Positions 1 through 53,634 of a stretch of 53,634 nucleotides of DNA are shown in pieces. The translations under genes and the position numbers were made by a program. Every line of letters begins with the position of its first letter. Positions within the stretch are counted from its first letter, which is position 1. Location of the stretch: contig JAGPNC010000004.1 in assembly GCA_018052565.1 (NCBI GenBank), positions 1 to 53,634 on the forward strand, in the 5' to 3' direction. The stretch comes from Candidatus Shapirobacteria bacterium. GTDB taxonomy: Bacteria > Patescibacteriota > Microgenomatia > 0-14-0-10-38-17. The notes beneath the pieces are model-generated. The model saw nothing but the letters and a program-made list of their open reading frames with translations. It had not been told where the DNA came from and ran no database searches.

Positions 1-306
1 TAAATAAGTTTAAAGCCAACCGTAGATCGTCCTGGCTAAAATACCATATTGTTTTGCCAAAAGGGAAGTCTTTTGCCCGGCTTTGACTTTAATAAAAATT
101 TCTCCCTTATTTCTTTAGGGATGGGTTCAAACATACAGGCATATCTGCACTCTCAGGCAAAGATTTAGTGTCTGATATACCGGAAACCTGTCAATAGGCA
201 ACCAACTCTTAGTCTACTATGGCGCCGCCGATCAGGTGATAGCGGTAGCTTCCGGCTCTTTTAAGAAATTAACCCAAAGTCTCAAGAAAGCGCTGGGAGG
301 AGAAGA

Positions 307-718
307 GTATTAAGTATCAAGTATAAAATAATCTCAAAGCTCAAGTCAGATAAACTCAGATGACAAATGTCAAATGGCATCCGCCAGCTGGCGGATTGCG
401 TTTTGTGATTTGAGTCCCTTGTGGTTGGGACATAATTCGTTATCATGACCCCACCAACGGCGAGGTAAGTTATTCTAATTATTCTAATTAACCTAATTAT
501 TATAAATAAATCCCAAATACCAAACCCCAATCCGCCCTAGGCGGATTATTTTTAGTTATTAGTTTGAGGATTGGAATTTCTTCGGGTCAATTAGAATAAT
601 TAGAGCAATTAGAATAATTTTTAACCTTTTTTTCGATCATAAATTTAATTTATGATAACGTTGAATTAAATTTACAATAGCAGTAAGAATTATATCCCGG
701 CCAATTAATACTTAATAC
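307..718. repeat. Composite palindromic MITE-like element, copy A (GTATTAAGTAT-type termini, nested hairpins)
   Basis: Starts GTATTAAGTATCAAGTAT (307-324) and ends AATACTTAATAC (707-718, its reverse complement). Inner inverted module 421-452 pairs with 652-702. Central AATTATTCTAATT / AATTAGAATAATT hairpin lies at about 468-622. The only ORF (282-530, minus) is low-complexity. Confidence 0.8.
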
Positions 719-2250
719 TATTCTTCCCCAAATACTTCTGCCGTATAGGAGAAAAGCTCCGTCTGGGGGTGGCGCCAACAGCCCGCCGGCAGACCGGCCT
801 TCTCAAGACAAAGCTGGTCTAAAAACTCTTCCCTCTCCCAGCCGGTTTCTTTGGCCACTTGAGGCAAGAAAGTCGCACTTCGATTGCCATATTTTAAATA
901 AACGCCGTGCTTGCCCATTTCGATTTCTTCAATCGAATTAATCTTTTGCAATGGCGATAAAACAGAAATTTCTATTTTTACTTTATCCAACTCCTCAGGA
1001 GTAAGGGGCGGAAAACGAGGATCATCAAAAGCGGCCGCCAGAGCCATTTTCTCCACCTTCTCCCAAAGAGGCTCATTGGCGGAAAAATCGCCAATACAAC
1101 CCCGTAGTTGGCCTTCTTCTTTTAAGGTTACAAAAACGCCCCGCTTTTGCGCCAACGCCGGGGTAGGAGGCGGTTGGTCAGGCACTTTTCCTTTTTCAAA
1201 ATAGCTCTCAAGCACCTGCCTTGCCCAGGAGAGAAGCATTCTTTTCCCTTCTTGGGAAAGTTCTCCTTGAGCTTTGTCTTCCCCGCTTTGGCTAATCAAC
1301 TTTGGCATCTTTAGCCAAAAAGCAATCGCGGCGTAGCCAACAGCCTGATCGGTCTGCCCGGTAATTTCCCCAGAATTAGTTAAGGAAAAAAGTTTTTGCT
1401 TTGCTGTCCCCAAAATTTGGCCCACCTTAAGCCCTACCCGAATAGCTTCTTCTCCACAAGCAAAAGTGGCCACCTGTGGATAAGTTCTTCCCAGCTCCTT
1501 AAGCGTTTTTAAAAAGAGCTCTTCTTTGCCGGAAAGAATCGCCGCCACCGTTTGCTCATCAACCGTCCGAGCCAAATCAGCCGGGGGATAGTGAGAAAGA
1601 TCAGAGGAAACCACCAAAAGAGTTTGCTCATTAAAAATATTGCTTATTTTTTGCGCTAATGACGCCAAAACATTCTCGTCTGTTTGGCCAAGCAGGATAG
1701 GGATAATTTTAAAGTTTTCCCCTAAAACTTTTTGCAAAAAAGGAAGCATCACCTCTAAACAATGCTCGTTTTGGTGAGGCAGGCGGTTAACCACAATCCC
1801 CGTCTCTTTATCTTCAAGACGGGTAATTTTTTCCCGATCCAGCGCCACCTTACCTAAGGGAGTCTGCCAAAAATCGCCGCCGTCAATGGCGGCGCCCAAA
1901 AAATAAACCTGGTGAGCCGGTCCCAAAAGAATCACGGTTTTAAAATTCCCCTCCCTCACTCTGGCAAAAGCCTGAGCCGCTACCGCCCCCGAATAAGGAT
2001 AGCCCGCGTGGGGGACAATCAAAAAATTAGGCGCTTTTTTTCCCTCCTTTAATGGCCCTGCTTTGGCCAAAAAAGACGCCACTTGCTCGGCCAGCGCTTC
2101 TTTCTCTGCCGGATAAAACTGACCAGCCACCGCCGGTTCTCTTATTAAAATTTTCTCCATTTTTTCTTTTGCCTTCAACGCCAAGGCTACTGCCAACACC
2201 ACCAATAATCCTACCAAAATCAAACTGCCAATGATTACCTTTTTCTTCAT
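718..2250 (-). CDS. Fusion protein: Memo-like (AmmeMemoRadiSam system protein B) + AMMECR1 (protein A), with N-terminal membrane anchor
   Basis: 510-aa ORF. The N-terminus is hydrophobic (MKKKVIIGSLILVGLLVVLAVALA). Memo-type motifs: REPAVAGQFYP, LIVPHAGYPYSG, SSDLSHY. AMMECR1-type C-terminal half: RGVFVTLKEEGQLRGCIG, DPRFPPL. Confidence 0.85.
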   Translation of the reverse strand: MKKKVIIGSLILVGLLVVLAVALALKAKEKMEKILIREPAVAGQFYPAEKEALAEQVASFLAKAGPLKEGKKAPNFLIVPHAGYPYSGAVAAQAFARVREGNFKTVILLGPAHQVYFLGAAIDGGDFWQTPLGKVALDREKITRLEDKETGIVVNRLPHQNEHCLEVMLPFLQKVLGENFKIIPILLGQTDENVLASLAQKISNIFNEQTLLVVSSDLSHYPPADLARTVDEQTVAAILSGKEELFLKTLKELGRTYPQVATFACGEEAIRVGLKVGQILGTAKQKLFSLTNSGEITGQTDQAVGYAAIAFWLKMPKLISQSGEDKAQGELSQEGKRMLLSWARQVLESYFEKGKVPDQPPPTPALAQKRGVFVTLKEEGQLRGCIGDFSANEPLWEKVEKMALAAAFDDPRFPPLTPEELDKVKIEISVLSPLQKINSIEEIEMGKHGVYLKYGNRSATFLPQVAKETGWEREEFLDQLCLEKAGLPAGCWRHPQTELFSYTAEVFGEE

Positions 2251-2288
2251 TAGCCTCTTGCTTTATTGTATAATATTAAGACAAAGAA

Positions 2289-2785
2289 AGTATCAAGTAT
2301 TAGGTATTAAGTATTAAGTATAAAAAAACAAAAAACAATTAGCTACAAGTTGTCTAAAAAAGCATAACAGTTATTGCTAAAAATGGAAAAACGAGAGCAA
2401 AAAATCAAATCATTCACAGACTTAGTCGCCTGGCAAGAAGCACATAAGTTGGCAATCTTAATCTATAAAGTGACTAAAAACTTTCCGAAAGAAGAAATTT
2501 ATGGTTTAACTAACCAAATCCGAAGAGCGGTAATTTCTATTTCTTCAAATATCGCCGAAGGATTTTCTCGCCAATCAAGGTTAGAAAAAAGGCAGTTTTA
2601 TTACCAAGCGTTGGGATCCTTAACCGAACTCCAAAATCAGCTCCTTTTAGCTAAAGATGTTGGGTATTTAAGCGAAGATAACTTTCAGGAAATTGCTAAT
2701 CAAACTGTCACCGTTAGCAAGTTAATAAATTCCCTTATTAAATTTGTCAGAAATACTTAATACCTAATACATAATACTTAATACT
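2289..2785. mobile_element. GTATTAAGTAT-bounded element, copy B, carrying a four-helix-bundle gene
   Basis: The 33-nt left end AGTATCAAGTATTAGGTATTAAGTATTAAGTAT (2289-2321) matches the reverse complement of 2753-2785 at about 29 of 33 positions. The single internal ORF has its stop codon inside the right repeat. Confidence 0.7.
2374..2760 (+). CDS. Four-helix-bundle protein (23S rRNA intervening-sequence protein / Avd-like family)
   Basis: 128 aa with family hallmarks: FTDLVAWQEAHKL, GLTNQIRRAVISISSNIAEGFSR, YQALGSLTELQNQLLLA. Confidence 0.85.
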   Translation: MLKMEKREQKIKSFTDLVAWQEAHKLAILIYKVTKNFPKEEIYGLTNQIRRAVISISSNIAEGFSRQSRLEKRQFYYQALGSLTELQNQLLLAKDVGYLSEDNFQEIANQTVTVSKLINSLIKFVRNT

Positions 2786-2789
2786 ACCC

Positions 2790-4865
2790 GTGGACAAGCG
2801 TTACCAACCCCAACTTGTTGAGGAAAAAATCTACCGGTTTTGGGAAGAGGAGGGATTCTTTACCCCCAAAATCGAAAAAGGGAAAAAGCCGTTTGTAATT
2901 ACCCTCCCGCCGCCGAATGTTACCGGCGGCCTTCATGCCGGCCACGCGATGTATGTAATCGAGGATATTATGACCCGTTATCACCGGATGAAAGGCGATC
3001 CCACTCTTTGGCTACCGGGTTTTGACCACGCCGCTATTGCCGTTGAATACTTAGTTAATCAAGAGCTAAAGAAAGAGGGCAAGACAAAGCAAGAAATCGG
3101 CCGGGGGGAATTTTTGCGCCGGGCTCAACAATTTGCCAACCAATCGCGCGACTATATCCGTCAGCAGCTCAAGCGATTAGGCTTTTCTCTCGACTGGTCG
3201 CGAGAAGCCTATACCATGGACGAAAAGCGCTCTTTAGCGGTAAAAACAGCTTTTAACAATCTTTACCAAAAAGGACTGATCTACAAGGGTGATTATCTGG
3301 TTAACTGGTGTCCGGACTGCCAAACAGTAATTTCTGACTTAGAAAATATTTATGAGGAAGAAAAAGGCGTTCTTTATTATCTTTCTTATGGCCCGATCAC
3401 CATTGCCACCACCCGGCCGGAAACCATTTTTGCCGATGTGGCCGTGGCCGTTCATCCCAAAGATTCCCGTTTTAAAAAACTGGTTGGCCAAAAAGTGCCC
3501 CTACCTTTAACCAACCGTTTAATCCCCGTTATCATCGACGAGGCGGTTGACCAAAAATTTGGCAGCGGTGCCCTAAAAATCACCCCTGCCCATGACCCTA
3601 CCGATTTTGAGGTTGGCCAACGCCACCGTCTTCCCGCTCCTAAGGCAGTTGACGAAAAAGGCTGTCTCACCAATCTGGCCGGTCCTTTCGCCGGATTAAA
3701 AGTAGACGAAGGAAGAAAAAGAGTGGTTGAAGCTTTGCGCCAAAAGGGATTTTTGAAAAAAGAGGAGCCAATTATTCACCAGGTCGGCCATTGCCAGCGT
3801 TGCGGTACTACTACTGAAACCACCATTTCCCAACAATGGTTTTTAAAAACCAAACCCTTAGCCCAAAGGGCGATTAAGGCTGTTAAAAGCGGCCAGGTAA
3901 AAATTATTCCCAAGCATTTTGAAAAAAGTTATTTCCACTGGCTTGAAAATATCCACGACTGGTGTATTTCCCGCCAGCTTTGGTGGGGCCATCCTCTCCC
4001 GGTTAAAGGTGAAACTGATGTTCTCGATACCTGGTTTTCTTCCTCGCTTTGGCCAATTTCTGTTTTTGGCTGGCCCAAAAAAACCACTGACTTAGCTTAT
4101 TTTTATCCTACCACTGTTCGCGAGACTGCTTACGACATTCTTTTTTTCTGGGTTGCCCGGGAGATGATGATTTGCCAGGAGCTCACCGGTAAATCTCCTT
4201 TTAAAATTATTTACCTTCACGGCCTAGTGCGCGATGAGAAGGGACGAAAATTTTCTAAAACTAAAAAAATCGGCTTTGATCCACTGGAGATAATAGAGCA
4301 ATATGGCGCTGATGCCTTACGCCTAGCCTTAGTTTACGGCACGAACGCTGGCCGCGATCTCTTAATCTCCGCCGATACTGATAGGGTTATCAGCATGCGC
4401 AATTTTACTAACAAAATCTGGAATGCCGCCCGATTCATTCTAATGAATCAAGAGGCTCAAGCCTCAAGCCCCAAGACTCAAGGCAAATTAGAAATTCTCG
4501 ATTTTAAATTCCAAAACAAAGACGATCGGCAGATACTTTCTTCCCTGAAAAAAACAACCAAAAGCGTTACTAAAAAGATGGAAAATTACCGTTTTGGCCA
4601 AGCCGCCGAAGAGCTTTATGGCTTTTTTTGGCATGAATTCTGCGATGTCTATCTTGAACAAGCCAAAAAAAGACTTTATGATGAGAGTGACCCCAAAGGG
4701 CGAAAAGAAACATTGATAGTTTTAACTTTTGTTTTAAAAGAAAGCCTGAAGCTGCTTCATCCTTTTATGCCTTATGTGACCGAGGAGATTTGGACTAACC
4801 AATTGAAAGAACCAAGGCCCTTAATTATTTCGTCCTGGCCAAGAAAGGTCACGGGAGGGCATTAA
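2790..4865 (+). CDS. valS: Valine--tRNA ligase (short form, no C-terminal coiled coil)
   Basis: GTG start. Motifs: PPPNVTGGLHAGHA (HIGH), TRPETIFADVAVAVHP and ITPAHDPTDFEVG (editing domain), DVLDTWFSS. The KMSKS position reads KFSKT. 691 aa. Confidence 0.9.
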   Translation: MDKRYQPQLVEEKIYRFWEEEGFFTPKIEKGKKPFVITLPPPNVTGGLHAGHAMYVIEDIMTRYHRMKGDPTLWLPGFDHAAIAVEYLVNQELKKEGKTKQEIGRGEFLRRAQQFANQSRDYIRQQLKRLGFSLDWSREAYTMDEKRSLAVKTAFNNLYQKGLIYKGDYLVNWCPDCQTVISDLENIYEEEKGVLYYLSYGPITIATTRPETIFADVAVAVHPKDSRFKKLVGQKVPLPLTNRLIPVIIDEAVDQKFGSGALKITPAHDPTDFEVGQRHRLPAPKAVDEKGCLTNLAGPFAGLKVDEGRKRVVEALRQKGFLKKEEPIIHQVGHCQRCGTTTETTISQQWFLKTKPLAQRAIKAVKSGQVKIIPKHFEKSYFHWLENIHDWCISRQLWWGHPLPVKGETDVLDTWFSSSLWPISVFGWPKKTTDLAYFYPTTVRETAYDILFFWVAREMMICQELTGKSPFKIIYLHGLVRDEKGRKFSKTKKIGFDPLEIIEQYGADALRLALVYGTNAGRDLLISADTDRVISMRNFTNKIWNAARFILMNQEAQASSPKTQGKLEILDFKFQNKDDRQILSSLKKTTKSVTKKMENYRFGQAAEELYGFFWHEFCDVYLEQAKKRLYDESDPKGRKETLIVLTFVLKESLKLLHPFMPYVTEEIWTNQLKEPRPLIISSWPRKVTGGH

Positions 4866-4920
4866 ATATCAACTCATTTAGCAGTATTGATGAAGGAATA
4901 AATTATAAACACTAAGCTCT

Positions 4921-5052
4921 AAGTCAAAAATTAAAATTTAAAAGTTAAAATTGCAAGTTAAAATTAAAAATTTTGAATTTTTCATTGGACTTTTGACTTT
5001 TTTCGCCAGAGGCGCACCCGCCTTGGGCGGGAACTTTTGACTTTTAACTTTC
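4921..5052. repeat. AAAGT-word hairpin element, copy 1, with embedded GC hairpin
   Basis: Left arm AAGTCAAAAATTAAAATTTAAAAGTTAAAATTG pairs with right arm CTTTTGACTTTT...ACTTTTGACTTTTAACTTT. A GC insert CGCCAGAGGCGCACCCGCCTTGGGCGGGAAC interrupts the right arm. An SD and ATG at 5075 follow directly. Confidence 0.75.
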
Positions 5053-5074
5053 TTAATAAAGGGGGTGAAAAGCA

Positions 5075-5308
5075 ATGGAAAATCCTTTAAAAGAAATCAT
5101 TAGAAACGCTACCTTTTTAGCCGTTATTCAGGGGTTCCTTTTTATTATTTTAGGGGTTATCAGCTTTATCCACCCCAAGGTTCTTGTGGCCTTAGCGGCG
5201 GCAGCATTTTTAGCCACAGGGATCGTTTCTCTTTACTACGGCTGGCGTATTAGAAACTTTTCTAAAAAAGCGGAAAAGTTTTGGAAAAAATTTGGCGGCG
5301 AGGAATAA
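5075..5308 (+). CDS. Small membrane protein (2 predicted TM helices), function unknown
   Basis: 77-aa ORF with two hydrophobic stretches. SD-like GGGGGTGA lies 8 nt upstream of the ATG. Confidence 0.55.
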   Translation: MENPLKEIIRNATFLAVIQGFLFIILGVISFIHPKVLVALAAAAFLATGIVSLYYGWRIRNFSKKAEKFWKKFGGEE

Positions 5309-5315
5309 AAAAAGC

Positions 5316-6188
5316 TTAGAGATTCAAAAGCCTGCCAAGAGCAAGAGGAATTTCGCCCACTAAGTCATCGGCGTTAAAAAAAGGGCCTACCTTTTGATAA
5401 AGTTGGTGGGCGGCCATCTTGGAAATAAAAAGAGCGGTCGCGGCGGCCTCAAGAGAAGGTTTTTGCCCAGCAAGAGCTACAGCCAACCCCGCCAAAGCGT
5501 CACCCATGCCGCCTTTTTCTAATCCCTCGTTGCCGGGGCCAACCACCAAACAAGTTGTGCCGTCGGTCACCAGCGAATAATCTTCTTTAGTCAAAAGAAT
5601 CGCCGCGTGTTTTTGCGCTAAGGAAACCAATATTTTTTCTTTTTCCGCTGTTGACTTTTTTTCCAAATCTACCCCAAAAAGAAGCCGGTATTCTTCAAAA
5701 TTTAGCGTTAAAATCGCGCCGGACGGAATAAATTTTTCCTCCATCACCTGAAGCGAACCGGCATCAATCACCCATTGCTTTTGGGGAAATTGGGACAAGA
5801 GACCTTCGGTAATCTTCTTGGTTAATCTTCCCGCCTCATCGTCAAAGCGTTTTCTCTCATATTTTTTGCTCTCTTTTTCTCTTCCAAAACGCATCAGGCC
5901 CGGCCCGATTAAAACAGCCGTTGATTTTTTAATATAATCATTAACTTCCCCAAGAGGGACCCAAATAAAGGAAAAAAGCCGGCTTTTAATTTTAGCCGCC
6001 ACTTCTCCCACTTCGGGCTCGGGGGAATAGAAAAAAACCATCTGGTTTAATCGCGAGGCAACTTTTAGCGCCAAAAGAGGAGCGCCATGGAAAAGACGAG
6101 AGCCCCCAATAATAGTGGTTTGGCTTTTTAAAAATTCTTTCCGCCCAAGAAAAGCCCTTGCTTGTTCTTCCCCAAATTCTTCTGCCAT
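5316..6188 (-). CDS. NAD(P)H-hydrate dehydratase-like carbohydrate kinase (YjeF C-terminal family)
   Basis: Motifs: GGSRLFHGAPLLALKVASR, LIGPGL, GGMGDALAGLAVAL. The track ORF extends to 6248, but its first 20 codons read through the GTATTAAGTAT repeat. MAEEFGEEQ at 6188 is the more plausible start. Confidence 0.75.
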   Translation of the reverse strand: MAEEFGEEQARAFLGRKEFLKSQTTIIGGSRLFHGAPLLALKVASRLNQMVFFYSPEPEVGEVAAKIKSRLFSFIWVPLGEVNDYIKKSTAVLIGPGLMRFGREKESKKYERKRFDDEAGRLTKKITEGLLSQFPQKQWVIDAGSLQVMEEKFIPSGAILTLNFEEYRLLFGVDLEKKSTAEKEKILVSLAQKHAAILLTKEDYSLVTDGTTCLVVGPGNEGLEKGGMGDALAGLAVALAGQKPSLEAAATALFISKMAAHQLYQKVGPFFNADDLVGEIPLALGRLLNL

Positions 6189-6223
6189 TGCTTTTAGTAT
6201 AACACCCAGGGGGGTAATAGATA

Positions 6224-6297
6224 GTATTAAGTATTGCGTATTAAGCAAAATTCAAAAGTTAAAAGTTTTTTACTTTTGAATTTTGACTTTTAACTTT
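6224..6297. repeat. Partial GTATTAAGTAT word block plus short AAAGT-word hairpin
   Basis: GTATTAAGTATTGCGTATTAAG (6224-6245) is followed by the palindrome AAAATTCAAAAGTTAAAAGTTTTTTACTTTTGAATTTTGACTTTTAACTTTT. Confidence 0.7.
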
Positions 6298-6356
6298 TTT
6301 TATACTTGCTGCTTGACACTATTTCCCAAAACGCCCTAATGATAAAATTATCATGT

Positions 6357-6932
6357 ATGGCAAAAGAGGAAAAGAAAGAAAAGGGGGCTCAGCTCGCATT
6401 ATTACCGCATTATTACCGCATTATTACCGAAAACTTTATTAAAAAGCCTATTTTCCCGAGCGTTTTGCTTTTGGCGCTTTTCGTAATTTCTTTCTCTCTT
6501 GCTCCTCGAGGTCGCTTCTATGAAGCAAAAAGGGAAATAATCCGAAATCCTCAGAATTTCTCTGCCCATTTGGTTTTGCTTGATGAACTTATCTTGGCAG
6601 GCGAATTTGAGAAAGCCGAGAAAGAAATTAGTTTTTTGGAAGAAAATTATTTTAAGCTGAAAGAAGAAGAAAGGGAGCGGTTTTGGCAGAAAAACCTTGC
6701 TTTTTGGGAAGAAAATCCGACGAGGCAAGAAAAGTTAATCGAAAATTGGCAAAAATTTTTAGAAAAAAATCCGGATTATAAAATGGGGTGGCTGACGCTT
6801 GCTTATTACCAGCAAAAAGCAACCAAAGAAGATGAGGTAAAATTTTCACTTCAAAAAGCCTACGAACTTGATCCGGGGCTTCCTCTTGATTATCCCTCTT
6901 TATTTTCTTCTTTTTCTTCCTCCGATTTTTGA
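6357..6932 (+). CDS. Membrane-anchored TPR-like protein, function unknown
   Basis: The ORF is open from 6306; ATG at 6357 (MAKEEKK) was chosen as start. It has one TM segment, then helical repeat-like sequence (WLTLAYYQQKATKEDEVKFSLQKAYELDP). The 3' end overlaps convergent rplY by 43 nt. Confidence 0.5.
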   Translation: MAKEEKKEKGAQLALLPHYYRIITENFIKKPIFPSVLLLALFVISFSLAPRGRFYEAKREIIRNPQNFSAHLVLLDELILAGEFEKAEKEISFLEENYFKLKEEERERFWQKNLAFWEENPTRQEKLIENWQKFLEKNPDYKMGWLTLAYYQQKATKEDEVKFSLQKAYELDPGLPLDYPSLFSSFSSSDF

Positions 6933-7585
6933 GTCGCCGAGGCTTCCCCTGCCGCGAGATCGCTACCAGCCCCTTCTCCTTCTGTGGAAGCAGCTTCTGG
7001 CGCCGCCGGCGCTACCTCTTCCTCCTTGGCCTTAGAATTAATAATCGCCACTACCTCTTCTTGATCTGTCTTAACCGCCACTCCCTTAGGCACCTTAAGA
7101 TCTGCAACTCGCACGGCCGCATCAACTTTATCTAAAGAAGAAATATCTACTTCTAGGTGGTCTGGCAAATCCGCTGGCAGCGCTTCCACCTCTACCTCAG
7201 CTAGTGGCTGAACCAAAACCCCCTCATCGCGCATTACCGCCGGCGCTTCACCCACCAAATGAATTGGCACCGCCACCGTCACTTTCTCCTCCAAATTAAC
7301 CTGATGGAAATCAACATGAAGAGGCTGATCGCTCACCGGTTCAATTTGCACATTACCTACCAAAACCGGTCGAACTTCCCCCTCATTAATTGCCAAATCG
7401 ATTAAACCCGTTTCGCCCACCTTTTCAAAAACCTTTAAGAATTCTTTAAGATTAACCTGCAGGCTTTGCGATTTAATTCCCTTACCAAAAAGATTAGCCG
7501 GCAAAATTCCTTCTCGCCGCAACTTTTTAACCTTACGACCGGTAATCTCTCTTTTCTCGGCATTTAATTTCTCCCTTTTGACCAT
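6890..7585 (-). CDS. rplY: 50S ribosomal protein L25 / Ctc family with acidic C-terminal tail
   Basis: REITGRKVKKLRREGILPANLFGKG at the N-terminus, then the Ctc-type beta domain and a long E/A-rich tail. Confidence 0.85.
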   Translation of the reverse strand: MVKREKLNAEKREITGRKVKKLRREGILPANLFGKGIKSQSLQVNLKEFLKVFEKVGETGLIDLAINEGEVRPVLVGNVQIEPVSDQPLHVDFHQVNLEEKVTVAVPIHLVGEAPAVMRDEGVLVQPLAEVEVEALPADLPDHLEVDISSLDKVDAAVRVADLKVPKGVAVKTDQEEVVAIINSKAKEEEVAPAAPEAASTEGEGAGSDLAAGEASATQKSEEEKEENKEG

Positions 7586-7658
7586 ATCTTCAATTTTACC
7601 AAAAGCAGCCCAAAAAGCAATGGGAAAGTGTTAAAATAGCATCATCATCAAAAAAAAT

Positions 7659-9290
7659 ATGGCTGACAAAAAGAATTTTTCCCCCCTTTTGGCTCGCCTG
7701 ATTCAAGATTATTGGCAGGCACTTGAGAAAAGCCGGCAGAAAAACCAAGAGGCAGCAGTTAGTGTTGACGAAATTGCCTCAAAGCTGGCGGTTTTTTACG
7801 AAAAAGTCCGCAAGGTGGTGGACTGGAAAGAAGAGAACTTGATTCGTCGCTCGGCCATTGAACGCTATCTTCGCCGCCACTTAGTCGGCGAAATTTCCCA
7901 GTTCTCCCTTAAAAAAAATATCAACAGCCAGAAAGTGGCGGAAACTATCGTTGCCGATCTGGTGCGGGGAGGCTACCTTAAGAATGGTCAAGTGCCGCAA
8001 AGTAAAATAGGGGAGGTAAAAAATATTTTGGATCGCTATCTTTTTCTTCTCAACCTCGTTTCCCGCCAAACGGCGGAAAAAGAAGTTAAAGAAAGAGTCA
8101 ATCAGTCAGTCTGGCTTTTTTCCCAAGCAGCCTGTGAAATTGAAAAGACCCTTGACCCCAGCTTCCGGGAAGATCTTTTAATCAATTTTATGTTTGACTC
8201 TCTAAGGGAACGTCTTCGCCTTGACCCGCAATTAAAAATCGAACCCCAAGAGGCAGAGGTGCAACTTTATATCGCCGTCTGCCAAAACCTTTTTAACCTT
8301 GATGAGGCAGAAATTACCTCGCGGCTTCTTCCCCTTTATTATCCTCACTGGAAAAATCCTGGCGAAAGCCTCAATATTCGCCTGATAAAAGAAGAAGTCG
8401 CCCAAAAGTTTAATCATCCACTCGCCAGCCAATGGCAAAAAATTTGCCGTCAAGAAAAGGCGATTTTTTTAATCTTAAGCGATATTTTCAGGGAAAAAGA
8501 GAAAGAGTCGAAAAGCTTCGAGGAATTTTGGGAGCAATTTGCGGTGGCAGAAAATTTTCAAGCCGTTGTAGAAGAAGCGTATCAAAAGCGATTTTCTACC
8601 CTCAAGTCACGGCTTCTCAGAACCGCCATTTATTCTACTCTTTCGATCCTTATTGCCAGTCTCTTTTCTCTTTTGATTTTAGAATTTCCGTTGGCAAAGT
8701 TAATTTATGGCCAATTCTTGCCTTTGGCCATGGCGGTTGATATCCTTATCCCCACTCTCTTGATGTTTCTTTTGGTGGCCCTGATTAGACCGCCAAAAAA
8801 AGAAAATTATCAGCAACTAGAACAAAAAATTTCCCAATTAGCCTATGGGGAAGGAGGAGAAAGCTATCTTTTAAAACCAAATAAGCCGCAAAGTCTTTTA
8901 AGCAGAGTTCTGCTTGCCTCTCTTTATCTTCTGGCCGCGATAACAGGAATAGGCTTAATCGGGGGGATTTTTTACTTAGCCAAAGTACCGCCTACCTCAA
9001 TCATTTTGGACACGATTAACGTCGCCATGATTATCTTTGCCGCTCTTTCCATCCGCCAAAGCGCCAAGGAAATAGACGTTGATGAAAAAGAGTCTTTTTT
9101 TGAGTTCTTTCTTGACACTCTTTTTGTTCCCGTAGGCCGTTTGGGTCAGTGGTTTTCGCAAAAATGGCGGGAATATAACGTGGCCAGCGTTTTTTTAAGT
9201 GTTTTAGTTGACCTTCCTTTTTCTTCGCTAGTTTCCTTCGTTGAGGACTGGCGCGCCTTCCTGCGGGAAAAACAAGCGGGAATTCGCTAA
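7659..9290 (+). CDS. Hypothetical membrane protein (soluble N-terminal ~320 aa, 4-5 C-terminal TM helices)
   Basis: 543-aa uninterrupted ORF with coding-like composition. I recognise no motif. Confidence 0.6.
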   Translation: MADKKNFSPLLARLIQDYWQALEKSRQKNQEAAVSVDEIASKLAVFYEKVRKVVDWKEENLIRRSAIERYLRRHLVGEISQFSLKKNINSQKVAETIVADLVRGGYLKNGQVPQSKIGEVKNILDRYLFLLNLVSRQTAEKEVKERVNQSVWLFSQAACEIEKTLDPSFREDLLINFMFDSLRERLRLDPQLKIEPQEAEVQLYIAVCQNLFNLDEAEITSRLLPLYYPHWKNPGESLNIRLIKEEVAQKFNHPLASQWQKICRQEKAIFLILSDIFREKEKESKSFEEFWEQFAVAENFQAVVEEAYQKRFSTLKSRLLRTAIYSTLSILIASLFSLLILEFPLAKLIYGQFLPLAMAVDILIPTLLMFLLVALIRPPKKENYQQLEQKISQLAYGEGGESYLLKPNKPQSLLSRVLLASLYLLAAITGIGLIGGIFYLAKVPPTSIILDTINVAMIIFAALSIRQSAKEIDVDEKESFFEFFLDTLFVPVGRLGQWFSQKWREYNVASVFLSVLVDLPFSSLVSFVEDWRAFLREKQAGIR

Positions 9291-9589
9291 AACGGGTTAG
9301 TTACTCGTCTCCCAAAAAAGCAAGGATCCTCTTTTAATCGGTAAGGGCAAAAAAAATTAAAATCGTTGAATTGTTCCGCTATGGCAGGATTTCTCGTAGG
9401 AAGAAATTGAATAATGGAGCAATTTAGCCACTTATTTTTTCGGTAAAGTAAAAATCGTAAGATCTTAAGAGAAGGAAAATACCGGTTATTTTTACCCAAA
9501 GCTTTTCTCTTCGCAGTTACCACTATCAGAAAGAGAGCAATTGCCCTTCTTAGTACCCATTGATATTTTCATAATGGGAGAGATGGTCT

Positions 9590-11386
9590 TTACCAGCTCC
9601 CCCCGCCTCCGCCTCCAAAACCTCCGCCCGATGATCCTCCGCCCGATGATCCTCCGCCGGAGAAACCAGAACCCCCTGACCAAGAAGATTTTCCTGAAGG
9701 CGAGGAGGCCAAAGTGGTCACTGAACTCTTATAAAAACTACCCAGATCGTGATGAAAACTCGCAGCGGTTACCCCTCCAAAATAGTCAGGTGGTTTAATA
9801 TTTAAATCCGCCATATCTTTGGTTAACTTATCGACCACTCCCAAAGAGATCGCCAAAGGCAAAATTTCCTCCAAAAATAAATGTTTTTCGGCAATTTCTT
9901 CCCGCCACTTGCCCTTACCGATATACCAGTGAAGCCCTTCAGCCTGCCGGTAGAGAGAATATCCCCATGCCGTCCGCCGGGGCATTGATTTAGCCAACCA
10001 TAGGGTTGGCCAGAGAAATAAAATAGACAAAACCATGGGAAAGAAATTAGCATAAGAATCGGCAAAACTTAAGAGAAGAAGAAAGCTCCCTAAAAATGCC
10101 AATATAGAAATAGTCAACCATTTATTTTTTGTTTTCTCCGGATTACTAAAAAAAATCTTTTCCCTAACTAGGCCGTCGTAAAGTTTTCTTTTAAACCCGG
10201 GAAGACAAAGATAAAAGTCATTTTTTAAACTAGATAAACTGACCTCTCTGCCGGTAGCGAACAAGCTGGTTAAAAGATACTGTTGATAATCTTTTAATTT
10301 TTCTTCGTCTTTGCCCTCTTTAATAAAAAAGTAATTATTTTTCTTGCCGATTAAGCCCCTTTCTTCTATTTTTTTAATCTGTAAATAGCCTAAACGAGCC
10401 AGCTCGACTATTTCGGCAACAACGTCTTGGATATCTACCTTTTCGTCAATAATTGTCCCTACTTGGGCAGGAGTTAAATTATCAATAGGAGAATAAACCA
10501 TGGGTAAATACTTGTGGTGGAAGGGAGAAACTGCCTCTGTTCTTTCACTATCAGGCCGATAATAAATATGGTTATCGCTTAAATATTTTCGATCGCGCCC
10601 CTTTTTGTACCAAATAATAAACATGATCAAGAACGGGAAAATAGCAACTAAATACCCCCAATTATTTGTTAAGAAGGTAATTATTTTTTCAATTAAGCCC
10701 GGAAAGTTAAGCTGGTTATCCTTGCTTAGGGCAACCACAATGGTAAAATCATCGCCGGGGCGAAGAGAGATTTTTGAACTAAAAAGTGCCTCTTGGGCAT
10801 TAAAGTGGCTGTTGCACTGTTGCTCTTGACCACCGGCCTGGCCGGCAAAACAAGAAACTTTAGTTATTTCTGCCCAAGGCGACTTAACAACGGCCGATGA
10901 TTCTTTAATGGTGGCGTCCCATTCGTGGCCGGTTACGTTCCAATAGAACTCTTCGTGATCATCATACGATAACAAGACTTTATCAATGGTATAGCCGATT
11001 ATATAAGTATGAGAGCCGGTGATTGTTTTTTGAGGGTCACCAATTTGGATCTTAATGCTTTGGGAATAAGGGCTAACCGTATATTGATAGCTTTCTCCTT
11101 GCTCGTTTGTCACCGAGAGAACTTCTATTTTGGCTTTTATTGTTTTACCGCCGCTAGTATAAATGACGGGGATAATACGGAAAATGCCGTGCTTAGGAAA
11201 AGAAAAATTAACCGTAATTGTTTCTTTTATTGTTAAAGAAGTATCCTGATTGATAGTAATTTCGCTGGCAAAATTATCAATAATGTATTCGCTTGACGCT
11301 GCCGCCTTAATTAGCGGTATGTCCCAAAAAAGAGAAAAGAAAAGAGCCAAGGTAACAAGTAAAAACCGCTTTCTCATATTTTTCAT
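9590..11386 (-). CDS. DUF2207-like membrane protein with Gly/Ser-rich C-terminal tail
   Basis: Signal-like MKNMRKRFLLVTLALFFS at 11386 was chosen over the track start 11488, which would overlap the upstream gene. It has a large extracytoplasmic N-domain, TM helices, and the terminal tail GGSGFSGGGSSGGGSSGGGFGGGGGGSW typical of this family. Confidence 0.7.
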   Translation of the reverse strand: MKNMRKRFLLVTLALFFSLFWDIPLIKAAASSEYIIDNFASEITINQDTSLTIKETITVNFSFPKHGIFRIIPVIYTSGGKTIKAKIEVLSVTNEQGESYQYTVSPYSQSIKIQIGDPQKTITGSHTYIIGYTIDKVLLSYDDHEEFYWNVTGHEWDATIKESSAVVKSPWAEITKVSCFAGQAGGQEQQCNSHFNAQEALFSSKISLRPGDDFTIVVALSKDNQLNFPGLIEKIITFLTNNWGYLVAIFPFLIMFIIWYKKGRDRKYLSDNHIYYRPDSERTEAVSPFHHKYLPMVYSPIDNLTPAQVGTIIDEKVDIQDVVAEIVELARLGYLQIKKIEERGLIGKKNNYFFIKEGKDEEKLKDYQQYLLTSLFATGREVSLSSLKNDFYLCLPGFKRKLYDGLVREKIFFSNPEKTKNKWLTISILAFLGSFLLLLSFADSYANFFPMVLSILFLWPTLWLAKSMPRRTAWGYSLYRQAEGLHWYIGKGKWREEIAEKHLFLEEILPLAISLGVVDKLTKDMADLNIKPPDYFGGVTAASFHHDLGSFYKSSVTTLASSPSGKSSWSGGSGFSGGGSSGGGSSGGGFGGGGGGSW

Positions 11387-11441
11387 AATATCAAATCCCA
11401 ATATGGATAGATGATAATCTTTATCAGAATAGTTTGATAGC

Positions 11442-14400
11442 TTAGGGCATGGCACCCCATTCGGTTTGGAAAAGCAAATCTTGGTCAAGCGCCTGAAGAT
11501 AGGTTATAGTTCCTTTGCCCAAAAGCGGTTCTTTCTCAACTACCTTTCCCCGGCTGTTTTCTAAAATTATGGTCCCCAAAACCCAATCGGGAGGGTAAGA
11601 AATTAAAGTGGCCTCCTCGCTAAATTTGCTCCCCGGTTGTTTTTGCCACAAAAAGGCCAAGCCCTTTTTCTCTTGCTGCCAAGAAGCAGGCAAACGATAA
11701 GTAATTTCTACCGTATAGCTTCCTCTGATGGGCACTTCTATTAACAGGGAAACCACCTTTTTCCCCTCTTCTTCTGCCTGACGAAAATCATCCCTCTTTT
11801 GTCGCCCTTCTCCTTCTTTTTGCCCAAAAACGCTTTCTACTTGAGCGCTAACGGGCAAATAAAGACGCAGGTAATTTTTATATTTTCCTCCCGGCCAAGC
11901 GTCAGTTTGGGCATTATTTTGGTAGATAATCTTCACCGTATGAACAAGACTATCTTCTGAACAATCAAGACGCTGAGCCATTTGTTTTTTGACAAAAAAA
12001 TCGGCCTTATTGGCGCCCACATTGGTATCCACTATCAAAAGATAATCCTCTAGGCAGCTTTCCTTAAGACATTTTGCCTGTTTTAACGCCCCATCAAAAC
12101 CTAAATTAGTCGTTGCCTCTTCCAATTCTTGGTTATTAAAGTAAAGTAAAAAATCTCGCCCGGTTAACGATGCCAGGAAGGCCCTTCCTAAGCTTAAAAA
12201 AGAAACATCTCCTCCTTTTATCTTTTCAAAAAGAGCAAAAGAAAGGGCTCCTAAAAAATCTTTTTTTTGGGTTGAGCCCGGGAAAAAGTTCACTTCGCTG
12301 TGGTACTCCGCCCGCTCAAAAAGGTTTTCGGCGGTAATTTCCTCGTTATAATCCGGCAAATAAATACCGCCAGTGGCCTCAAGCATCTTCTTGACCACCT
12401 CGAGGTTAATCGCCCAAACCCCATCCACTTTTTGCCCCATTTCTAATTCGTAAAACCAGGCCGCTTGGGCAGCAGTTTTGGGGAAAGACGGTGACCAATT
12501 AGCATCACGCAGATACCAGCCATCTTCGCCTAAATACTGCTTAAGATCCGCCGGCGGCTCCACATGCCCCCGTAGTTGGCCGTCTGCCTCATAAACATCA
12601 TAGACTTTAAAATCGACCAGATTCCCCTGAAAAAAATTAAGGAGAGCATAGGAACCAATAAAACCACCCGTAGCTCGCAACTCCATATTGTTTTGCAAAA
12701 GAACCAAGATTGTTTGCTTTTCTTCGGATAAAAACTTTTCTCCTAGGGGGAGAACCTCCATCGCCACCTCCAAAAATGAAAGCGCCCCCCTGCCATCAGA
12801 GATAAAGCGCTGATAATCTTCCGGTAATTTTAGGCTCTCTGCCGTCGCCAAAGCCGAGGCCAAATCAAAATAAGCCTGCTCCAGCAAGCGGTTAAGAACA
12901 GAAAAAGAGGGTGGGCCACCTTCTGGACGACTATTTTCTAAGATTACTTTCAGCTGGTTTTCTGCTTGGTCAATAATTTTTTCCAATGTCTGGAAAGAAG
13001 AGGCCAAATCGACCCCCAGTTTTAGATATTTCTCCAATGATACCTCGCCTTCCGGACCTAAAATTAGCCTTAAAAACGGCGCTGTTTTTTGGGCGAATTG
13101 CTGGCAAAACAAAAGATGGCTCTTGGCAGCCATGGCTCTTTGATTCGCTTCGGCAAAATCACCAACGTTCACTTTTTGGTAAACCTGTTCCAAAAAGCCC
13201 ATCCCCACCCTTATCCGACTAAAAAAAATTAAAAACGGCAGAATTAACAAAAACAAAAAACTAATCAAAAAAACAGCCAGCTTTTCTTTCCCCCCGCCTG
13301 TTTTTTTCGCAAGAGCAGTGTCTCTTCCCTTATCCTTCTCTAAAATCTCTATTTCTTCCAAAGAAGAGGAAGTTATTGATTCTTGCTCTTCATAAGCGCT
13401 TAAATCCGTCAGGTCAAAAAATGGGGGCGGGGCGCTGCTTTGGGACAAAGCTTGACTCTTTCTTGGGGACTCTTCTTCCTCCCGAAAGACCTTTTCTGGC
13501 AAGTATGCTTCGGGAGGCATTTTTTTCTCGACGTCTCGGCTTTTAACCTCAGGGGAGGAACTAACTTTCTTTTCTTCTCCGTTCTTTTCCGCCAAAAAAT
13601 CCAAAGGGGAAACTTTAACCGGGGAAATTCCCTCATCAATCATTTTTTTTACTTCTTCTTTTTGACTCAATGCTACCTTAATATCCGGACGGTCAAGCCA
13701 AGAGATTGTTTTCTCCACTCCCTCCTCGTGAGGGATCAGCGGCCGCCAGCTTAAATCTTCGGCTGTCTTGGCCGCCCGGCCTAAATAACTAAGCTCTTCA
13801 ATTTCCAAGTCGGCAGAAAAGGTGATTTTTAAATCCGGCCAAAAATCCTGCCAAATTTTAGCAAAAGAAAAGGCGGTAATTTCCTGACCGGCAAAATAAA
13901 AAATCCCTCCCTCGGTTTGGGGCATAAACATGGCGCTTTTTAATCCCGCCACTAGATCGGTAATAAAAAGAGGGTAGAGGGGAAAAGAGCCGTCTTCAGG
14001 AAGAGCCATTCTTTTTTCAAGATAAGCCCCGCGGATCAGCTCTTCCAAGAAGCCGTTCTGGGAAAAATCAAAGCGAGGCCCAAAAATTTGCCGCGAGAAA
14101 ACCAAACGAAGGTTCAAATTTTCCTGAGAGGCTTTTCTTAACAAGAGTGCTGGCTCCTCTTTGGGAGAAAAAATCAGCCACCGTTGCGCTTCTTGCTCAA
14201 AAAGCCAATCCCCATAAGATGAATCAATGATAAAGCCATAATCAACCCTAGAAAGAGGAGAAAAATTAGCTGGAGAAATAAAACGGAACATTTCCTGACC
14301 TACAAGATGGCTTACATTATTTTCCTTAAGAGCGCTTTTCTCGTCCACCACTACCACAAAACAACGCTGCGAGCAAAGGCTGTCGGCCAAATGAGAGCCG

Positions 14401-14468
14401 ATAAAACCCGCCCCACCAAAAACAACGGCCACTGGAGAATTAATTTCCTCAGGAAGAATTGCCATCAA
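11442..14468 (-). CDS. Fusion: NAD-dependent epimerase/dehydratase-like domain + TM + DUF4012-like extracytoplasmic domain
   Basis: 1008 aa. Rossmann motif VVFGGAGFIGSHLADSL at the N-terminus, then a low-complexity linker and a TM segment. The C-terminal region contains ELRATGGFIGSYALLNF...DVYEADGQL, as I recall it for DUF4012. Confidence 0.7.
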   Translation of the reverse strand: MMAILPEEINSPVAVVFGGAGFIGSHLADSLCSQRCFVVVVDEKSALKENNVSHLVGQEMFRFISPANFSPLSRVDYGFIIDSSYGDWLFEQEAQRWLIFSPKEEPALLLRKASQENLNLRLVFSRQIFGPRFDFSQNGFLEELIRGAYLEKRMALPEDGSFPLYPLFITDLVAGLKSAMFMPQTEGGIFYFAGQEITAFSFAKIWQDFWPDLKITFSADLEIEELSYLGRAAKTAEDLSWRPLIPHEEGVEKTISWLDRPDIKVALSQKEEVKKMIDEGISPVKVSPLDFLAEKNGEEKKVSSSPEVKSRDVEKKMPPEAYLPEKVFREEEESPRKSQALSQSSAPPPFFDLTDLSAYEEQESITSSSLEEIEILEKDKGRDTALAKKTGGGKEKLAVFLISFLFLLILPFLIFFSRIRVGMGFLEQVYQKVNVGDFAEANQRAMAAKSHLLFCQQFAQKTAPFLRLILGPEGEVSLEKYLKLGVDLASSFQTLEKIIDQAENQLKVILENSRPEGGPPSFSVLNRLLEQAYFDLASALATAESLKLPEDYQRFISDGRGALSFLEVAMEVLPLGEKFLSEEKQTILVLLQNNMELRATGGFIGSYALLNFFQGNLVDFKVYDVYEADGQLRGHVEPPADLKQYLGEDGWYLRDANWSPSFPKTAAQAAWFYELEMGQKVDGVWAINLEVVKKMLEATGGIYLPDYNEEITAENLFERAEYHSEVNFFPGSTQKKDFLGALSFALFEKIKGGDVSFLSLGRAFLASLTGRDFLLYFNNQELEEATTNLGFDGALKQAKCLKESCLEDYLLIVDTNVGANKADFFVKKQMAQRLDCSEDSLVHTVKIIYQNNAQTDAWPGGKYKNYLRLYLPVSAQVESVFGQKEGEGRQKRDDFRQAEEEGKKVVSLLIEVPIRGSYTVEITYRLPASWQQEKKGLAFLWQKQPGSKFSEEATLISYPPDWVLGTIILENSRGKVVEKEPLLGKGTITYLQALDQDLLFQTEWGAMP

Positions 14469-14508
14469 CTACCATTATAACCAACTCCTGACATCAAAAC
14501 CATCTTTT

Positions 14509-14925
14509 TTAAGCGTTTTTATCCAAAGTTTGGTTAACCAACAAATCAGCAGCCTTATTTTCAAAGCGCGGAATATAAGAATAAGAAACAGGAACGCCAA
14601 GAGATTTTTCCTTTTGTTTAATTGCTAAAACCAATGGCAATAAATTCCTCGCCTTGATTTTGAACTGACCGTTAAGTTGGGAAACAACCAGTTTAGAATC
14701 GAGGAAAAAGGCAATCTTCTCGGTCTCCCTTATTTTTTCCCGATGAGCCAAAAGCCAGTTAAGAGCCCTCAAGACCGCCTGATATTCGGCCACATTATTC
14801 GTCGCCTTACCTAAATAAAAGCCCTCTTTGGCCAAAATTTCCTCCCCGCCAGCAATAATAAAAGCAGCCGCGGCTGGCCCGGGGTTACCCCGCGCCCCGC
14901 CGTCAGTAAAAACCCTTAAGAACAT
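14509..14925 (-). CDS. Ribonuclease HI-type protein (RNase H fold)
   Basis: VFTDGGARGNPGPAAAAF, NNVAEYQAVLRAL, DSKLVVSQL; 138 aa. Confidence 0.8.
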   Translation of the reverse strand: MFLRVFTDGGARGNPGPAAAAFIIAGGEEILAKEGFYLGKATNNVAEYQAVLRALNWLLAHREKIRETEKIAFFLDSKLVVSQLNGQFKIKARNLLPLVLAIKQKEKSLGVPVSYSYIPRFENKAADLLVNQTLDKNA

Positions 14926-15215
14926 GTATTAAGTATTAGGTATTAAGTAAAAACGCAAAATGCAAAGATTAGGAATCAAAACCTAGATCAAAAACCAAAA
15001 ATATCTTTGGGCTCTGGTTTTGATCTTTGATCTTGGTTCTACACTTTGATCTTTGATGTTTGGTCTATTCTTTTACTTTTCCGTCAGCCCCGCCGTGGCG
15101 GGGTCAGGATCTTTCTCTATTAGTAAAACAGATCCTGAATCAAGTTCAGGATGACGTTGAATTAAATTTACAACAGCATTGGGAATTATGTCCCAACCAC
15201 TTAATACTTAATACT
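14926..15215. repeat. Composite palindromic MITE-like element, copy D
   Basis: Starts GTATTAAGTATTAGGTATTAAGTA directly after the rnhA-like ATG and ends ACTTAATACTTAATACT. The right inner module 15147-15200 is nearly identical to 652-702. The centre is a GATCAAAG-word hairpin plus the GC hairpin CCCCGCCGTGGCGGGG. Confidence 0.8.
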
Positions 15216-16469
15216 ATTTTTTACCCAATACCCTCCCCCCAAAAGAAGCATCAATAGCTCCGTCCCTAGCGTGATTATCGCCGCCCCTTGCGTCCCCAGG
15301 CGGGGGATCAAAAGCCAATTTCCCCCCAGATTAAAAGCCAAAGCCAAAAGTGAAAACCAGAGTAGCTTTCTTTGCTCTCCTCGCGCTACAAGAAGATAGC
15401 CAAACAAATGATTTAAAAAAACTGCCACCAACGCCGGGCAGAGAAGGCGTAAAATTGGCATCGATGGCAAAAAGGCTTCTCCGCCTAAAATTCTGACCAA
15501 AAAGGGCGCCAAGAGAAAAGTAATGGCACCTAATGCCAAACCTGCTAAAAAAAGCAGCCTGCCTCCTGTTTGCACCATTTCTTTTACTTTCTTTGGCGAG
15601 GCACCGGCCAAAACCGGAAAAAGGCTGTTCATAAAAAAAGCCGCCAAAAGTATTAAGTTGCCGTAAATTTTATAAGCCAAACCATAATAGGCCACATTGA
15701 CGCTTCCCAAAAAGGTTTTTATAAAAAAGTTGTCAATCCCCTCATCATAGGTGGCAAAAACTAATTGCCGGAGGCCTAAAGGGAAAGCTTCTTTAAAGAT
15801 ATTTTTAATTGGCTTCTTTTCCAACAAGGACCATCTAAACTCTCCTTTTTTAAAAATAAGTAAAATCGCCCCCAAACCACTAAGAGCGCCCGCGAGAACC
15901 CAAAAAATTATGAGAAGAACAAGATTGTCCTTTCCTAAGAAAAAAAGAATTAAACTTGCTAATAAAAAAAGAACCGAGGCAAAAACCTCAAAAAAAACCT
16001 TTTTCTCAAAACGCAAATCCGCCATAAAAAGAATATCGGCCGCCGTTCTTAAGTTGAGGAAAAAAAGCGAAAGCGAGGCAATTAAAGCCGCCAACCCCAA
16101 ACCAGCAAACTGGGGAAGAAAAAAAGCCGCCAAATTAAAAACCAAAAAAGAAAACAGAGAAAGTCCCATTTTCAAAACCAAGGCGCTGGTGAAAATTGCC
16201 TGCCGGTTAATCTTTTTCTGGGAAATCATTTTCACCGCCGTGGCGCTGGTGCCAAAATCGGCCAAGTTGAAAGAAAGCAAAACGGCGGTGGTTAAAAATA
16301 AATAATCACCATAGTCTTCTGCTCCCAAAAGTCGTGTTAGAAGAAAAACCGCCAGAAAAGAACAGGCCAGCATTACTCCTCGGCCCAAAATTTGCCAGAG
16401 GGTATTTTTGAAAACGAGGCGAAAGCCGGGAAAGACCATTTTTCTAACCATTTTATTAACGTAAGCCAT
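15201..16469 (-). CDS. Polysaccharide biosynthesis flippase (MOP/Wzx-like)
   Basis: 422 aa, about 12 TM segments, typical MOP flippase layout. The last five codons (NSIKY-stop) are encoded by the repeat terminus. Confidence 0.75.
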   Translation of the reverse strand: MAYVNKMVRKMVFPGFRLVFKNTLWQILGRGVMLACSFLAVFLLTRLLGAEDYGDYLFLTTAVLLSFNLADFGTSATAVKMISQKKINRQAIFTSALVLKMGLSLFSFLVFNLAAFFLPQFAGLGLAALIASLSLFFLNLRTAADILFMADLRFEKKVFFEVFASVLFLLASLILFFLGKDNLVLLIIFWVLAGALSGLGAILLIFKKGEFRWSLLEKKPIKNIFKEAFPLGLRQLVFATYDEGIDNFFIKTFLGSVNVAYYGLAYKIYGNLILLAAFFMNSLFPVLAGASPKKVKEMVQTGGRLLFLAGLALGAITFLLAPFLVRILGGEAFLPSMPILRLLCPALVAVFLNHLFGYLLVARGEQRKLLWFSLLALAFNLGGNWLLIPRLGTQGAAIITLGTELLMLLLGGGYWVKNSIKY

Positions 16470-16513
16470 AATTTATCATTTTCCCTAGACACCAAAACTG
16501 CAAACTGAAATCA

Positions 16514-16598
16514 CTAAAAGTTAAAAGTCAAAATTTAAAAGTCAAAAGTACAAGTTAAAATTCAAAAGGAAAATAGAAACTTTTAACTTTTGAATTAA
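16514..16598. repeat. AAAGT-word hairpin element, copy 3
   Basis: CTAAAAGTTAAAAGTCAAAATTTAAAAGTCAAAAGTACAAGTTAAAATTCAAAAGG...AACTTTTAACTTTTGAATT imperfect palindrome. Confidence 0.7.
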
Positions 16599-16635
16599 TG
16601 AAAATTATTTACGATTGGTGCTCTGATTATTGTTA

Positions 16636-17862
16636 TTATACCCTCCCTAGCCCTAAAACCACGGCGAACAAAAGAAAATTTTGCGGCAGGGTAAGCCAAT
16701 AATGGTCGAAAAAACCAAGAAAAAAAATCATCGCCAACGCTCCTCGCGCCAAAGGAAATGAAGATTTTTTAACTTTTTTAAGCCAAAAGAACAGCAGAGT
16801 AATAAAAATTAAAAGGCCGGTTAAGCCGGCTTGCGAGGCAACGAGCAGATAAATATTGTGGACTGGTTGGAGCAGATTAACATCCTTGCGCGTCGCGGAA
16901 ATTATTTCCGCTTGGGCAGGGATAAAATTGCCCAAACCCACCCCCAAGAGAGGCCGCTCTTTTATTAAAATCAAGGCATTTTTAGCCAAGAGCAAGCGGT
17001 CATTAATTGATTTTGGCTCTACAAGCCCTATTTCAAAAGAAAGAGACAAAACCGCTAGGCAAAATAACAACCCCAAGAAAAATCCCGCCTTAGATATTTT
17101 TCTCGAAGAAAAACGTTGCCACAAAAAAAATATCAGCGCCAATCCCGCCCCCAAATAAGCGGCAAAAGAAAAAGTCAAAAGAAGAGTCAAACCAAAAAAG
17201 AGAAAAGCCAATTTAAAAAAAATCTTGTTTTTAAAACTGGCCCTTGCTCCCCATAAAAGAAGAAGTAAAACCAGCAAAAAGCCAGCCAAAGAATTGGGAT
17301 GGGAAAAAGTGGCGTAAGGCCGCAAAAACACGTGAGAACCCAATTGCGCTAGAGCAATTCCGGGAGTGGCCAAATTAAAAGAACGCTCCCCCAGCCACCA
17401 AAAAACTCCCCCTAAAGAGCCTCCTTTGAAAACCTGCCCCCAAGCTAGAAAAGAGCTTAGCAGGCTTCCCAAAAGCAGAGCCTGCGGCCAAAGAGGAAAA
17501 TAAAATTTTCTCAAGACAAAAATTAAGAAAAAAAATTCACCTGCTCTTAAAAACCGAGAGAAAGAAACCAGTGGACGAAGAGAAAAAAGAATATTAAAAC
17601 CTAAAAAAGATAAAACCAGGCAAAAAATTAAAATTTTGGTTTTATTCTTTCCATCTTTTAAGAAAGCTTTTTTAAGAAGAGGCCAGGAAAAAAGAAGCAG
17701 GCAAAAAATAAGCAAATCGGTTAAATAAACAGCGGGGGAAAGAAAATCAACCCTTAATCCCCAAACATAAGCTTGTCGAGGCCAAAAATGATATCCTAAT
17801 TGGGTCGGCAAAAGAAGAAAAAGGCTCCAGAGAAAAAATTCTTCTCTCTTTTTTATCTCCAT
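16636..17862 (-). CDS. O-antigen ligase-like (Wzy_C) polytopic membrane protein
   Basis: 408 aa with multiple TM segments. The loop motif QPVHNIYLLVASQAGLTGLL resembles the Wzy_C signature. Confidence 0.7.
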   Translation of the reverse strand: MEIKKREEFFLWSLFLLLPTQLGYHFWPRQAYVWGLRVDFLSPAVYLTDLLIFCLLLFSWPLLKKAFLKDGKNKTKILIFCLVLSFLGFNILFSLRPLVSFSRFLRAGEFFFLIFVLRKFYFPLWPQALLLGSLLSSFLAWGQVFKGGSLGGVFWWLGERSFNLATPGIALAQLGSHVFLRPYATFSHPNSLAGFLLVLLLLLWGARASFKNKIFFKLAFLFFGLTLLLTFSFAAYLGAGLALIFFLWQRFSSRKISKAGFFLGLLFCLAVLSLSFEIGLVEPKSINDRLLLAKNALILIKERPLLGVGLGNFIPAQAEIISATRKDVNLLQPVHNIYLLVASQAGLTGLLIFITLLFFWLKKVKKSSFPLARGALAMIFFLGFFDHYWLTLPQNFLLFAVVLGLGRV

Positions 17863-17965
17863 AATTTTATTTTACCCCACCCGCCGGTAATATTTCCGTC
17901 GTTTTTCTTATCCATGCCAAGGTAAAAGGTAGGCGAAAGGGCAAAAAGTGATAAGATAGAAACTA

Positions 17966-19081
17966 ATGAAGGTTTTGGTTTTAGGGTCATCCGGGAAAAG
18001 CGCTGTTTCGCTTTACCGTCGCCGGCTGATTGTCACCAATTTAAGTGATTTTCGTGTAGAACTTTTAAACCCAGCACCGGGTCGGCCGCCGCAAACTCCC
18101 CCGCCTCCTCCTCTTTTCCCCCAACTTTTTTACCAGCCAGAAGAGAAGCTTTTGGAAAAAGCGGATTTGGTAATTGCCGATTTAACGGAAAGCGATTTTA
18201 AAACGGGTTTTTTGGTTTCCAAAGCCTTAGGTCAGCAAAAGCCGGTTTTGGGCCTTTTTTGGCAAGAAAAGGAAACGAAAATGCCTTCTTTTGATGAGGA
18301 TTGGCAAAAAAAAGAGCAGTTTTTTTGGGAAAGCTTTAACGAGCAAAATATCCGCTCACTTTTGCGCCATTTTTTAAGCTTCTGCCGGAAAAGAAAACGG
18401 TTTTGGGGAAGGTTGATTGCCATTGAGGGGGTAGACGGTTCGGGAAAAAGCACCCAAGCCAGAAGGCTTTTTGCCTATTTTAAAAAACGGGGCCTAACTG
18501 CCAAGATTGTTGATTTTCCTCGTTACGAGACTTCCTTTTATGGCCAGATGGCGGGACGCTTTCTTCAGGGGGAATTTGGTTCGCCTCTTGAAATTAGCCC
18601 TTACCTTGCTTCACTTCCTTATGCCCTGGATCGGTTTAAGGCCTCAAGCCAAATAGAGGATTGGCTTAAGGGCGGCTGCTTTGTGATTGCCAACCGCTAC
18701 GCTCCTTCGAATCTTGCCTATCAGGGGGCGCGATTAAAGGGGAAAGAACAGGAGAAGTTTTGGGATTGGGCCGAGCAAATGGAATATCAGGTGAATAAAA
18801 TTCCGCGTGAAGATGCGGTTGTCTTTCTTCATCTGCCGGCAAGAGTAAGCCAAAAACTTGTTTTGCGGCGTTCTAAAAAAACAGGCAAACAGCGTGACAA
18901 ATATGAGAAAAATTTGGTTTATCTTGAGGCGGTGGAAAAAGCCTATCTAAAACTGGCCAAACGTTTTCCCTACTGGTTAATGATCGAATGCCTTTCTCGA
19001 TCAGGAGACAAGATTTTGCCTCCGGCAGAAATTGAAAAGAAAATTATTCAGGGGCTTGAAGAGAGAGGGGTTATTAAGTAG
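17966..19081 (+). CDS. tmk: Thymidylate kinase with ~150-aa N-terminal nucleoside 2-deoxyribosyltransferase-like domain
   Basis: The C-terminal half has IAIEGVDGSGKSTQ (P-loop) and DRYAPSNLAYQG-type motifs. The N-terminal half has MKVLVLGS...ADLVIADLTESDFKTGFLVSKALGQQKPVLGLF and a Pro-rich insert. Confidence 0.8.
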   Translation: MKVLVLGSSGKSAVSLYRRRLIVTNLSDFRVELLNPAPGRPPQTPPPPPLFPQLFYQPEEKLLEKADLVIADLTESDFKTGFLVSKALGQQKPVLGLFWQEKETKMPSFDEDWQKKEQFFWESFNEQNIRSLLRHFLSFCRKRKRFWGRLIAIEGVDGSGKSTQARRLFAYFKKRGLTAKIVDFPRYETSFYGQMAGRFLQGEFGSPLEISPYLASLPYALDRFKASSQIEDWLKGGCFVIANRYAPSNLAYQGARLKGKEQEKFWDWAEQMEYQVNKIPREDAVVFLHLPARVSQKLVLRRSKKTGKQRDKYEKNLVYLEAVEKAYLKLAKRFPYWLMIECLSRSGDKILPPAEIEKKIIQGLEERGVIK

Positions 19082-19100
19082 AATAAAAAAGCTGATTAGA

Positions 19101-19212
19101 AAAATTCAAAAGTCAAAATTCAAAAGTCAAAAGTGCAAGTTAAAATTAAAAAGTAAAAAACTTTTAACTTTTGAATTGAAATTTTGCCTTTTGAATTTTA
19201 ACTTTTAACTTT
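19101..19212. repeat. AAAGT-word hairpin element, copy 4
   Basis: AAAATTCAAAAGTCAAAATTCAAAAGTCAAAAGTGCAAGTTAAAATT...CTTTTAACTTTTGAATTGAAATTTTGCCTTTTGAATTTTAACTTTTAACTTT. The SD and ATG follow immediately. Confidence 0.75.
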
Positions 19213-19230
19213 AAAAAGGAGGTGAAGATT

Positions 19231-19608
19231 ATGATCGGTTTTGTTGATGATATCGAAGAAAAAACAAGAAAAAATACCTTTTTCCGCCACGTGCTTTACA
19301 CTGGCCAGCATACCCAGCTGGTGGTGATGAGCCTTTTGCCGGGTGAGGAAATTGGCATGGAAGTGCATCCGGCAGTGGATCAATTCTTCCGCATTGAGGA
19401 AGGAGAGGCAAAGGTGATTATCGACGGCGAAGAGCATGAAGTCCGCGACGGGTTTGCGATTATTGTTCCGGCTGGTTCCCAGCATAACGTGATTAACACC
19501 GGTAGCAACCCCCTCAAACTCTATACTCTTTACTCGCCACCTAATCACCCCGACGGGACGATTCACCGTACCCGTGCCGAAGCGATGGCGGGAGAAGAGG
19601 AGCACTGA
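19231..19608 (+). CDS. Cupin domain protein
   Basis: GEEIGMEVHP...DGFAIIVPAGSQHNVINTG cupin motifs. ATG at 19231 lies 7 nt after AAGGAGG. The track start 19222 is a GTG inside the SD region. Confidence 0.75.
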   Translation: MIGFVDDIEEKTRKNTFFRHVLYTGQHTQLVVMSLLPGEEIGMEVHPAVDQFFRIEEGEAKVIIDGEEHEVRDGFAIIVPAGSQHNVINTGSNPLKLYTLYSPPNHPDGTIHRTRAEAMAGEEEH

Positions 19609-19610
19609 TC

Positions 19611-20225
19611 ATGGAGATAGTTTCTGTTAAGGAAGCGATAAAAGACCAAGGAGAAAAGGCAGTGGCGGTTCTTAAAAAAGGTGGATTAATTATTTATCCC
19701 ACCGATACGTGTTATGGCTTAGGAGCTGACGCTACCAACAGCGGGGCCATTGATAAACTGATGGCTTTTAAGGGAGAAAGAAAAGGCAAGCCGGTGGCGG
19801 TGGCAGTAAGCAATTTAGTCATGGCAGAGGAATATGTTTTTCTCTCCGAAAAAGCGCGCGCCTTGGCCAAAAAATATCTTCCCGGGCCACTAACCTTAGC
19901 TTGTTTAAGCAAACACAAGGTCGATCCAAGATTAGAATCAGCGGAGGGAACCTTAGGCGTGCGTATTCCTGATACTCCCCTACTTTTGGCGATTATTGCC
20001 GCCTTGGGAAAACCGATAACCACCACCTCGGCTAATATTTCCGGTGGCGCCTCTCCCTATTCTCGTTCTTCTTGGGAAAAAGAAACGCCTCAAGAAAGGC
20101 AGGCGCTGGTTGATTTATTTCTTGATGCTGGCGAGTTGCCCTTTTCGCCGCCTTCAACGGTGGTTGAGGTTAGCGGGGAGAAAATAAAGATTATCCGCCA
20201 AGGGGCAATCAAAATTAAAGAATGA
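19611..20225 (+). CDS. tsaC: L-threonylcarbamoyladenylate synthase (TsaC/YrdC/Sua5 family)
   Basis: IIYPTDTCYGLGADA, KGERKGKPVAVAV, GVRIPD, TTSANISG. Confidence 0.85.
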   Translation: MEIVSVKEAIKDQGEKAVAVLKKGGLIIYPTDTCYGLGADATNSGAIDKLMAFKGERKGKPVAVAVSNLVMAEEYVFLSEKARALAKKYLPGPLTLACLSKHKVDPRLESAEGTLGVRIPDTPLLLAIIAALGKPITTTSANISGGASPYSRSSWEKETPQERQALVDLFLDAGELPFSPPSTVVEVSGEKIKIIRQGAIKIKE

Positions 20226-21187
20226 AGAAAAAAATTTTCTTGGGCGGTTTAGTTTTGGTAATTTTTGGCGCTCTCGTGGCGGCGGTTTTTTTAAATTCAA
20301 AAGAAGAATTAAGCTTTGCGCCTGTCTTCTCGCCACTACCAACCCCTACTCCTACTCCTTTGCCGGTGAAAATTATTTTTGCTGGCGATCTGATGTTTGA
20401 CCGCAACATTCGCTTGCAGGCAAAAAAATCTGGCGGCTATGATTTTTTCTTTACTAATTTAGCGCCTCTTTTTAAAGGAGCGGATTTGGCGGTCGCTAAT
20501 CTTGAAGGGCCGATTACTAATTTTTCCTCCAAAAGCGTGGGAACTCTCCCCGGCAGCCCTAATAATTTTATCTTTACTTTTCCGCCTGAAGTGATGGAAA
20601 CCTTAAAGAAGAATAATTTTTACTTGCTTAATTTAGGTAATAACCATATTTTAAATTTTGGTCTTGAAGGCTTGGCGCAAACCAAAAATTATTTAAAGGC
20701 AGCGGGGTTAAATTATTTTGGCAATACCGGCGATGATGAAGAACGCTATTTTATTTGGCAAAAAGATAACCTGAAAATCGGCTTTGTTAATTATAACCAG
20801 TTTGCTCCCAGTGGTTTTGCTTTAGCCAAAGAAGATGTCGCCAGGGTTCGCCCCCAGGCTGATTTAGTTATCCTTTACGCCCATTGGGAAGAAGAATATC
20901 AGCAACAGCCGAGTAAAATAATTGAAGAGCAGGCCCACGAGCTGGTAGAGGCAGGGGTGGACTTGATTATCGGCTCCCATCCTCACGTGATCCAGCCGGC
21001 CGAGTTTTATCAAGGGAAGAAAATTTATTATTCTTTAGGCAATTTTCTCTTTGACCAGTATTTTTCCGAAGAAACTCAAAAAGGGTTGTTAGTGCTTCTA
21101 ACGCTTGATCCTCAAACCCGCGCTTTTTCCTTTCAGGACTTAACGATAGAAATGGCCTCTGGGGCTCCGTTAGTTATTAAAGAATAA
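20222..21187 (+). CDS. CapA-family metallophosphatase-like protein with N-terminal anchor
   Basis: IIFAGDLMFDR, NLEGPIT, LGNNHILNFG, HWEEEY, GSHPHVIQP. Confidence 0.8.
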   Translation: MKKKIFLGGLVLVIFGALVAAVFLNSKEELSFAPVFSPLPTPTPTPLPVKIIFAGDLMFDRNIRLQAKKSGGYDFFFTNLAPLFKGADLAVANLEGPITNFSSKSVGTLPGSPNNFIFTFPPEVMETLKKNNFYLLNLGNNHILNFGLEGLAQTKNYLKAAGLNYFGNTGDDEERYFIWQKDNLKIGFVNYNQFAPSGFALAKEDVARVRPQADLVILYAHWEEEYQQQPSKIIEEQAHELVEAGVDLIIGSHPHVIQPAEFYQGKKIYYSLGNFLFDQYFSEETQKGLLVLLTLDPQTRAFSFQDLTIEMASGAPLVIKE

Positions 21188-21390
21188 ATTTTGGTTCAAA
21201 GCTATTTACGAAGCGATGGGTGATTTTTATTTTAGAAAATAATTTATGGAAAACGATGGCCAAATTTTTAATTTATTTTTAAAGATTTGCGTTTTGGATA
21301 TTTTTTAGGTCAATCAGAATAATTTTGATTTTTCCCCTGACTCGCCGGTGGGCGGACCCTCTTGTTTTTTAATTTCCAGCAGGAGATTTT

Positions 21391-22400
21391 CTATTTCCTC
21401 GTCTTGGGGATTAATTTTTGGACAATTTCTAAGTATTTTCTGGCCTCTTCTGGTTGGTTTAGCTGGTAATAAATTAAGCCTAAATTTCGATAAAGATAAG
21501 GGAGATCGGGCCTCAGCTCTAAAAGCTTAAGAGCCGTTTCTTTGGCTTTTTCAAAATCTTTTTGCTCGTAATAAATTGTCGCCATATTCTGGTAGCTTTG
21601 CCAAATAGCGGGGTTTATTGCCACCGCTTTTTGGTAGTTTTCCAGCGCTTTTTGCCAGTCGCCTTTTTGCTGATAAATATTGGCTAAGTTATGGTAGGCA
21701 TCGGCATAGCGAGTATTAAGATTAATCGCAATTTGAAATTCCTCAATGGCTCGATCAAAATCACCTCTTCTGGCCCATAAATCGCCTAAATTATTATGGT
21801 TTTGCGGCTTGAGGGAGAAGTTTTGGCGGCCGCCAGCCAAAGATTATCTTGGTTTCCCCAGTCAAAGTTGCGGGTAATTGTTCTTGTCCCCAAGGCGATT
21901 ATTAATAAAAAAATAATAATTTCTCCCCATGGTTTGGTTGTTTCTTTTTTTAAAAGTTGAGACAGTAAATAACTGGCCATTACCGTTAGTCCGGCCACGC
22001 CTAAATAAACATAACGTTCGGCTATAATCCAGGAAACGCCAAAAGGAGAAAGAACCGGCGAAAGGGAGGCAAGAAACCACAGCGGCCAAAAAGAAAGTCG
22101 ACGGTGGAAAGAGAAAAATAAGTAAACGGTTAGCGCTAAAAATGCAAGACAAATGCCTACTAAAACAGCAAATTCTGTTTTTGAAAAAAAGTTTCGGAAT
22201 GATAAAGGGTTGAGTTCTTGGGCCATAAAAAAAGCTCCAGATAAGAAGTAATGGCCACGGGAAACTTAAAGAAAAGGCTGGGCATTTGGCTGGGATCTTA
22301 ATAATAATTGGCCTGTAAGTCCGCCAGTCTTTCCGGCACTTTAGTCAGGTAAAAAACAATCCAAACTAAACCGATTAAAGAAGGCGCGATTAATTTTTAG
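21391..22400 (-). pseudogene. Decayed membrane + TPR-repeat protein (PMT/TMTC-like architecture)
   Basis: Two ORFs (21786-22226 TM part, 21391-21840 TPR part) join across a 1-nt frameshift near 21812: WLAAAKTSPSS / QNHNNLGDLWARRGD. Further TM-like reading frames with stops continue upstream to about 22400. Confidence 0.6.
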
Positions 22401-22462
22401 CTTTTTTGGCGGAAGAAAAAGAGTAAAGATGTTTCAGAAAGCCTTAGTGATATAATACGCTT

Positions 22463-23335
22463 ATGGTTAATAGTGGCGAGAGAGTCAAGGGGCCGGAGTT
22501 AGAGCTTAGCACGGCAGGCGCTTTATTAGCCACGGTTCAAAAAGAGGATTTTTTTGCCCTTATTGAAAGAGCCCAAGAGGCGGGGTTCCCTAATTTTTGT
22601 GTAATGCCATTTCGCGCTTTTAAAAATAGAGGAAGCCTTAAGGAATTAGCCGAGAGAAAAATTGCCGTTATTCATCTTGAAGAGGTTTGGAACCCTCTTT
22701 CGGGGAGGGCTTATAACTATCTTTTGCCTTCCTTGGTAGCGGGAGGCTATGGTACCTTTTTAAGAAGAGTTTTAGGGAGAAGTTTATCAATCCCCATGTT
22801 AGAAGATTCTTTGTTCCCTCCCCAAGAGACCGCTTCGGTTATTTTTAAAGGGCTGATGGAGGTTTTTCCTCAGGCAAAGGTTATTTCTCATGAGGCTTTT
22901 TTAGGAGTTCTTCCTAAGGACCGTTTTCTTTTGGAAATTAATCCGGGCTTGCCAATGGGGAAGGAACAAATTGTGGATTGGGCGCAAAATTTTGACGTGG
23001 GTCTAGTTTTTGATCCCTCTCATCTCTTGGCGGAAAACGCTGCTAATAGTTTTCCTGGCCGGCCAACACAGCCAAAAAACTTTTGGGAAGAACAATTTAA
23101 TTATTTTGCCAAAACAGGAAAGGTTAAGGTGGTTGATATTCATCCCAAGCATAGTTACAAAGAAATTATGGAAACACCCCTGCGAGAACTGGCGTCAGCA
23201 GCCAAAGAAACGGCGTCTGTCGGTTATTTGAGGGTGGAGACGCCGTTGCCCATTGGCAACCAATTGCCTTGGCTTTCACGAGGAAAAGATTTTCTCGTCC
23301 TGTCCCAATTAGCGCAAATTCTTCGAGAAGCATAG
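22463..23335 (+). CDS. Hypothetical protein (possibly TIM-barrel-like), function unknown
   Basis: 290-aa intact ORF; no motif I can name with confidence. Confidence 0.5.
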   Translation: MVNSGERVKGPELELSTAGALLATVQKEDFFALIERAQEAGFPNFCVMPFRAFKNRGSLKELAERKIAVIHLEEVWNPLSGRAYNYLLPSLVAGGYGTFLRRVLGRSLSIPMLEDSLFPPQETASVIFKGLMEVFPQAKVISHEAFLGVLPKDRFLLEINPGLPMGKEQIVDWAQNFDVGLVFDPSHLLAENAANSFPGRPTQPKNFWEEQFNYFAKTGKVKVVDIHPKHSYKEIMETPLRELASAAKETASVGYLRVETPLPIGNQLPWLSRGKDFLVLSQLAQILREA

Positions 23336-23339
23336 GTTG

Positions 23340-24622
23340 TTAAGTATCAAATGAATGACTACACCTTTAATTTAGCAAAACGCATAGGAAATTTTTGCTC
23401 TGCGATTGGTATTAGGTCGCTATCATTGGGCTGAACATACAAAGTTAAGTTTTGTTTTACAACATCAAGTTTAGCTAAAACGTAAGTATTAAGGTATTCT
23501 GGACTTAAGTAAATTTGCTCTTTGAAAATCCGAATCGCTGGTTGTTCTTGCTCGTTGGTTCCAACTAGCCCGATAAGATAGATGGTCATCCTTGGTTTGG
23601 GCTCGAACTCTTTGGCTAAAAGATCTTGGTAGCCAAAGCTCTTATCCAGAAATCTCCCTGGTAACTTTCTTGGTAAGGAGGAGTAGGCTCGATACTCTTT
23701 CTCAAATCTGGCGACTACCTGGTCAATCTCAGCTAGGCTGGTGAAAGTATATCTTTTCCAAACTTTTTTTGGCAAAAACGCTATTAGTTCCTTCTACTGG
23801 ACCATTCATCCATGGTTTTTTGGAGGCGATGAAGAGAGGGGTAGCCCCTAAAAGCAAGAGATATCGGATGAAAGGAGAAATGATGCGGGGATTTTTCCCT
23901 GAAGCAGTAAAACTAAAGCCATTATCTAACCAAAGAGTATCAGGGATTGGTTATTGTTTCCAATCCCGGCTGGTAGTTTCCAGGGCCACCTCCATCCCCT
24001 GGTTGATAACTCTCTTTATTAATCTTAAAGTAGAAGGCTTTTTGTAGAACCTAGTAAAGAAATGGATTGGTTTGCTTGAGCCATAGATGTACTTGTGGCC
24101 AATAAAATCTATTCCCTCTTGGATTTTGCCCAATCCAGAAAGGGTAACTAAAGGATAATGTTGGTTTTCAACTACCTTGAGCATTCCCCGCCTACTCTTA
24201 GGAAAAGATTGATGGATAACTCTGGCCACAAAAGCCCGTTTTAAAGACCGGCTGTTACCATAGAATTTTCCATACTCATCTAATATTTTATCAGGTCCAA
24301 AGAAAAGGCAGAATGGGAAACAAAGCTTTCCCTAATTTTAATCACTCTTTGGGCCTCTACCTTAGTCAGAGAACGTCTTTTGCCTTTGGGCCAACCCCGC
24401 CTGTCCTTGGTAGAGCTACTTTTGCTCTTAGCCCACCGTTGGACAAAAGAACGAGAGACAGCAAGCTTTCTGGCAATTACGGATTTGTCAAGGCACTTTT
24501 GGAAGAAAAGCTCTTTGACTTGAGAGCGCTTCTTTTCTAAAGTCTGCTTGTCATACATAGGGGAATTTTACCCCAACGATGCTGATAGTGGCAAAGACTG
24601 TAGTCATTCATTTGATACTTAA
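23340..24622 (-). mobile_element. Decayed insertion sequence with 24-bp perfect terminal inverted repeats
   Basis: TTAAGTATCAAATGAATGACTACA at 23340-23363 is the exact reverse complement of 24599-24622. The 1283-bp element carries a broken HTH + DDE/integrase-core transposase gene. Confidence 0.8.
23359..24558 (-). pseudogene. Transposase (HTH + rve-like DDE core), disrupted
   Basis: ORF1 is an HTH (VIARKLAVSRSFVQRWAK). A frameshift near 24300 leads to FFGPDKILDEY...IDFIGHKYIYG. An in-frame TAA precedes PIPDTLWLDNGFSF...KKPWMNGPVEGTN. A further frameshift in a poly-A run leads to the C-terminal 138-aa ORF. Confidence 0.75.
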
Positions 24623-24659
24623 TACCTAGCCGCTACCAGGTAACAGTAAAAAACGCCCG

Positions 24660-24929
24660 CCACCGTTTTTTCTTGTTTTAAACCGATCTTATCACTCCGG
24701 AGGGCGAATTTTTGATCGAAAAAAATCTTTAAATGCGGATCATTTTTTGGCTGATACTTTTGCCAATACTTGGTTTATCGAGAAAACAGGCGACTACCAG
24801 ATAACTTTAGAATTTTTGCCCCAGAGGAAATATCGCTTTGGCCTGGCTATTAGCGCCTTGACTTTTTTAGGAGCGACTTTATCTTTCCTAAAATCTGCTT
24901 GTGTTAAAAAAAGAAGCAAGGTAGAATAA
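24660..24929 (+). pseudogene. 3' remnant of a large membrane protein (YfhO/PMT-like C-terminus)
   Basis: An open frame with no plausible start reads VLNRSYHSGGRIFD...GDYQITLEFLPQRKYRFGLAISALTFLG. This resembles the conserved C-terminal end of YfhO/glycosyltransferase-39-like proteins. It begins right after the IS end. Confidence 0.45.
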
Positions 24930-24934
24930 GTTTT

Positions 24935-25924
24935 ATGAAATGGGGTGTTAAAGTTCTCTTGGGTCTGCTTGTTTTTTTGCTTCTCTTGGGATTAGGAGGC
25001 CTTTTTGCCCGCGATAAGTTTTTTGGCGCTCCTAATCCTCAGGATAGCCAAAGCCAAACGTTAGTGGTTAGCCGAGAGATGGATAAGGAGGCGGTTTTTG
25101 CCCAATTGGCGAGCCAGGGACTTATTAAGAATAAGGCGGCTTTTTCTTGGCTTTTTTTTAAAAAATATGGCTTTGCCAAAATTGAGCCGGGCGGTTATTA
25201 TCTTCGCCCTGACATGGACGCTTTGGCGGTGGCCGAAAAACTTACTTCACCACCGGATATGGTGTGGGTAACTATCCCCGAGGGCTGGCGCAAAGAAGAA
25301 ATCGGCGAACGCTTGGCTAAAGTTCTTGGCTGGGACGAGGAAGAGCTTAAAAAGTGGAACGAAGTTTACACCCGGATGAATTTTGACTATCGGGAGGGAG
25401 TTTATTTCCCCGATACTTATTTAATTGACCGCCATGAGGATGGTCTGAGCGTGGCTAACCGGCTCATTAGCCGCTTTGAAGAAAAAGCCGCACCTGTTTT
25501 GGCGGAATTTGCCCAAAAAAATATTCTTTGGACTACCGGCTTAAAGATTGCCTCGCTCGTACAAAGGGAAGCCGCCGGCGATGATGATATGGCCTTAATT
25601 GCCGGCATTATTTGGAACCGTCTTAATATTGGCATGAAGCTTGATATCGATGCTACCGTGCAGTACGCGCGGGGAAAAACCGAGGCGGGTTGGTGGGCGC
25701 CGATTAAAGTGGAAGATAAGCAAATCGATTCGCCTTACAATACCTATCTTTATGCCGGTCTGCCGCCAACACCCATTTGCAACCCCGGCCTTAAGGCCTT
25801 GTCCGCCGCCGCCAATCCCCAAGAAACTGATTGTCTTTTTTACTTCCACGACGCTGCCCGCCAAATCCACTGCAGCTCCACCTACGAAGAGCACTTAGAA
25901 AAAATCGAGCAGTATTTGCGGTAG
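24935..25924 (+). CDS. mltG: Endolytic murein transglycosylase MltG (YceG-like)
   Basis: N-terminal TM segment; motifs GVYFPDTYL, ASLVQREA, IIWNRLNIGMKLDIDATVQYA, SPYNTYLYAGLPPTPICNPG. Confidence 0.9.
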   Translation: MKWGVKVLLGLLVFLLLLGLGGLFARDKFFGAPNPQDSQSQTLVVSREMDKEAVFAQLASQGLIKNKAAFSWLFFKKYGFAKIEPGGYYLRPDMDALAVAEKLTSPPDMVWVTIPEGWRKEEIGERLAKVLGWDEEELKKWNEVYTRMNFDYREGVYFPDTYLIDRHEDGLSVANRLISRFEEKAAPVLAEFAQKNILWTTGLKIASLVQREAAGDDDMALIAGIIWNRLNIGMKLDIDATVQYARGKTEAGWWAPIKVEDKQIDSPYNTYLYAGLPPTPICNPGLKALSAAANPQETDCLFYFHDAARQIHCSSTYEEHLEKIEQYLR

Positions 25925-26069
25925 TCTTTTTGTTTTGCTTGCGAAGCTTTAGTTTGTCTTTCTAATTTTTTTGATGTGCTGGTTAAGAAATTAAAAAGGC
26001 TAATATGTCTTTTTGCATGGGGTATGAATTTTTTGGCGGAGCGGACAGATTATAATAAAAGAGCCTAAA

Positions 26070-26603
26070 ATGACGAAAGTACAGAAATGGCAAGAGCTTT
26101 CAAGAGAAATTGCCTTTCAAAAATACAGTCGTAAGGTTGAAAAGGTAATGTTTAAGCTTCCCGGCGGAAAAGAAACAGATTTTTATGTAAAAAGAGAAAG
26201 CCCGGCAGTAGCAGTTTTGGCATTAACCAAAGATAACAAAATCATCCTTGTCAAACAATATCGCCCGGGCCCTAAAGAAATTTTGTTTGAGCTACCAGGG
26301 GGATTTATAGATCCAAGCGAAAGTCCAGAAGAAGCGATAAAACGCGAGTTGCTTGAAGAAACTGGTTATAAAGGGGAAATTAAATTTGTAACTGCCTGCC
26401 TTGACGATGCTTATTCCACAATGAATCGGTACTGCTTTGTGGCTACGGGGTGTAAAAAAGTTAGTGAACCAAGAATAACAAAAGATGAAATTGTGGAGCT
26501 TAAACTTCTATCTCTGAAAGATTTTAGAAAGCTTTTGCAAAGCGGCAAGATGACTGACGTAGAAGTAGGATACCTTGGTCTTGATTTCCTAAAGCTTCTA
26601 TAA
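26070..26603 (+). CDS. NUDIX hydrolase (ADP-ribose pyrophosphatase-like)
   Basis: Nudix box GGFIDPSESPEEAIKRELLEETGY. Confidence 0.85.
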   Translation: MTKVQKWQELSREIAFQKYSRKVEKVMFKLPGGKETDFYVKRESPAVAVLALTKDNKIILVKQYRPGPKEILFELPGGFIDPSESPEEAIKRELLEETGYKGEIKFVTACLDDAYSTMNRYCFVATGCKKVSEPRITKDEIVELKLLSLKDFRKLLQSGKMTDVEVGYLGLDFLKLL

Positions 26604-26918
26604 CCTCAAAAAGACAACGTTTTTGCCTATCGTTTCCTTTCTATAGTAAAATACTCGATGAGTTAACTGGTTAATCCCCCTGCTGAGGGGGGCAGAAGAA
26701 TACTATTCTTTTTTATTGGTTTTTTAGTTTTCCTTTCAATTCTTAGCCTGTACCCTGATTTTGTGTCTCCCGAACATAATATTACCAAAGCGTCCTGTCG
26801 TTTTCCCCTGAAATCCTCTAAGGCATTTCAATGAGAAAGAAAAATAGTTCGTTGGAGTCGTTAATAATCAGAAAATAGCCAAGAGGCTGTTTTTAAGTTA
26901 GCAACATTTTTTGGGGGA

Positions 26919-27494
26919 TTAAAAGTACTTCAGCGACCAATAAGGATTATTTATAAGAGCCAACAGAAGGGAAACAATGATAATATCCCAGGAAGGTTTC
27001 TTCTTGTAAATAAGGGAAAATGTCGCCGTGTATACCACCGTCAAGAGGAGAAAACTAGAAAGAAACAGAGAATTAAAGAAACAATTTTTAAGAAAATCTG
27101 TGGAATAGATAAATTGGTCATAGTAATGACCGTGTACCCTGTTGGCAATGAAAAGAGCAGCCGAATCAACTAATAAACCTCCTAAAGTAATAGCAATTGC
27201 ATAAAATAAGCTTTTCCCCCTGATTTTTTTAAAGTGCAGATGATCAAGCAAAACTATCGTTGCCAAAACCAACGCGAAATTTGCTCCTAGCCCTATTAGG
27301 ATTCCTAGACCAGAGGGAAAGGGATATAAAGGGCCTTTATACCTACCATACATGCAATAAGGCGGTGGTGTGATGCCAGGCTGTAGCGGCATACATTCTA
27401 GGGGCACTGCATCGGCATAGGCGATAGAAGGGAAAAACCAAGAAGAAATCACAAAAACAGCAAACAATAATTTTTTAGCCGCCATTATTTTCAT
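26919..27494 (-). CDS. Hypothetical polytopic membrane protein with signal peptide
   Basis: 191 aa; signal-like N-terminus and 4 hydrophobic segments; no recognisable motif. Confidence 0.5.
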   Translation of the reverse strand: MKIMAAKKLLFAVFVISSWFFPSIAYADAVPLECMPLQPGITPPPYCMYGRYKGPLYPFPSGLGILIGLGANFALVLATIVLLDHLHFKKIRGKSLFYAIAITLGGLLVDSAALFIANRVHGHYYDQFIYSTDFLKNCFFNSLFLSSFLLLTVVYTATFSLIYKKKPSWDIIIVSLLLALINNPYWSLKYF

Positions 27495-27589
27495 TTTATC
27501 AAAAAAAACAGTGGCCTGTCAATTTTGATCACAAATAATTAGGCTAGGGGTTTATTGACATTTTAGCTGTCGGAAAGAACGATAATCTG

Positions 27590-28651
27590 CTACCAAGATG
27601 CTATTTTACGATTTTGGCGCCACCGGCCGGGGAGAGCGGCGCCGCACTTGGGGCAGGTGCCGTTTTGATCAAAACGGGCAATTTCGTAGCCGCGGCGTTT
27701 GATAACAAGCTGGTCGCAGGCAGGGCAGAGGGTGTCATCGTCCGAAGATGGTCCCAAATTGCCGGCATAAACGTATTTCAGGCCTCTTTTTAAAGCTTCT
27801 TGACGGGCTTCTTTAATTATTTGTGGCGGAGTAGCAGGCAGGTCTTTTAGCTTCCAGGAAATAGCGGGCGAGAAAGCGCTTAAATGCCAGGGGATAGCTT
27901 CGCCTAATTTTTCCCTAATAAAGTCGGCAATTTTATTTAAAATAGTCATCTTGTCGCTGAGGGTGGGAATAACTAGGGTGGTTACCTCCAGCCAAACTCC
28001 CTCTTTAACCAACCTTTGGCAATTTTTTAAAACCGGCGCCAGCTTTGCCCCGCAGACTTTCTGATAAAATTTTTCCTCACTTGATTTAATATCAATATTG
28101 GCGGCATCAAGATAGGGAAGAATGAGGTCTAAAGTTTTATCGCTCATAAAGCCATTGGAAACCCAGATGTTTTTCAAACCGGCCCGGCGGGCAAGCTTCA
28201 TTGTTTCTAGGGCATATTCTAAGAAAACCGTTGGCTCATTATAGGTATAAGCGATAGAAAGGCATTGGTTTTGGCGGGCAAGGATGACAATTTGCGAGGG
28301 GGCGAGGTTTTCTCCCCAAAAAAGACGGGAACAGGCCTCTTTTTTCCCTTTTTGGTTGCTAAGTTGGGAAATTTCCCAATTTTGGCAGTTAAGGCAGGAA
28401 AAATTACAGCCAAGAGTGCCAAAAGAAAAAGCAAAACTCCCCGGCAGGAAATGGTAAAGCGGCTTTTTTTCCACCGGATCAATGCCTAAGGCGGCCGCTC
28501 TGCCATAAACCAGAGAGTAAAATCGGCCGTTTTGATTTTCTCGCACCCCGCAAACCCCTAACCTGCCTAGCGCAATTTGGCAGGAATGATGGCAGGCAAA
28601 ACAACCAACTGCCTGGTTTGATTTTTCTTCCCAAAGAAGAGCTTCTTTCAT
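27590..28651 (-). CDS. AmmeMemoRadiSam system radical SAM enzyme
   Basis: VGCFACHHSCQI...GVCGVRENQNGRFYSL, CNFSCLNCQNWEISQ (CxxxCxxC), and a C-terminal CPAC...CPKC zinc-ribbon-like pair. Start chosen at MKEALLWEEK (28651) rather than the track start 28717. Confidence 0.85.
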   Translation of the reverse strand: MKEALLWEEKSNQAVGCFACHHSCQIALGRLGVCGVRENQNGRFYSLVYGRAAALGIDPVEKKPLYHFLPGSFAFSFGTLGCNFSCLNCQNWEISQLSNQKGKKEACSRLFWGENLAPSQIVILARQNQCLSIAYTYNEPTVFLEYALETMKLARRAGLKNIWVSNGFMSDKTLDLILPYLDAANIDIKSSEEKFYQKVCGAKLAPVLKNCQRLVKEGVWLEVTTLVIPTLSDKMTILNKIADFIREKLGEAIPWHLSAFSPAISWKLKDLPATPPQIIKEARQEALKRGLKYVYAGNLGPSSDDDTLCPACDQLVIKRRGYEIARFDQNGTCPKCGAALPGRWRQNRKIASW

Positions 28652-28779
28652 TTGCGAAAAAAAATTATCAGCCTCTTGATTTAGTTTAAGGATAGCGAAA
28701 GAAGAAGAAATTATCAAGGAGAGGGGAAATTAAATGGCTAGATTGTTGAGTTGCTCAATTGCTAGTGGCAGGGTGGTGG

Positions 28780-28960
28780 TTAGGAATTAGTAGTTGGGTA
28801 GTTAGGGAAAAGATGTTTTTTCCTAAGCTCCTGCCTACGTCTCTACGAACTACTAATTTAGCTGTCATTCTGACGAAAGTCAGAATCTATTTAGTCTTAA
28901 GACAGATTTCGGATCGGCGTCCGGAATGACATTTACGCCAAGCCGTCTTTTGCGAACAGT
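28780..28960. repeat. Word-built hairpin (AGTAGTT words) plus GNRA-capped hairpin module, copy H
   Basis: GGAATTAGTAGTTGGGTAGTTAGGG pairs with CCTAAGCTCCTGCCTACGTCTCTACGAACTACTAATT. It is followed by ATTCTGAC-GAAA-GTCAGAAT (28867-28886). Confidence 0.6.
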
Positions 28961-29040
28961 TCGCAACAATTGAGTAAGTTGACTTTTGGCTTGCTAAGTT
29001 AGTTTTGATGGTAAAATGAAACAATAAGTAATTTAATTTT

Positions 29041-29706
29041 ATGATTCCCCTTCGCGACCATAATCCCACCCGGCGTTTCCCCTTTATCAATTATCTTTTG
29101 ATAATTGTTAATGTCGCAATTTGTATTTATACCTATACTCTCCCCTTGCCGGCTTTGGAGGATTTTTTCAATCGCTTTGCCCTAACGCCCGCTTTAGTTC
29201 TTCAAGGCCAGAATCTTTTGAGCTTTTTTACCTCGATGTTTTTGCATGCCGGCTTGGGGCATCTTTTGGGGAATATGCTTTTTTTGCATATTTTTGGTGA
29301 TAATCTTGAAGATTACTTTGGCCATTTTCGTTATCTTATTTTTTATCTTGCTTGTGGCTTGGCAGCTGATTTTGCCCAAATTTTTGTTAACCCCATGAGC
29401 AGCATTCCCCAGGTGGGCGCTTCAGGAGCCATTGCCGGAGTGATGGGTGGCTACCTTCTTCTTTATCCAAAACATGAAATTGACATTCTTTTTTCTTTTG
29501 GCTGGTGGTATGATCAAGCCACCTTGCCCGCCTGGACAATGCTTTTCTATTGGTTTTTGGCCCAGTTTTTCGCCGGGGTGGGAAGCTTAGGGATAGCGGA
29601 GGAAGGGGGAGTAGCCTATTTTGCCCATTTAGGCGGCTTTTTGGCAGGGATGATTTTGGTCAAGTTAAGAGGGGGGAGAAAGAGAGTGGCGGAGCTGGAA
29701 GCCTAA
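29041..29706 (+). CDS. Rhomboid family intramembrane serine protease
   Basis: FLHAGLGHLLGNMLFL, GASGAIAGVMGGY, AHLGGFLAG; 6 TM layout. Confidence 0.85.
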   Translation: MIPLRDHNPTRRFPFINYLLIIVNVAICIYTYTLPLPALEDFFNRFALTPALVLQGQNLLSFFTSMFLHAGLGHLLGNMLFLHIFGDNLEDYFGHFRYLIFYLACGLAADFAQIFVNPMSSIPQVGASGAIAGVMGGYLLLYPKHEIDILFSFGWWYDQATLPAWTMLFYWFLAQFFAGVGSLGIAEEGGVAYFAHLGGFLAGMILVKLRGGRKRVAELEA

Positions 29707-29713
29707 AGAGAGA

Positions 29714-30010
29714 GTATTAAGTATTAAGTATAAAAAATATAAAAAAATTAAATCGCTCTATTGCTAAATTTCTGCAAAAAATGCAACTGTCATCATGGGC
29801 CCGTTGCAAATGTTATTTGCTAGGGGGTAAATTATTTTAATTATTCTAATTAACCTAATCTCTAAAGAAAGTCCAAATTGCCAAAAGCCCCAATCCCCAA
29901 ATAATTTTTAATTAGGTTTTGGGATTTCTTTAGGTCAATTAGAATAATTAGAGCAATTAGAACAATTTTTTGATCCGCTATTAATTTCAGGATAACGCTG
30001 GTAACAGGCT
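29714..30010. repeat. Composite element, copy E (left GTATTAAGTAT words, conserved loop hairpin, AATTAGAATAATT hairpin)
   Basis: GTATTAAGTATTAAGTAT at 29714-29731; GCCCGTTGCAAATGTTATTTGCTAGGGGG hairpin; arms 29829-29857 and 29930-29967. The right boundary is diffuse. Confidence 0.7.
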
Positions 30011-30067
30011 TTGGCAACAGAAAGAAAGAATATTGGTTACGCCGGTAAGCCATAATTAAGCCGCATA

Positions 30068-30841
30068 ATGATGAGCCAACTTCTTCTCTCCTGGAACGTT
30101 AACGGGCTTCGGTCTGTTTATCAAAAGGGGGCCTTAAATCAGGTTTTTCAGGAAAAAAAGCCGGATATTTTTTGCCTTCAGGAGGTTAAGGCCTCGCCAG
30201 ACCAATTGCCAGCCAATCTTGCCAAACTTGACGGCTATCATTTTTATTGCCATCCGGCGCAGAAAAAAGGCTATGCCGGCGTGGCTATCTATACGAAAGT
30301 TAAGCCTAAAGGGGTGAGGGAGAGGTTAGGCCTTTCCCGCTTCGACAGCGAAGGCCGATTTTTGGGTCTTAGCTTTGGCTCTTTTTTCTTGGCTAATTTT
30401 TATTTCCCTCACGGCGGCCGCCAAAAAGAAAATTTAGATTACAAACTAGAGGTTTATGATTATTTTTTGCGCTGGATTAGCCAGCATAAGGAAAAGAATT
30501 TAGTTATCGGCGGCGATTTTAACATTGCCCACGAACCTATCGACTTAGCTCGTCCTAAAGAAAACGAGAATAACACCATGTTTACTCCCCAGGAACGAGA
30601 GAAAATTGATGAACTAGTGGGTCTTGGTTTTGTTGACAGCTTTCGGCTTTTTAACAAAGAGAGCGGTCACTACACCTGGTGGCCATACTGGGGAAAAGCG
30701 CGGGAGCGCAATTTAGGCTGGCGGCTGGATTATATTTTTCTCTCTCCTAGTCTAAAGAAGAACCTCAGGGGAGCTTTTATTTTTCCCCAAATTACCGGCT
30801 CTGACCATTGCCCGGTGGGGGCGACTTTCGAGATAAAATAG
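30068..30841 (+). CDS. xth: Exodeoxyribonuclease III (AP endonuclease)
   Basis: SWNVNGLRS, DIFCLQEVK, GGDFNIAHEPIDL, SDHCPV. The stop codon overlaps the first base of the next repeat. Confidence 0.9.
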   Translation: MMSQLLLSWNVNGLRSVYQKGALNQVFQEKKPDIFCLQEVKASPDQLPANLAKLDGYHFYCHPAQKKGYAGVAIYTKVKPKGVRERLGLSRFDSEGRFLGLSFGSFFLANFYFPHGGRQKENLDYKLEVYDYFLRWISQHKEKNLVIGGDFNIAHEPIDLARPKENENNTMFTPQEREKIDELVGLGFVDSFRLFNKESGHYTWWPYWGKARERNLGWRLDYIFLSPSLKKNLRGAFIFPQITGSDHCPVGATFEIK

Positions 30842-31057
30842 TATTAAGTATTAAGTATAAAAAGTGGCCGGGGTATAATTCGTCATCCTGACCCCGTTAC
30901 AAATGATATTTGCTACGGGATAAATTATTCTAATTATTCTAATTGACCTAAGGAAATCCCAAAACCCAATTAAAAATTATTTGGAAATTGGGACTTTTGG
31001 CAATTTGGAATTTTTTTAGAAATTAGGTTAATTAGAATAATTAGAGTAATTGAGTAG
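30841..31057. repeat. Composite element, copy F (same left modules as copy E, hairpin core inverted)
   Basis: GTATTAAGTATTAAGTAT at 30841-30858; GTGGCCGGGGTATAATTCGTCATCCTGACC at 30864-30893; CCCCGTTACAAATGATATTTGCTACGGG hairpin; arms 30922-30951 and 31024-31057. Confidence 0.75.
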
Positions 31058-31065
31058 TTTTTTCA

Positions 31066-31074
31066 TGTTATAAT
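31066..31074 (+). promoter_or_regulatory. Candidate extended -10 promoter (TGTTATAAT) for the rpmH operon
   Basis: TGnTATAAT match ends 8 nt before the rpmH ATG. No convincing -35 element. The spacing suggests a leaderless or very short leader. Confidence 0.35.
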
Positions 31075-31082
31075 GAAAGCCG

Positions 31083-31226
31083 ATGGCGACTAAAAGAACT
31101 TATCAACCAAAAAAGAAGAAAAGAGCGCGTACTCATGGTTTTCGGGCGCGCATGAAAACCCAAACCGGCCGGAGTGTTTTAAAACGCCGCCGCCTAAAGG
31201 GTCGTCAGAGGCTGACCGTGACATGA
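31083..31226 (+). CDS. rpmH: 50S ribosomal protein L34
   Basis: Not in the ORF track (47 aa). My translation is [47 protein letters not shown]. The stop overlaps the rnpA ATG (ATGA). Confidence 0.9.
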
Positions 31227-31573
31227 GCTTAACTAAAAAAAGAAAATTAAGAAAAGGTCAAATAGAAGAAGTAAAAAAGAAAGGAATTTTCTATCAGGCA
31301 ACTCCTTTTTCTTTACGCTACCGACAGGTTGATCCTCAAAAACCTTCTTCTTTTGCCTTTGTAATTTCCAAGAAAGTGAGTAAACAAGCAACGGCGCGCA
31401 ACCGAACGCGACGGCTTTTTTCCGGCAATGTTCGTGAACTTCTTGATCGCTGTCAGCCGGGCTATGAAGTGATTTTTTTGGTCAAAAGCGAGGCTTTAAA
31501 TTTAGGCAAAGAAGAAATTGCTGCCGAAGTGGAAAAAGCCTTAACCTCAATTGGGCTTTTAAAAAATGATTAA
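31223..31573 (+). CDS. rnpA: Ribonuclease P protein component
   Basis: Position after rpmH; basic 116-aa protein with [21 protein letters not shown]. Confidence 0.85.
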
Positions 31574-31748
31574 ATCGCTAGCTCTTTTTCTTATTAAAGG
31601 ATATCAGCTTTTTCTTTCCCCTTTTTTGGGGAATAATTGTCGTTTTGCCCCTTCCTGCTCGGTTTATACGGCGCAAGCCATCGAACAGTATGGCGTTTTA
31701 AAAGGCTCTTTTTTGGGTTTTAAAAGAATTTTACGTTGTCACCCTTAA
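31566..31748 (+). CDS. yidD: Membrane protein insertion efficiency factor YidD
   Basis: [26 protein letters not shown]...RILRCHP. Confidence 0.9.
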
Positions 31749-31749
31749 A

Positions 31750-32514
31750 ATGTTTCAGACAATTTTAGTCCAACCCTTAGTTAACGCGCTGGTTATTTTA
31801 ACGACATACCTGGGTTCTTTGGGGGGAGCAATTATTATTTTAACCGTTTTAATCCGGATCTTGCTTTTGCCCCTTTCTCTCCCCTCTCTTCGTTCGGCCC
31901 AGAAAATAAAGGATTTAAACCCGGAACTTCAGGCTTTACAAAAAAAATATGCCAAAGATAAGCAAAAATTAGCCCAGGCGCAAATGGAACTTTACCGTCG
32001 GGAGGGGATTAACCCCGCGGCAGGTTGTTTACCTACAATTATTCAATTTATAATTTTAATCGCTCTTTACCAAGTTTTTATTAAGGCCTTGGGCGTTCAG
32101 GGGGGAGAAAATTTAAGCCATCTTCTTTATCCAGGAGTTTCCCTGCCTCCTAATGGGGTTAACCTCAATTTTCTTTATCTTGATTTAGGCAAGCCTGATG
32201 TTATTGCCGGTTTTGTGCCAGGATTCTTTTTAATCCTCTCAGCTCTTTTCCAGTTTTTAACTACTCGTTTAACGATGCCGGCGGTTTCTGAATCCCAGAA
32301 AGTGGCTCAAAAAACAGCGGCAAAAAACGACGATATGATGGTAATGATGCAAAAACAGATGGTTTACATGATGCCAGTGATGACGATTTTTATCGGTTAT
32401 ACTCTACCTGCCGGGGTGACTCTTTATTGGTGGATTACTTCTTTATTTTCTTTTTTGCAACAATGGGTAGTAATGCGCTTAATGAAAAAGGGGGTGAGGG
32501 AAAGCAATGACTAA
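31750..32514 (+). CDS. yidC: Membrane protein insertase YidC (short form)
   Basis: LLPLSL...Q.KMQ-type region (SAQKIKDLNPELQALQKKY), GINPAAGCLP, and the position in the rnpA-yidD-yidC-jag cluster. Confidence 0.85.
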   Translation: MFQTILVQPLVNALVILTTYLGSLGGAIIILTVLIRILLLPLSLPSLRSAQKIKDLNPELQALQKKYAKDKQKLAQAQMELYRREGINPAAGCLPTIIQFIILIALYQVFIKALGVQGGENLSHLLYPGVSLPPNGVNLNFLYLDLGKPDVIAGFVPGFFLILSALFQFLTTRLTMPAVSESQKVAQKTAAKNDDMMVMMQKQMVYMMPVMTIFIGYTLPAGVTLYWWITSLFSFLQQWVVMRLMKKGVRESND

Positions 32515-32989
32515 TAAGAAAAAAGAATCATTGGGAAAAATTCAAAAATTAACGGCGGAATTATTAGAGAAAATGGGCGTTGAAGCAAAAGTAGAAGTTA
32601 AAGAAGATGAAGAAAGCAAAATGTTTTTAATTAATCTTTCCTCACCACAGGATAATGCTTTGCTGGTAGGACGTTTTGGCCGTAATTTGGAAGCCTTGCA
32701 GACAATTTTAAACTTGATGGTGGCCAACGCCTTGGGAGAATGGCAACGGGTTTTGGTTGATATTGACGGCTACCGGCAAAAAAGAGAAGAACAGCTTGAG
32801 AAAATGGCCCAGCAGGCCTTGGAAAAAGTAGCCGCCACCGGCGAAACGGTAACCTTTTCTGGTCTTTCCTCTTTTGAGCGACGGGTAATTCACCTTTATT
32901 TTAAGGATAAACCGGAGATGGAAACTCTTTCTGAAGGGGAAGGCCGCGATCGGCATCTGGTGGTGCGGCGGCGACAACAAGAAAAGTAA
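32507..32989 (+). CDS. jag: Jag/KhpB-like RNA-binding protein (KH + R3H)
   Basis: LVGRFGRNLEALQ (KH-like GxxG region) and SSFERRVIHLYF (R3H), with conserved position after yidC. Confidence 0.8.
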   Translation: MTNKKKESLGKIQKLTAELLEKMGVEAKVEVKEDEESKMFLINLSSPQDNALLVGRFGRNLEALQTILNLMVANALGEWQRVLVDIDGYRQKREEQLEKMAQQALEKVAATGETVTFSGLSSFERRVIHLYFKDKPEMETLSEGEGRDRHLVVRRRQQEK

Positions 32990-33192
32990 AAAAAGTAGCG
33001 GCAATTAGAAGAGGAAGGAGTTATAATATCGCCAAAGGTACTCCGCCTGTCTCTCTGTTCTTGTCTGTTGCCTGCCCGCTGAATAGCGGGGTGGAAAGGT
33101 ATTCCAAAAGAAAAGAAAATCATCGCTCTCCTTCCGCTCAGTCTCCTCTTTGTCCTTATTTTCTTTTTACCAAATTAAGCTTACAACGCCAT

Positions 33193-34071
33193 CTATTTTG
33201 TGCTTTCTGTTCTTAGCCAAATTTTCTCCCGCGGCATCCGCCGTACTTTCAGCTTCCAAAAAATTAAAAGCCAAAGATAAAGCCTGGCTAAAAAAAGAAG
33301 CAAAAGCCAAAACCATTCCTTAGGAGAGCGGGGAAGGGTTAAAAAAAAGAAACTCTCTTTTAATTCATTTTTAAAGCCGCGCATTGAGGGTGAATCTTTT
33401 CTTTTTTGCCCCGCTCCGCCCACCGAGCGCACTTTTTGTTTTTTCCAGTCAGAAAAATTAGTGGGAAATTTAACCCACACTACCGCCTGCGGCACATAAA
33501 CTAGCTTTCCCCCTTTTAGGCAGGTTTCTTGAGATAAAAAAACATCCTCGGTTAAACAAGAAGGGGGAATTGGCGTCCGATATTTTCTCCTTAGGGCCAA
33601 AAGATAGCCGGAGCCATCAAAATATTCTCCTTTGGCGCTTTTTTTAAGCCTTAGTTGGTGGGCAACCGCGGTTAAACAAAACGCCCAAAAGCCAAAAAGA
33701 GAATTTCTTTTATTAACGGGCTTGGGCTGGCCGGTGGCTAAGCCTATGTTAGAATTTTTAAAAGCCACTAAAATTTTCTCCAATGCTTCTCTCCCCAAGC
33801 AAACATCGCCGTCAGTTAAAACCAAAATTTCTCCTCCCGCTCTTGAGGCGGCTAAATTAAGCGCCGCCGGCTTGCCTTTTCCCTCATCTTTTAAGATTTT
33901 AACCTGTGGGTAGCCTTTCGCCACTTCAAGTGTGGGCTCATCCGGCGCCACTACCCAAAGCTCGCCTTTAGAGAAATCAATTTGGGGTAAAAGCGCTTTA
34001 ATCGCTCGGCCAATGGTTTTCTCCTCGCCAAATGCAGTAATAATAACCGAATAGTTAATTGAGGGCTTCAT
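33193..34071 (-). CDS. Glycosyltransferase family 2 with C-terminal TM segment
   Basis: YSVIITAFGEEKTIGRAIKAL, ILVLTDGDV (DxD). Confidence 0.8.
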   Translation of the reverse strand: MKPSINYSVIITAFGEEKTIGRAIKALLPQIDFSKGELWVVAPDEPTLEVAKGYPQVKILKDEGKGKPAALNLAASRAGGEILVLTDGDVCLGREALEKILVAFKNSNIGLATGQPKPVNKRNSLFGFWAFCLTAVAHQLRLKKSAKGEYFDGSGYLLALRRKYRTPIPPSCLTEDVFLSQETCLKGGKLVYVPQAVVWVKFPTNFSDWKKQKVRSVGGAGQKRKDSPSMRGFKNELKESFFFLTLPRSPKEWFWLLLLFLARLYLWLLIFWKLKVRRMPREKIWLRTESTK

Positions 34072-34223
34072 TCTTTAATAATTTTATCATCTTAACCCAA
34101 AATAACCGCCTAATTTGATTTTAGAAAACAGAGGGGATAAACTGGTAATATACATCAGCTATCTTTTTAACCATTGTTTAGTGAAGCTTCAAATCAGGTT
34201 GTAGTCAACCAAGAATGCACTCT

Positions 34224-34387
34224 CAAATTCAAAATTCAAAATGCAAAAGTCAAAATTTCAATTAAAAAGTTAAAAGTTTTTTACTTTTTAATTTTTCCGC
34301 CAGCCCCCGCCACGGCAGGGCCAGAGGCGGACCCGCCTTTGGCGGAAACTTGCACTTTTAACTTTTGACTTTTAACTTTTAACTTTC
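34224..34387. repeat. AAAGT-word hairpin element, copy 5, with embedded GC hairpin
   Basis: CAAATTCAAAATTCAAAATGCAAAAGTCAAAATTTC...ACTTTTAACTTTTGACTTTTAACTTTTAACTTT. The GC insert TTCCGCCAGCCCCCGCCACGGCAGGGCCAGAGGCGGACCCGCCTTTGGCGGAA is homologous to that of copy 1. Confidence 0.75.
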
Positions 34388-34405
34388 TAAAAGGAGGTGA
34401 AGATT

Positions 34406-34669
34406 ATGAGCATTCGGGTGCAAAAAAGAGACGGCCGCTTGGAAGAATTTGATGTTAATAAAATCCGCCAAGGCTTGGCCGCCGCCGGGGCTACCCCCGC
34501 GCAGGTGGAGGCCATTACCAAAGAAGTAGAAAGTTGGGCTAAGGATAACGCTACCAAAGGTTTTATCCGCACCGTCGCCATCAAGGAAAAGGTCTTATCT
34601 TCCCTACGGCTAGTTAATCCTCAAGCCGCCACCGCTTTTGAAAGCTACCAAAAACCCGCGGAGGGCTAA
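34406..34669 (+). CDS. Stand-alone ATP-cone domain protein
   Basis: IRVQKRDGRLEEFDVNKIRQGL...IKEKVLSSL. ATG at 34406 follows AAGGAGG by 7 nt. Confidence 0.75.
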   Translation: MSIRVQKRDGRLEEFDVNKIRQGLAAAGATPAQVEAITKEVESWAKDNATKGFIRTVAIKEKVLSSLRLVNPQAATAFESYQKPAEG

Positions 34670-35682
34670 TTACCCAAACTAACAGTTTGGTAAACAGCCT
34701 GAGAGATTTGCCGCACCACCTGCTGGAGGAGAGTAAGATCGCTTCCCCGGCTCATTACGCAAAGCAGGTATGGTTTATGGGGGTAATAAATAATCCCGCA
34801 ATCATGAAATTGCCTAAGATCGCTTTCTTCATAAGCCCTCTCGCCAAATTTGTGAGCTACCTTAATCCCTTCGGGCACACCCCCCACTAGGCCATCATCA
34901 TAAGTCACTTCGCTTAACAATTTGAGCGCCTTCTCCGACATCTCCCGGCTAAGATAAGAGGCGTTATAAAGAATCCTAAAAAGAGCGGCATAATCTTTAA
35001 CGGTAATAAAGTTCTCCTCGTCCGCCTCGGCAGGCACTTTCAGACCTAAGTCGGCATAAACTTCCGCCAATTTATTTTTTTCAACATAATCTGCCAATAC
35101 CTCCAACGCCTGATTATCAGAATAAACAATCATCCGCCTAATCAGCGATCCAATTGAATAAGATTGCCCTGCTACTAGCTGTTCTTCCGGCAAAATATTC
35201 TGGGAAAGAGCCTCTTGAGGTTGGTATTCTATCTTTTGGTAAAGATAGTCGGGGTTTTCTTCGGCAATTTTTAAATAAGCAATCATTAACGGCAGTTTAA
35301 GGAGACTTGCCGGAGCGAACTTTTCTCTTTCGCCAATGCCGATCCAAGCGCCGGAATTTAGTTCCTGGAAATAAACAGCCACTTGAGAGGCTCTCTTGCT
35401 CTCGATGGCAGTATTAATTAATTCTTCTATCTTTTCTCTCAAATAGACTAAATCTCCCCGCCTGGTTTCTTCAAGAGGAGTAAAATCAAGCAGGGGATTA
35501 ATGAACTGATACTCTGATTGGCGCTCCCGGAAAAAAATATTTTCTTCTCCCTTTTTGGTTAAAAGCTTCTCTCCCAAAGCGCCCAAGGCTACGCCAAGGG
35601 TAAAAACTCCCAAGATAAGAGCTCCCTTTTTAAGCTTTTGCCCGCTTATTTTCTCTTTTGGTTCTAGCTGCTTTTTAAGCAT
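34666..35682 (-). CDS. Class A beta-lactamase-like serine hydrolase, membrane anchored
   Basis: SxxK (ASLLK), SDN (YSDNQA) and KxG (HKFGE) motifs in the correct order; N-terminal TM segment. Confidence 0.75.
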   Translation of the reverse strand: MLKKQLEPKEKISGQKLKKGALILGVFTLGVALGALGEKLLTKKGEENIFFRERQSEYQFINPLLDFTPLEETRRGDLVYLREKIEELINTAIESKRASQVAVYFQELNSGAWIGIGEREKFAPASLLKLPLMIAYLKIAEENPDYLYQKIEYQPQEALSQNILPEEQLVAGQSYSIGSLIRRMIVYSDNQALEVLADYVEKNKLAEVYADLGLKVPAEADEENFITVKDYAALFRILYNASYLSREMSEKALKLLSEVTYDDGLVGGVPEGIKVAHKFGERAYEESDLRQFHDCGIIYYPHKPYLLCVMSRGSDLTLLQQVVRQISQAVYQTVSLGN

Positions 35683-36282
35683 AAACCTTTTTTATTCAAA
35701 ATTACTTTGGTTTTTTAATTGTGGCGGGGCGCAATCCCCAATTATCCTGAACTTGCCTACACTGCCCGTCCAGCAGGCGGATCCGCCGACGGAGTCAGGA
35801 TAACAAACTATATCCTATCCATTTTAATTATATTCTTCTCCTTGGAAGAAAAAATATAACTTGAGGCGCTTCGATTTAGCAGCCTCTTAGCATCTTAATC
35901 TTTACTAAATAGTCGCTTCGCCAAGCATTTATTTGCCAATAGGCAAGGAGAGAAAGCCCCGGCCTCTTTCTTTCAATGCGGCATAAAAATGAACGATCGC
36001 TTGTTTTTATGTCACGCTTTATACTTATAAACTAACAAAAAGGGTAGTCTCCTTTGCTTTATCTTCCCATCGCTCTCGTTTCAAAATGCCAATTATCCCG
36101 ATACTACGCTACCCCATCAATTCATAGTAACGGAATTCTTATCGTCTTCGGCTATCGAAAATCTCGGAGCCTGAAGGATTACCAACGACAGGGAATTGGA
36201 AAAAAATTTTGCAACCGGGTTATAGTAACGAATATATTTCAGGCGATTAACGCTTAATAAACAATCTTGATACTTATCTTGC

Positions 36283-37059
36283 TTATCGCCCCAAAAAAAA
36301 CCAAAATACAAAAGATAGGATGATCCGGCAGAAAGCAAAAATTCGAAAAGAATGGCTCTTGACAAAGCCAAGCAACGCCCTCACCGTTAAGAAGGCAGCC
36401 AAAAAAGCTCCTAAAAATCCTACCAACAAAGCTAAATACTCCTGGTTGGTAAAAGAAAAACCCATTTCTACTAAATCAAGACCCGTAGCGGCGATCATCG
36501 TCGGGATTGCCAAAAGAAAGGAAAACTCGGTCGCGCTTTCACGACTTAAGCCTTCCCCCAAACCGGCAAAAATAGTCACCATCGCCCGGGAAACGCCGGG
36601 AACTAAAGAAAAAGACTGGGCCATACCGATTAAAAAAACCTGAACCAAGCTTAAATCTTTAATTTTCTTCTGATGCTTTCTTTGACTAAAGAAATCCTCT
36701 AGAGCTAACATCAAAATCCCCCCTAAGGCAAGAGAAATAATCACTATTTGAAGATTGCCAAGGAAAACGCCCTTTACCAACGGATAGGCAAAAAATCCAA
36801 TTATCGCGGTCGGCGCAAAAGCCGTTACCACCCGTAGGAAAAGATAACGATTGGAAAAAAACCGGCGGAAATATAAAACCACAACCGCCAAAATTGCCCC
36901 AAGCTGAATAATAATTTCAAAACTTTTTAAAAACTCGCTTTGGGCAAGGCCTAAAAGATGGCCTACCAAAATAAGGTGGCCCGTCGAGGAAATGGGCAGA
37001 AATTCACTCACCCCTTCAATTAAACCCAAGACAAGCGCCTGAAAATAAGTCATCATCAA
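36283..37059 (-). CDS. uppP: Undecaprenyl-diphosphate phosphatase
   Basis: LGLIEGVSEFLPISSTGHLIL, PGVSRAMVTI. Confidence 0.9.
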   Translation of the reverse strand: MMMTYFQALVLGLIEGVSEFLPISSTGHLILVGHLLGLAQSEFLKSFEIIIQLGAILAVVVLYFRRFFSNRYLFLRVVTAFAPTAIIGFFAYPLVKGVFLGNLQIVIISLALGGILMLALEDFFSQRKHQKKIKDLSLVQVFLIGMAQSFSLVPGVSRAMVTIFAGLGEGLSRESATEFSFLLAIPTMIAATGLDLVEMGFSFTNQEYLALLVGFLGAFLAAFLTVRALLGFVKSHSFRIFAFCRIILSFVFWFFLGR

Positions 37060-37105
37060 TTATTATAATATTCCGGAGAATAAAATGCTAAAATAAGCAC
37101 CTAAG

Positions 37106-38119
37106 ATGACAAGACTTCTTTTAGCCATTAGCTTAGTTTTAGCCTTAGCTTCTCGGATAAGAAATATCTCTCTTTTTGATCTTGCCAATCGTTTTGCCTT
37201 AATTTTGGGGTGGCTTGTTCTTGGCTTAATTACCCTTGCAGGAGGAGTAAAACTCGTGGGTGGCTGGAGCTCCCGCTTTAAAAAACCATCTCTTTCTTTA
37301 CTAAAAATAAAAAGGAAAGAACGGGTGCTTTTCTTTACTCCCCACCCTGATGACGAAACCCTTGCCGCTGGCGGCCTAATCAGCCAGCTTTTAGCCCAAA
37401 AAAATCCTCTCAAAATTATTTCTGTTACCCGCGGCAACGCCAACCCCTCTCTTTTCTTCAAGGATAAAAAGATTAAATTTTCGCCGGAAAAATTCATTGA
37501 AACCGGACGTATAAGAGAAGAAGAGGCCAAAAAAGCAATTAAAATCTTAGGCGGGCAAGAAAATAATTTGCTTTTTTGGGATTATCCTGACGGCGTCTTA
37601 TCTTCTTTATGGAAAGATCCCCAGAAATTAATCGCCAGCCAGACAACTAAACTCGACCACTCTCCAGATACCTTGCAAGAATACCGCGGCGAAAATCTTG
37701 TGAAAGATATTAAAAGTGTTATTAAAAAATTTCAGCCCACAATTATTTTTATCCCCCACGAGGAAGATGATAACTCTGATCATCAAGCTGTTTCTTTTTT
37801 TGTTAAAAAAGCGTTAAGGGCCTGCGCGTGGCGGGGAATTGTCTACCAATACCCTCTCCATCTAAAAATCTTTAGACTTTTCCGGTTTTATCCTCCAAAA
37901 AATAAAATTCTTTTCCCCCCGGCGCGCTTCGGTCAAAAAAACTATCACTGGTTTAGCTTCTGGTTATCAAAAGAACAATTAGAAAAAAAGAAAAACGCTC
38001 TTGATTCTTACCAAAGCCAACAAATTATTCCCACCCTGAAAGCACTTTTTAAATCTTTTGAGGCTAAAAATGAAATTTTTGCCCTTTTCGATTATTCTTC
38101 AAAGTCCTCCAAGAGATAA
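37106..38119 (+). CDS. PIG-L/LmbE family deacetylase with N-terminal TM region
   Basis: VLFFTPHPDDETLAAGG, HEEDDNSDH. Confidence 0.8.
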   Translation: MTRLLLAISLVLALASRIRNISLFDLANRFALILGWLVLGLITLAGGVKLVGGWSSRFKKPSLSLLKIKRKERVLFFTPHPDDETLAAGGLISQLLAQKNPLKIISVTRGNANPSLFFKDKKIKFSPEKFIETGRIREEEAKKAIKILGGQENNLLFWDYPDGVLSSLWKDPQKLIASQTTKLDHSPDTLQEYRGENLVKDIKSVIKKFQPTIIFIPHEEDDNSDHQAVSFFVKKALRACAWRGIVYQYPLHLKIFRLFRFYPPKNKILFPPARFGQKNYHWFSFWLSKEQLEKKKNALDSYQSQQIIPTLKALFKSFEAKNEIFALFDYSSKSSKR

Positions 38120-38844
38120 TCCTTCAGCCGCTTATAACTCACCTTAAGATAGACCGCTAAGCCACGGAGAAAGCCAACTTTCATTTTTTCTTGGTACGAA
38201 GATCGTTGACTAGCGATAGTTTGGCGAAAAACTTCAAAAGTTTCCTTAGCATAAGTTTTTACCCAATTCTGTTGTTTGCTAATTTTTTTAAGGTGAAGTG
38301 GCTTATCAGAGACCCAGGGAATCACCGCCACTCTCTTTTTCTTCATTAATTCATTAAGAAAAACTTCCAAACCATAACCTGTTTTTTCCATCTTCTTGAT
38401 TATCCTGTTGTTGAAAGAACTTTTTTTTAAACAGCGCTGTCCGGAAAGAGGCCAAGAGCGATAATAGGGGCTATAGAAAGAAACCAAAACGGCAATCGTC
38501 ATCTCCGCTTGGTTATTTAATACCGGCCAGACAAGAGAAGAAAGGTGGTGCGATTGGAGGTTGATTAAATCGGCATCCAAAAAAAGAAGGTAATCGTACC
38601 GCGCTGTTTTAACTCCCTGAGCCACCGCGTAACCCTTACCACCGTTTTTAGGAAGGTTAATAACTTTAATTTTATCTTTAAAAATCTGAAGTTTTTCCCC
38701 GGTTTTATCCTGCGAGGCATCATTCACAACAATAATTTCTCCCACTTCGGGTGTTTTCAGACAAACACCAACCACCCCGGTGATCGTTTGCTCCTCGTTG
38801 AAGGCCGGGATAACAACACTGACTAGTTTTTTTTCTTCCCCCAT
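38092..38844 (-). CDS. Glycosyltransferase family 2 (polyprenol-phosphate glycosyltransferase-like)
   Basis: VSVVIPAFNEEQTI, VVNDASQDKTGE, FLDADL. Confidence 0.8.
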   Translation of the reverse strand: MGEEKKLVSVVIPAFNEEQTITGVVGVCLKTPEVGEIIVVNDASQDKTGEKLQIFKDKIKVINLPKNGGKGYAVAQGVKTARYDYLLFLDADLINLQSHHLSSLVWPVLNNQAEMTIAVLVSFYSPYYRSWPLSGQRCLKKSSFNNRIIKKMEKTGYGLEVFLNELMKKKRVAVIPWVSDKPLHLKKISKQQNWVKTYAKETFEVFRQTIASQRSSYQEKMKVGFLRGLAVYLKVSYKRLKDYLLEDFEE

Positions 38845-39020
38845 AAGAAAAAGTTAACTAAGGTTAGTTTAGCGCTTTTGTCAAGCGATTTTTGTGCGGT
38901 GTCCAAGACATACTATACACTTTCTAAGACTTGATTACGACTTTTTTGTCAAGAAGGTGTTAAAATTGGCAGGCATTAGTTCGGCCAGTTTTAACAAGGA
39001 GGTGAAAGAGTATAAAGCAT

Positions 39021-39596
39021 AAAGCGGGGATTAACTTCAAAAACCCAAGGAGAGTTAACCCCAAAGCAGTCAGATTGGCGGTTTTGGAGTATCCAGACGC
39101 AAATAAAGGTAATGTTGCCGCTGTCGTCGGAAACTTTGACATTAACCGAACGGCGGTTTATGGCATCGCCAAGAAAGATAGAAAAGGAGACCGCGAGAAC
39201 TGAGCGGGGATTCCAAGATGCCGGCTGGGAAAAACCCTCCCGGGAATAGAAGATAAGGAATTGATGTTAGAAAAAAACCTGCTTAGGGCCAGAAAGATTG
39301 CCACGGTATTTCTTAAAGCACGAGAAGATTCTTGCCCCCGGGGGGTTATCCGTCGTATCCTAAGAAAGAAAGGGAGTTATCTAATCGGTTAAGGGTGAGG
39401 GGAGAAAAGAGAGCTTATCAGTTGGTATGCCGCCAAACCTTTTGAGATTGTCCAAATGGATGTGAAGTTCACCCGCGATCATAAAGCTTTAAGCCGTAAG
39501 CAGATTATCCGTCCCGACCATCATCGGATATCGGATCCCCGATTACCGGCGGGGACTTTGGATATTAACTCTCGTCTTGGTCCGCCGAGCCGCTGA
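39021..39596 (+). pseudogene. Decayed IS481/rve-type transposase
   Basis: HTH-like KAVRLAVLEY...NRTAVYGIAKK is broken by stops. Next comes RGVIRRILRKKG, then AKPFEIVQMDVKFT...LDINSR (integrase-core entry motif). No start codon, several stops, truncated. Confidence 0.65.
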
Positions 39597-39720
39597 CGGG
39601 AAATGCCGCATCCCTCTCTTAGTTACTAAACGCCCCCCAATATCTTCGGCGGGTCATTTCGATCTCCCTTAATTATCTTTTTCGCACGCGATTTTTCCTT
39701 TTTGGGCCGCAAAAAGTATT

Positions 39721-40041
39721 TTATTTTCCTTCTCTAGCTTCTCTCGCCCACTTAGCCCTTGCCTCTGCCCGAGCCTTTTCTAAATCTTCATCACTTGCGC
39801 TTGCAGAAAGACCAAAAGCTCTTCTTGCCACCTCAGCCTCTGCCTCTTCCCGAGCCTTTTTTAAATCTTCATCACTTGCGTCTTCAGGAAGATTATGGAT
39901 TTCTCTTGCTATCCTAGCGTATATCTCTCCCCAATATTTTTCTACTGGATCTTCGTCTCCATGAGGACCATAGATTTCTCTTGCTACCTTCTCCATTATA
40001 TCCTCTTCCCCTGCTCCCTTTGCTCTCTCTGTTTTTGGCAT
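39721..40041 (-). CDS. Small acidic protein with internal duplication, function unknown
   Basis: 106 aa with a strong SD (AAGGAGG 6 nt upstream). It contains the duplicated segment DASDEDLKKAREEAEAE / SASDEDLEKARAEARA. Confidence 0.55.
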   Translation of the reverse strand: MPKTERAKGAGEEDIMEKVAREIYGPHGDEDPVEKYWGEIYARIAREIHNLPEDASDEDLKKAREEAEAEVARRAFGLSASASDEDLEKARAEARAKWAREAREGK

Positions 40042-40741
40042 ATTACCGCCTCCTTTCTTTTGAAATTTATAAAAAATTGGTTATAACGGCTAAAGTATAT
40101 CAAAAACCTATAATTATTACATCTTCGGATTTAAAAATCTTTGGCTAATTTTAATCTTATAAAGATTTTCAATAAAATCAGTTCCGGCATAGCCGGCCAG
40201 AAAAGAAGCTTGCCGCCCGGTATCAGCCAAAATTCTGGCAACAGCTCAAACAATTCCAGAAATTCCGATAGTTATCAAAAAATATTTAGGTTTGAAATGG
40301 TTTGCCTTTTAGTTAGTTTTTTTGACAAAAACGACTAATCCTCTGATTATTCCTTCAAAAAATCCCGTAGGCAAAAAGATATATCAAAAATTTTTCCGTG
40401 TCAAACCAATTATATTATACACCAATCTGCCAAACCCGATAGTAAAGCTTAATCATCACCATTCTTGTCTTATTTTGAGGAAAGCTCCTTCAGGGGATAT
40501 CTTTGGGTGAAACGGCAGAAGCAATAAAGAAAAACCGCGAGGAGAAAGCGCCGACATTATCTGATTTTCCCTGCCCCATAAACCCTAGGATGTTTTTGAT
40601 ATAGAAGTGCTGCGGATGTTTCTCAATTTACGCAAGGAATTTTTAAACATATCCTGGTTTTATCAACAAAATTTAAAATCAGCTTTTCTCTCTGAATATT
40701 TTAGCACAGGGGGCATACTTTCCCTAAGGTTTGCCGGCATC

Positions 40742-41869
40742 TTAGCGGGGAAGGAGGGACGAATATGACAAACCCATCGCCGCCATTACTTCTTCTATTG
40801 TTTTTCTTCCAATTTGCCTGGCGCGATCTCTTCCTCTGACGAGAATTTCCGAAACTTCTTCCGGCCTATTCTCGTAATATCTCCTTCTTTCTCTAATGGG
40901 ATCAAGCATCTTATTTATGGCAATGGCCAATCTTTCCTTAACAACCTTGTCCCCGATTTTTCCCTGACGATATAGCTCTTCTAAGTTTTGAACTTCATCC
41001 TTGTCAGCATTAAAAAGCCTGTGGTAAGTAAAGACCGGATTTTTATCGGGATCCCCCGGAATATCAGCCCTAACTCTGGCGGGATCGGTGTACATTTTCA
41101 TTATTTTTCTAGTAACTTCTTCTGGCGAATCCGAAAGATAGATGGCATTTCCCAAACTCTTGCTCATTTTTTGCTTACCATCGATACCTACTAGAGTTCG
41201 ACATGGTCCTACCAATCCTTCTGGTATAGGAAAAATTGGCCTGAAAATCCTATTAAAAGCTCTGGCAATCTCTCTTGTTTGTTCTATATGGGGCAATTGG
41301 TCTTCTCCCACCGGGACTAGGGTGGCTTTAAAAAGCAAAATGTCTGCTGCTTGAGAAATCGGATAGGTAAGCATGCCCAAGCTCATTTCTGATACACCAT
41401 ACATACCTATCTCCGCCTTAAGGGTAGGGTTTCTTTTGGCTCTGGCAACAGTTACCAAGAAGTTAAACAGATAGGAGAGTTGCATTAGCTCGGGAACTTG
41501 TGATTGGATAACAAAGGTTTTTTCCGGTTTAAGACCAACCCCAAGATAATCAAGCATTACCTCCCTCGCATTTGCCTCAATTTCACGAAAACTAGGCAAA
41601 TGATCGGTGAGAACCTGTAAATCGGCAATGAGAATAAGAGTATCATACTTGTCTTGAAGGCGAACTCTTTCTTCCAAAGTCGCCGCCAAGTGACCCAAAT
41701 GAAGTTTCCCCGTCGGACGATCACCGGTAAGAATTCTGGGGGTAAAAAGAAGACCCCCTTTTCTTTCTCTTTGGCATTCTTCTTTAGGCGTAATATTTTT
41801 GCTTTTTTGCATATATACTCTAAGGCTTTTGATTTTTCGGTTTATAGCATATGCTACATCAGTATACAT
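40742..41869 (-). CDS. trpS: Tryptophan--tRNA ligase with ~45-aa N-terminal extension
   Basis: TGDRPTGKLHLGHL (HIGH-type), GEDQLPHIEQTREIA, KMSKS. The start is uncertain; an alternative Met lies at 41812. Confidence 0.75.
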   Translation of the reverse strand: MYTDVAYAINRKIKSLRVYMQKSKNITPKEECQRERKGGLLFTPRILTGDRPTGKLHLGHLAATLEERVRLQDKYDTLILIADLQVLTDHLPSFREIEANAREVMLDYLGVGLKPEKTFVIQSQVPELMQLSYLFNFLVTVARAKRNPTLKAEIGMYGVSEMSLGMLTYPISQAADILLFKATLVPVGEDQLPHIEQTREIARAFNRIFRPIFPIPEGLVGPCRTLVGIDGKQKMSKSLGNAIYLSDSPEEVTRKIMKMYTDPARVRADIPGDPDKNPVFTYHRLFNADKDEVQNLEELYRQGKIGDKVVKERLAIAINKMLDPIRERRRYYENRPEEVSEILVRGRDRARQIGRKTIEEVMAAMGLSYSSLLPR

Positions 41870-42267
41870 AGAAGCGCAAGGTCTTGAAATATTTGATTAA
41901 ACCTCAAAATAACGCCCCTATCGAAGAAATCAGCGGAAAAGTGTGGAATCTTACGCGTCTTCAGAAAAGAAGAGGCAAAAATTACCTAACTTCATGGTTA
42001 TACCCTATAAATTTTATAACGAAATTGCCTTCTTTAAGCAAAATGCAAAAATGAAAAATTTTATGTTGCCGAATGAGCTAAAAGAGGAGTTGCTAAGAAT
42101 CTGGCAAAAAGAGTTCAATAGTAAAAAGCTGGTAATACGTTCCTCATTAAGAGAAAATTTTCTTGTTTCTGTTGGAATCTAGCCGCGGCTCAAAGCAGTC
42201 GGCAAGAACTTGAGAAAAATTTTGAAAATCTATTAAGGTGCCAGCCTGAGCCCAAATATTTTTTCGG

Positions 42268-43092
42268 TTAATTAATTTCGTAAGTTAGAGTTACCGTTAT
42301 TTCGATTTTATTTTCTCCTGCCTCGATTTGCGGCGTTTCAACCGCCCCCTTCATATCAACCGTCGCTAAACTTTCTAAAGCATAAGGACGAGGGATCTGA
42401 CTTTCTTCACTAAAATTGGTAATCCGCACTAAATTAACTCCCAAAAGAGAAGCTAATTCTTTGGCCTTATCTTTGGCATCTTTAACCGCCTTTTCTCGCG
42501 CCTCTTTCTCCAGCTCTTCCCGATTGTCGATCATAAACTGCAAGTCGCCCAGTTGGTTGGCACCCGCTGCCGCGGTCCCCTCAATAAGGCTGCCAATCTT
42601 CTCCATCTCCCGCACCTTTGCCTCCAGCTCCTGGCGCGCTTCATAGCCCACTAATTGCCGTTGGGAAGAAAGATTTTCGCGCCACTCATAGCGAGGACGA
42701 AGACTAAAAGTAGTCGTTTTTAAATCCTTCTCTTCGACCCCCTGACTCTTAACGAACTTAATCACCGCATTCATCTTTTGAGAGTTTTGCGCCATTGCCT
42801 CAGCGACAGTTTTTGCTTCGGCAACGACAGAAAAAGAAATTAAGGCCAAATCAGGCTTGCCGTAAACCTCGCCCCTGCCACTAACCGCCAGCGTATTTTT
42901 AGTTTCAATTTCCTGACCGATATATTTTCCTTCTTTAATTTTGTTTTGTATCCCCGCCACCGCGGAAACAGTCAGGGTCGCCACAAAAATAACTAAAACC
43001 GCCAAAAGGGCATTTAAAAGCAACCCCTTGTCTTTAAACCCCTTAACAACTGAAGTTATTTCTTGATTTATCATCTCCCAAGATGATAGCAC
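42268..43092 (-). CDS. SIMPL (DUF541) domain protein, membrane anchored
   Basis: GRGEVYGKPDLALISFSVV...AVIKFVKSQGVEEKDLKTTTFSLRPRYEW, typical SIMPL layout. GTG start is uncertain. Confidence 0.75.
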   Translation of the reverse strand: MLSSWEMINQEITSVVKGFKDKGLLLNALLAVLVIFVATLTVSAVAGIQNKIKEGKYIGQEIETKNTLAVSGRGEVYGKPDLALISFSVVAEAKTVAEAMAQNSQKMNAVIKFVKSQGVEEKDLKTTTFSLRPRYEWRENLSSQRQLVGYEARQELEAKVREMEKIGSLIEGTAAAGANQLGDLQFMIDNREELEKEAREKAVKDAKDKAKELASLLGVNLVRITNFSEESQIPRPYALESLATVDMKGAVETPQIEAGENKIEITVTLTYEIN

Positions 43093-43202
43093 AATTTAAA
43101 ACCTGAAAACAATACCTTGCGTCAAAGTTTTTTAATAAAAAGATATCCGCCTAACTTTAATTTACTAATTTACCCATATTTAACTACAGCTTAATTATTC
43201 AC

Positions 43203-44438
43203 TTATAATGCCTCTAATGTTTCCAGCACTCTTTTGGCAATCAATCTTTCCCGGCGATTATCCCCTCCCCAAAACCACCCACAACTGGTAAAGCCCAAAA
43301 GAGAGTAGAGTTTTCCCAAATATTGCTTCCTTTCCCCATCCGCCAATCCAGAGCAGAACCTGGCTTCAAAATTCCTGCCAGCAAAAAGATCCCCTCTTAT
43401 TCGCAACACCCTTTCAATAAAATCAGCCTTTTTTTCTTCTCCAATTTTGAATTTGCCATTAAAAGCGGTTAATTTTTCGTAAAGCTCTCTTCTCTCAGCC
43501 AAAACCGCCGGGGAAGGGGAATCACAAAAACAAGTTCCCTGCCACCGACCCAATTCGTGCGGGCAACTCCAGCTGGAATTTTCTACCAATTCACCATATG
43601 TCTTTCCTTCCTGCGACCTTATTAACGCCTCTTTTAAATTTAAAGGGGCAATGCCATAGGAATCAAAAATATTAGGAGAAAGAACTTCCAGTAAAAATTT
43701 TTCTCGATCGCGTTTATGATGACCAAAAGTTTCCATGTCCACCCCAATCGCCAACTGCTCTCGGCCATACTTGTGCCTTTCCCAAAAGCTAACGGCGTCG
43801 GTTGTTTCCCCGTCGTTAAAGGCAACTTTGCCGCTTTCTGAAGCCTCAAAGCAAAAGATCCCCACTTCTCCCCCCGAGGGTAGAGAAATAAATATCGGCT
43901 GTTCTTTTTTTCTTCCCGGCGGAAACGCCACTTGATCATCCCGCAGGACAACAAATTCATATCCCGCCCTCTTGGCTTGTTCTAAAGTTGATAAGCTAAC
44001 CGCTGTTTCCGGAAGCCACAAGCCCTTAGGATCAAAACCGAAATCTTCTCTAAAGGCTTCTTTCCCCAAATTTAAAAGAAGCCCTTGATCGTCCTCGGGT
44101 AAAAGTGGCAAAATAGCGTGGATAAAGGGATCGCCTAAAACACGATATTCGGGGTCTTTTTGTCTATTTACAAGATCAACCATCTCCCTAAAATCGGCCG
44201 GGTGAGCTGTTTTCAGCCATTCCCGCAGGGTAGAGTAGAAAGAAAAAACCATTCCCTGGGGGAATCTCTCCCCCGACTTTACCAGAATCGGCCAATAAAC
44301 TTCTCTGTAAATTTGCTCGTTTACCTCGGGATAAATTGAAAGCGCTCCGCCGCAGCCATCAGGAAAGGAAAGCTCCCGCGGCGGCTGATAGGCATGAAGG
44401 AAAAAAACTGTTGGCCATGGTTTCCCTTCCGGACTCAT
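43203..44438 (-). CDS. Glycoside hydrolase family 57 protein
   Basis: FFLHAYQPPRE at the N-terminus; WLPETAVS (nucleophile region); VDMETFGHH (acid/base region). Confidence 0.75.
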   Translation of the reverse strand: MSPEGKPWPTVFFLHAYQPPRELSFPDGCGGALSIYPEVNEQIYREVYWPILVKSGERFPQGMVFSFYSTLREWLKTAHPADFREMVDLVNRQKDPEYRVLGDPFIHAILPLLPEDDQGLLLNLGKEAFREDFGFDPKGLWLPETAVSLSTLEQAKRAGYEFVVLRDDQVAFPPGRKKEQPIFISLPSGGEVGIFCFEASESGKVAFNDGETTDAVSFWERHKYGREQLAIGVDMETFGHHKRDREKFLLEVLSPNIFDSYGIAPLNLKEALIRSQEGKTYGELVENSSWSCPHELGRWQGTCFCDSPSPAVLAERRELYEKLTAFNGKFKIGEEKKADFIERVLRIRGDLFAGRNFEARFCSGLADGERKQYLGKLYSLLGFTSCGWFWGGDNRRERLIAKRVLETLEAL

Positions 44439-44498
44439 TTAAGAAAAAAATTTTAGAAGCTATTTCTTCTCAAAGCCCGAAGCCTCTCTAATGTTAAT

Positions 44499-45335
44499 CT
44501 AAAAAAGAAATGATAGCCCTAAAATCAATAAAACAACACCGATGCCGCCTAACCCCAGTGTTACTTCCGGTAGGCCGCTAACTGGCATTTCCTCAGCGGA
44601 AGAAGCGAGCGTGGGAGCTGCCGTTGGCTGAACCTGAGAACCACCGGCCCTAAAAGAAGAAGTGGGGGTAGGGGAGGCCCTTAGGCCCGAGGTCGGCGTG
44701 GGTGTAGAAATTCCTGTCGGCGAAGGAGTCGGCGTGGGCGTAGAAATCCCTGTTGGCAAGGTAGTCGGCGTGGGCGATCCCGTTATCCCGCCGGCAAAGA
44801 TTAAAGTAGCCGCCGAGCGGTTTATAATCACATTAGCACCCCCTTCCTGAAGAGCTGCGGCCTGGGTTTCGGGCGAAAAACTTATCTGTGTATTTTTTTC
44901 TGTTGCTGTGGCCACTGTTTCTTTCACTAAGAAATGAAGGGTAGCCGCCACCCCCTGCCCGCTTTTTGGTCCGCCCGGAGGCGCTCCCAAAATATAAACT
45001 AGTTGTCCCGGAATGCTTGTGTCTTTTTTAAGCTCTACCGGCGAGGAAAAAAATGAGCCCGGGGCAACACTTTTTAAATTTAAATATTCAGTCGCATAGT
45101 TAATATGAAGCTCAATTGCCGCCACCACATTCTCGTTGGTATTAATAACCACGTTTAGATCGATTTCGTCGCCGGGCCGAACTAAACGACTGGCCGGTTC
45201 AAGAGCAATTGTTGTTGCCGGAGCGGCTTTAGTGCGAGTTTCCTGTCGTTGCTTGACCAAGAAAGAAACCCCTATGATCACCCCTATTCCTAAAATTGCC
45301 CCTCCAACCAGCAAAAAATTCTTTTTATTTTTCAT
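44499..45335 (-). CDS. Cohesin-like domain protein with Pro/Thr-rich stalk and C-terminal hydrophobic anchor
   Basis: N-terminal TM segment; cohesin-like beta domain (IDLNVVINTNENVVAAIELHINY...GVAATLHFLVKE); repeated GISTPTPTP stalk; C-terminal GLPEVTLGLGGIGVVLLILGLSFLF. Start at MKNKKNF (45335) avoids overlap with the upstream gene. Confidence 0.65.
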   Translation of the reverse strand: MKNKKNFLLVGGAILGIGVIIGVSFLVKQRQETRTKAAPATTIALEPASRLVRPGDEIDLNVVINTNENVVAAIELHINYATEYLNLKSVAPGSFFSSPVELKKDTSIPGQLVYILGAPPGGPKSGQGVAATLHFLVKETVATATEKNTQISFSPETQAAALQEGGANVIINRSAATLIFAGGITGSPTPTTLPTGISTPTPTPSPTGISTPTPTSGLRASPTPTSSFRAGGSQVQPTAAPTLASSAEEMPVSGLPEVTLGLGGIGVVLLILGLSFLF

Positions 45336-45339
45336 AAAA

Positions 45340-45912
45340 TTATTCTGCTTTTTCTTCAATTTTAATTTTTAGAGGCCGAGCTGACTTTACCACGTTTTTC
45401 TCTTCCCCTATCGCCGCCGCTTGGGTTTGCGCTGAAAAATTGACCAAAGTTTCTCCTTTGTGGCCTTTCTCCTTGACCAAAAAATTAATTAAAACCAAAT
45501 TCCCTTTCCCTTGCCGCGGCTTTTGCGGGGAACACAAAAAAGTAAAAAATGCCTTCCCTTCCGCATTATCAATTCTTTGCTCTGCTACCGTTGCCGGCGT
45601 AAAAAAATCTCCCGGCAAAATGCTGATAATTTCTAAGAATTTATCTTCAAACTCCAGCCCAATTTCTATCCCCGCAAGAATATTTTGCCCCGAGTCGACC
45701 ATCAACATCACCGGTACGGTTTTGCCTGCTTCTGCGACGATTTCCTCCGGCTGCCAATAGAAACTTGTCTGCGCCTGTGGACCAAACCGAGAATTTTTTC
45801 TTAACCACCAATTTAGAAAAAGAACCACTAAGAGAGCTAAAAAAAGCCCTCCCAGAAGAAGGTTTTTCTTCTCCGCGCGCTTTGGTTTTTTTTCCTGATT
45901 AATTTCCTTCAT
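45340..45912 (-). CDS. Cohesin-like domain protein, N-terminally anchored
   Basis: TM segment, then VPVMLMVDSGQNILAGIEIGLEFEDKFLEIISILPGDFF...GNLVLINFLVKEKG (cohesin-like pattern). Confidence 0.6.
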   Translation of the reverse strand: MKEINQEKKPKRAEKKNLLLGGLFLALLVVLFLNWWLRKNSRFGPQAQTSFYWQPEEIVAEAGKTVPVMLMVDSGQNILAGIEIGLEFEDKFLEIISILPGDFFTPATVAEQRIDNAEGKAFFTFLCSPQKPRQGKGNLVLINFLVKEKGHKGETLVNFSAQTQAAAIGEEKNVVKSARPLKIKIEEKAE

Positions 45913-46021
45913 TTTTATAAAGAGATTAGGATACTTTTGGCGTTTCCTCTTCTTTTGGCGCTATTATTAATAGCGACGGCGCCAAAATCTTATTAAAATC
46001 CTGCCCCGAAATATTGGTTTT

Positions 46022-49000
46022 CTATTGAGAACTATCCCAGTAGGGGTCGAGATTTTCCAAAAAGATCCGCACTTCTTCGCTGTCGCTAAAAAGACGATGA
46101 GGCGAACTCTGCGGCCCAAGAAAAGTTGATTCCTTCTCCAGCTTGATTAAATTAGTAATTGTCGTTGGCACCGGTCCGTCTAGTTGATTATAACGAAGAT
46201 GTAAGCCTATCAACGTTGTCAAATTGCCGATTGCTTCGGGAATGTGGCCGGAAAGCTGGTTGTCATCAAGATGAAGGCTGGTTAATTGGGTAAGGTTGCC
46301 GATTGTTTCGGGGATGGAACCGGAAAGCTGGTTGGTAAAAAGATAAAGCTCGGTTAATTGGGTAAGGTTGCCGATTGTTTCGGGGATGGAACCGGAGAGC
46401 TGGTTAGCGTAAAGCCAAAGTTCTTTCAGTTGGGACAAGCCGCCGATTGTTTCGGGGATGGAACCGGAAAGCTGGTTATTGTTAAGATAAAGGTCGGTTA
46501 ATTGAGTAAGGTTGCCGATTGTTTCGGGGATGGAACCGGAAAGCTGGTTAGCGTGAAGCCAAAGTTCTTTCAGTTGGGACAAGTTGCCGATTGTTTCGGG
46601 GATGGAACCGGAAAGCTGGTTATTGTTAAGATAAAGGCCGGTTAATTGGGTAAGGTTGCCGATGCTGGCCGGGATAGAACCGGAGAGTTGGTTATAAAAA
46701 AGATAAAGTTCTCTCAGTTGGGACAAGTTGCCGATTGTTTCGGGGATAGGATCGGAAAACTGGTTATTGTCAAGATAAAGGCCGGTTAATTGGGTAAGGT
46801 TGCCGATGCTGGCCGGGATAGAACCGGAGAGTTGGTTAGTGCCTAGATAAAGTTCTCTTAGTTGGGACAAGTTGCCGATTGTTTCGGGGATGGAACCGGA
46901 AAGCTCGTTAAGCTGAAGATAAAGTCCTTTTAGTTGGGACAAGTTGCCGATTGTTTCGGGGATGGAACCGGAAAGTTGATTGCCGTTAAGACGAAGATTA
47001 GCCACATGGCCGTCTTCACAAGTCACTCCATACCAGCCGCACGGCTTGGTATTCAAATCCCACCTATTATCCCAGCCTGAACCGTTAGTTTGCCTGTATA
47101 AGTCCAGAAGCGCCGCCTTTTCTTCGGCAGAAACTTCCCCCTCTTCGATAGGGGTAATTGACACCGGCGCTGTGGTTGGCGTAGGCGTGACCGTCGGTGG
47201 CTTTTCGGTCACTGTCTCCCCCTGTTTATCAAAATTCTCCACCAACAAAGCGTAATCAAAAATATCAATTCGCCCATTGCCGTTGAGGTCGGGCGCCAAA
47301 CCCGTTTCTTCTTTGCCAAAATCTTCCAAAAGAGCATTATAATCAAAAATATCAATTTTGTTGTTATTGTCAATATCGCCCGCTAAAAGCTGGCCCACCG
47401 CCACGGCCTTAATCTCCCCCTTGTTTAAGGATACCTCCGGAATGACTCGGCTTAAATGAACCGGCCCCTTAACCCAAAAGGAAGTATTTTCCAAATCAGA
47501 ATTCTGGTCGCTCATAATTTGTACCGGCGAAAAACCTTCGGCGCCAATTTCTAACTGGTAAGAGGCAATTTCTCCCCCCGAAGCATTATAAATTTTTACC
47601 GTTACCAAAGAATGATTATCCTGACGATTTTGTAATTTTAAATTAATTTGAAAAGCAGGATGATCGGGGTGGGGAGTAACTATTGGCGTAGGAGCAGGCG
47701 TCGCCGTTGGCGCAGGGGTAGGCGTCGCCGTTGGCGCAGGAGTAGGGGTAGAGAGGGGAGTTGGAGAAAGAGTAACGGTCGGAGTTGGCGTAATTGAAGT
47801 CGATGGAAAAGAGGCCGCTCGCTCCATTGCCGCCAACACATCTATTAGCCCCGCTCCATATTCCAATTCATTGTAATTAGGAATCGCTACCTTATTTGCC
47901 GTCTCTTCTAAAATGCTTTTAACATCTATTGGCGAAAGATTGGGATTAATACTTAGCATTAATGCTATCGTCGCAGTCACATGCGGCGTAGCCATTGAAG
48001 TCCCTTGGTAAAGAATCAGGGGAAATATATACCAACCAGGTCTACTGGGATCGGGGATATAACAATAATAATATTCTCCCCCTGAAAGTACGTAAAAAAC
48101 CTCTGTAAAATTTTCGAAATCGTTAGGAAAAATAGTCTGTTGAACAATGCCATCAGCCAGCCCGTCTTCGTTTTGGTCCCATAAATCATCCTCATTATCG
48201 TTAAATATTTGTCCCCCGGGGGCAACCAAATCCAAGGCTTCGCCATAATCGGAATAATAAGCCCTAACGTTATCCCAACGCGTTGCCCCCACGGCAATTG
48301 CTTCCTCATACTTAGCCGGATAAAGCATGTTATAAGCGGAAGGAGCTCCTCGGCTGGCGTCGTTTCCCGAAGCAGCCACTACCACTATTCCCGCCTCTAC
48401 TGCCCTTTCAATAGCCTCATGCAATGTCTCTGCTGCGAATGATTGTCCGAAACTCATATTAATAATATCGGCGCCCTTGCTCACCGCATAGTCAATTCCT
48501 TCAATTATGTCTGAAGTATAACCTTCGCCATTTGAATCCAAAGACTTAATAGGGATAATCGTTATTCTTGGGGCAATACCAGCAGCATGGGCGCCATTGT
48601 TTGTCTCTTGAGCAATAGTGGCCGTTACGTGCGTTCCATGACCATGATCATCATTTGGATGGCTATTCCTAATCGTTTCCACGTATCCGCCATTATTATC
48701 AAAAACGCTGGTAATTCTCCGCGGCGAGGAAAAATTAGTGTACGCCAATTCGGGCGCTTTTCCGTATTGAGCTGAACCATTGTTATAATCCTCGAAGGCC
48801 ACCCCCGTATCAATCACCGCCACCTTAATTTCCGGGCCACCCCCTTGACGAGCAACCTCAAACTCTTCCCATGCCTGAGGCAAGCTAATTCTTTCCAAGT
48901 TCCACTGGAAATAGTCCTTTGGGGATTTATCGCCTCCCTCGCCAACAAGATAAGGATCGTTTGGTGCCCATAGAAGGTGAACCGGGTAATTGGGTTCCGC

Positions 49001-49504
49001 CACCACCACCTCTCTTTCTTGAGAATAATCTACAATTGCTTCGGCCAGATTTACTTCTTCGGGAAGTTCGACCATTACCGTTCTCTCGGCCACTCTTGTT
49101 CTTCCTAAAGCCTCCATCCTTTCTATCCCCAGCTTTTTGTTTAAATCAGTTACGCCGCTCATCCCCTTAACGGCAATCCCTCCTTTTCGAAGAACCACTT
49201 TCTTGCCAAGGAGACTCACGGAAATTTCTTTTTCTTCCTCAATAACTGGCTTTTTCTTAAAAGTAATGATGATTTGTCTTGGAATCTTCTCTTCCTTTAA
49301 AAACCGTCCCGCCGGCGAAATTCTTGAAACATCTTGGGAAATTTCAAAAGGAGAAGGTGCTTGCGCAAAAATCAATTTTGGGGAATAATTCCCCGAAGCA
49401 AAAAAACTTACCGCCACTGCCAAAAATATCGCCGCAGAGAAAAACCGCTTTGCTCTTAAAAAAGCGGGGGTATTTTCTCCTCTCTTGTCATTCTTGTCTT
49501 CCAC
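46022..49504 (-). CDS. Surface S8 (subtilisin-like) peptidase fused to dockerin-like repeats and 12 plant-type leucine-rich repeats
   Basis: 1160 aa. Catalytic triad contexts: VIDTGV, HGTHVTA, GTSMATPHV. PT-rich linkers. Two EF-hand-like repeats: DIDNNNKIDIFDYNALL and DLNGNGRIDIFDYALL. LRRNT-like cap CGWYGVTC, followed by 24-aa LxxLxxLxLxxNQLSGSIPETIGN repeats. Confidence 0.85.
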   Translation of the reverse strand: MEDKNDKRGENTPAFLRAKRFFSAAIFLAVAVSFFASGNYSPKLIFAQAPSPFEISQDVSRISPAGRFLKEEKIPRQIIITFKKKPVIEEEKEISVSLLGKKVVLRKGGIAVKGMSGVTDLNKKLGIERMEALGRTRVAERTVMVELPEEVNLAEAIVDYSQEREVVVAEPNYPVHLLWAPNDPYLVGEGGDKSPKDYFQWNLERISLPQAWEEFEVARQGGGPEIKVAVIDTGVAFEDYNNGSAQYGKAPELAYTNFSSPRRITSVFDNNGGYVETIRNSHPNDDHGHGTHVTATIAQETNNGAHAAGIAPRITIIPIKSLDSNGEGYTSDIIEGIDYAVSKGADIINMSFGQSFAAETLHEAIERAVEAGIVVVAASGNDASRGAPSAYNMLYPAKYEEAIAVGATRWDNVRAYYSDYGEALDLVAPGGQIFNDNEDDLWDQNEDGLADGIVQQTIFPNDFENFTEVFYVLSGGEYYYCYIPDPSRPGWYIFPLILYQGTSMATPHVTATIALMLSINPNLSPIDVKSILEETANKVAIPNYNELEYGAGLIDVLAAMERAASFPSTSITPTPTVTLSPTPLSTPTPAPTATPTPAPTATPAPTPIVTPHPDHPAFQINLKLQNRQDNHSLVTVKIYNASGGEIASYQLEIGAEGFSPVQIMSDQNSDLENTSFWVKGPVHLSRVIPEVSLNKGEIKAVAVGQLLAGDIDNNNKIDIFDYNALLEDFGKEETGLAPDLNGNGRIDIFDYALLVENFDKQGETVTEKPPTVTPTPTTAPVSITPIEEGEVSAEEKAALLDLYRQTNGSGWDNRWDLNTKPCGWYGVTCEDGHVANLRLNGNQLSGSIPETIGNLSQLKGLYLQLNELSGSIPETIGNLSQLRELYLGTNQLSGSIPASIGNLTQLTGLYLDNNQFSDPIPETIGNLSQLRELYLFYNQLSGSIPASIGNLTQLTGLYLNNNQLSGSIPETIGNLSQLKELWLHANQLSGSIPETIGNLTQLTDLYLNNNQLSGSIPETIGGLSQLKELWLYANQLSGSIPETIGNLTQLTELYLFTNQLSGSIPETIGNLTQLTSLHLDDNQLSGHIPEAIGNLTTLIGLHLRYNQLDGPVPTTITNLIKLEKESTFLGPQSSPHRLFSDSEEVRIFLENLDPYWDSSQ
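46157..47008 (-). repeat. Tandem 72-bp (144-bp super-period) coding repeats encoding the LRR array
   Basis: GTTGCCGATTGTTTCGGGGATGGAACCGGAAAGCTGGTT recurs about every 72 bp. Units alternate between LTQLT..LYLNNNQ and LSQLKELWL.ANQ types. Confidence 0.85.
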
Positions 49505-49619
49505 TTTTTCGCCTTAATTATTAAATATAATGCCTCAAATTGTCGTTGCCGACCTGGCTCTAACTATAAATAAAAAAAAACTTTTTGTCAATCAGTAGTC
49601 AGTAGTTTTTTCCCCGAAA

Positions 49620-49988
49620 TTAGCGCCATTGACAACGGTCTTCAAAGCATGAACACCGTTTTTGATAGCGCTCGGCATTATAGCAGGAACGATACTCGCA
49701 AGTGGTCGCCCTTTCTTCCTCGTTTTTCGCCCGGCAAACCTGCCCCGAGCAACCACCCGCTTGACAGTCTTTGTCGCTTTTGCATTCACCATAGGTCGAA
49801 AAGCCGCAAAATTCTTCGCTTGTCGTTTTAATTTGCTCGTTATCTTGAGAAGAGGTTTGGCCTTCTTTTTTTTTGCTTTCTTTATTCTGGCCAATAAAAA
49901 AAATGCCCATCGCAATGTTAATTATTAATACTACCAGAAAAAGCCCCCAAAAAAAACCTTTCTGCCTTATCGTAAATTTCTTCTTCAT
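49620..49988 (-). CDS. Membrane-anchored eight-cysteine small protein
   Basis: TM segment, then CGFSTYGECKSDKDCQAGGCSGQVC...TTCEYRSCY...CSCFEDRCQW (8 Cys). The pattern resembles the eight-cysteine-cluster domain family. Confidence 0.65.
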   Translation of the reverse strand: MKKKFTIRQKGFFWGLFLVVLIINIAMGIFFIGQNKESKKKEGQTSSQDNEQIKTTSEEFCGFSTYGECKSDKDCQAGGCSGQVCRAKNEEERATTCEYRSCYNAERYQKRCSCFEDRCQWR

Positions 49989-50063
49989 TTTTCCTCTTTT
50001 TAAGGATAAAGCTTTCCAAAAAAAGTAATCAAACTCCCTCGCCTTCTGCCTCCCCCAAAACTA

Positions 50064-50324
50064 TTAGTCGTGCTCTGTAAACACTTTCTTGAAAGTCGCA
50101 TCCTTTTCTTCCAAATACTCAATTAACATCGCCGCATGCTCTTTTTCCTCATCGCGATTGTGGGCGAGAATTCTCTTTAACTCTTCATCATCGCTGGCCT
50201 GGAAACGCTCTTCGTAAACATTAATCGCGTCAAGCTCTTCAATTAAAGACTGCCTGGCTCGCGCCAAGTTTTTGGCCTCCTCTGTTTGCTTTTCTGCATC
50301 GCTTCCTAAGTTATAGCTCATCAT
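50064..50324 (-). CDS. EncFtn-like (encapsulated-ferritin family) half-ferritin, no targeting tail
   Basis: 86 aa; strong SD GGAGGAGGTG. LDAINVYEER and ILAHNRDEEKEHAAMLIEYL match the EncFtn di-iron region as I recall it. Confidence 0.7.
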   Translation of the reverse strand: MMSYNLGSDAEKQTEEAKNLARARQSLIEELDAINVYEERFQASDDEELKRILAHNRDEEKEHAAMLIEYLEEKDATFKKVFTEHD

Positions 50325-50486
50325 TATTCACCTCCTCCAAACTCTCCCGCCATTTATTATGGCTTAACTGGTCGTTAAAATCAACCGGCGGTAACTTTTA
50401 GACCAAATAATTTTTTATCTTTACCACTTCCGCCAATCTTTGTCTCCAAAAAACTATCCTTTTAAACCAAAATGCTTAAACAGTTT

Positions 50487-51140
50487 TTAAAGAATACTTT
50501 TTTTAATTAAGGCTGCTAATAAGAAAAAGGACTCGCCTATCATCTCTAATCCTTCTTCTAAGGCAACATAATACACGTAAATATCTTTCCCATACGTTGC
50601 GGATACTAAAAGCTCAAAAATTAAAACCCTCAAAAAGCAGAAGGCGCCTATTAGCATCGGCAGACAAACTGGCTTTCCTGCAAACCTCATTTTCAAGATA
50701 AGCAAAAAAAAATAAAGAGAATTACCAAGCCGAGGGGAAATATCCAAGAAAAATTAGAAAGCATCTTCAGCCTTCCTCCCTTTTCCAGGCCTGATTTAAT
50801 TAAAGTGTTGATATGCTCATGAACCTCAAAATACTCATCAAAAACAGGATAATAAAAAAGAAACCATAGGCTAAATCAACAATTTTCCTGCCGTTTGGTT
50901 CTCCCTTTTTAATATTCGCTAAGGAAAGATGTCCGGTTAAAAAGGCGGTAACGGTGGAAAAAAAGGCGGCGAGAGTATATTTTTCGTCCATATAAAAATG
51001 CTTGTATCCATCCCCAGCACCCGAACCGGATGGAGCCATAAATGGAGAACCACTATCGCCATGGCGGTTAAAAAAAGAAAGAAAAAAATAACCAATTCCC
51101 GACGACAGTGATGGGAAAAATAAAAATCTGCCCCTTTCAC
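50487..51140 (-). pseudogene. Possible frameshifted membrane protein gene (three consecutive hydrophobic ORFs in different frames)
   Basis: ORFs 50937-51140, 50800-51039 and 50487-50747 are all hydrophobic, same strand, overlapping or abutting. They could also be separate small genes. Confidence 0.3.
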
Positions 51141-51276
51141 TGGTATTATTCTAACCTAAATAAGAGCATTTAGAAATAAGCCGCAGAAAAAATCTTGTCT
51201 CTTTTTTTATATAAAATTCAGCTGGCAGACAAAATGATAGTTTAACCGCTTCCGGTTAGTTATATAATGGATCTTG

Positions 51277-52740
51277 ATGAAAACGAAAAAATTCACCATC
51301 CTCCATTCCAACGACATGCACGGCGACTTCTTGGCCGAAATTAAAGCTGGCAAAAAAGAACTAATTGGCGGTCTTGCTCTTCTTTCCGGCTATATTAACA
51401 AGGTAAGAAAAGAAGAAGAAAATGTTCTTTATGTTATCTCCGGCGACATGCTCCAGGGCTCTTTAATTGACAGTGAGTGGAAAGGCTGCTCCACCATTGA
51501 AATTATGAATTATCTGGCTCCTGACGTGGTTACCGTAGGCAATCATGAAGTTGATTATGGCTTGCCCCATCTTCTTTTCTTGGAAAAAATGGCCAATTTT
51601 CCGATTATCAACGCCAACCTCTATATCACCAAAAATAACCGCCGCATTTTACAGCCGTACCTGATTATTAAAAAAGCCGGCTTTGACATTCTTTTCACTG
51701 GCATTATCACCGAGAAGGTTATGGATTCCATTAAACAAGATAAATTAATCGGCACTTTTGTAAGCATTGAGGAAGCCAGCCAAGAGGTAGGGAAAATCTG
51801 CAACGCTTATAAAAACAACGATATCGACTTAACCATTTTGCTTACTCATATTGGCTTTGAGTCCGACAAAGAGTTGGCAAAACTTTTGAAACCCGAATGG
51901 GGAGTGGACATGATTATCGGCGGCCATTCCCACACCGTTTTGGAAAAACCGGCCAAAGTTAACAACATCTTGATTGCCCAAGCCGGAGTGGGCACCAACC
52001 AGATCGGCCGCTTTGATATTGTCGTTGATGACAACACCAACAGCATTGTTGATTATCAATGGCAGCTTATTCCCATCGACGAACATTTAGCCAAACCCGA
52101 CAAGAAACTGGAAGAATATATCCAAAGCTTCCAAAAAGAAGTAGAGAGAAAATATAACGTGATTATCACTAAATTTTCCCAAAAGCTAACCCATCCAAGG
52201 CGAGAAGTGGAAACTTCTTTGGGAAATTTAGTCGCCGACGCGCTGGCCGCCTGCGCCGAGTGCGACGTGATGCTGGTGGGCAGCGGCTCAATCCGCGGCA
52301 AAGAGCTGGGGCCGGCGGTCACTTTAAAAGATCTACTCGCTTGTTTCCCTTATAGCGGCCCCTTGAAACGTTTCGCCATCACCGGCGCCCAGCTTTGGAA
52401 AATTTTTGAACATATTATGAGGCCGGAAAACAGAAACGGGGAAGGGGAATGTTATCAGATAAACAGCGGCGTAAAGGCCGTTTACTCCGACAAAGATCAC
52501 CGGCTCGAATCGCTTGCCATCAACGGCACTCCGATTGACCGAACCAAATTTTACACTCTTTGCCTGCAGGAATATCATTTTAATAATTCCGCCGCTTATT
52601 TAAACATCACTAACGAAGAGCTTTTATCATCCGGCCAGTCGAAAGTGGTCAGCACCTCCGACCGGGAGGTTTTAGAAGAATTTTTGAAAAACAACCAGAA
52701 CATTTCTCGGAAAGTTGAGGGAAGGCTGGTCTATCGATAA
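51277..52740 (+). CDS. Bifunctional metallophosphatase / 5'-nucleotidase family protein (no signal peptide)
   Basis: ILHSNDMHGDF, GDMLQGS, GNHEVDYG, GGHSHT. TATAAT at 51263-51268 lies 8 nt upstream of the ATG. Confidence 0.85.
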   Translation: MKTKKFTILHSNDMHGDFLAEIKAGKKELIGGLALLSGYINKVRKEEENVLYVISGDMLQGSLIDSEWKGCSTIEIMNYLAPDVVTVGNHEVDYGLPHLLFLEKMANFPIINANLYITKNNRRILQPYLIIKKAGFDILFTGIITEKVMDSIKQDKLIGTFVSIEEASQEVGKICNAYKNNDIDLTILLTHIGFESDKELAKLLKPEWGVDMIIGGHSHTVLEKPAKVNNILIAQAGVGTNQIGRFDIVVDDNTNSIVDYQWQLIPIDEHLAKPDKKLEEYIQSFQKEVERKYNVIITKFSQKLTHPRREVETSLGNLVADALAACAECDVMLVGSGSIRGKELGPAVTLKDLLACFPYSGPLKRFAITGAQLWKIFEHIMRPENRNGEGECYQINSGVKAVYSDKDHRLESLAINGTPIDRTKFYTLCLQEYHFNNSAAYLNITNEELLSSGQSKVVSTSDREVLEEFLKNNQNISRKVEGRLVYR

Positions 52741-52796
52741 ACTAAATTAGCATCTCGACAAGAGTAAAAGGGAGCTTTCTCGTCTTCTAATAAAAA

Positions 52797-53029
52797 GGTC
52801 ATCCTACCCGATTTTAAATAATATTTGCGGGCTGGGTTGAACAAAGCGTCATCCTGACGAAAGTCAGGATCAGTTTTTAATTTTCAATTTTCATTTCTCA
52901 ATTTTCAATCAATTTTCATTTAACTAATAAAACAATTTTCAAAATAAAACTAACCTTTTTTCAAAAAAACTAATAGATGAAAATTAAAAATTGTAAATTG
53001 AAAATTAGTCTTTAACTTTTAACTTAAGA
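52797..53029. repeat. Composite hairpin element, copy G (conserved loop hairpin, GNRA hairpin, GAAAATT-word hairpin)
   Basis: GGTCATCCTACCCGATTTTAAATAATATTTGCGGGC; ATCCTGAC-GAAA-GTCAGGAT (52851-52870); AATTTTCAATTTTCATTTCTCAATTTTCAATC...GATGAAAATTAAAAATTGTAAATTGAAAATT. Confidence 0.7.
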
Positions 53030-53030
53030 T

Positions 53031-53335
53031 TTACCGCTCGCCCCCGCTTCCGGAGAGCCGATTTCTTTTTTGCCGTGAGCTTAATTTTTTAAGATTAGTT
53101 TTGGCTACCTCGTCCAGCGAAGGCCCAACTCGGTGGCAATTTGCACGAGGTATCAAAACACATCTCCCAGATCCTTGGCAATTTCTTCTTTTCTCGGCTG
53201 GTCAACAATTCCTGATTATTCCGTAAAACTTTTTTAATTTTTTCCGCCACCTCGCCGGCTTTACCAGCTTAAGCCTAGGGTAGGGCAGATAAAATTCTTG
53301 CCTTTCTTGGCGTAAATATTCTTTTGGCGGAGAAG
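53031..53335 (-). pseudogene. MazG-like nucleotide pyrophosphohydrolase, disrupted
   Basis: Pieces lie in different frames: AGKAGEVAEKIKK / EEIAKDLGDVF(TGA)YLVQIATELG / LDEVAKTNLKKLSSRQKRNRLSGSGGER-stop. There are at least 2 frameshifts and a TGA at the conserved Trp position. Confidence 0.65.
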
Positions 53336-53356
53336 TCTTTGATATATAATCAAATC

Positions 53357-53634
53357 ATGCCCGAGCAAGGCGAAACAGGCGCAAAAACAAACGTCCCTTC
53401 CGCGGAAGAAGCCCTGGACAGAAGGCCTTACCCGAAAGAGAGACCTGCCGATGGCTGGAATATATGGGCGGAGGCTTTTAACCACCTGAGGGTTGAAGAG
53501 GGTGAGGAGGTGGGCGTCTCCAGGGAAGAAGGAGCCTATGTGATCTCTCTTCCTCCCCAGCCTACCCTTAAGGAAGTTCTGGAGGCAACCACCGCCTTTA
53601 TTGAAGAAGCGGGTCTTAAGATGGAAAAGACACG
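53357..53634 (+). CDS. Hypothetical protein, 5' partial (runs off window end)
   Basis: Open frame from ATG 53357 to the window edge (MPEQGETGAKTNVPSAEEALDRRPYPKERPADGWNIW...). No recognisable motif. Confidence 0.4.
   Translation, partial: MPEQGETGAKTNVPSAEEALDRRPYPKERPADGWNIWAEAFNHLRVEEGEEVGVSREEGAYVISLPPQPTLKEVLEATTAFIEEAGLKMEKT

Follow-up and report, generated by a model that had tools for sequence, protein, structure and literature searches.

What are the long inverted-repeat elements that lie between the genes in this 53,634-nucleotide stretch of Candidatus Shapirobacteria DNA (hereafter the window)? Intergenic signals of very small genomes are poorly understood. An earlier note on this DNA had described a dense family of composite palindromes bounded by an 11-nucleotide word, GTATTAAGTAT, and had proposed a modular MITE/BIME/Correia-like element or a structured-RNA family.

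Heptamer arrays at the ends of the elements

Allowing up to one mismatch, GTATTAAGTAT was found 21 times in the window as compared to 0.73 expected, a count that none of 100 shuffled sequences reached. The word was present at every site listed earlier and at one further site (24615-24625, minus strand), lying partly within an inverted repeat (23340-23363 / 24599-24622) whose 24-nt arms match perfectly and have three small ORFs between them. The word is real and enriched, but it is actually part of (GTATTAA)n, a tandem array with a period of 7 and with 2.1-4.9 units; the earlier note made no mention of this 7-nt periodicity. Using TRF, period-7 repeats of 2.1-8.6 copies were detected at more than 20 sites of the window, and all strict period-7 arrays were intergenic. 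The arrays have the properties of heptamer SSRs: a 7-nt unit repeated head to tail, a length beyond chance and a mainly intergenic position. Their polarity is 5′-(GTATTAA)n ... (TTAATAC)n-3′, and they directly adjoin stop and start codons. The elements at 307-718 (A), 2289-2785 (B) and 14926-15215 (C) are closed by reverse-complement words, as had been claimed. An array may also be the source of a stop codon or of a gene end.

A second heptamer family, AAAAGTC/AAAATTC, occurs downstream of the ValRS gene (4921-5051), at 6246-6298 and 16514-16596, as a hairpin with 53-nt arms of 81% complementarity (19101-19212) and as inverted arrays around GC-rich hairpins (34222-34409). This family is part of the same mosaic system as the GTATTAA elements. 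At 6224-6298 (plus strand), a short GTATTAA array (6224-6245) is followed by a hairpin of AAAAGTY heptamers (6246-6298). Within 52845-53025, a GTCATCCTGACGAAAGTCAGGAT hairpin precedes a looser pair of inverted TCAATTT/AAAATTA arrays (52870-53025), and an isolated copy of the GTCATTCTGACGAAAGTCAGAAT hairpin module lies at 28864-28886 (plus strand). Overall, about 12 loci occupy some 4% of the window and about one fifth of its non-coding DNA, which bears out the "striking load" of about ten modules in 53 kb put forward before.

Heptamer repeats are the commonest long SSR of bacteria, with no function known (PMC4692102, PMC4679880). The unit is GGGGAYT in Nostoc, whereas the GGGAATC heptamers of Xanthomonas form 70-75 convergent (inverted) pairs (Rehm 2015, PMC4692102); in Beggiatoaceae, TAACTGA arrays often end a few nucleotides from a start codon (MacGregor 2015, PMC4679880). 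The arrays studied here resemble those of these three groups in being tandem, intergenic 7-nt units, typically in 2-5 copies, and they share with bacterial heptamer SSRs a length that varies between related species. They differ from known heptamer SSRs by their unit, GTATTAA, by their outermost place in nested mosaics that hold further modules, and by a link to PF05635 genes. With respect to this link, the terms S23, intervening and four helix have 0 occurrences in the heptamer-repeat papers PMC4692102 and PMC4679880.

Modules and folding of the non-coding copies

Element A starts with a heptamer array (GTATTAA GTATCAA GTAT; 307-324, plus strand) which pairs with the right array (705-719, minus strand) in the minimum-free-energy fold. 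The right array adjoins the Memo-AMMECR1 gene (718-2250, minus strand) and shares bases with its stop codon. The interior holds a GC hairpin, ATCCGCCAGCTGGCGGAT (379-396, plus strand), with a T-rich, terminator-like tail; a module that we call M4, GTGGTTGGGACATAATTCGTTATCATGA (421-448, plus strand), pairing in the fold with an inverted M4 that carries a 26-nt insert (651-704, minus strand); and a palindrome of 9-nt arrays, (TTATTCTAA)n / (TTAGAATAA)n (467-620), with a central hairpin at 529-547. An ORF on the minus strand of element A (282-530) has no family match and is probably spurious. Element C is bounded by an array (14926-14949, plus strand) adjoining the start codon of RNase H (14925, minus strand) and by a right array (15199-15215, minus strand) overlapping the stop codon of a flippase-like gene (15201-16469, minus strand). 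Between them are found an inner palindrome of TTTGATC/GATCAAA heptamers (14960-15066), the hairpin module GTCATCCTGA-ACTTGAT-TCAGGAT (15132-15155, minus strand) and M4 with its insert (15150-15200, minus strand). In element E (29714-~30030), a single array (29714-29731, plus strand; 2.7 units) stands at one end without a terminal partner; a 9-mer palindrome (29826-29970) follows, and the degenerate right end bears an M4 remnant, CGTTATCCTGA (29987-29997, minus strand). In element F, the left array (30841-30858, plus strand) shares its first base with the end of the xth stop codon and is likewise unpaired, at one end only; M4 (GTGGCCGGGGTATAATTCGTCATCCTGA; 30864-30891, plus strand) and a 9-mer palindrome (30923-31051) follow.

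The four copies of M4 in A, C and F match the second inverted module of the earlier note: GG(Y)(Y)GGG(A/G)(Y)ATAATTC, followed in some copies by some 26 nt that include TTGTAAATTTAATTCAA, and finally CGTYATCMTGA. M4 at 421-448 looks like a promoter -10 box that leads into the first part of a hairpin. On visual inspection, TTAAGT or TTGAGT stands 15-17 nt upstream of (T/C)ATAAT, and a promoter role is a guess. As a sigma-70 promoter, M4 was not called by a consensus scan, and promoter-like sites in 250-2850 were no more frequent than in shuffles.

Self-alignment showed that the likeness between copies extends well past the 11-mer word, against the possibility raised before that it might stop there. 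Identity was 78% for 464-622 and 29826-29970, 80% for 635-735 and 15131-15231, and 91% for 29830-29958 and the reverse complement of 30923-31051. The non-coding copies A, C, E and F are mosaics that share real modules and differ in module content.

Related genomes were then compared at the same loci. In L057, a close relative (89% protein identity), the array of element E has 4.7 units as compared to 2.7 in the window, and this array is kept while about 200 nt including the 9-mer palindrome 29826-29970 are missing. At the F site of L057, the 9-mer palindrome is kept with extra bases in its central loop, and other sequence replaces the heptamer array and M4. The comparison reveals slippage within arrays and the replacement of modules, and no clean pairs of filled and empty sites. 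In L003, a Patescibacteria MAG with 69% Memo identity and the same gene order as the window, the word GTATTAAGTAT occurs 11 times as compared to 0.15 expected. The GC hairpin ATCCGCCAGCTGGCGGAT is also present in L003 and in many metagenome loci. GTATTAA arrays were found in 42 metagenome contigs, where the same inner modules recur; in these contigs, plus-then-minus array pairs and pairs of reverse polarity stand at 14:1, with 10 to 430 nt between paired arrays. In viral contigs, a 23-mer array pattern gave 0 matches; a degenerate M4 pattern gave nine, judged to be chance given the degeneracy of the pattern.

The earlier note had proposed that each copy can fold as a nested hairpin. This holds for A (-124 kcal/mol, z -8.0 as compared to shuffles), C (z about -7.7) and F (z -5.1). 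It does not hold for E, which as a whole folds no better than shuffles (z -1.6). The copy at 2289-2785 is not a non-coding palindrome, as it contains a coding sequence. The terminal arrays were paired in minimum-free-energy folds, with z values from -8.0 to -3.5 over A, C, F and B. The hairpin module GTCATCCTGA-ACTTGAT-TCAGGAT (GTCATYCTGA hairpin) is present in 31 copies in 274 kb of related loci. Its variants are only compensatory or wobble, with T:A in 21 copies, C:G in 8, T:G in 2 and C:A in 0 (Fisher p 6e-6). The earlier statement that no named family fits agrees with Rfam, which gave 0 matches at gathering thresholds over the whole window; relaxed scans of the elements returned only plant miRNA-precursor models (18-27 bits, thresholds 90-211). 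No tRNA or tmRNA was found in the window.

A four-helix-bundle gene in cassette B and in other lineages

The copy at 2289-2785, between the Memo-AMMECR1 and ValRS genes, holds a coding sequence (2383-2760, plus strand) for a 125-aa four-helix-bundle (4HB) protein. This protein matches PF05635 ("23S rRNA intervening-sequence protein"; E 3.5e-39) and TIGR02436 (125 bits, cut-off 24). The closest solved structure is that of the pentameric S23p XCC0516 (2GSC, E 6.5e-21). The left array (2289-2321, plus strand; 4.9 units) and the right array (2753-2785, minus strand) provide 33-nt arms of 91% complementarity, which close the whole element in both minimum-free-energy and centroid folds. The right array overlaps the stop codon of the 4HB gene, and 4 nt separate this array from the ValRS start codon (GTG at 2790). 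Neither this cargo nor its link to the terminal arrays had been mentioned in the earlier note. An assignment of the protein as the DGR accessory protein Avd was rejected: NCBIfam DivGenRetAVD scored 28 bits as compared to a cut-off of 80, and the window has no reverse transcriptase to give a DGR context. An origin of the non-coding copies from cassette B by simple deletion was also considered and abandoned, as tblastn of the 4HB protein against the window found no remnant ORF in A, C, E or F.

Homologues of the 4HB protein with 63-81% identity, from Microgenomates UTCPR1, Woykebacteria, Woesebacteria and further contigs, have GTATTWW arrays on their flanks that are oriented alike, although the gene contexts differ and include atpG|4HB|atpD in L070. 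Since cassettes that are homologous and have the same arrays occur in unrelated contexts, the cassette would move together with its arrays. Around a Paceibacterota homologue the flanking arrays are only weak, and a second PF05635 gene of L003 is flanked by (TTCAAAA)n arrays. PF05635 genes of cyanobacteria, Riemerella and Xanthomonadales also have heptamer arrays on either side, mostly inverted and with a unit that differs by lineage, so that the gene family has such flanks in four bacterial phyla. The unit tracks the protein subfamily: GTATTWW goes with the Patescibacteria proteins of 63-81% identity, and distant homologues have other units. A prediction made for Xanthomonas XCC0516-type genes held: these genes lie between accB and accC and have inverted GGGAAT(N) units. 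Among cyanobacterial cassettes, one (L076) has direct, not inverted, arrays and another (L075) has non-complementary arrays. Flank complementarity of at least 11 was found for 14 of 20 PF05635 genes as compared to 1 of 41 other genes (p 2e-8), in a sample from Patescibacteria, cyanobacterial plasmids and Riemerella that includes several cassettes related by descent, and with controls that all come from one genome, that of the window. Conversely, tblastn found a PF05635 gene near the arrays at none of the 42 metagenome loci, so that most arrays are not attached to such a gene. Literature searches combining PF05635-family names with heptamer, tandem or inverted repeats returned nothing relevant, nor did searches on Patescibacteria/CPR with MITE or heptanucleotide.

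A wider reading, which we put forward tentatively and hold to be rather doubtful, is that PF05635 genes, so far known only as ORFs of certain 23S rRNA intervening sequences (IVSs), are the cargo of a widespread heptamer-array cassette in conserved operons, that this cassette is the source of part of the bacterial heptamer excess, and that the pentamer recognises the arrays. The operons seen with PF05635 cassettes are atpG|atpD, accB|accC and cas operons. If true, the heptamer excess would be partly explained, including the cyanobacterial STRR, which are heptamer-type repeats, the Xanthomonas GGGAATC pairs and the GTATTAA mosaics; the pentameric protein would recognise arrays for movement or for RNA processing. 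Should the association prove genome-wide, it would explain where many heptamer arrays come from, suggest a ligand for the PF05635 protein and define a class of elements that ride inside essential operons of very small genomes. Heptamer repeats and PF05635 proteins are two long-standing loose ends which co-occur in this small sample and can be tested together.

A possible RNA role and competing explanations

PF05635 proteins have solved structures and are encoded by ORFs of IVS elements, their function being not known (PMC4990558). The Coxiella IVS is 428-444 nt long, with a 28-bp terminal stem and an S23p ORF, and RNase III cuts it mid-stem (PMC4990558). Cassette B resembles the 23S rRNA IVSs of Leptospira and Coxiella burnetii (PMC4990558) in its size (~430-500 nt), in complementary ends that form a stem of ~28-33 bp round the whole element, in a PF05635 (S23p) ORF of ~120-125 aa without a good Shine-Dalgarno sequence and in a sporadic distribution, read as horizontal spread. 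In contrast to these IVSs, it lies between protein genes and not in helix 9, 25 or 45 (Rfam found no rRNA in the window), its stems are made of tandem heptamers, and an ORF is missing from most members of the family in the window.

The explanation that we favour, and consider somewhat probable, is that of an IVS-like cassette family with ORF-less mosaic relatives, forming lineage-wide hairpin-forming intergenic elements of Patescibacteria. Inverted GTATTAA tandem arrays would make the outermost stem of the elements. These arrays would be the conserved ends of a small cassette with a PF05635 four-helix-bundle gene, complete at 2289-2785. A, C, E, F and the 6224 copy would be relatives that lack an ORF. 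Other small modules lie between their arrays or next to them, namely M4 with its TATAAT, the GTCATYCTGA hairpin, terminator-like hairpins rich in GC, and nested arrays of heptamers and 9-mers. Because the elements fill spacers from stop to start codon, they are probably transcribed with their neighbours. In RNA, inverted arrays would form a long imperfect stem of ~17-33 bp, which could be cut by RNase III as in ORF-bearing IVSs of 23S rRNA; cutting would part the flanking cistrons and free the cargo. No RNase III gene was found in the window. We propose that during evolution modules may have been copied between loci; signs of cut-and-paste transposition with target-site duplications were not seen. 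The elements probably act as long RNA stems.

Several families of extragenic hairpins offer a comparison. BIME/REP and REPIN elements of enterobacteria and pseudomonads and the pneumococcal BOX are hairpin-forming mosaics with a variable number and orientation of modules, present in operons and at gene ends in many copies per genome. The REP unit, an imperfect palindrome of ~35 nt, is itself the repeated core of BIME/REP and is associated with a RAYT transposase. The elements of the window are analogous to BIME/REP in their mosaic organisation only. In contrast to BIME/REP, they have no REP-like unit, their cores being heptamer or 9-mer arrays and short GC hairpins, and one member carries a gene; no Y1 / RAYT transposase gene was found in the window. 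Correia/nemis MITEs of Neisseria are co-transcribed intergenic inverted repeats, folded in mRNA and cut by RNase III, with promoter-like boxes. Uniformity of sequence, a TA target duplication and a site for IHF, which Correia elements have, were not seen in the window elements.

From the proposals of the earlier note, a modular element is thus retained, as a BIME- or BOX-like hairpin mosaic, and a strict MITE is not supported. A classical MITE, with heptamer arrays as terminal inverted repeats and mobilised in trans by a transposase encoded elsewhere, would account for the inverted arrays of A, B and C (80-91% complementarity), for copies at separate loci that are 78-91% identical over 100-160 nt, for the occurrence of the 4HB cassette in unrelated contexts and for contigs of other assemblies that break at arrays. 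We nevertheless find it unlikely. The flanks of A, B, C and the L070 atpG/atpD insertion show no target-site duplications, a check that had been suggested earlier; in A and C, they extend the inverted repeat instead. Moreover, the copies are mosaics of differing modules and lengths, L057 displays module replacement and array-length change rather than empty sites, and the genes of the window include no transposase, integrase or reverse transcriptase. The "ATA" often seen ahead of the first unit is more like a decayed repeat unit than a TA duplication.

Another explanation is that the arrays are iterated DNA sites for the pentameric 4HB protein or another factor, organising or regulating the neighbouring genes, in the manner of the omega repressor, which binds heptad arrays. 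The polarity fixed at 14:1, though either polarity folds equally well, speaks for such sites, as do the match between unit sequence and protein subfamily and the arrays of about five units around a gene whose homologue forms a pentamer (2GSC; PMC4990558). However, co-inheritance of gene and array would give the same correlation without any binding, most metagenome arrays have no 4HB gene nearby, and the inner hairpin has wobble T:G and no C:A, which points to pairing in RNA. We regard DNA sites as improbable.

It is quite unlikely that the arrays are neutral by-products, with replication slippage in AT-rich spacers making heptamer microsatellites and the palindromes having no function. Heptamers are the most abundant long SSR class and have been put down to polymerase slippage (Mrazek 2007, as related in PMC4679880 and PMC4692102), in line with the change from 2.7 to 4.7 units between close relatives. 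Against this, the GTATTAA unit is retained between genomes whose proteins are 69% identical and between classes of Patescibacteria, array polarity is fixed, inverted pairs stand at gene boundaries, specifically around PF05635 genes, and an associated hairpin shows compensatory substitutions.

Finally, an assembly artefact, that is, collapsed or chimeric low-complexity sequence, might be suspected from short-read contigs that stop inside arrays (one, L002, at window position 2782) but has practically no chance of being the explanation: it is refuted for cassette B, as independent assemblies from two other samples reproduce 1590-3391 with both arrays at 99.8-100% identity, and orthologous elements are present in L003 and L057. 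In practice, the arrays break short-read assemblies of Patescibacteria.

Heptamer arrays and the copies they bound

Allowing up to one mismatch, the word GTATTAAGTAT occurs 21 times in the window as compared to 0.73 in dinucleotide-preserving shuffles. The matches comprise all six sites at which the earlier note had reported it, as well as 24615-24625. The word, though real and enriched, is not a stand-alone unit: Tandem Repeats Finder places it across two overlapping units of the 7-nt repeat (GTATTAA)n, whose tandem arrays number 2.1 to 4.9 copies in the window. The reverse-complement ends described for copies A (307-718), B (2289-2785) and C (14926-15215) were found, as arrays. M4, the second inverted module just inside them, was also found as described (421-448, 651-704 and 15150-15200 in reverse, 30864-30891). 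Strict period-7 and period-9 arrays of the window are all intergenic, and the elements account for about 4% of its bases and about one fifth of its non-coding DNA.

The copies align beyond the 11-nt word. Self-BLAST matched 464-622 with 29826-29970 (78% identity), 635-735 with 15131-15231 (80%) and 29830-29958 with the reverse complement of 30923-31051 (91%). Nested hairpins, which had been claimed for every copy, were predicted for A (-124 kcal/mol, z = -8.0), C (z = -7.65) and F (30841-31057, z = -5.1), but not for E (29714 to ~30030), where z is -1.6 and the ends are unpaired. A second heptamer family, AAAAGTC/AAAATTC, makes hairpins at five sites (4921-5051, 6246-6298, 16514-16596, 19101-19212 and 34222-34409), and a looser TCAATTT/AAAATTA pair is found at 52870-53025.

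The four-helix-bundle cassette

Copy B, previously read as a non-coding palindrome, is a gene cassette. Its CDS, 2383-2760(+), encodes a 125-aa protein matching PF05635, "23S rRNA intervening-sequence protein" (S23p; E = 3.5e-39), and TIGR02436, "four helix bundle protein" (4HB). Among solved structures, the nearest is 2GSC (XCC0516 of Xanthomonas). On either side of the gene lies a 33-nt array of 4.9 heptamers; the two arrays are inverted, 91% complementary, and pair as the stem that closes the predicted fold. This anatomy is like that of the ORF-bearing intervening sequences of Coxiella and Leptospira. The Coxiella one measures 428-444 nt, carries an S23p ORF, is closed by a terminal stem of 28 bp and is cut by RNase III in the middle of that stem (PMC4990558). 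Unlike these, cassette B sits between protein-coding genes.

Proteins more than 60% identical to the 4HB protein number in the thousands, and the loci of seven were retrieved. In five loci the gene has GTATTWW arrays of constant orientation on both sides, which reach the start and stop codons and the adjacent genes: L058 (Microgenomates UTCPR1; neighbours an fn3 protein and an ABC transporter), L062 (Woykebacteria; a large surface protein and a response regulator), L064, the same as L072 (Woesebacteria; upstream of a RadA-like gene), L068 (between PFOR subunit genes) and L070 (neighbours atpG and atpD). The arrays of a Paceibacterota homologue, L066, are weak and of a related unit. Because the contexts differ while the ends are the same, the arrays are part of the cassette, which probably moves.

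PF05635 genes were also seen within highly conserved operons, with spacers filled by arrays: between atpG and atpD (L070, 1468-1917), between accB and accC in Xanthomonas citri and Dyella (L085, 584-1032; L086, 584-1030), and between cas6 and cas4 or cas10 and cmr3 (L076, L078). A perfect 24-nt inverted repeat of the window (23340-23363/24599-24622), which takes in part of a GTATTAAGTAT word, spans ~1.26 kb and encloses three small ORFs (138, 92 and 92 aa), none with a Pfam match. It may be another array-bounded cassette with other cargo.

Plasmids searched by tblastn gave 4HB genes from Nostocales and other cyanobacteria and from Riemerella, several of them between cas genes. At most of the twelve plasmid loci inspected, arrays of period 7 border one or both ends of the gene and are as a rule inverted, with a unit that varies by lineage (GGGTGTA, GGAGTCA, AAGGTTC, GGAGATA, AAAGGGA, ACAGGTG); a Pseudanabaena gene has direct arrays and one Nostoc copy non-complementary ones. 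Flank complementarity scores of at least 11 were obtained for 14 of 20 PF05635 genes as compared to 1 of 41 other window genes (Fisher p = 2e-8), and scores of at least 14 for 11 of 20 as compared to 0 of 41 (p = 4e-7), the PF05635 sample being small and partly related by descent and the control genes all coming from one genome. Rehm et al. described 70-75 convergent GGGAATC heptamer pairs in Xanthomonas, of role not known, and did not mention S23p (PMC4692102). From these pairs we predicted an XCC0516-type gene between such arrays. This was confirmed by the gene between accB and accC of X. citri and Dyella, whose flanks carry inverted GGGAAT(N) units with complementarity scores of 17-19. The open-access literature searched holds no description of the 4HB-heptamer link, and an earlier one may exist elsewhere.

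Modules, hairpins and element turnover

A metagenome scan with GTATTAAGTATTAAGTATAAAAA gave 42 contigs forming one modular system with modules in a set order: an outermost (GTATTTG/GTATTAA)n array, an A-run, inner arrays (units such as CTCAAAA, CGCAAAT, GGCAAAT and AAAAGTC), a central GC hairpin, frequently TCCGCCAGCTGGCGGA, and the arrays again, mirrored. Further hairpin modules are scattered among the arrays, and paired arrays lie about 10 to about 430 nt apart. Pairs of the polarity 5'-GTATTAA...TTAATAC-3' exceed those of the opposite polarity by 14 to 1, although both would fold alike. That the arrays bind proteins at the DNA level seems to us improbable. The inner hairpin module GTCATYCTGA-loop-TCAGRAT is present in 31 copies in 274 kb, and its variable pair is T:A in 21, C:G in 8, T:G in 2 and C:A in none (Fisher p = 6e-6). 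This variation is compensatory, and the T:G wobble pairs hint at RNA.

In the most economical reading, heptamer-array hairpin elements form a class of which the GTATTAA mosaics are the Patescibacterial branch; some members have a 4HB gene, many lack one, and they would be transcribed together with their neighbours and act as long RNA stems. The data show how the elements are built, that they recur throughout the family, that they are linked to PF05635, that the hairpin varies in a compensatory way, and that turnover proceeds by slippage and module replacement. We infer this transcription and processing of the elements by RNase III, as we do any role of the protein and the way in which the cassette would move.

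Two relatives were compared with the window. L003, a Patescibacteria MAG whose Memo protein is 69% identical and whose ValRS and Memo genes stand in the window's order, holds 11 GTATTAAGTAT words as compared to 0.15 expected, among them those of a full element with the window's TCCGCC hairpin (17478-17790). Its ValRS-Memo spacer contains a NYN-domain gene and other modules in place of the 4HB cassette. L003 has another 4HB gene, unrelated to the window's (PF05635, E = 2.5e-23), between inverted (TTCAAAA)n arrays; a single GAATTAAGTAT word lies outermost. L057 (xth 89% identical) shows how the elements change. Its site E has 4.7 array units as compared to 2.7 in the window, and ~200 nt are gone, including the 9-mer palindrome. 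At site F this palindrome is kept and an ~80-nt array-plus-M4 segment is swapped for other sequence. No target-site duplication was seen at the loci inspected, and the window encodes no transposase, integrase or reverse transcriptase. Element turnover is slippage and module exchange, not MITE-type insertion; a true MITE, one of several element types named in the earlier note, is therefore unlikely. Neutral slippage is, in our view, quite unlikely as an explanation of the arrays. An assembly artefact can be dismissed, since 1590-3391 was recovered at 99.8-100% identity in two independent assemblies from other samples.

Array-gene boundaries and other window features

The arrays reach neighbouring codons, with no free spacer beside them. 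The array of A is in contact with the Memo-AMMECR1 stop codon; of those of C, the right one touches the stop codon of a flippase-like gene and the left one abuts the RNase H start codon; the F array shares its first base with the third position of the xth stop codon. The right array of B runs over the 4HB stop codon, and 4 nt separate its end from the ValRS start codon. Similarity between A and C runs beyond the arrays (705-735, 15199-15231) into the final codons of two unrelated genes (...GTATTTGGGGAAGAATAG and ...GTATTGGGTAAAAAATAG). Because at least three GTATTAA units hold TAA in all three frames of both strands, the arrays seem to provide C-termini and stop codons. ValRS (GTG at 2790, array end at 2785) and RNase H (ATG ending at 14925) start 0-4 nt from an array, which leaves no space for a Shine-Dalgarno sequence. 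Their translation must therefore use a Shine-Dalgarno-free start or a start following RNA processing. Upstream of A, positions 1-306 hold no convincing gene; a 46-codon open frame there, without obvious start, takes its TAA stop from the first heptamer (307-313).

The start codon of the L003 NYN-domain gene, a predicted RNase (9366-9944, minus strand), is overlapped by a GTATTAAGT-ATG array. L003 also has a 278-aa ORF (1465-2298, minus strand) with a PF05635 domain (E = 1e-10), bracketed within the ORF by inverted arrays (1629-1685, 2079-2116) of a 10-11-nt unit, TTTTCCCGTA/TACGGGAGAGC; this reflects either insertion of a cassette into a gene or an over-extended ORF. A perfect 11-nt repeat of the window, (CGCATTATTAC)x3.2 at 6395-6429 within ORF 6306-6932, is kept in L003 as the reverse complement (5277-5307). 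The Memo-AMMECR1 gene (718-2250) encodes a fused AmmeMemoRadiSam B+A protein of 510 aa, and the sole radical-SAM gene of the window (27590-28717) lies 25 kb away. Finally, 72-nt tandem repeats (46220-46996, 10.4 copies) encode leucine-rich repeats within a 1160-aa S8 subtilase-LRR protein (46022-49504, minus strand), whose gene is adjoined upstream, at lower coordinates, by two cohesin-domain genes (44499-45912).

Follow-up and report, generated by a model that had tools for sequence, protein, structure and literature searches.

The segment at 2288-2785 of the DNA analysed here (the window, 53,634 nt) is a discrete unit in which a gene for a small four-helix-bundle protein lies between inverted arrays of a tandem heptamer. 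Gene and arms recur together across phyla, and the whole unit is passed on, and now and then duplicated, as one block. We think it probable that the segment is a free-standing cassette of the type of the intervening sequences (IVSs) of ribosomal RNA, located in the leader of the valS mRNA, with arms that would be paired and cut by RNase III in the transcript, bound by a pentamer of the encoded protein, or both.

An inverted-repeat search places the arms at 2289-2321 and 2753-2785, 33 nt each, complementary at 30 of 33 positions (91%) and 431 nt apart. Both are tandem heptamer arrays, with 4.9 copies of AAGTATT at 2288-2321 and 4.9 copies of AATACTT at 2752-2785. The left (5') arm, on the plus strand, consists of GTATCAA, GTATTAG, GTATTAA, GTATTAA and a final GTAT, and is the G-containing version of the word; the right (3') arm, on the minus strand, carries that word family as its reverse complement. 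They enclose a single open reading frame in the ORF list (2374/2383-2760). The four-helix-bundle gene runs along the plus strand from the ATG at 2383 to 2760 and encodes 125 residues; an in-frame TTG at 2374 would lengthen the product to 128 residues, but the homologs begin at the ATG. Between the left arm and the ATG, an A-rich leader of 61 nt can be read from the sequence (2322-2382, plus strand). It is absent from most homologous units, in which the left arm stops 0-20 nt before the start codon. At the other end, the final codons of the gene overlap the right arm, with AGA AAT ACT TAA (2749-2760) specifying Arg, Asn, Thr and the stop. The GTG of valS is at 2790, 4 nt beyond the right arm, and the start codon of the Memo-AMMECR1 gene is at 2248-2250, 38 nt ahead of the left arm.

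A preliminary description of this segment had reported inverted termini matching at about 29 of 33 positions, the four-helix-bundle frame as the sole gene between them and a right terminus that encodes the last codons and stop. All three are borne out, the length of 128 residues given there applying only if translation starts at the TTG. It had also placed the unit exactly between its neighbours, which holds on the valS side; with the Memo-AMMECR1 start 38 nt away, the unit does not exactly abut that gene. The gene is the only member of its family found in the window by phmmer, a second copy not being detected. The 125-residue product is on record only from two short contigs, which cover the same locus and do not differ from the window, and an exact-protein lookup of the 128-residue product gave no match.

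The protein scores 133.6 bits against PF05635 in Pfam (E 3.8e-39, cutoff 33.8) and 125.4 bits against TIGR02436 in NCBIfam (cutoff 24). Its AlphaFold2 monomer is predicted with a pLDDT of 90.6 and has four helices, at residues 11-31, 42-62, 66-92 and 98-124. Foldseek aligns the model to the crystal structure 2GSC (XCC0516) with a TM-score of 0.82 and an rmsd of 1.3, and phmmer matches the protein to 2GSC with an E-value of 6.5e-21. The predicted fold is like that of 2GSC and of 2RLD (BT_0352), crystal entries with five chains each, and like that of DGR Avd proteins (4DWL, 8UB7). The link to IVS and Avd proteins made in the preliminary description was correct. Avd forms pentamers and acts, as part of an RNP, on RNA that comes from its own locus (10.1101/2023.10.23.563531); by analogy, the four-helix-bundle protein could bind RNA. 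Neither a catalytic motif nor a transposase match was found, the only Pfam and NCBIfam matches being to four-helix-bundle families, and PADLOC gave no defence-system match for the protein. About 4,900 homologs keep the reading frame intact and conserved. The names given to homologs place the source organism in the Patescibacteria (CPR), probably in the Microgenomates group.

The Avd-related fold, together with a weak match to the bAvd model, might suggest that the gene is the remnant of a DGR, an Avd gene that has lost its reverse transcriptase. The scores are below the Avd cutoffs, however, at 34.8 bits against 40 for bAvd in Pfam and 28 bits against 80 for NF033474 in NCBIfam, and the protein is not assigned to the DGR Avd equivalog. 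The neighbours are Memo-AMMECR1 and ValS, no reverse transcriptase, TR or VR is adjacent to the unit, and no template/variable repeat pair is seen around it. A DGR origin is scarcely credible to us. Pairing of flanks has a parallel there nonetheless, as the distal segments that flank the template pair with each other in the DGR RNP (10.1101/2023.10.23.563531).

Inverted heptamer arms are a feature of the gene family at large. The sample comprised 79 Patescibacteria (CPR) loci from species-representative genomes of many lineages, 448 kb in all, with 82 family genes. In tight flanks, 50 of 73 family genes reach an inverted-repeat (IR) score of at least 12, as against 1 of 163 neighbouring genes; the same score is reached in 79 of 431 cases when arms are paired across loci and in 4 of 73 in direct orientation. 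Over wider flanks, 72 of the 82 units have inverted period-7 arrays at both ends, compared with 6 of 114 small-ORF controls. A blind search of all fetched loci retrieved four other ORFs flanked by inverted repeats, two of which are divergent members of the family. Within the 448 kb, 67 of 130 period-7 arrays lie within 90 nt of the end of a family gene; loci anchored on ValS (551 kb) contain 20 arrays and zero family genes. It is almost only genes of the PF05635 family that are enclosed by inverted heptamer arrays.

The preliminary description had proposed comparing the flanks of paralogs, and had taken a lack of such termini elsewhere as the outcome that would overturn its reading. The comparison, made here with paralogs and homologs, gave the opposite outcome, the same kind of arms being present in the large majority of CPR units. 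Its picture of the gene as the passenger of a repeat element in this lineage is right in that gene and termini form one coherent unit, but the feature is family-wide, and it is more apt to regard the arms as the gene family's own termini. The same controls (50/73 vs 1/163 and 72/82 vs 6/114) refute a chance juxtaposition of a small gene with an abundant intergenic word repeat, to which the eight further sites of the word in the window, most of them lacking the four-helix-bundle gene, might have pointed. The arrangement is found at other loci and in other phyla, control genes lack it, and no array of the word in the window is longer than the two arms of the four-helix-bundle gene; we give coincidence almost no credence.

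The word itself can be followed to other loci. A homolog from a Microgenomates bacterium (UTCPR1, 75% identical) occupies an unrelated locus, between the genes for an fn3 protein and an ABC transporter, and there GTATTAA arrays adjoin its ATG and overlap its stop codon. The three closest homologs (76-81% identical) are at the same fn3/ABC locus and have the same arms. The copy at this locus is conserved in four genomes, in which the 3' array encodes the first codons of the ABC gene, M-I-H-N-T-I-I.

The arms obey common rules. A lag of 7 gives the best autocorrelation in 66 of 82 5' flanks and in 73 of 82 3' flanks, and the number of copies per arm has a median of 4.1-4.3, with an interquartile range of 3.6-4.9. 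Among the 82 units the word is of the class GTATnnn in 47, GAATnnn in 28 and other in 7. The G-containing version is 5' in 71 of 72 units, independently of the strand read. Within a word class, the two arms of a unit match more closely than arms taken from different units do (median 17 vs 12, p 2e-9). The word class, GTAT or GAAT, agrees with that of the protein's nearest neighbour in 67 of 75 cases. At position 66, where helix 3 begins, 26 of 28 GAAT-class proteins have Tyr or Phe and GTAT-class proteins mostly have Lys, Asn or Arg, a correlation that is confounded by shared descent. Mismatches between arms are of the G.U type in 42 cases and of the A.C type in 46, a wobble test without covariation signal. 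Variant heptamers do not follow a mirrored order in the two arms (IR score 15.4 observed vs 15.9 permuted); base-for-base pairing is therefore not visibly optimised, although arms made of tandem repeats would pair in several registers anyway.

The results of the wobble and mirror-order tests fit at least as well a reading in which the arrays are mainly binding sites for an oligomer of the four-helix-bundle protein, on DNA or single-stranded RNA, and not an RNA stem; sites, as opposed to a selected duplex, would be expected to show neither mirrored order nor a wobble bias. Each arm would then present about four to five sites at 7-nt spacing to a pentamer, arranged symmetrically like the subterminal repeats of transposons, and dispersed arrays would be further sites, in a relationship resembling REPIN-RAYT, where a dispersed repeat family flanks a single protein gene and is serviced by its product. 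Such a role agrees with a period of 7 held across words and phyla, with the narrow range of copy number, with the five chains in the entries of the closest solved relatives, 2GSC and 2RLD, and the pentameric, RNA-binding nature of Avd, with the 5' position of the G-rich arm, and with a word class that tracks protein clade and differs at residue 66. Dispersed arrays also share a 7-mer with the family-gene arms of their own locus (18/53) more often than with arms of other loci (47/530). On the other hand, the class-residue correlation carries the phylogenetic confounding mentioned above, and the protein has no known catalytic motif, PADLOC match or transposase match. Dispersed arrays equal the arms in copy number, family-adjacent arrays not being longer across loci, and many of them consist of other words. 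That binding is the main role of the arrays is possible, if on the unlikely side, and is compatible with the IVS-type cassette that we favour.

Within the window, GTATTAAGTAT with at most one mismatch occurs 21 times, where 0.73 occurrences are expected, and none of 100 shuffles reaches 21. Two modules without an ORF are bounded by the same word in inverted orientation. One is at 306-719 (arms 306-324 and 705-719) and the other at 14926-15215 (arms 14926-14949 and 15199-15215), where it occupies the whole spacer, stop codon to start codon, between two genes that both run on the minus strand. In both, the arms form the outer stem of the predicted RNA fold (z -8.3 for each). Solo arrays of the word lie just past the stop codon of a gene at 29713-29731 (plus strand) and after a stop codon at 30840-30858, with shorter ones at 6223-6245 and 24615-24625. 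As the word also bounds these ORF-less modules and solo arrays, such termini are not exclusive to the four-helix-bundle gene. No gene remnants were found in the ORF-less modules, which have only the arm word in common with the gene-bearing unit, their inner sequence being unrelated.

The limits of the unit are seen at another locus (L015), where two paralogs lie 2 kb apart and are 85% identical. Their identity sets in precisely at the outer end of the 5' array, stops precisely at that of the 3' array and does not extend into the flanks, which are unrelated, making gene plus arms the unit that was copied. Some cross-genome pairs are 87-90% identical over the gene only. A search for syntenic loci without the unit, as the preliminary description had suggested, did find one: a close relative (L174; ValS 88% and Memo 76% identical) keeps the divergent Memo/valS junction and has no four-helix-bundle gene there. 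Its spacer of 101 nt holds a solo array of TGTTAAA type and is too diverged to place breakpoints or to tell gain from loss. In a second relative (L172; ValS 91% identical), the Memo/valS site is occupied by a gene for an NYN-domain protein. Relatives with the Memo/valS junction were reached via Memo and not via ValS synteny; among JGI metagenomes searched by ValS synteny, the closest relatives (59-68% identical) lack both Memo and a four-helix-bundle gene upstream of ValS. We observed no target-site duplication of the kind made by insertion sequences or MITEs with terminal inverted repeats, the longest shared word outside the arms averaging 3.36 nt in 64 units and 3.39 nt in cross-locus controls; for the window unit, the flanks compared were TAAGACAAAGAAAG and CTACCCGTGGACAA. 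Mobility appears to be slow, since many units remain syntenic between genomes with flanks only about 70% identical in DNA and leave no target-site duplication.

The same synteny and absence of target duplications, like the conservation of an intact reading frame in so many homologs, would also suit an ordinary host gene that is neither mobile nor selfish, with expression gated by sequestration of the start region of the gene in a stem with the 3' arm and the arrays acting as RNA-processing or insulator hairpins, or in expression control. Other heptamer words form inverted pairs in other spacers of the window, so that many spacers are built of inverted word arrays without a four-helix-bundle gene, and the array at the fn3/ABC locus has become the beginning of the downstream gene in four genomes; both would be natural for punctuation of a compact host genome. 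Such a role would, however, leave unexplained why inverted heptamer arrays are nearly exclusive to the PF05635 family, why units occur inside rRNA genes and between the cas genes of plasmids, why the similarity of the L015 paralogs ends at the outer array edges and why a close relative lacks the unit at the same junction. We consider it improbable.

The transcriptional setting of the units is uniform. They are co-oriented with the upstream gene in 61 of 63 cases and with both neighbours in 54 of 63, against a background of 232 same-strand and 76 opposite-strand adjacent gene pairs. The gaps to the neighbours, with medians of 30 and 25 nt, are filled by the arms. The units are thus nearly always wedged co-directionally between genes and have no room for a promoter of their own, so both arms will usually be on one read-through transcript. 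The window unit is atypical in being divergent from its upstream neighbour, Memo-AMMECR1, and in carrying the 61-nt leader. On the plus strand just upstream of its left arm, TTCATT and TATAAT with a 17-nt spacing (2246-2274) form a candidate promoter, read from the sequence and below the scan threshold, that might serve the unit and valS. It overlaps ATTATACAAT, a block that lies ahead of Memo on the opposite strand and is conserved in three related loci (L172-L174). A promoter and terminator scan of 2150-2900 found nothing on the plus strand. In the minimum-free-energy RNA structure predicted for 2280-2795, the arms are the outermost stem (z -3.5).

These observations suggest how an IVS-type cassette might work. 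The unit would be transcribed by read-through or, in the window, from a promoter just upstream of the left arm. In the transcript, pairing of the arms would give an imperfect stem, about 30 bp long, with the ORF looped out, and by analogy with rRNA IVSs this stem would be cut by RNase III. The cut would detach the cassette RNA from the RNA of the neighbours and leave the latter unharmed, which would allow rRNA, operons and 5' leaders alike to tolerate the cassette. In addition, a pentamer of the encoded protein would probably bind the heptamer arrays that flank its gene, and this could account for a period of 7 and for the number of copies. Elsewhere in the window, the ORF-less modules and solo arrays that use the word would derive from this system or be targeted by it. 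An RNase III signature motif was not found in the window, which is uninformative because the window is a 53-kb piece of a genome.

The arrangement is not confined to this lineage, the setting in which the preliminary description had considered it. Searching plasmids with tblastn revealed family genes in cyanobacteria, Riemerella and Azospirillum, and inverted heptamer arrays are present at 7 of 10 of these plasmid loci. The words are GGGTGTA, CAGGAGT, GGAGATA, CAGAGGG, AAGGTTT, GGACAGA and AAGGGAA, and the G-rich arm is again 5'. In one cyanobacterial unit (L179) the arrays are direct and not inverted. Two other explanations of the arrays were tried and rejected. They are not stop-codon pads for all frames, CAGGAGT containing no forward stop, and they are not pairs of Shine-Dalgarno and anti-Shine-Dalgarno sequences, GTAT words not being like Shine-Dalgarno sequences.

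The unit on the Azospirillum lipoferum plasmid AZO_p2 (L183) is located within a gene for 23S rRNA (516 bits to the Rfam LSU model, positions 859-1655), making it a genuine IVS, and its arms are arrays of GGACAGA and GGACGGA. The IVS of Coxiella burnetii is 428 nt long with a terminal stem of 28 bp, and has three to four tandem GACAGAT directly upstream of the S23p start, their number varying between strains (PMC4990558). Its excision by RNase III, with a cut at the first repeat, has been demonstrated (PMC4990558). In the same organism the S23p protein is seemingly not made while the RNA stem is processed (PMC4990558), which speaks against arrays that act mainly as protein-binding sites. Family ORFs have been reported inside insertions of both the 16S and the 23S rRNA genes of CPR bacteria (PMC11270868).

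The unit in the window shares much with the ORF-bearing 23S IVSs of C. burnetii, Leptospira and the A. lipoferum plasmid. One PF05635 (S23p) ORF fills the loop, the terminal inverted repeats are tandem heptamers placed right at the start and stop of the ORF, the G-rich arm is 5' and there is no transposase. Its size of 498 nt is similar to that of the Coxiella IVS. Two hallmarks of IVSs are present, stem-closing terminal inverted repeats, with the arms pairing as the outermost stem, and, as in Coxiella, tandem heptamers where the stem meets the ORF. Unlike 23S IVSs, which are inserted in helix 9, 25 or 45, the window unit is outside rRNA, flanked by the genes for Memo-AMMECR1 and ValS, and it has an AT-rich word (GTATTAA) and a 61-nt leader. 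No Rfam family at its gathering threshold and no tRNA was found in the window. Excision by RNase III is demonstrated for rRNA IVSs; for the window unit we infer it.

Other repeat systems offer partial parallels. Correia/NEMIS are short elements flanked by inverted repeats and co-transcribed with their neighbours, and Correia hairpins are substrates of RNase III; Correia elements, for their part, lack genes and duplicate their target. The STRR sequences of cyanobacteria are tandem heptamers that fill intergenic DNA, with small dispersed repeats embedded in them. We know of no tie between STRR arrays and PF05635 genes; the cyanobacterial plasmid loci described above suggest that there may be one. 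In REPIN-RAYT systems, a protein gene is flanked by inverted short repeats that are also dispersed extragenically, as singlets and as inverted doublets that can form hairpins (PMC3116915). The likeness to these is one of architecture only, with a gene between inverted copies of a word and the word dispersed as singlets and inverted doublets. Unlike RAYT, the protein is a 125-residue helical bundle and not an HUH/Y1 transposase, the repeats are tandem heptamers and not REP palindromes, and no excision or insertion events were observed.

This type of element is already known in rRNA, as are the PF05635 family and its fold. 23S IVSs with S23p ORFs have been known from about 1990 on, and where they come from, how they move and what their protein does have stayed unexplained (PMC4990558). 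The searchable literature, which includes few subscription journals, yielded no report of cross-phylum inverted heptamer arms on free-standing family genes in mRNA, of family genes as co-oriented operon inserts or of arms that delimit a duplicated unit. Extended to its limit, the IVS-type reading would make all PF05635 genes, thousands per phylum, the protein core of one ancient and unrecognised class of elements. The four to five or so inverted heptamers on each side would be recognised by the pentamer of the element itself, and the elements would reside in transcripts (rRNA, operons, leaders) because their stem is removed from the RNA; they would spawn ORF-less derivatives and dispersed arrays, in a REPIN-like manner and possibly including STRR, and they would be the source of 23S IVSs. 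We offer this extension tentatively and with more doubt than conviction.

If the free-standing genes are the same kind of element as IVSs, they would provide thousands of natural replicates, with different words, in which the roles of arms and protein could be tested. Annotation could then mark arms and gene as one feature, and arrays that run over the start and stop codons of neighbouring genes would become interpretable. The presence of family genes wedged in operons, cas operons among them, would also be explained. On the plasmids, units separate cas6 from cas4 and cmr2 from cmr3. The family has been listed among CRISPR-associated domains (PMC10910872), and insertion into cas operons may be the reason for this listing.

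The spacer between the Memo-AMMECR1 gene and valS is a variable hot spot. In a relative (L172; ValS 91% identical), it is occupied by a gene for an NYN-domain (PIN-like nuclease) protein at positions 750-1358, where the window has the four-helix-bundle unit. An array of the GTAT type adjoins the start of the NYN-domain gene. In the window, a variant heptamer, GTATCAA, is present at 2293-2299, in the left arm of the unit, and at 314-320; read on the opposite strand as TTGATAC, it provides a good -35-like hexamer. The left-arm copy is located upstream of the conserved ATTATACAAT block that precedes Memo; judging from the sequence, the array might thus contribute to the Memo promoter.

The GTAT-bounded spacers enclose a second repeat family, consisting of inverted 9-mer arrays (ATTATTCTAATTA... 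/ ...AATTAGAATAATTAGAGCAATTAGAA) that flank a short GC hairpin and are found at three sites of the window (470-620, 29830-29967 and 30923-31051). Both ORF-less modules have a common block, ACGTTGAATTAAATTTACAA(T/C)AGCA, immediately inside the 3' arm (655-690 and 15153-15188), which, by its sequence, looks like a promoter (TTGAAT ... TAAGAAT). Further intergenic spacers, at 4921-5051, 19101-19212, 34225-34386 and 52870-53007, are composed of other heptamer words set as inverted pairs, for instance eight copies of AAAAGTC abutting eight of AACTTTT; within the window, these spacers are without an accompanying four-helix-bundle gene.

At the fn3/ABC transporter locus of four genomes (L003, at 4446-4480, and L186, L187 and L188), the 3' array of the unit, downstream of the four-helix-bundle family gene, encodes the first residues of the downstream ABC transporter, M-I/M-H/Q-N-T-I-I, so that repeat sequence has been recruited as a coding start. 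At another locus (L053, 5148-5438), a small GIY-YIG nuclease ORF of 96 amino acids is placed between 22-nt inverted repeats, TGTCATCCTGAACTTGTTTCAG and CTGAAATAAATTCAGAATGACA, which are not heptamer-built.

On two cyanobacterial plasmids, from Pseudanabaena (L179) and Picosynechococcus (L180), family genes occupy the cas6-cas4 and the cmr2-cmr3 gap, respectively. The arrays on either side of the Pseudanabaena gene are long and direct, (AAAGCTA)n, rather than inverted. The four-helix-bundle family is included among CRISPR-associated domains (PMC10910872), and the position of these genes between cas and cmr genes may be the reason for that listing.

Over its 53.6 kb (1-53634), the window contains no tRNA genes and no Rfam families at the gathering threshold. 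Several stretches of 600-880 nt are devoid of ORFs of at least 70 amino acids (35683-36282, 38845-39720 and 40042-40741). An 81-nt repeat is present at 39739-39892, and a 1160-residue ORF on the minus strand (46022-49504) contains a 72-nt tandem repeat of about ten copies, at 46220-46996.

Follow-up and report, generated by a model that had tools for sequence, protein, structure and literature searches.

Opposite orientation of two palindromic repeats around xth in a Patescibacteria contig: probable independent copies of a widespread intergenic family

Two hairpins in opposite orientation around xth

Two closely similar hairpins stand in opposite orientation on the two sides of xth in a contig of Candidatus Shapirobacteria, and the question which they raise is whether one of them was flipped in place, as in an invertible switch, or whether each came to its spacer independently. 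The window analyzed here is the whole stretch of 53,634 nucleotides (53.6 kb). The G+C content of the contig is 42.4% and, according to a scan of the reading frames against Pfam, the genes are ordinary housekeeping genes of the Patescibacteria type. The hairpins are surrounded by a rhomboid gene (29041-29706), xth (30068-30841, + strand) and rpmH (31083-31226, + strand), with a composite repeat in each of the two spacers. The product of xth matches PF03372 (E = 4.9e-36), and its homologues are named exodeoxyribonuclease III. Downstream of rpmH lie rnpA, yidD, yidC and a KH/R3H jag-like gene, which confirms the gene identities of the rpmH-rnpA-yidD-yidC-jag operon that the preliminary description of this locus had placed directly after the second hairpin.

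Hairpin E occupies positions 29830-29967, with arms at 29830-29858 and 29930-29967 around an asymmetric core (29859-29929). Hairpin F occupies positions 30923-31051, with arms at 30923-30951 and 31023-31051 around a core at 30952-31022; both are annotated without a strand. Within each hairpin the arms form 29-nt inverted repeats that are 86 to 93% complementary, with 71 nt between them. Over 129 nt, the segment 29830-29958 matches 30923-31051 in reverse complement at 91% identity, with a separation of 964 nt (BLAST E = 2e-45). Because the arms resemble each other in both directions, the 71-nt cores were aligned by themselves, with the arms left out. The E core is identical to the reverse-complemented F core at 63 of 71 positions without gaps (score, 110), versus a score of 32 for the direct alignment of the two cores. 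Aligned with their own reverse complements, the E and F cores score just 28 and 38, respectively, and together these scores establish that the difference in orientation is real. The earlier observations of oppositely oriented hairpins of about 130 bp on either side of xth, and of a swap of the arm junctions (AACC/GGTC in E and GACC/GGTT in F), are upheld.

That this arrangement is an assembly artefact, produced by a mis-join at near-identical inverted repeats in the metagenome assembly, is very improbable. Palindromes do disturb assemblers and break short-read assemblies, and a 1,211-bp contig of a second public assembly (L001) starts at window position 29889, 5 nt off the center of palindrome E. 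This separate record, however, equals window positions 29889-31099 base for base. It begins inside the E core, continues over xth and ends in rpmH, and it thereby spans half of E and the whole of F in the same orientations as the window. Moreover, the E and F cores are different at 8 of their 71 positions and the arms also differ, so that these are two distinct sequences rather than one copy placed twice. A sister lineage, L198, independently has F this way round.

The RNA fold of hairpin E was predicted at -33.0 kcal/mol for the plus strand and -42.6 kcal/mol for the minus strand (z, -4.5 and -5.5), and that of hairpin F at -44.8 and -38.1 kcal/mol (z, -7.2 and -6.7). The better fold is accordingly on the minus strand for E (difference, 9.6 kcal/mol) and on the plus strand for F (difference, 6.7 kcal/mol). 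As it happens, this energy difference labels E and F correctly as opposite.

To the left of both hairpins stand smaller modules, and their co-orientation, also recorded in the preliminary description, holds: positions 29713-29736 repeat 30840-30863 directly at 100% identity, and 29789-29858 repeat 30882-30951 at 87%. The first repeat is a heptamer module, (AGTATTA)n, on the plus strand, with seven matches in the window against 0 expected. In copy E (29713-29736) it begins 6 nt past the rhomboid stop codon, and in copy F (30840-30863) its first two bases overlap the xth stop codon TAG (30839-30841). The second repeat, 70 nt long, includes on the plus strand the word GTCATCATG followed by a small CCCGTT..GCAAAT/ATTTGC hairpin in copy E (29789-29827) and the word GTCATCCTG followed by the small hairpin in copy F (30882-30920). 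In the window as a whole, GTATTAAGTATTAAGTATAAAA has seven matches versus 0 expected and AATTATTCTAATT has 13 versus 0.36 expected, well beyond chance in both cases. Directly to the right of hairpin F, on the plus strand, the unit at 31067-31226 consists of an extended -10-like box, TGTTATAAT (31067-31075), and rpmH.

The same locus in a sister lineage

L198 was the only close relative found. Its xth is 89% identical to that of the window, and the order rhomboid-xth-rpmH is kept. A scan of JGI metagenomes with xth for strain-level copies reached relatives of 59% identity at most, and searches by exact protein sequence gave no matches for the rhomboid, for rpmH or for a 256-amino-acid xth variant. 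In the xth-rpmH spacer of L198 we found an orthologue of F in the same orientation (L198:2352-2530; 92% identity), here called L198-F. One unbroken alignment with F takes in the left arm, the core and the -10-like box and extends into rpmH, with the box and its left flank conserved; the loop of L198-F has 22 extra nt. This spacer has none of the AGTATTAAG heptamers and no GTCATC/CCCGTT module, both of which stand 5' of F in the window. The rhomboid-xth spacer of L198 carries the heptamer module and contains neither hairpin E nor the GTCATC/CCCGTT module. A candidate relic hairpin in the latter spacer was discarded: it consists of just a 9-bp inverted pair and folds no better than shuffled sequence (z, -1.6).

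On this sequence comparison, the orientation of F has evidently been unchanged since the lineages of the window and L198 split. When L198-F is reverse-complemented, hairpin E agrees with it at 136 of 147 positions (92.5%), a closer match than that to the reverse-complemented F of the window (120 of 137). The right arm of E is identical to the reverse-complemented left arm of L198-F at 48 of 48 positions, up to the outermost unit. Since the match includes this unit, E is the entire palindrome reversed, not a core turned while its arms stayed in place. The left modules with their shared orientation are lineage-specific additions that were acquired independently, and as recent additions they are uninformative on the history of the hairpins or on any flipping. 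E, F and L198-F are about equidistant (87.6 to 92.5%), so that E, instead of being a new insertion, could already have been present before the lineages diverged and have disappeared later from L198. Taken together, the orthologous and co-oriented F in L198, the absence of E there and the reversal of E as a whole element favor independent insertion in either orientation, one of the two possibilities that had been put forward for this locus. According to our analysis, E and F are probably independent copies in arbitrary orientation, with no programmed switch.

The other possibility put forward was recombination across the inverted arms, which would make the hairpin an invertible switch. An inversion in situ between these arms of about 30 bp, either by a programmed recombinase switch or by a rare RecA or template-switch event that was then fixed, is in our judgment quite unlikely. 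The complementary 29-nt arms, 71 nt apart, would suit it, and so would left modules in the same orientation next to cores in opposite ones. The core also contains a promoter-like TTGCCA-16-AATAAT (10/12 matches); in E it faces xth, and in F it points away from rpmH. However, the reversal extends through the outermost arm units and is not bounded by the 13-mers that had been proposed as its limits. The orientations, as read from assembled contigs, are the same in the window and in L001, and that of F is the same in L198. The co-orientation of the recently added left modules is mute on the point, and the promoter-like match is not conserved in L198-F, which reads AATAAG with the 22-nt insertion right after it. 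A nearby invertase or recombinase, which the preliminary description had advised looking for, did not turn up: the Pfam scan of the 51 reading frames in the 53.6-kb window detected no recombinase, invertase or transposase. A promoter in the core was also considered as a candidate in its own right and is not favored, given the same lack of conservation of TTGCCA-16-AATAAT in L198-F.

Invertons are characterized by inverted repeats, by the occurrence of both orientations at one locus within a population, by a dedicated tyrosine or serine recombinase that is usually adjacent and by an orientation-dependent promoter inside. E and F have in common with fimS, hin and the Bacteroides-type elements the short inverted repeats around a segment that occurs both ways round with respect to the DNA on its flanks, and a promoter-like word inside. 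Unlike in these systems, the two orientations are found here at two loci and not at one, no recombinase was found nearby, F is stable between lineages and the whole palindrome is reversed, arms included. We advise caution, in that palindromic repeats lying in opposite orientations at two loci are ordinary and are not evidence that the rpmH-rnpA-yidD-yidC operon is preceded by a phase-variable switch.

Other copies in the window

The window contains three full hairpin copies and one relic. Hairpin A (468-619, no strand) has the arm type and orientation of E and a different core. Its alignment with E gives 179 in the direct and 90 in the reversed direction, and its fold was predicted at -39.1 kcal/mol (+) and -47.8 kcal/mol (-). 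It is nested in an outer palindrome with heptamer arms at 306-328 and 700-722. A second composite spacer between heptamer arms (14926-15215, no strand) shares its right-hand module with copy A (15131-15231 versus 635-735, 80% identity). Both this spacer and the region of A (306-722) are onion-like palindromes with the heptamer arms outermost, and nested modules were seen in A, E, F and 14926-15215 alike. A degenerate solo arm of the same family, TTAGGTCAATCAGAATAATT, lies at 21260-21324 (no strand) and is 75% identical to part of F. The window also contains a 23S_rRNA_IVP (four-helix-bundle) gene at 2383-2760 (PF05635, E = 3.5e-39; + strand), within a unit at 2288-2785 which is bounded by AGTATTAAG-type inverted repeats (2288-2325 and 2752-2785) that are 91 to 93% identical. 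A search of the whole window at the Rfam gathering thresholds detected no family.

Beside copy A lies a Memo/AMMECR1 gene, for which three relatives at the genus level (L199 to L201) are 74 to 76% identical. The corresponding spacer has different palindromes in each of these lineages and the TAATT hairpin in none, which shows turnover of palindromes between lineages.

A family of palindromes across Patescibacteria

A census of the family was seeded with the exact 18-mer TAATTATTCTAATTRACC from the arms in the window and was run on a species-representative genome collection, and it is biased for this reason towards close variants of the arm. The 18-mer occurs at more than 116 loci at least; among the matches listed, nearly all are from Patescibacteria, namely Yanofsky-, Staskawicz-, Doudna-, Zambryski-, Portnoy-, Sungii-, Magasanikii-, Roizman-, Curtiss- and Levyibacteria, Berkelbacteria, Microgenomates and many metagenome-assembled genomes labelled Saccharibacteria. 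A phage origin was also considered; IMG/VR gave one exact match to the arm 18-mer and none to the E/F core.

The arms are built of tandem 9-mers, CTAATTNNN, with the mirror form NNNAATTAG. The distance from one CTAATT to the next at the loci listed is 9 nt in 370 cases, the runner-up being 7 nt with 57 cases. The commonest arm units are CTAATTATT, CTAATTGAC and CTAATTAAC, the last of which contains the consensus CTAA-AT-AAT-CCCAAT. DnaA-box arrays, an idea suggested by the 9-mers beside rpmH, were dismissed by reasoning, as many genomes have the same arrays in ordinary operon spacers; there is also no dnaA among the scanned frames.

With a threshold of 12 for the score of the partner arm, 74 two-armed hairpins were found at the loci listed (median length, 118 nt). 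They lie between co-directional genes in 56 cases, between convergent genes in 5 and between divergent genes in 5, and another 5 overlap a reading frame. Median positions are 8 nt past the upstream stop codon for the start and 14 nt ahead of the next start codon for the end. The upstream stop codon often belongs to the first arm unit. The elements are thus wedged between a stop and the next start, usually without a Shine-Dalgarno word, which precedes only 5 of 55 downstream genes in a recognizable form. Since they fill co-directional spacers, they would presumably be transcribed within operon mRNAs. No target-site duplication was detected in the flanks of E, F, A and 55 members of the family, whose ends are AATT.

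Orientation across the family was read from the folding-energy asymmetry between strands, a proxy that does not measure core homology. With respect to transcription, this asymmetry is unbiased in 55 members from other genomes (27 versus 24; median, -0.55 kcal/mol). Where copies are adjacent in other genomes, they are direct in three cases (L038, L069 and L073) and inverted in two (L028 and L052). By this proxy, family copies with distinct flanks are oriented at random, a pattern that the preliminary description had itself set against switching.

These data also bear on the proposal that the hairpins are host elements whose orientation matters, as terminators of the gene upstream or promoters of the gene downstream, the different settings of E and F then serving regulation. 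Several observations agree with such a role. Hairpins A, E and F each have a plus-strand T-run after the right arm, irrespective of core orientation; TAnAAT words fill the 3' arms of 40 of the 55 members; and the hairpins end close to start codons which mostly have no Shine-Dalgarno-like word. The proposal is nevertheless unlikely. T-runs are found on the sense side in 13 and on the antisense side in 14 of the 55 members, the terminator scan called none of the hairpins, and the folding asymmetry has the lack of bias described above. In addition, TAnAAT is inherent to the repeat unit, and the -35 partners found in the arms at promoter spacing reach no better than 9/12 matches. A classification of the hairpins as intrinsic terminators, which consist of a short GC-rich stem and then a U-tract on the transcribed strand, was discarded on the same scan and on the unbiased T-runs; the hairpins here are AT-rich.

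Relation to 23S_rRNA_IVP genes

At eight loci (L029, L037, L047, L048, L079, L081, L091 and L104) the same arrays lie about 370 to 490 nt apart with an IVP-type reading frame between them. These frames encode 122 to 129 amino acids (89 in L091) with the sequence pattern of the 23S_rRNA_IVP (PF05635) four-helix bundle, for which Pfam gave confirmation in two of the eight (L029 and L081). They are co-oriented with at least one neighboring gene, and neither the IVP-bearing loci nor the window gave a match to rRNA. The motif with which IVP genes start, ATG[TAC]C[CTA]AA (encoding MSN, MTN or MPN), is retained no more than 45 nt from the array junction in 69 of 208 cases, compared with 2.1 expected from shuffling, and most of the junctions that bear it have no reading frame after the motif. 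Since the motif is kept, mostly without a frame, the short hairpins look like deletion derivatives of IVP cassettes; the stem repeat itself includes the motif, so that its retention supports this origin but does not prove it.

Insertions in rRNA genes of CPR bacteria have been reported to hold IVP reading frames (PMC11270868). As a broader reading, which is possible but which we advance tentatively, E and F would be ORF-less members of intercistronic palindromes found throughout Patescibacteria, the fuller forms of which are IVP cassettes that resemble intervening sequences and colonize operon spacers rather than rRNA. Their spread might be assisted by the IVP protein, or else by a conserved factor of the host which recognizes CTAATT units, and RNase III might cut them out of, or cut within, the operon transcripts. 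The recurrence of one architecture, with tandem 9-mer arms, a variable center and an optional PF05635 gene, in the operon spacers of many Patescibacteria lineages provides a handle on the function of the 23S_rRNA_IVP/Avd-like protein family and on the origin of rRNA intervening sequences. If the elements are processed or bound, they would be part of operon punctuation in minimal genomes.

Comparison with known repeat families

The intervening sequences (IVSs) of rRNA sit in helices of 23S (or 16S) rRNA, have a long stem and an optional PF05635 frame and are excised from the transcript by RNase III. The elements studied here have in common with them the long inverted-repeat stem with a variable center (folds with z of -4.5 to -7.2) and, in the longer relatives, a gene of about 120 amino acids for the PF05635 four-helix bundle in that center. 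In contrast to IVSs, they are located between protein-coding genes and not in rRNA helices. Their architecture is therefore that of an IVS, and their location is not.

ERIC, REP/BIME, Correia, RPE, BOX and RUP elements are, like those described here, multicopy imperfect palindromes of about 100 to 150 nt. Both groups are intergenic, mostly in transcribed spacers, occur in either orientation and differ in presence or absence between close relatives. BIME and BOX elements also form mosaics with other small modules, as seen here. REP/BIME elements are built on a GC-rich palindrome of 20 to 40 nt with a conserved GTAG or CGTC head, in genomes that encode a RAYT transposase. The hairpins here share their extragenic placement, either orientation and mosaic structure, but are very AT-rich and without a GTAG or CGTC head, and neither a RAYT nor a Y1 transposase was found among the 51 frames scanned in the window. 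Further differences from the ERIC/REP type are the arms, which consist of tandem 9-mers in place of a unique consensus, the absence of a TA or other target duplication, the recurrence of the arm units over many Patescibacteria lineages rather than in one genus or family and the PF05635 gene of the longer versions. The behavior of ERIC, REP/BIME and Correia-type repeats is thus matched in five respects, and their family-defining features are not.

MITEs have terminal inverted repeats, many copies and a target-site duplication, and their ends recur in a longer, autonomous relative with a transposase gene. Inverted-repeat ends and many copies are found here as well, those in the window being accompanied by the loci counted in the census. 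On the other hand, no target-site duplication was seen, and the longer relatives encode a frame of the PF05635 pattern instead of a known transposase. A literature search gave no match for the arm sequence and no work that joins Patescibacteria, intergenic palindromes and IVP genes. This family of nonamer-array intergenic palindromes appears to be undescribed, as a new relative of known kinds of repeats.

Proposed origin of the E/F arrangement

In the explanation which we consider probable, E and F would be two copies, from one subfamily, of an AT-rich, palindromic repeat found commonly in the intergenic spacers of Patescibacteria (CPR bacteria). Each element is a long hairpin, with arms of tandem 9-mers and a slightly asymmetric center that varies between copies. 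Since the arms are nearly identical in both reading directions, a copy could insert, or recombine with a neighboring module, either way round. F would be the older resident copy of the xth-rpmH spacer, having kept its orientation since the split from the sister lineage, and E a separate copy of the whole element that stands the opposite way in the rhomboid-xth spacer.

The left modules, both the AGTATTA heptamers and the small hairpin together with the GTCATC word, would have been acquired independently, most likely via homologous exchange in shared TAATTATTCTAATT units. The junction between left module and hairpin sits in such units, and since they are present in both arms, exchange between copies would be expected to end there. 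The outcome would be a mosaic which mimics a flip of the core alone and for which programmed inversion is unnecessary. More generally, copies may arise by a copy mechanism without target duplication, together with homologous exchange among the shared units.

In either orientation, the transcript of such an element would form a stem region of about 30 to 60 AU-rich base pairs. By analogy with the IVSs of 23S rRNA, the elements may act as orientation-independent RNA punctuation, most plausibly as targets of RNase III; alternatively, they may be selfish DNA that is merely tolerated. Finally, inverted pairs such as E and F could mediate inversion of the gene between them.

Spacer turnover and repeat modules at stop codons

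Spacer content turns over rapidly, as is shown by the sequence downstream of the Memo/AMMECR1 gene in the genus-level relatives L199, L200, and L201 (74 to 76% protein identity), where the set of palindromes differs in each lineage and nothing is retained but the stop-codon CTTAATACT module (in L200 and L201). Within the window, the stop codon of the adjoining gene forms the start of, or lies inside, the AGTATTAAG heptamer module (TAG-TATTAAG), at 30839-30841 and, on the minus strand, at 718-720 and 15201-15203. Among members of the TAATT-type palindrome family from other genomes, the first TAATT unit often opens with the stop codon TAA. In the window the Memo/AMMECR1 gene and a gene for a class-I aminoacyl-tRNA synthetase (Ile/Leu/Met/Val-type) are divergent, and the spacer that separates them is occupied by a cassette (2288-2785) in which a 23S_rRNA_IVP (PF05635) gene is enclosed by 33- to 38-nt inverted repeats of AGTATTA heptamers.

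A second palindrome family

A second family of intergenic palindromes, distinct from the TAATT type, has arms of tandem AAAAGTY/RACTTTT units and is found at 4921-5051, 6246-6298, 16514-16596, 19097-19234, and 34222-34409. Two of these copies are directly followed by AAAGGAGGTGAAGATTATG. The same unit type is also present in the relative L199 and in the Microgenomates loci L012 and L041.

The rpmH start region

The rpmH gene starts 7 nt past a TGTTATAAT box and is not preceded by a Shine-Dalgarno sequence (31067-31085), which together suggest, from the sequence, that its mRNA may be leaderless. In the sister lineage L198 (2547-2570), this stretch is longer by 13 nt, which include GGAG.

Other repeats and a possible assembly break

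About 1.2 kb is enclosed by a 24-nt inverted repeat (23340-23363 and 24599-24622) whose two arms match perfectly and include an AGTATCA word, and the three small reading frames in this segment had no Pfam match. The L028 locus, from another genome carrying the TAATT-type family, holds a 243-nt inverted repeat (184-426 versus 7113-7355; 98% identity, 6.7 kb apart), possibly a recent copy or an inversion substrate. The short independent contig L001 starts at window position 29889, 5 nt off the center of palindrome E, which fits with assemblers breaking at long palindromes. Repeats of about 72-nt period at 46182-46998 correspond to leucine-rich repeats encoded inside a minus-strand gene (46022-49504) for a subtilase/LRR/dockerin protein of 1,160 amino acids, which two cohesin-domain genes (44499-45912) adjoin.

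Follow-up and report, generated by a model that had tools for sequence, protein, structure and literature searches.

A three-gene cassette that may tether a subtilisin-type protease to its producer's surface through a minimal cohesin-dockerin system

Type II X-dockerin modules on anchoring cohesins make the interaction that attaches cellulosomes to the cell surface. In CipA of C. thermocellum (PDB 2b59, 3kcp) the X-dockerin sits at the C-terminus of the scaffoldin and binds the cohesins of SdbA, OlpB and Orf2p. Non-cellulosomal cohesin and dockerin modules were reportedly described by Peer et al. in 2009. Those of A. fulgidus (2xdh) and of the C. perfringens NagH/NagJ toxin complex (2jnk, 2o4e, 2ozn) lie outside any cellulose-degrading context, in scattered genes or large glycosidases. 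The ScaE protein of R. flavefaciens is a sortase-anchored single cohesin that binds peptidase-dockerin and X-dockerin modules (PMC5301203, PMC3573020). Peptidases and leucine-rich repeat (LRR) proteins that bear dockerins are on record, as is a dockerin-bearing subtilisin-like protease in C. thermocellum (PMC5301203, PMC3573020, PMC8542988). For Ca. Stygibacter (Cloacimonadota) an extracellular polypeptide-degrading complex has been inferred from a dockerin-tagged S8/S53 peptidase and cohesin proteins (PMC8542988). The first-pass annotation of the locus considered here held it not to be a described system, which these precedents make too strong: ScaE with its peptidase-dockerins, dockerin-tagged S8 peptidases in Cloacimonadota and giant proteins that join S8 to LRRs together provide a precedent for every component. 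A dedicated three-gene cassette of one cargo and two anchors was not found in the literature searched.

The locus lies in a 53.6-kb window, the whole stretch of DNA that was analysed, and consists of three co-directional minus-strand ORFs, A, B and C, whose first-pass coordinates proved exact on an ORF check; all features located below are on that strand. Gene A (46022-49504, GTG start) would encode a secreted multidomain protease of 1160 aa, with the domain order signal, propeptide, S8, Pro/Thr-rich (PT) linker, X module, dockerin, PT linker, LRRNT cap, 12 LRRs and tail. Gene B (45340-45912) encodes 190 aa: an N-terminal TM helix (residues 14-38) and, held on a short tether, a single cohesin (~50-186). 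Gene C (44499-45359) encodes 286 aa from a TTG start, or 278 aa in the call on record (P0123), which begins at an ATG at 45335; it comprises a TM helix (13-37), a cohesin (~50-190), a PT stalk (191-255) and, at 258-286, the motif MPVSG with 24 hydrophobic residues. A is the sole dockerin ORF in the 53.6 kb, and B and C, adjacent to it, are the sole cohesin ORFs. A promoter-like site (49563..49591; TTGACA-17-TATAGT, 11/12 matches, a consensus match only) lies ~59 nt 5′ of the start of A, and no convincing terminator was found between the three genes. A hairpin between A and B was rejected as a regulatory element, its z-score of -1.77 not being significant. The cassette is flanked by a gene for an 8-Cys protein and a GH57 gene. 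No tRNA or Rfam element was found in the window, and the assignment of a 543-aa protein of the window as GroEL was wrong, no Pfam domain being found in that protein.

Residues 1-40 of A (49385..49504), with a basic N-region and a hydrophobic core at 18-39, are probably a Sec signal peptide, whose cleavage site is placed by inference rather than by a dedicated predictor; the orthologs of A bear classical cleavable signals. A propeptide region at residues ~60-175 (48980..49327) is suggested by the homolog alignment together with a weak Fervidolysin_NPro-like match, which scores 12.7 bits in A, below the cutoff, and 37 bits in the homolog P0013. The Peptidase_S8 domain occupies residues 224-552 (47849..48835; PF00082, 171 bits against a Pfam cutoff of 21.8). 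Its catalytic D232, H289 and S503 and the oxyanion N381 are invariant across the homolog alignment, and the canonical DTG, HGTH, GTSMAxP and SGN contexts are present. By profile and catalytic residues A thus qualifies as a member of Peptidase S8, with proteolysis and autoprocessing of the propeptide predicted. The first PT linker (residues 561-612, 47669..47824), which carries a 24-bp tandem repeat, separates the protease from the modules that follow.

Directly N-terminal of the dockerin is a β-rich X module containing FWVKGPVHLSRVI (residues 613-705, 47390..47668). The dockerin itself (residues 706-763, 47216..47389) has two 12-residue Ca2+ loops, DIDNNNKIDIFD and DLNGNGRIDIFD, each succeeded by a helix and spaced 29 residues apart in two nearly symmetrical repeats. 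They fit the dockerin pattern of a duplicated Ca2+-loop-helix segment of ~22 residues with D/N at positions 1, 3, 5, 9 and 12. A second PT linker follows (residues 764-792, 47129..47215). The Dockerin_1 model (PF00404) scores 22.8 bits over residues 708-755, 0.1 bit short of the Pfam cutoff of 22.9, and 23.0 bits, above the cutoff, in the ortholog P0003. The 58-residue dockerin segment of A alone retrieves solved dockerins among PDB sequences (E = 7e-4 to 0.1), and a profile of the X module plus dockerin, built from four sequences and run against the PDB, matches the CipA type II X-dockerin dyads 2b59_B, 3kcp and 5g5d (E = 7e-8 to 1e-6). These three results rescue the marginal Pfam score. The match to 2b59_B (E = 6.9e-8) places profile positions 41-143 on chain residues 48-157, so that the CipA X module covers the C-terminal half of that of A, and both Ca2+ loops are aligned; the C. 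perfringens module 2jnk is also matched (E = 6e-5). On this profile evidence the segment counts as a homolog of the type II X-dockerin dyad, and the fold of its X module is predicted. An AlphaFold monomer of the segment, from the four-sequence alignment, was poor (pLDDT 46.5), with β-strands in the X module and helices at model residues 115-123 and 144-152, and Foldseek returned nothing significant with it (best E = 0.027), so the model was set aside as evidence.

Both partner candidates score well above the Pfam cutoff of 24.1 bits for Cohesin (PF00963), B with 39.5 bits and C with 38.2. Single-sequence searches of the PDB with B and C gave weak cohesin matches (E = 0.26-0.49) and a spurious match to plastocyanin, and were superseded by profile and fold searches. 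A nine-sequence cohesin profile matches ~20 solved PDB cohesins (best E = 1.1e-5). In homolog searches this profile found 5 proteins, and a word-indexed search with B found only B itself. The single-sequence AlphaFold model of B (pLDDT 71) has 10 β-strands, and 8/10 of its top Foldseek matches are cohesins (E = 3e-6 to 2e-5, target-normalised TM-scores 0.44-0.58), the best of them type I cohesins solved in complex with dockerins (E ~3e-6). For B, the one cohesin protein modelled, this agrees with the nine-stranded, jelly-roll β-sandwich of the cohesin fold. By profile, the B and C domains are nearest to type I, type III and non-cellulosomal cohesins, including A. fulgidus 2xdh (E = 4e-5), and the type II cohesin of SdbA is matched only marginally by the nine-sequence profile in the PDB (E = 0.63). 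Since the X-dockerin of A is type II-like but the cohesins are non-type-II, the pairing here is not a simple copy of a known type. The domain calls of the first-pass annotation (S8, dockerin, LRRNT, LRR and cohesin) have held up in Pfam, PDB profile and fold searches; its D/H/S contexts, the two EF-hand-like strings that it quoted and N-terminal hydrophobic segments in A, B and C are present as well. It did not mention the second hydrophobic segment of C (260-286).

The first-pass annotation had proposed to check whether the gene neighbourhood is conserved, and it is. The order A-B-C recurs in a second genome (L001/L004/L005/L007; 847-kb contig) as an S8-X-dockerin gene with orthologs of B and C, at 48% identity for A, 39% for B and 44% for C. 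Unrelated genes flank it there: def/fmt and AMMECR1 stand where the window has the 8-Cys protein and GH57. Comparing B with C across the window and L001 gives 24-28%, below the identity of the orthologs, which indicates that the B/C pair is older than the split of the two lineages. The A-B-C cassette is rare: a contig profile scan found a C-type relative in only one GTDB species representative, at one locus, in the L001 organism. The juxtaposition of cargo and socket is wider. In four independent lineages a dockerin-tagged S8 gene lies directly 5′ of a cohesin gene; L003 has S8-X-dockerin and then cohesin genes, and L002 has S8-dockerin and then a diverged TM-cohesin (hhalign probability 94.9%). 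In L017 and in L019 a dockerin ORF precedes an anchored cohesin ORF. L003 holds three dockerin types, each with a particular cohesin downstream; dockerins of one type are 50-81% identical, those of different types at most 42%. Its two type-gamma dockerins, 81% identical, each precede copies of one TM-cohesin that are 94% identical; dockerins and cohesins have co-duplicated in L003.

Given these domain identities, the paralogy and orthology of the genes and their conserved order, the cassette is probably a minimal cohesin-dockerin system of a non-cellulosomal kind, through which a secreted subtilisin-type protease stays on the surface of the cell that produces it. For export, processing, the choice of cohesin and the biological role we infer the following from domain order and knowledge of the families. 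A would be exported by Sec, and its signal and propeptide would be removed in S8 maturation, so that the mature enzyme would have no N-terminal anchor. It would be retained because its internal X module-dockerin plugs, in a Ca2+-dependent manner, into the single cohesin of B and/or C. B would keep its cohesin near the membrane on a short tether behind the N-terminal TM helix, whereas C would display the paralogous cohesin on a Pro/Thr stalk of ~65 residues, at the end of which is a hydrophobic C-terminal anchor, and so probably reaches through or beyond the wall. The LRR solenoid of A may be a targeting arm specific to this lineage, by which a protein ligand or substrate reaches the tethered protease. 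In a reduced genome the likely pay-off would be surface proteolysis for amino-acid or peptide scavenging or for the processing of surface proteins.

Such a system would work like a cellulosome anchor, yet by its gene content it is not a cellulosome: its cohesins are monovalent, its only cargo is one protease, and the window contains no CBM or dockerin-tagged glycoside hydrolase. The closest parallel to the CipA dyad is the homology of X module and dockerin (E = 7e-8), but in A the X-dockerin is internal to an enzyme and followed by LRRs, and the non-type-II cohesins of B and C are TM-anchored where the CipA partners use SLH domains. As with ScaE, a monovalent, envelope-fixed cohesin would receive dockerin proteins that include peptidases and X-dockerins, with binding predicted here, and the near symmetry of the A dockerin recalls ScaE dockerins, which can be symmetrical, with a dual binding mode (PMC5301203, PMC3573020). 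The R. flavefaciens cellulosome, however, has more than 220 dockerin proteins and a canonical LPXTG anchor, whereas the cassette has one cargo with two paralogous anchors encoded directly 3′ of it, stands outside any polysaccharide-degrading context and lacks a validated sortase signal. The LRR-borne dockerins of R. flavefaciens bound none of the tested cohesins (PMC5301203, PMC3573020). Ca. Stygibacter offers the parallel of an uncultivated, non-clostridial bacterium in which a dockerin-tagged S8-type peptidase accompanies cohesin proteins, but its 3,755-aa scaffoldin carries several cohesins, CBMs and a T9SS-type C-terminal domain (PMC8542988), where the anchors here are tiny proteins with one cohesin and a TM anchor each, encoded in synteny with their cargo. 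The A. fulgidus and C. perfringens modules share the setting outside cellulose degradation but come from scattered genes or large glycosidases.

The C-terminal arm of A consists of an LRRNT_2-type cap (W…CGWYGVTC; residues 793-829, 47018..47128; 22.5 bits against a Pfam cutoff of 20.7), exactly the 12 tandem, in-register 24-residue LRRs of the first-pass annotation (LxxLxLxxNQLSGSIPETIGNL; residues 835-1122, 46139..47002) and a non-repeat C-terminal tail (residues 1123-1160, 46025..46138). The Pfam scores are 126 bits for LRR_1, 118 for LRR_14 and 107 for LRR_8, and the repeats have a DNA-level period of 72 or 144 bp with 75-86% matches. The plant-specific LRR class has a 23-25-residue consensus LxxLxLxxNxL(t/s)GxIPxxLGxLxx with an LRRNT cap (PMC2946307), and judged by this consensus the repeats of A are members of that class. 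A shares the LRRNT_2 cap and the 24-residue repeat with plant LRR receptor-kinase and PGIP ectodomains, and a plant CEPR2 kinase aligns with it at 35% identity; unlike the receptor kinases, A has no TM segment or kinase paired to its LRRs, and bacterial proteins are closer, at 33-55% identity. An exhaustive search with full-length A was dominated by giant LRR proteins, and sub-regions of A were compared by phmmer with the 149 sequences that it returned. Several bacterial giant surface proteins with this LRR class start with a propeptide and S8. P0215, P0186, P0260 and P0221 join such an N-terminus to the LRR class of A and are extracellular and cell-attached, but have lengths of at least ~2,000 aa, 24-43 LRR motif matches and 0 X-dockerin matches. 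Some are attached by a T9SS C-terminal domain (P0186) where cohesin and dockerin would serve here, with the same functional logic. The repeat type is abundant in bacterial giant surface proteins, and its pairing with S8 is thus neither unique nor plant-pointing. The likeness to plant receptor kinases drawn in the first-pass annotation stands for the consensus and falls as a distinguishing mark, and nothing here ties the window to plants. The closest ortholog of A, in L001, has no LRRs and ends in a PT tail after the dockerin, so the arm is lineage-specific and outside the conserved module. The idea of a self-contained display system with a recognition arm survives for the syntenic cohesin-dockerin unit, not for the arm.

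A speculative extension, built on the host-attachment idea of the first-pass annotation and in our view unlikely though it survives better than the other alternatives, is that cohesin-anchored A is mainly an adhesin whose LRRs grip a surface protein of a host, a bacterium or possibly a eukaryote, while the protease remodels the contact site. LRR domains are protein-binding surfaces, and XopL/XopAE-type and internalin-like models match the LRRs of A partially; the producer probably belongs to the Patescibacteria, one protein of the window being at least 90% identical to a protein of a MAG labelled 'Patescibacteria group bacterium', and this group is thought to be largely episymbiotic; and an adhesin role has been proposed for non-cellulosomal dockerins on giant ORFs of ultra-small Omnitrophota (PMC10066038). 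But the only clear ortholog lacks the arm, so LRR adhesion cannot be the conserved function of the cassette, and the cargo presented through this anchor logic at related loci is hydrolase-like and PD40/Tricorn-like, more in keeping with a general platform for enzyme display. Host attachment is compatible with the tethering of the protease, to which it adds a further role.

Retention at the membrane depends on how the hydrophobic segments of B and C are read. The C-terminal tail of C (44502..44588), MPVSG and then a hydrophobic stretch without a basic tail, is a second membrane anchor or else a sortase-type signal that has diverged. If the N-terminal segments of B and C were cleaved signals and C were sortase-linked through an [MV]PxxG tail, the complex would be released or wall-bound, and B, as a soluble protein with one cohesin, would cap or regulate the dockerin. 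ScaE is sortase-anchored (PMC5301203); the C-type proteins of three lineages share [MV]P[VE][ST]G followed by a hydrophobic C-terminus; and the L003 C-type homolog has a classical cleavable signal at its N-terminus and a tail that comes near the LPXTG_anchor cutoff (14.0 bits against 15.9). Against this, the tails of C in the window and in L001 match no curated NCBIfam sorting-signal model at E up to 10 and have no basic tail, so that by motif and model C does not qualify as an LPXTG substrate; no TLxTC sortase signature occurs in the 53.6-kb window. Furthermore, the putative TM helices of B and C span 20-25 residues, with charges on both sides and no AxA site nearby, residues 14-40 of B form one long helix in the AlphaFold model, and the related cohesins of L017 and L019 end in a plain TM segment with a KLRRKKP stop-transfer tail. 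We therefore consider release or wall linkage improbable and favour tethering of the protease through membrane-anchored B and C.

L003 also has cohesin-X-dockerin adaptors. A broader proposal, to which we give similarly little weight, is that Patescibacteria and related ultra-small bacteria possess a family of co-linear plug-and-socket display cassettes, with dockerin cargo upstream of its cognate TM-cohesin and sometimes chained by adaptors, and that here the cassette has captured an LRR solenoid, which would let the tethered protease recognise and cleave a specific protein of a host-cell surface; it would then be a machine dedicated to the episymbiont-host interface, its reach set by membrane-proximal B and stalked C. 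That A, B and C have no functional link, the dockerin being structural Ca2+ loops, B and C generic surface β-sandwiches with other ligands and their adjacency a coincidence, is very improbable: the Dockerin_1 score in A is marginal, EF-hand-like DxDxDG loops are common among secreted proteins and the more distant dockerin-like S8 genes P0087, P0026 and P0112 have no cohesin neighbour, but the arrangement recurs in four independent lineages, dockerin and cohesin were duplicated together in L003, the X-dockerin profile is homologous to dockerins of proven cohesin binding, and both window copies of Cohesin, a rare domain, adjoin the only dockerin.

If the dockerin of A binds B or C, the cassette would be among the smallest natural cohesin-dockerin systems, with one cargo and two monovalent anchors in a 5-kb unit, in the setting of a reduced genome and away from any plant-cell-wall degradation. 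It would also supply a rule of thumb, by which the gene just 3′ of a dockerin gene encodes its cognate cohesin; with this rule specificities could be predicted in metagenomes, and orthogonal cohesin-dockerin pairs could be sought there for use in synthetic biology. Binding would further carry the cohesin-dockerin principle over to general surface display in CPR-like bacteria, a group in which the biology of the surface and of the contact with hosts is poorly understood. As a partner-recognising surface protein the LRR-tagged protease is a concrete candidate, testable with recombinant proteins and without culturing.

The first-pass annotation had placed a three-gene surface module at 44499-49504, and three co-directional open reading frames on the minus strand coincide exactly with it: gene A (46022-49504, 1160 aa), gene B (45340-45912, 190 aa) and gene C (44499-45359, 286 aa). 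Read from 45359, C overlaps B by 20 nt, an overlap that disappears with the ATG start at 45335 used in the public call (P0123, the database version of C, 278 aa). The 109-nt spacer between A and B shows no more tendency to fold than shuffled controls do (z = -1.77). Upstream of A lies a strong sigma-70-like site (TTGACA-17-TATAGT), and no convincing terminator was found between A, B and C, so that the layout is compatible with a single transcription unit. No tRNA or Rfam element was found across the window.

The domains read into these proteins at first pass (S8, dockerin, LRRNT/LRR and cohesin) are borne out by Pfam, the dockerin with support from further matches. Peptidase_S8 scores 171 bits in A (residues 224-552), and the catalytic D232, H289 and S503, together with the oxyanion N381, are invariant in the homolog alignment. 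Dockerin_1 scores 22.8 bits against a cutoff of 22.9 (residues 708-755). The ortholog of A, P0003, in the genome represented by locus L001, scores 23.0 bits, above the cutoff; the 58-residue dockerin segment of A alone picks up solved dockerins; and a profile of A residues 605-790 with three homologs matches the type II X-module-dockerin dyad of the Clostridium thermocellum scaffoldin CipA (2b59_B, E = 6.9e-8), as well as 3kcp, 5g5d, 4wi0 and 4u3s. Taken together, these matches appear to rescue the marginal Pfam score. The CipA alignment covers the latter half of the upstream β-module and continues across both Ca2+ loops, with CipA YTLKISRATYLDRVIANVVV aligned with A SFWVKGPVHLSRVIPEVSL, and the profile match thus indicates that A bears an X module joined to its dockerin (X-Doc), a feature missed at first reading. 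In cellulosomes, X-Doc dyads attach complexes to cell-surface anchoring cohesins. The dockerin of A contains a pair of canonical Ca2+ loops of 12 residues, DIDNNNKIDIFD and DLNGNGRIDIFD, with a helix-forming segment after each, and both repeats share Ile-Phe (positions 10-11), Leu/Val-Glu (17-18) and Lys (22) at the sites through which known dockerins contact cohesin. Symmetrical repeats of this kind typify dual-binding-mode dockerins (PMC5301203), and the symmetry seen in A would fit such a mode. The best single-sequence PDB match of the A dockerin is 8x3a/8x39, a 152-aa ‘Serine protease’ chain with three dockerin-like repeats, which may be a relevant solved case of a protease-borne dockerin.

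Both B and C pass as cohesins in Pfam (39.5 bits for B and 38.2 bits for C, cutoff 24.1), and the two are paralogs, with 27% identity across their whole length (E = 7e-20). The AlphaFold model of B (single sequence, pLDDT 71) combines a long N-terminal helix (residues 14-40) with a β-sandwich of about 10 strands, and its best PDB matches are dockerin-complexed type I cohesins (6kgf, 4dh2 and 2vn5, E ~3e-6). A nine-sequence cohesin profile matches about 20 solved cohesins, including C. acetobutylicum CohA2 (E = 1e-5), the non-cellulosomal Archaeoglobus 2xdh (E = 4e-5) and C. perfringens NagJ, and reaches the type II cohesin SdbA only marginally (E = 0.63). B is laid out as a TM helix, a short tether and the cohesin; in C a TM helix and cohesin are followed by a Pro/Thr stalk of ~65 residues and a C-terminal MPVSG with 24 hydrophobic residues. 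Hydropathy and the one AlphaFold helix suggest that the N-terminal helices of both proteins are TM anchors. C-type tails in two other lineages (‘VPVTG…’ and ‘VPETG…’ before a hydrophobic stretch) resemble sortase signals, and that of the L003 cluster described below scores as a sub-threshold sorting signal (14.0 bits, cutoff 15.9). The C tails of the window and of L001 gave no match to curated sorting-signal models, the tail of C has no basic residues at its end, and no sortase motif was found in the window. On this evidence we read the tail as a further membrane anchor and regard processing by a sortase as the less likely alternative.

The only ORF of the window with a dockerin is A, and cohesins occur in B and C alone. 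Among homologs of A the nearest is P0003 (48% identity across the region they have in common), which sits on L001, L004, L005 and L007, all from one organism. On L001 the S8-X-Doc gene is followed by a 199-aa TM-cohesin and then by a 305-aa TM-cohesin with a PT stalk and tail, with def, fmt and L28 upstream and AMMECR1, LigB and radical SAM genes downstream. These flanks are wholly unlike those of the window cassette, which has an eight-cysteine-domain protein upstream and GH57, SIMPL and TrpRS downstream. Identity is 39% between B and the 199-aa protein and 44% between C and the 305-aa protein, against 24-28% when B and C are cross-compared between the window and L001; the two L001 cohesin proteins are 34% identical to each other. 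Since the orthologous identities exceed the cross-comparisons, the anchor pair is older than the lineage split and the cassette has been inherited as a unit. The co-conservation on which the first-pass reading hung thus holds, with the same order and orthologous anchors between different flanks. Elsewhere, a third S8-X-Doc gene (P0013, on L003) is followed by cohesin genes, and a fourth S8-Doc gene (P0011, on L002) by a 366-aa TM protein identified as a diverged cohesin in a profile-profile comparison (probability 94.9%); on L017 and L019, from a dockerin-side metagenome scan, a dockerin ORF directly precedes a signal-peptide/cohesin/C-terminal-TM protein. As counter-examples, three dockerin-like S8 genes that are more distantly related lack an adjacent cohesin gene, and of the top 120 S8 homologs just 6 have paired Ca2+ loops. 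Current databases contain few instances of the cassette, and its conservation therefore rests on a handful of lineages.

Several features of the surroundings deserve mention. L007 (DATKWK010000023.1), which is the same contig as L004 (JGI Ga0307380_10000001, 846,852 bp), has the NCBI title ‘Candidatus Bathyarchaeia archaeon’; it carries bacterial hallmark genes, namely those for peptide deformylase (def), Met-tRNA formyltransferase (fmt), ribosomal protein L28, MreBCD and a PBP transpeptidase, so the archaeal title is probably a labelling or binning error. AmmeMemoRadiSam-type genes occur immediately downstream of the L001 cassette (AMMECR1, LigB/Memo-like and radical-SAM genes, 7349-10200) and, far from the cassette, in the window (a Memo-AMMECR1 fusion and a radical-SAM protein, 718-2250 (-) and 27590-28717 (-)), which is probably coincidental. 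The gene next to A on its upstream side, in the same orientation (49620-49988, (-)), specifies a 122-aa protein that combines an N-terminal TM helix with an eight-cysteine-cluster domain (TIGR04289, 68 bits, cutoff 50; no Pfam match); as no counterpart precedes the L001 ortholog it probably lies outside the cassette, and it could be an inhibitor or partner of the neighbouring protease. At 50064-50324 (-) lies an 86-aa EncFtn-like (encapsulated ferritin) gene (86 bits), and no encapsulin shell was found among the Pfam-scanned flanking ORFs at 49620-49988 and 51274-52740. Further gene content includes DUF4012, DUF2207 and Wzy_C, and a 543-aa protein with no Pfam domain (7659-9290, (+)). The latter belongs to a 34-member cluster at 90% identity or above, drawn from NCBI, JGI, ENA and Logan, with one member in a ‘Patescibacteria group bacterium’ MAG, and is unusually well conserved for a hypothetical protein. 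Together with the compatible gene content, to which the Memo-AMMECR1 fusion also belongs, that member makes a CPR/Patescibacteria origin of the window likely.

The L003 locus (ENA ERZ24794679 NODE_12982, 1-19425) is a 19-kb cluster encoding ten dockerin-bearing and seven cohesin-bearing proteins. Its dockerins fall into three types, alpha, beta and gamma, with 50-81% identity within a type and at most 42% between types. Four alpha-dockerin cargo genes are followed in order by a TM-cohesin-X-Doc(beta) protein, the S8-X-Doc(beta) protein, a TM-cohesin-X-Doc(gamma) protein, a 211-aa TM-cohesin, a PD40/Tricorn-like protein bearing X-Doc(gamma), a 210-aa TM-cohesin that shares 94% identity with the 211-aa one, and a C-type stalked cohesin. 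Each dockerin type stands upstream of one particular cohesin, and the two gamma dockerins (81% identical) each have a copy of the same cohesin next downstream. This correlation is what would be expected if a dockerin bound the next cohesin downstream and if the cohesin-X-Doc proteins were adaptors in a chain ending at the membrane. Under such a rule the alpha type would pair with a 401-aa protein, beta with a 445-aa protein and gamma with the 210/211-aa proteins. The cluster looks like a hierarchical, cellulosome-style chain with hydrolase-like proteins, an S8 protease and the PD40/Tricorn-like protein. By analogy with this arrangement, a correlation and the strongest indirect evidence at hand, the A dockerin most likely binds B and possibly C too. 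A recurrent leader, ‘[KR]x[RQ]Q-x3-5-[RK]-x-[KRH]-A(A)’, comes after the hydrophobic N-terminal helix of cohesin proteins and dockerin cargo in several lineages (for example VKQRQETRTKAA, VRRRQEARLKAA, GQRQIFEKRA and AQQRVIFRKRAA). It is found at 45215-45359 in the window (the N-terminus of C), at L001 6444-6570, at L003 8821, 12053 and 14217, and on two further loci (L015 1102; L016 50 and 1301). As a regular expression it matches 7 of 329 ORFs, six of them in cohesin/dockerin systems, and it may serve specifically as a signal for export or processing.

The C-terminal arm of A comprises an LRRNT_2 cap (22.5 bits, cutoff 20.7, residues 793-829) and, at residues 835-1122, an array of exactly 12 repeats, 24 residues each and in register, with the pattern LxxLxLxxNQLSGSIPETIGNL (LRR_1, LRR_14 and LRR_8, 107-126 bits). 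In P0003 a terminal PT-rich tail takes the place of the short PT linker, cap and 12 repeats of A, and P0013 stops directly after its dockerin; the arm is thus a lineage-specific addition joined at the PT linker. GC3 is 0.52-0.57 in the LRRNT and LRR segments (46139-47128) against 0.40-0.42 in the S8 and X-Doc parts (47216-49504); we take this as inside the spread of the other window genes (0.375-0.53), so it hints at acquisition only weakly. GC skew is positive in the 46-48 kb bin and negative in both adjoining bins. These compositional features would be compatible with separate acquisition or with repeat-driven codon bias. Assembly collapse is argued against by the divergence of the array, whose 72/144-bp period shows only 75-86% matches at the DNA level, and a double assembly chimera is unlikely because B, which has an L001 ortholog, starts 109 nt past the LRR stop codon.

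Searched exhaustively with HMMER against 1.84 billion representatives, A gave 29,595 proteins at E <= 1e-30. The best 150 of these are A itself (P0002) and 149 giant proteins of 1,356-7,821 aa, which align to its LRRNT-LRR region at 33-55% identity; 11 of the 149 also match the S8 region and none matches the X-Doc segment. The four giant proteins inspected are propeptide-S8-(LRR)n, one with a T9SS sorting tail. Six proteins of 2,000-4,300 aa (P0215, P0186, P0260, P0221, P0162 and P0165) begin with a fervidolysin-type propeptide and an S8 domain, after which come 24-43 plant-specific LRR motif matches, at least one with a T9SS C-terminal sorting domain. Judged on sequence, S8+LRR fusions recur in bacteria, and a protease on an LRR rod appears to be a recurrent surface architecture. 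The first-pass annotation had called the repeats plant-type, and they do fit the plant-specific consensus (PMC2946307). The class is not restricted to plants, however: given the bacterial matches and the mere 35% identity of a plant receptor kinase to A, it is ‘plant-specific’ by name only.

The same annotation held that the combination was not a described system, which overstates the case. Ruminococcus flavefaciens has dockerin-bearing peptidases, serpins and LRR proteins, and C. thermocellum a subtilisin-like protease with a dockerin (PMC3573020); Cloacimonadota have a dockerin-S8 protein and a cohesin scaffoldin (PMC8542988); the R. flavefaciens ScaE is a sortase-anchored monovalent cohesin that binds X-Doc and peptidase-Doc modules (PMC5301203, PMC3573020); and non-cellulosomal cohesin and dockerin modules are known (Peer et al., 2009, as cited in PMC10066038). 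Each component has precedent, and the cassette is not a new category. No description of cohesin-dockerin cassettes in CPR/Patescibacteria was found in the literature searched, and the combination of S8 and LRR domains with X-Doc and syntenic cohesins appears unique within these searches. What is new is the compact, inherited cargo-anchor-anchor cassette, the presence of a type II-like X-Doc alongside non-type II, TM-anchored monovalent cohesins as its inferred partners, and the LRR solenoid C-terminal to the dockerin.

Building on the domain identities, paralogy and orthology, conserved synteny and co-duplication of dockerins and cohesins, all observed directly, family knowledge suggests how the cassette may work. 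A would be secreted, and S8 maturation would strip its signal and propeptide, so that retention at the cell must come via a C-terminal module, here the X-Doc, which would bind B and/or C in a Ca2+-dependent manner. B would hold its cohesin near the membrane and C on a stalk, whilst the LRR arm would recruit a protein ligand or substrate. This tethering logic is supported by the R. flavefaciens peptidase held on ScaE via its dockerin (PMC5301203) and by the T9SS-tailed S8-LRR proteins of other bacteria, which attach to the cell via that tail where A would use its putative X-Doc. A might recognise a host surface through its LRR arm, and the cassette would serve to confine proteolysis to the cell surface, for nutrient scavenging or surface processing.
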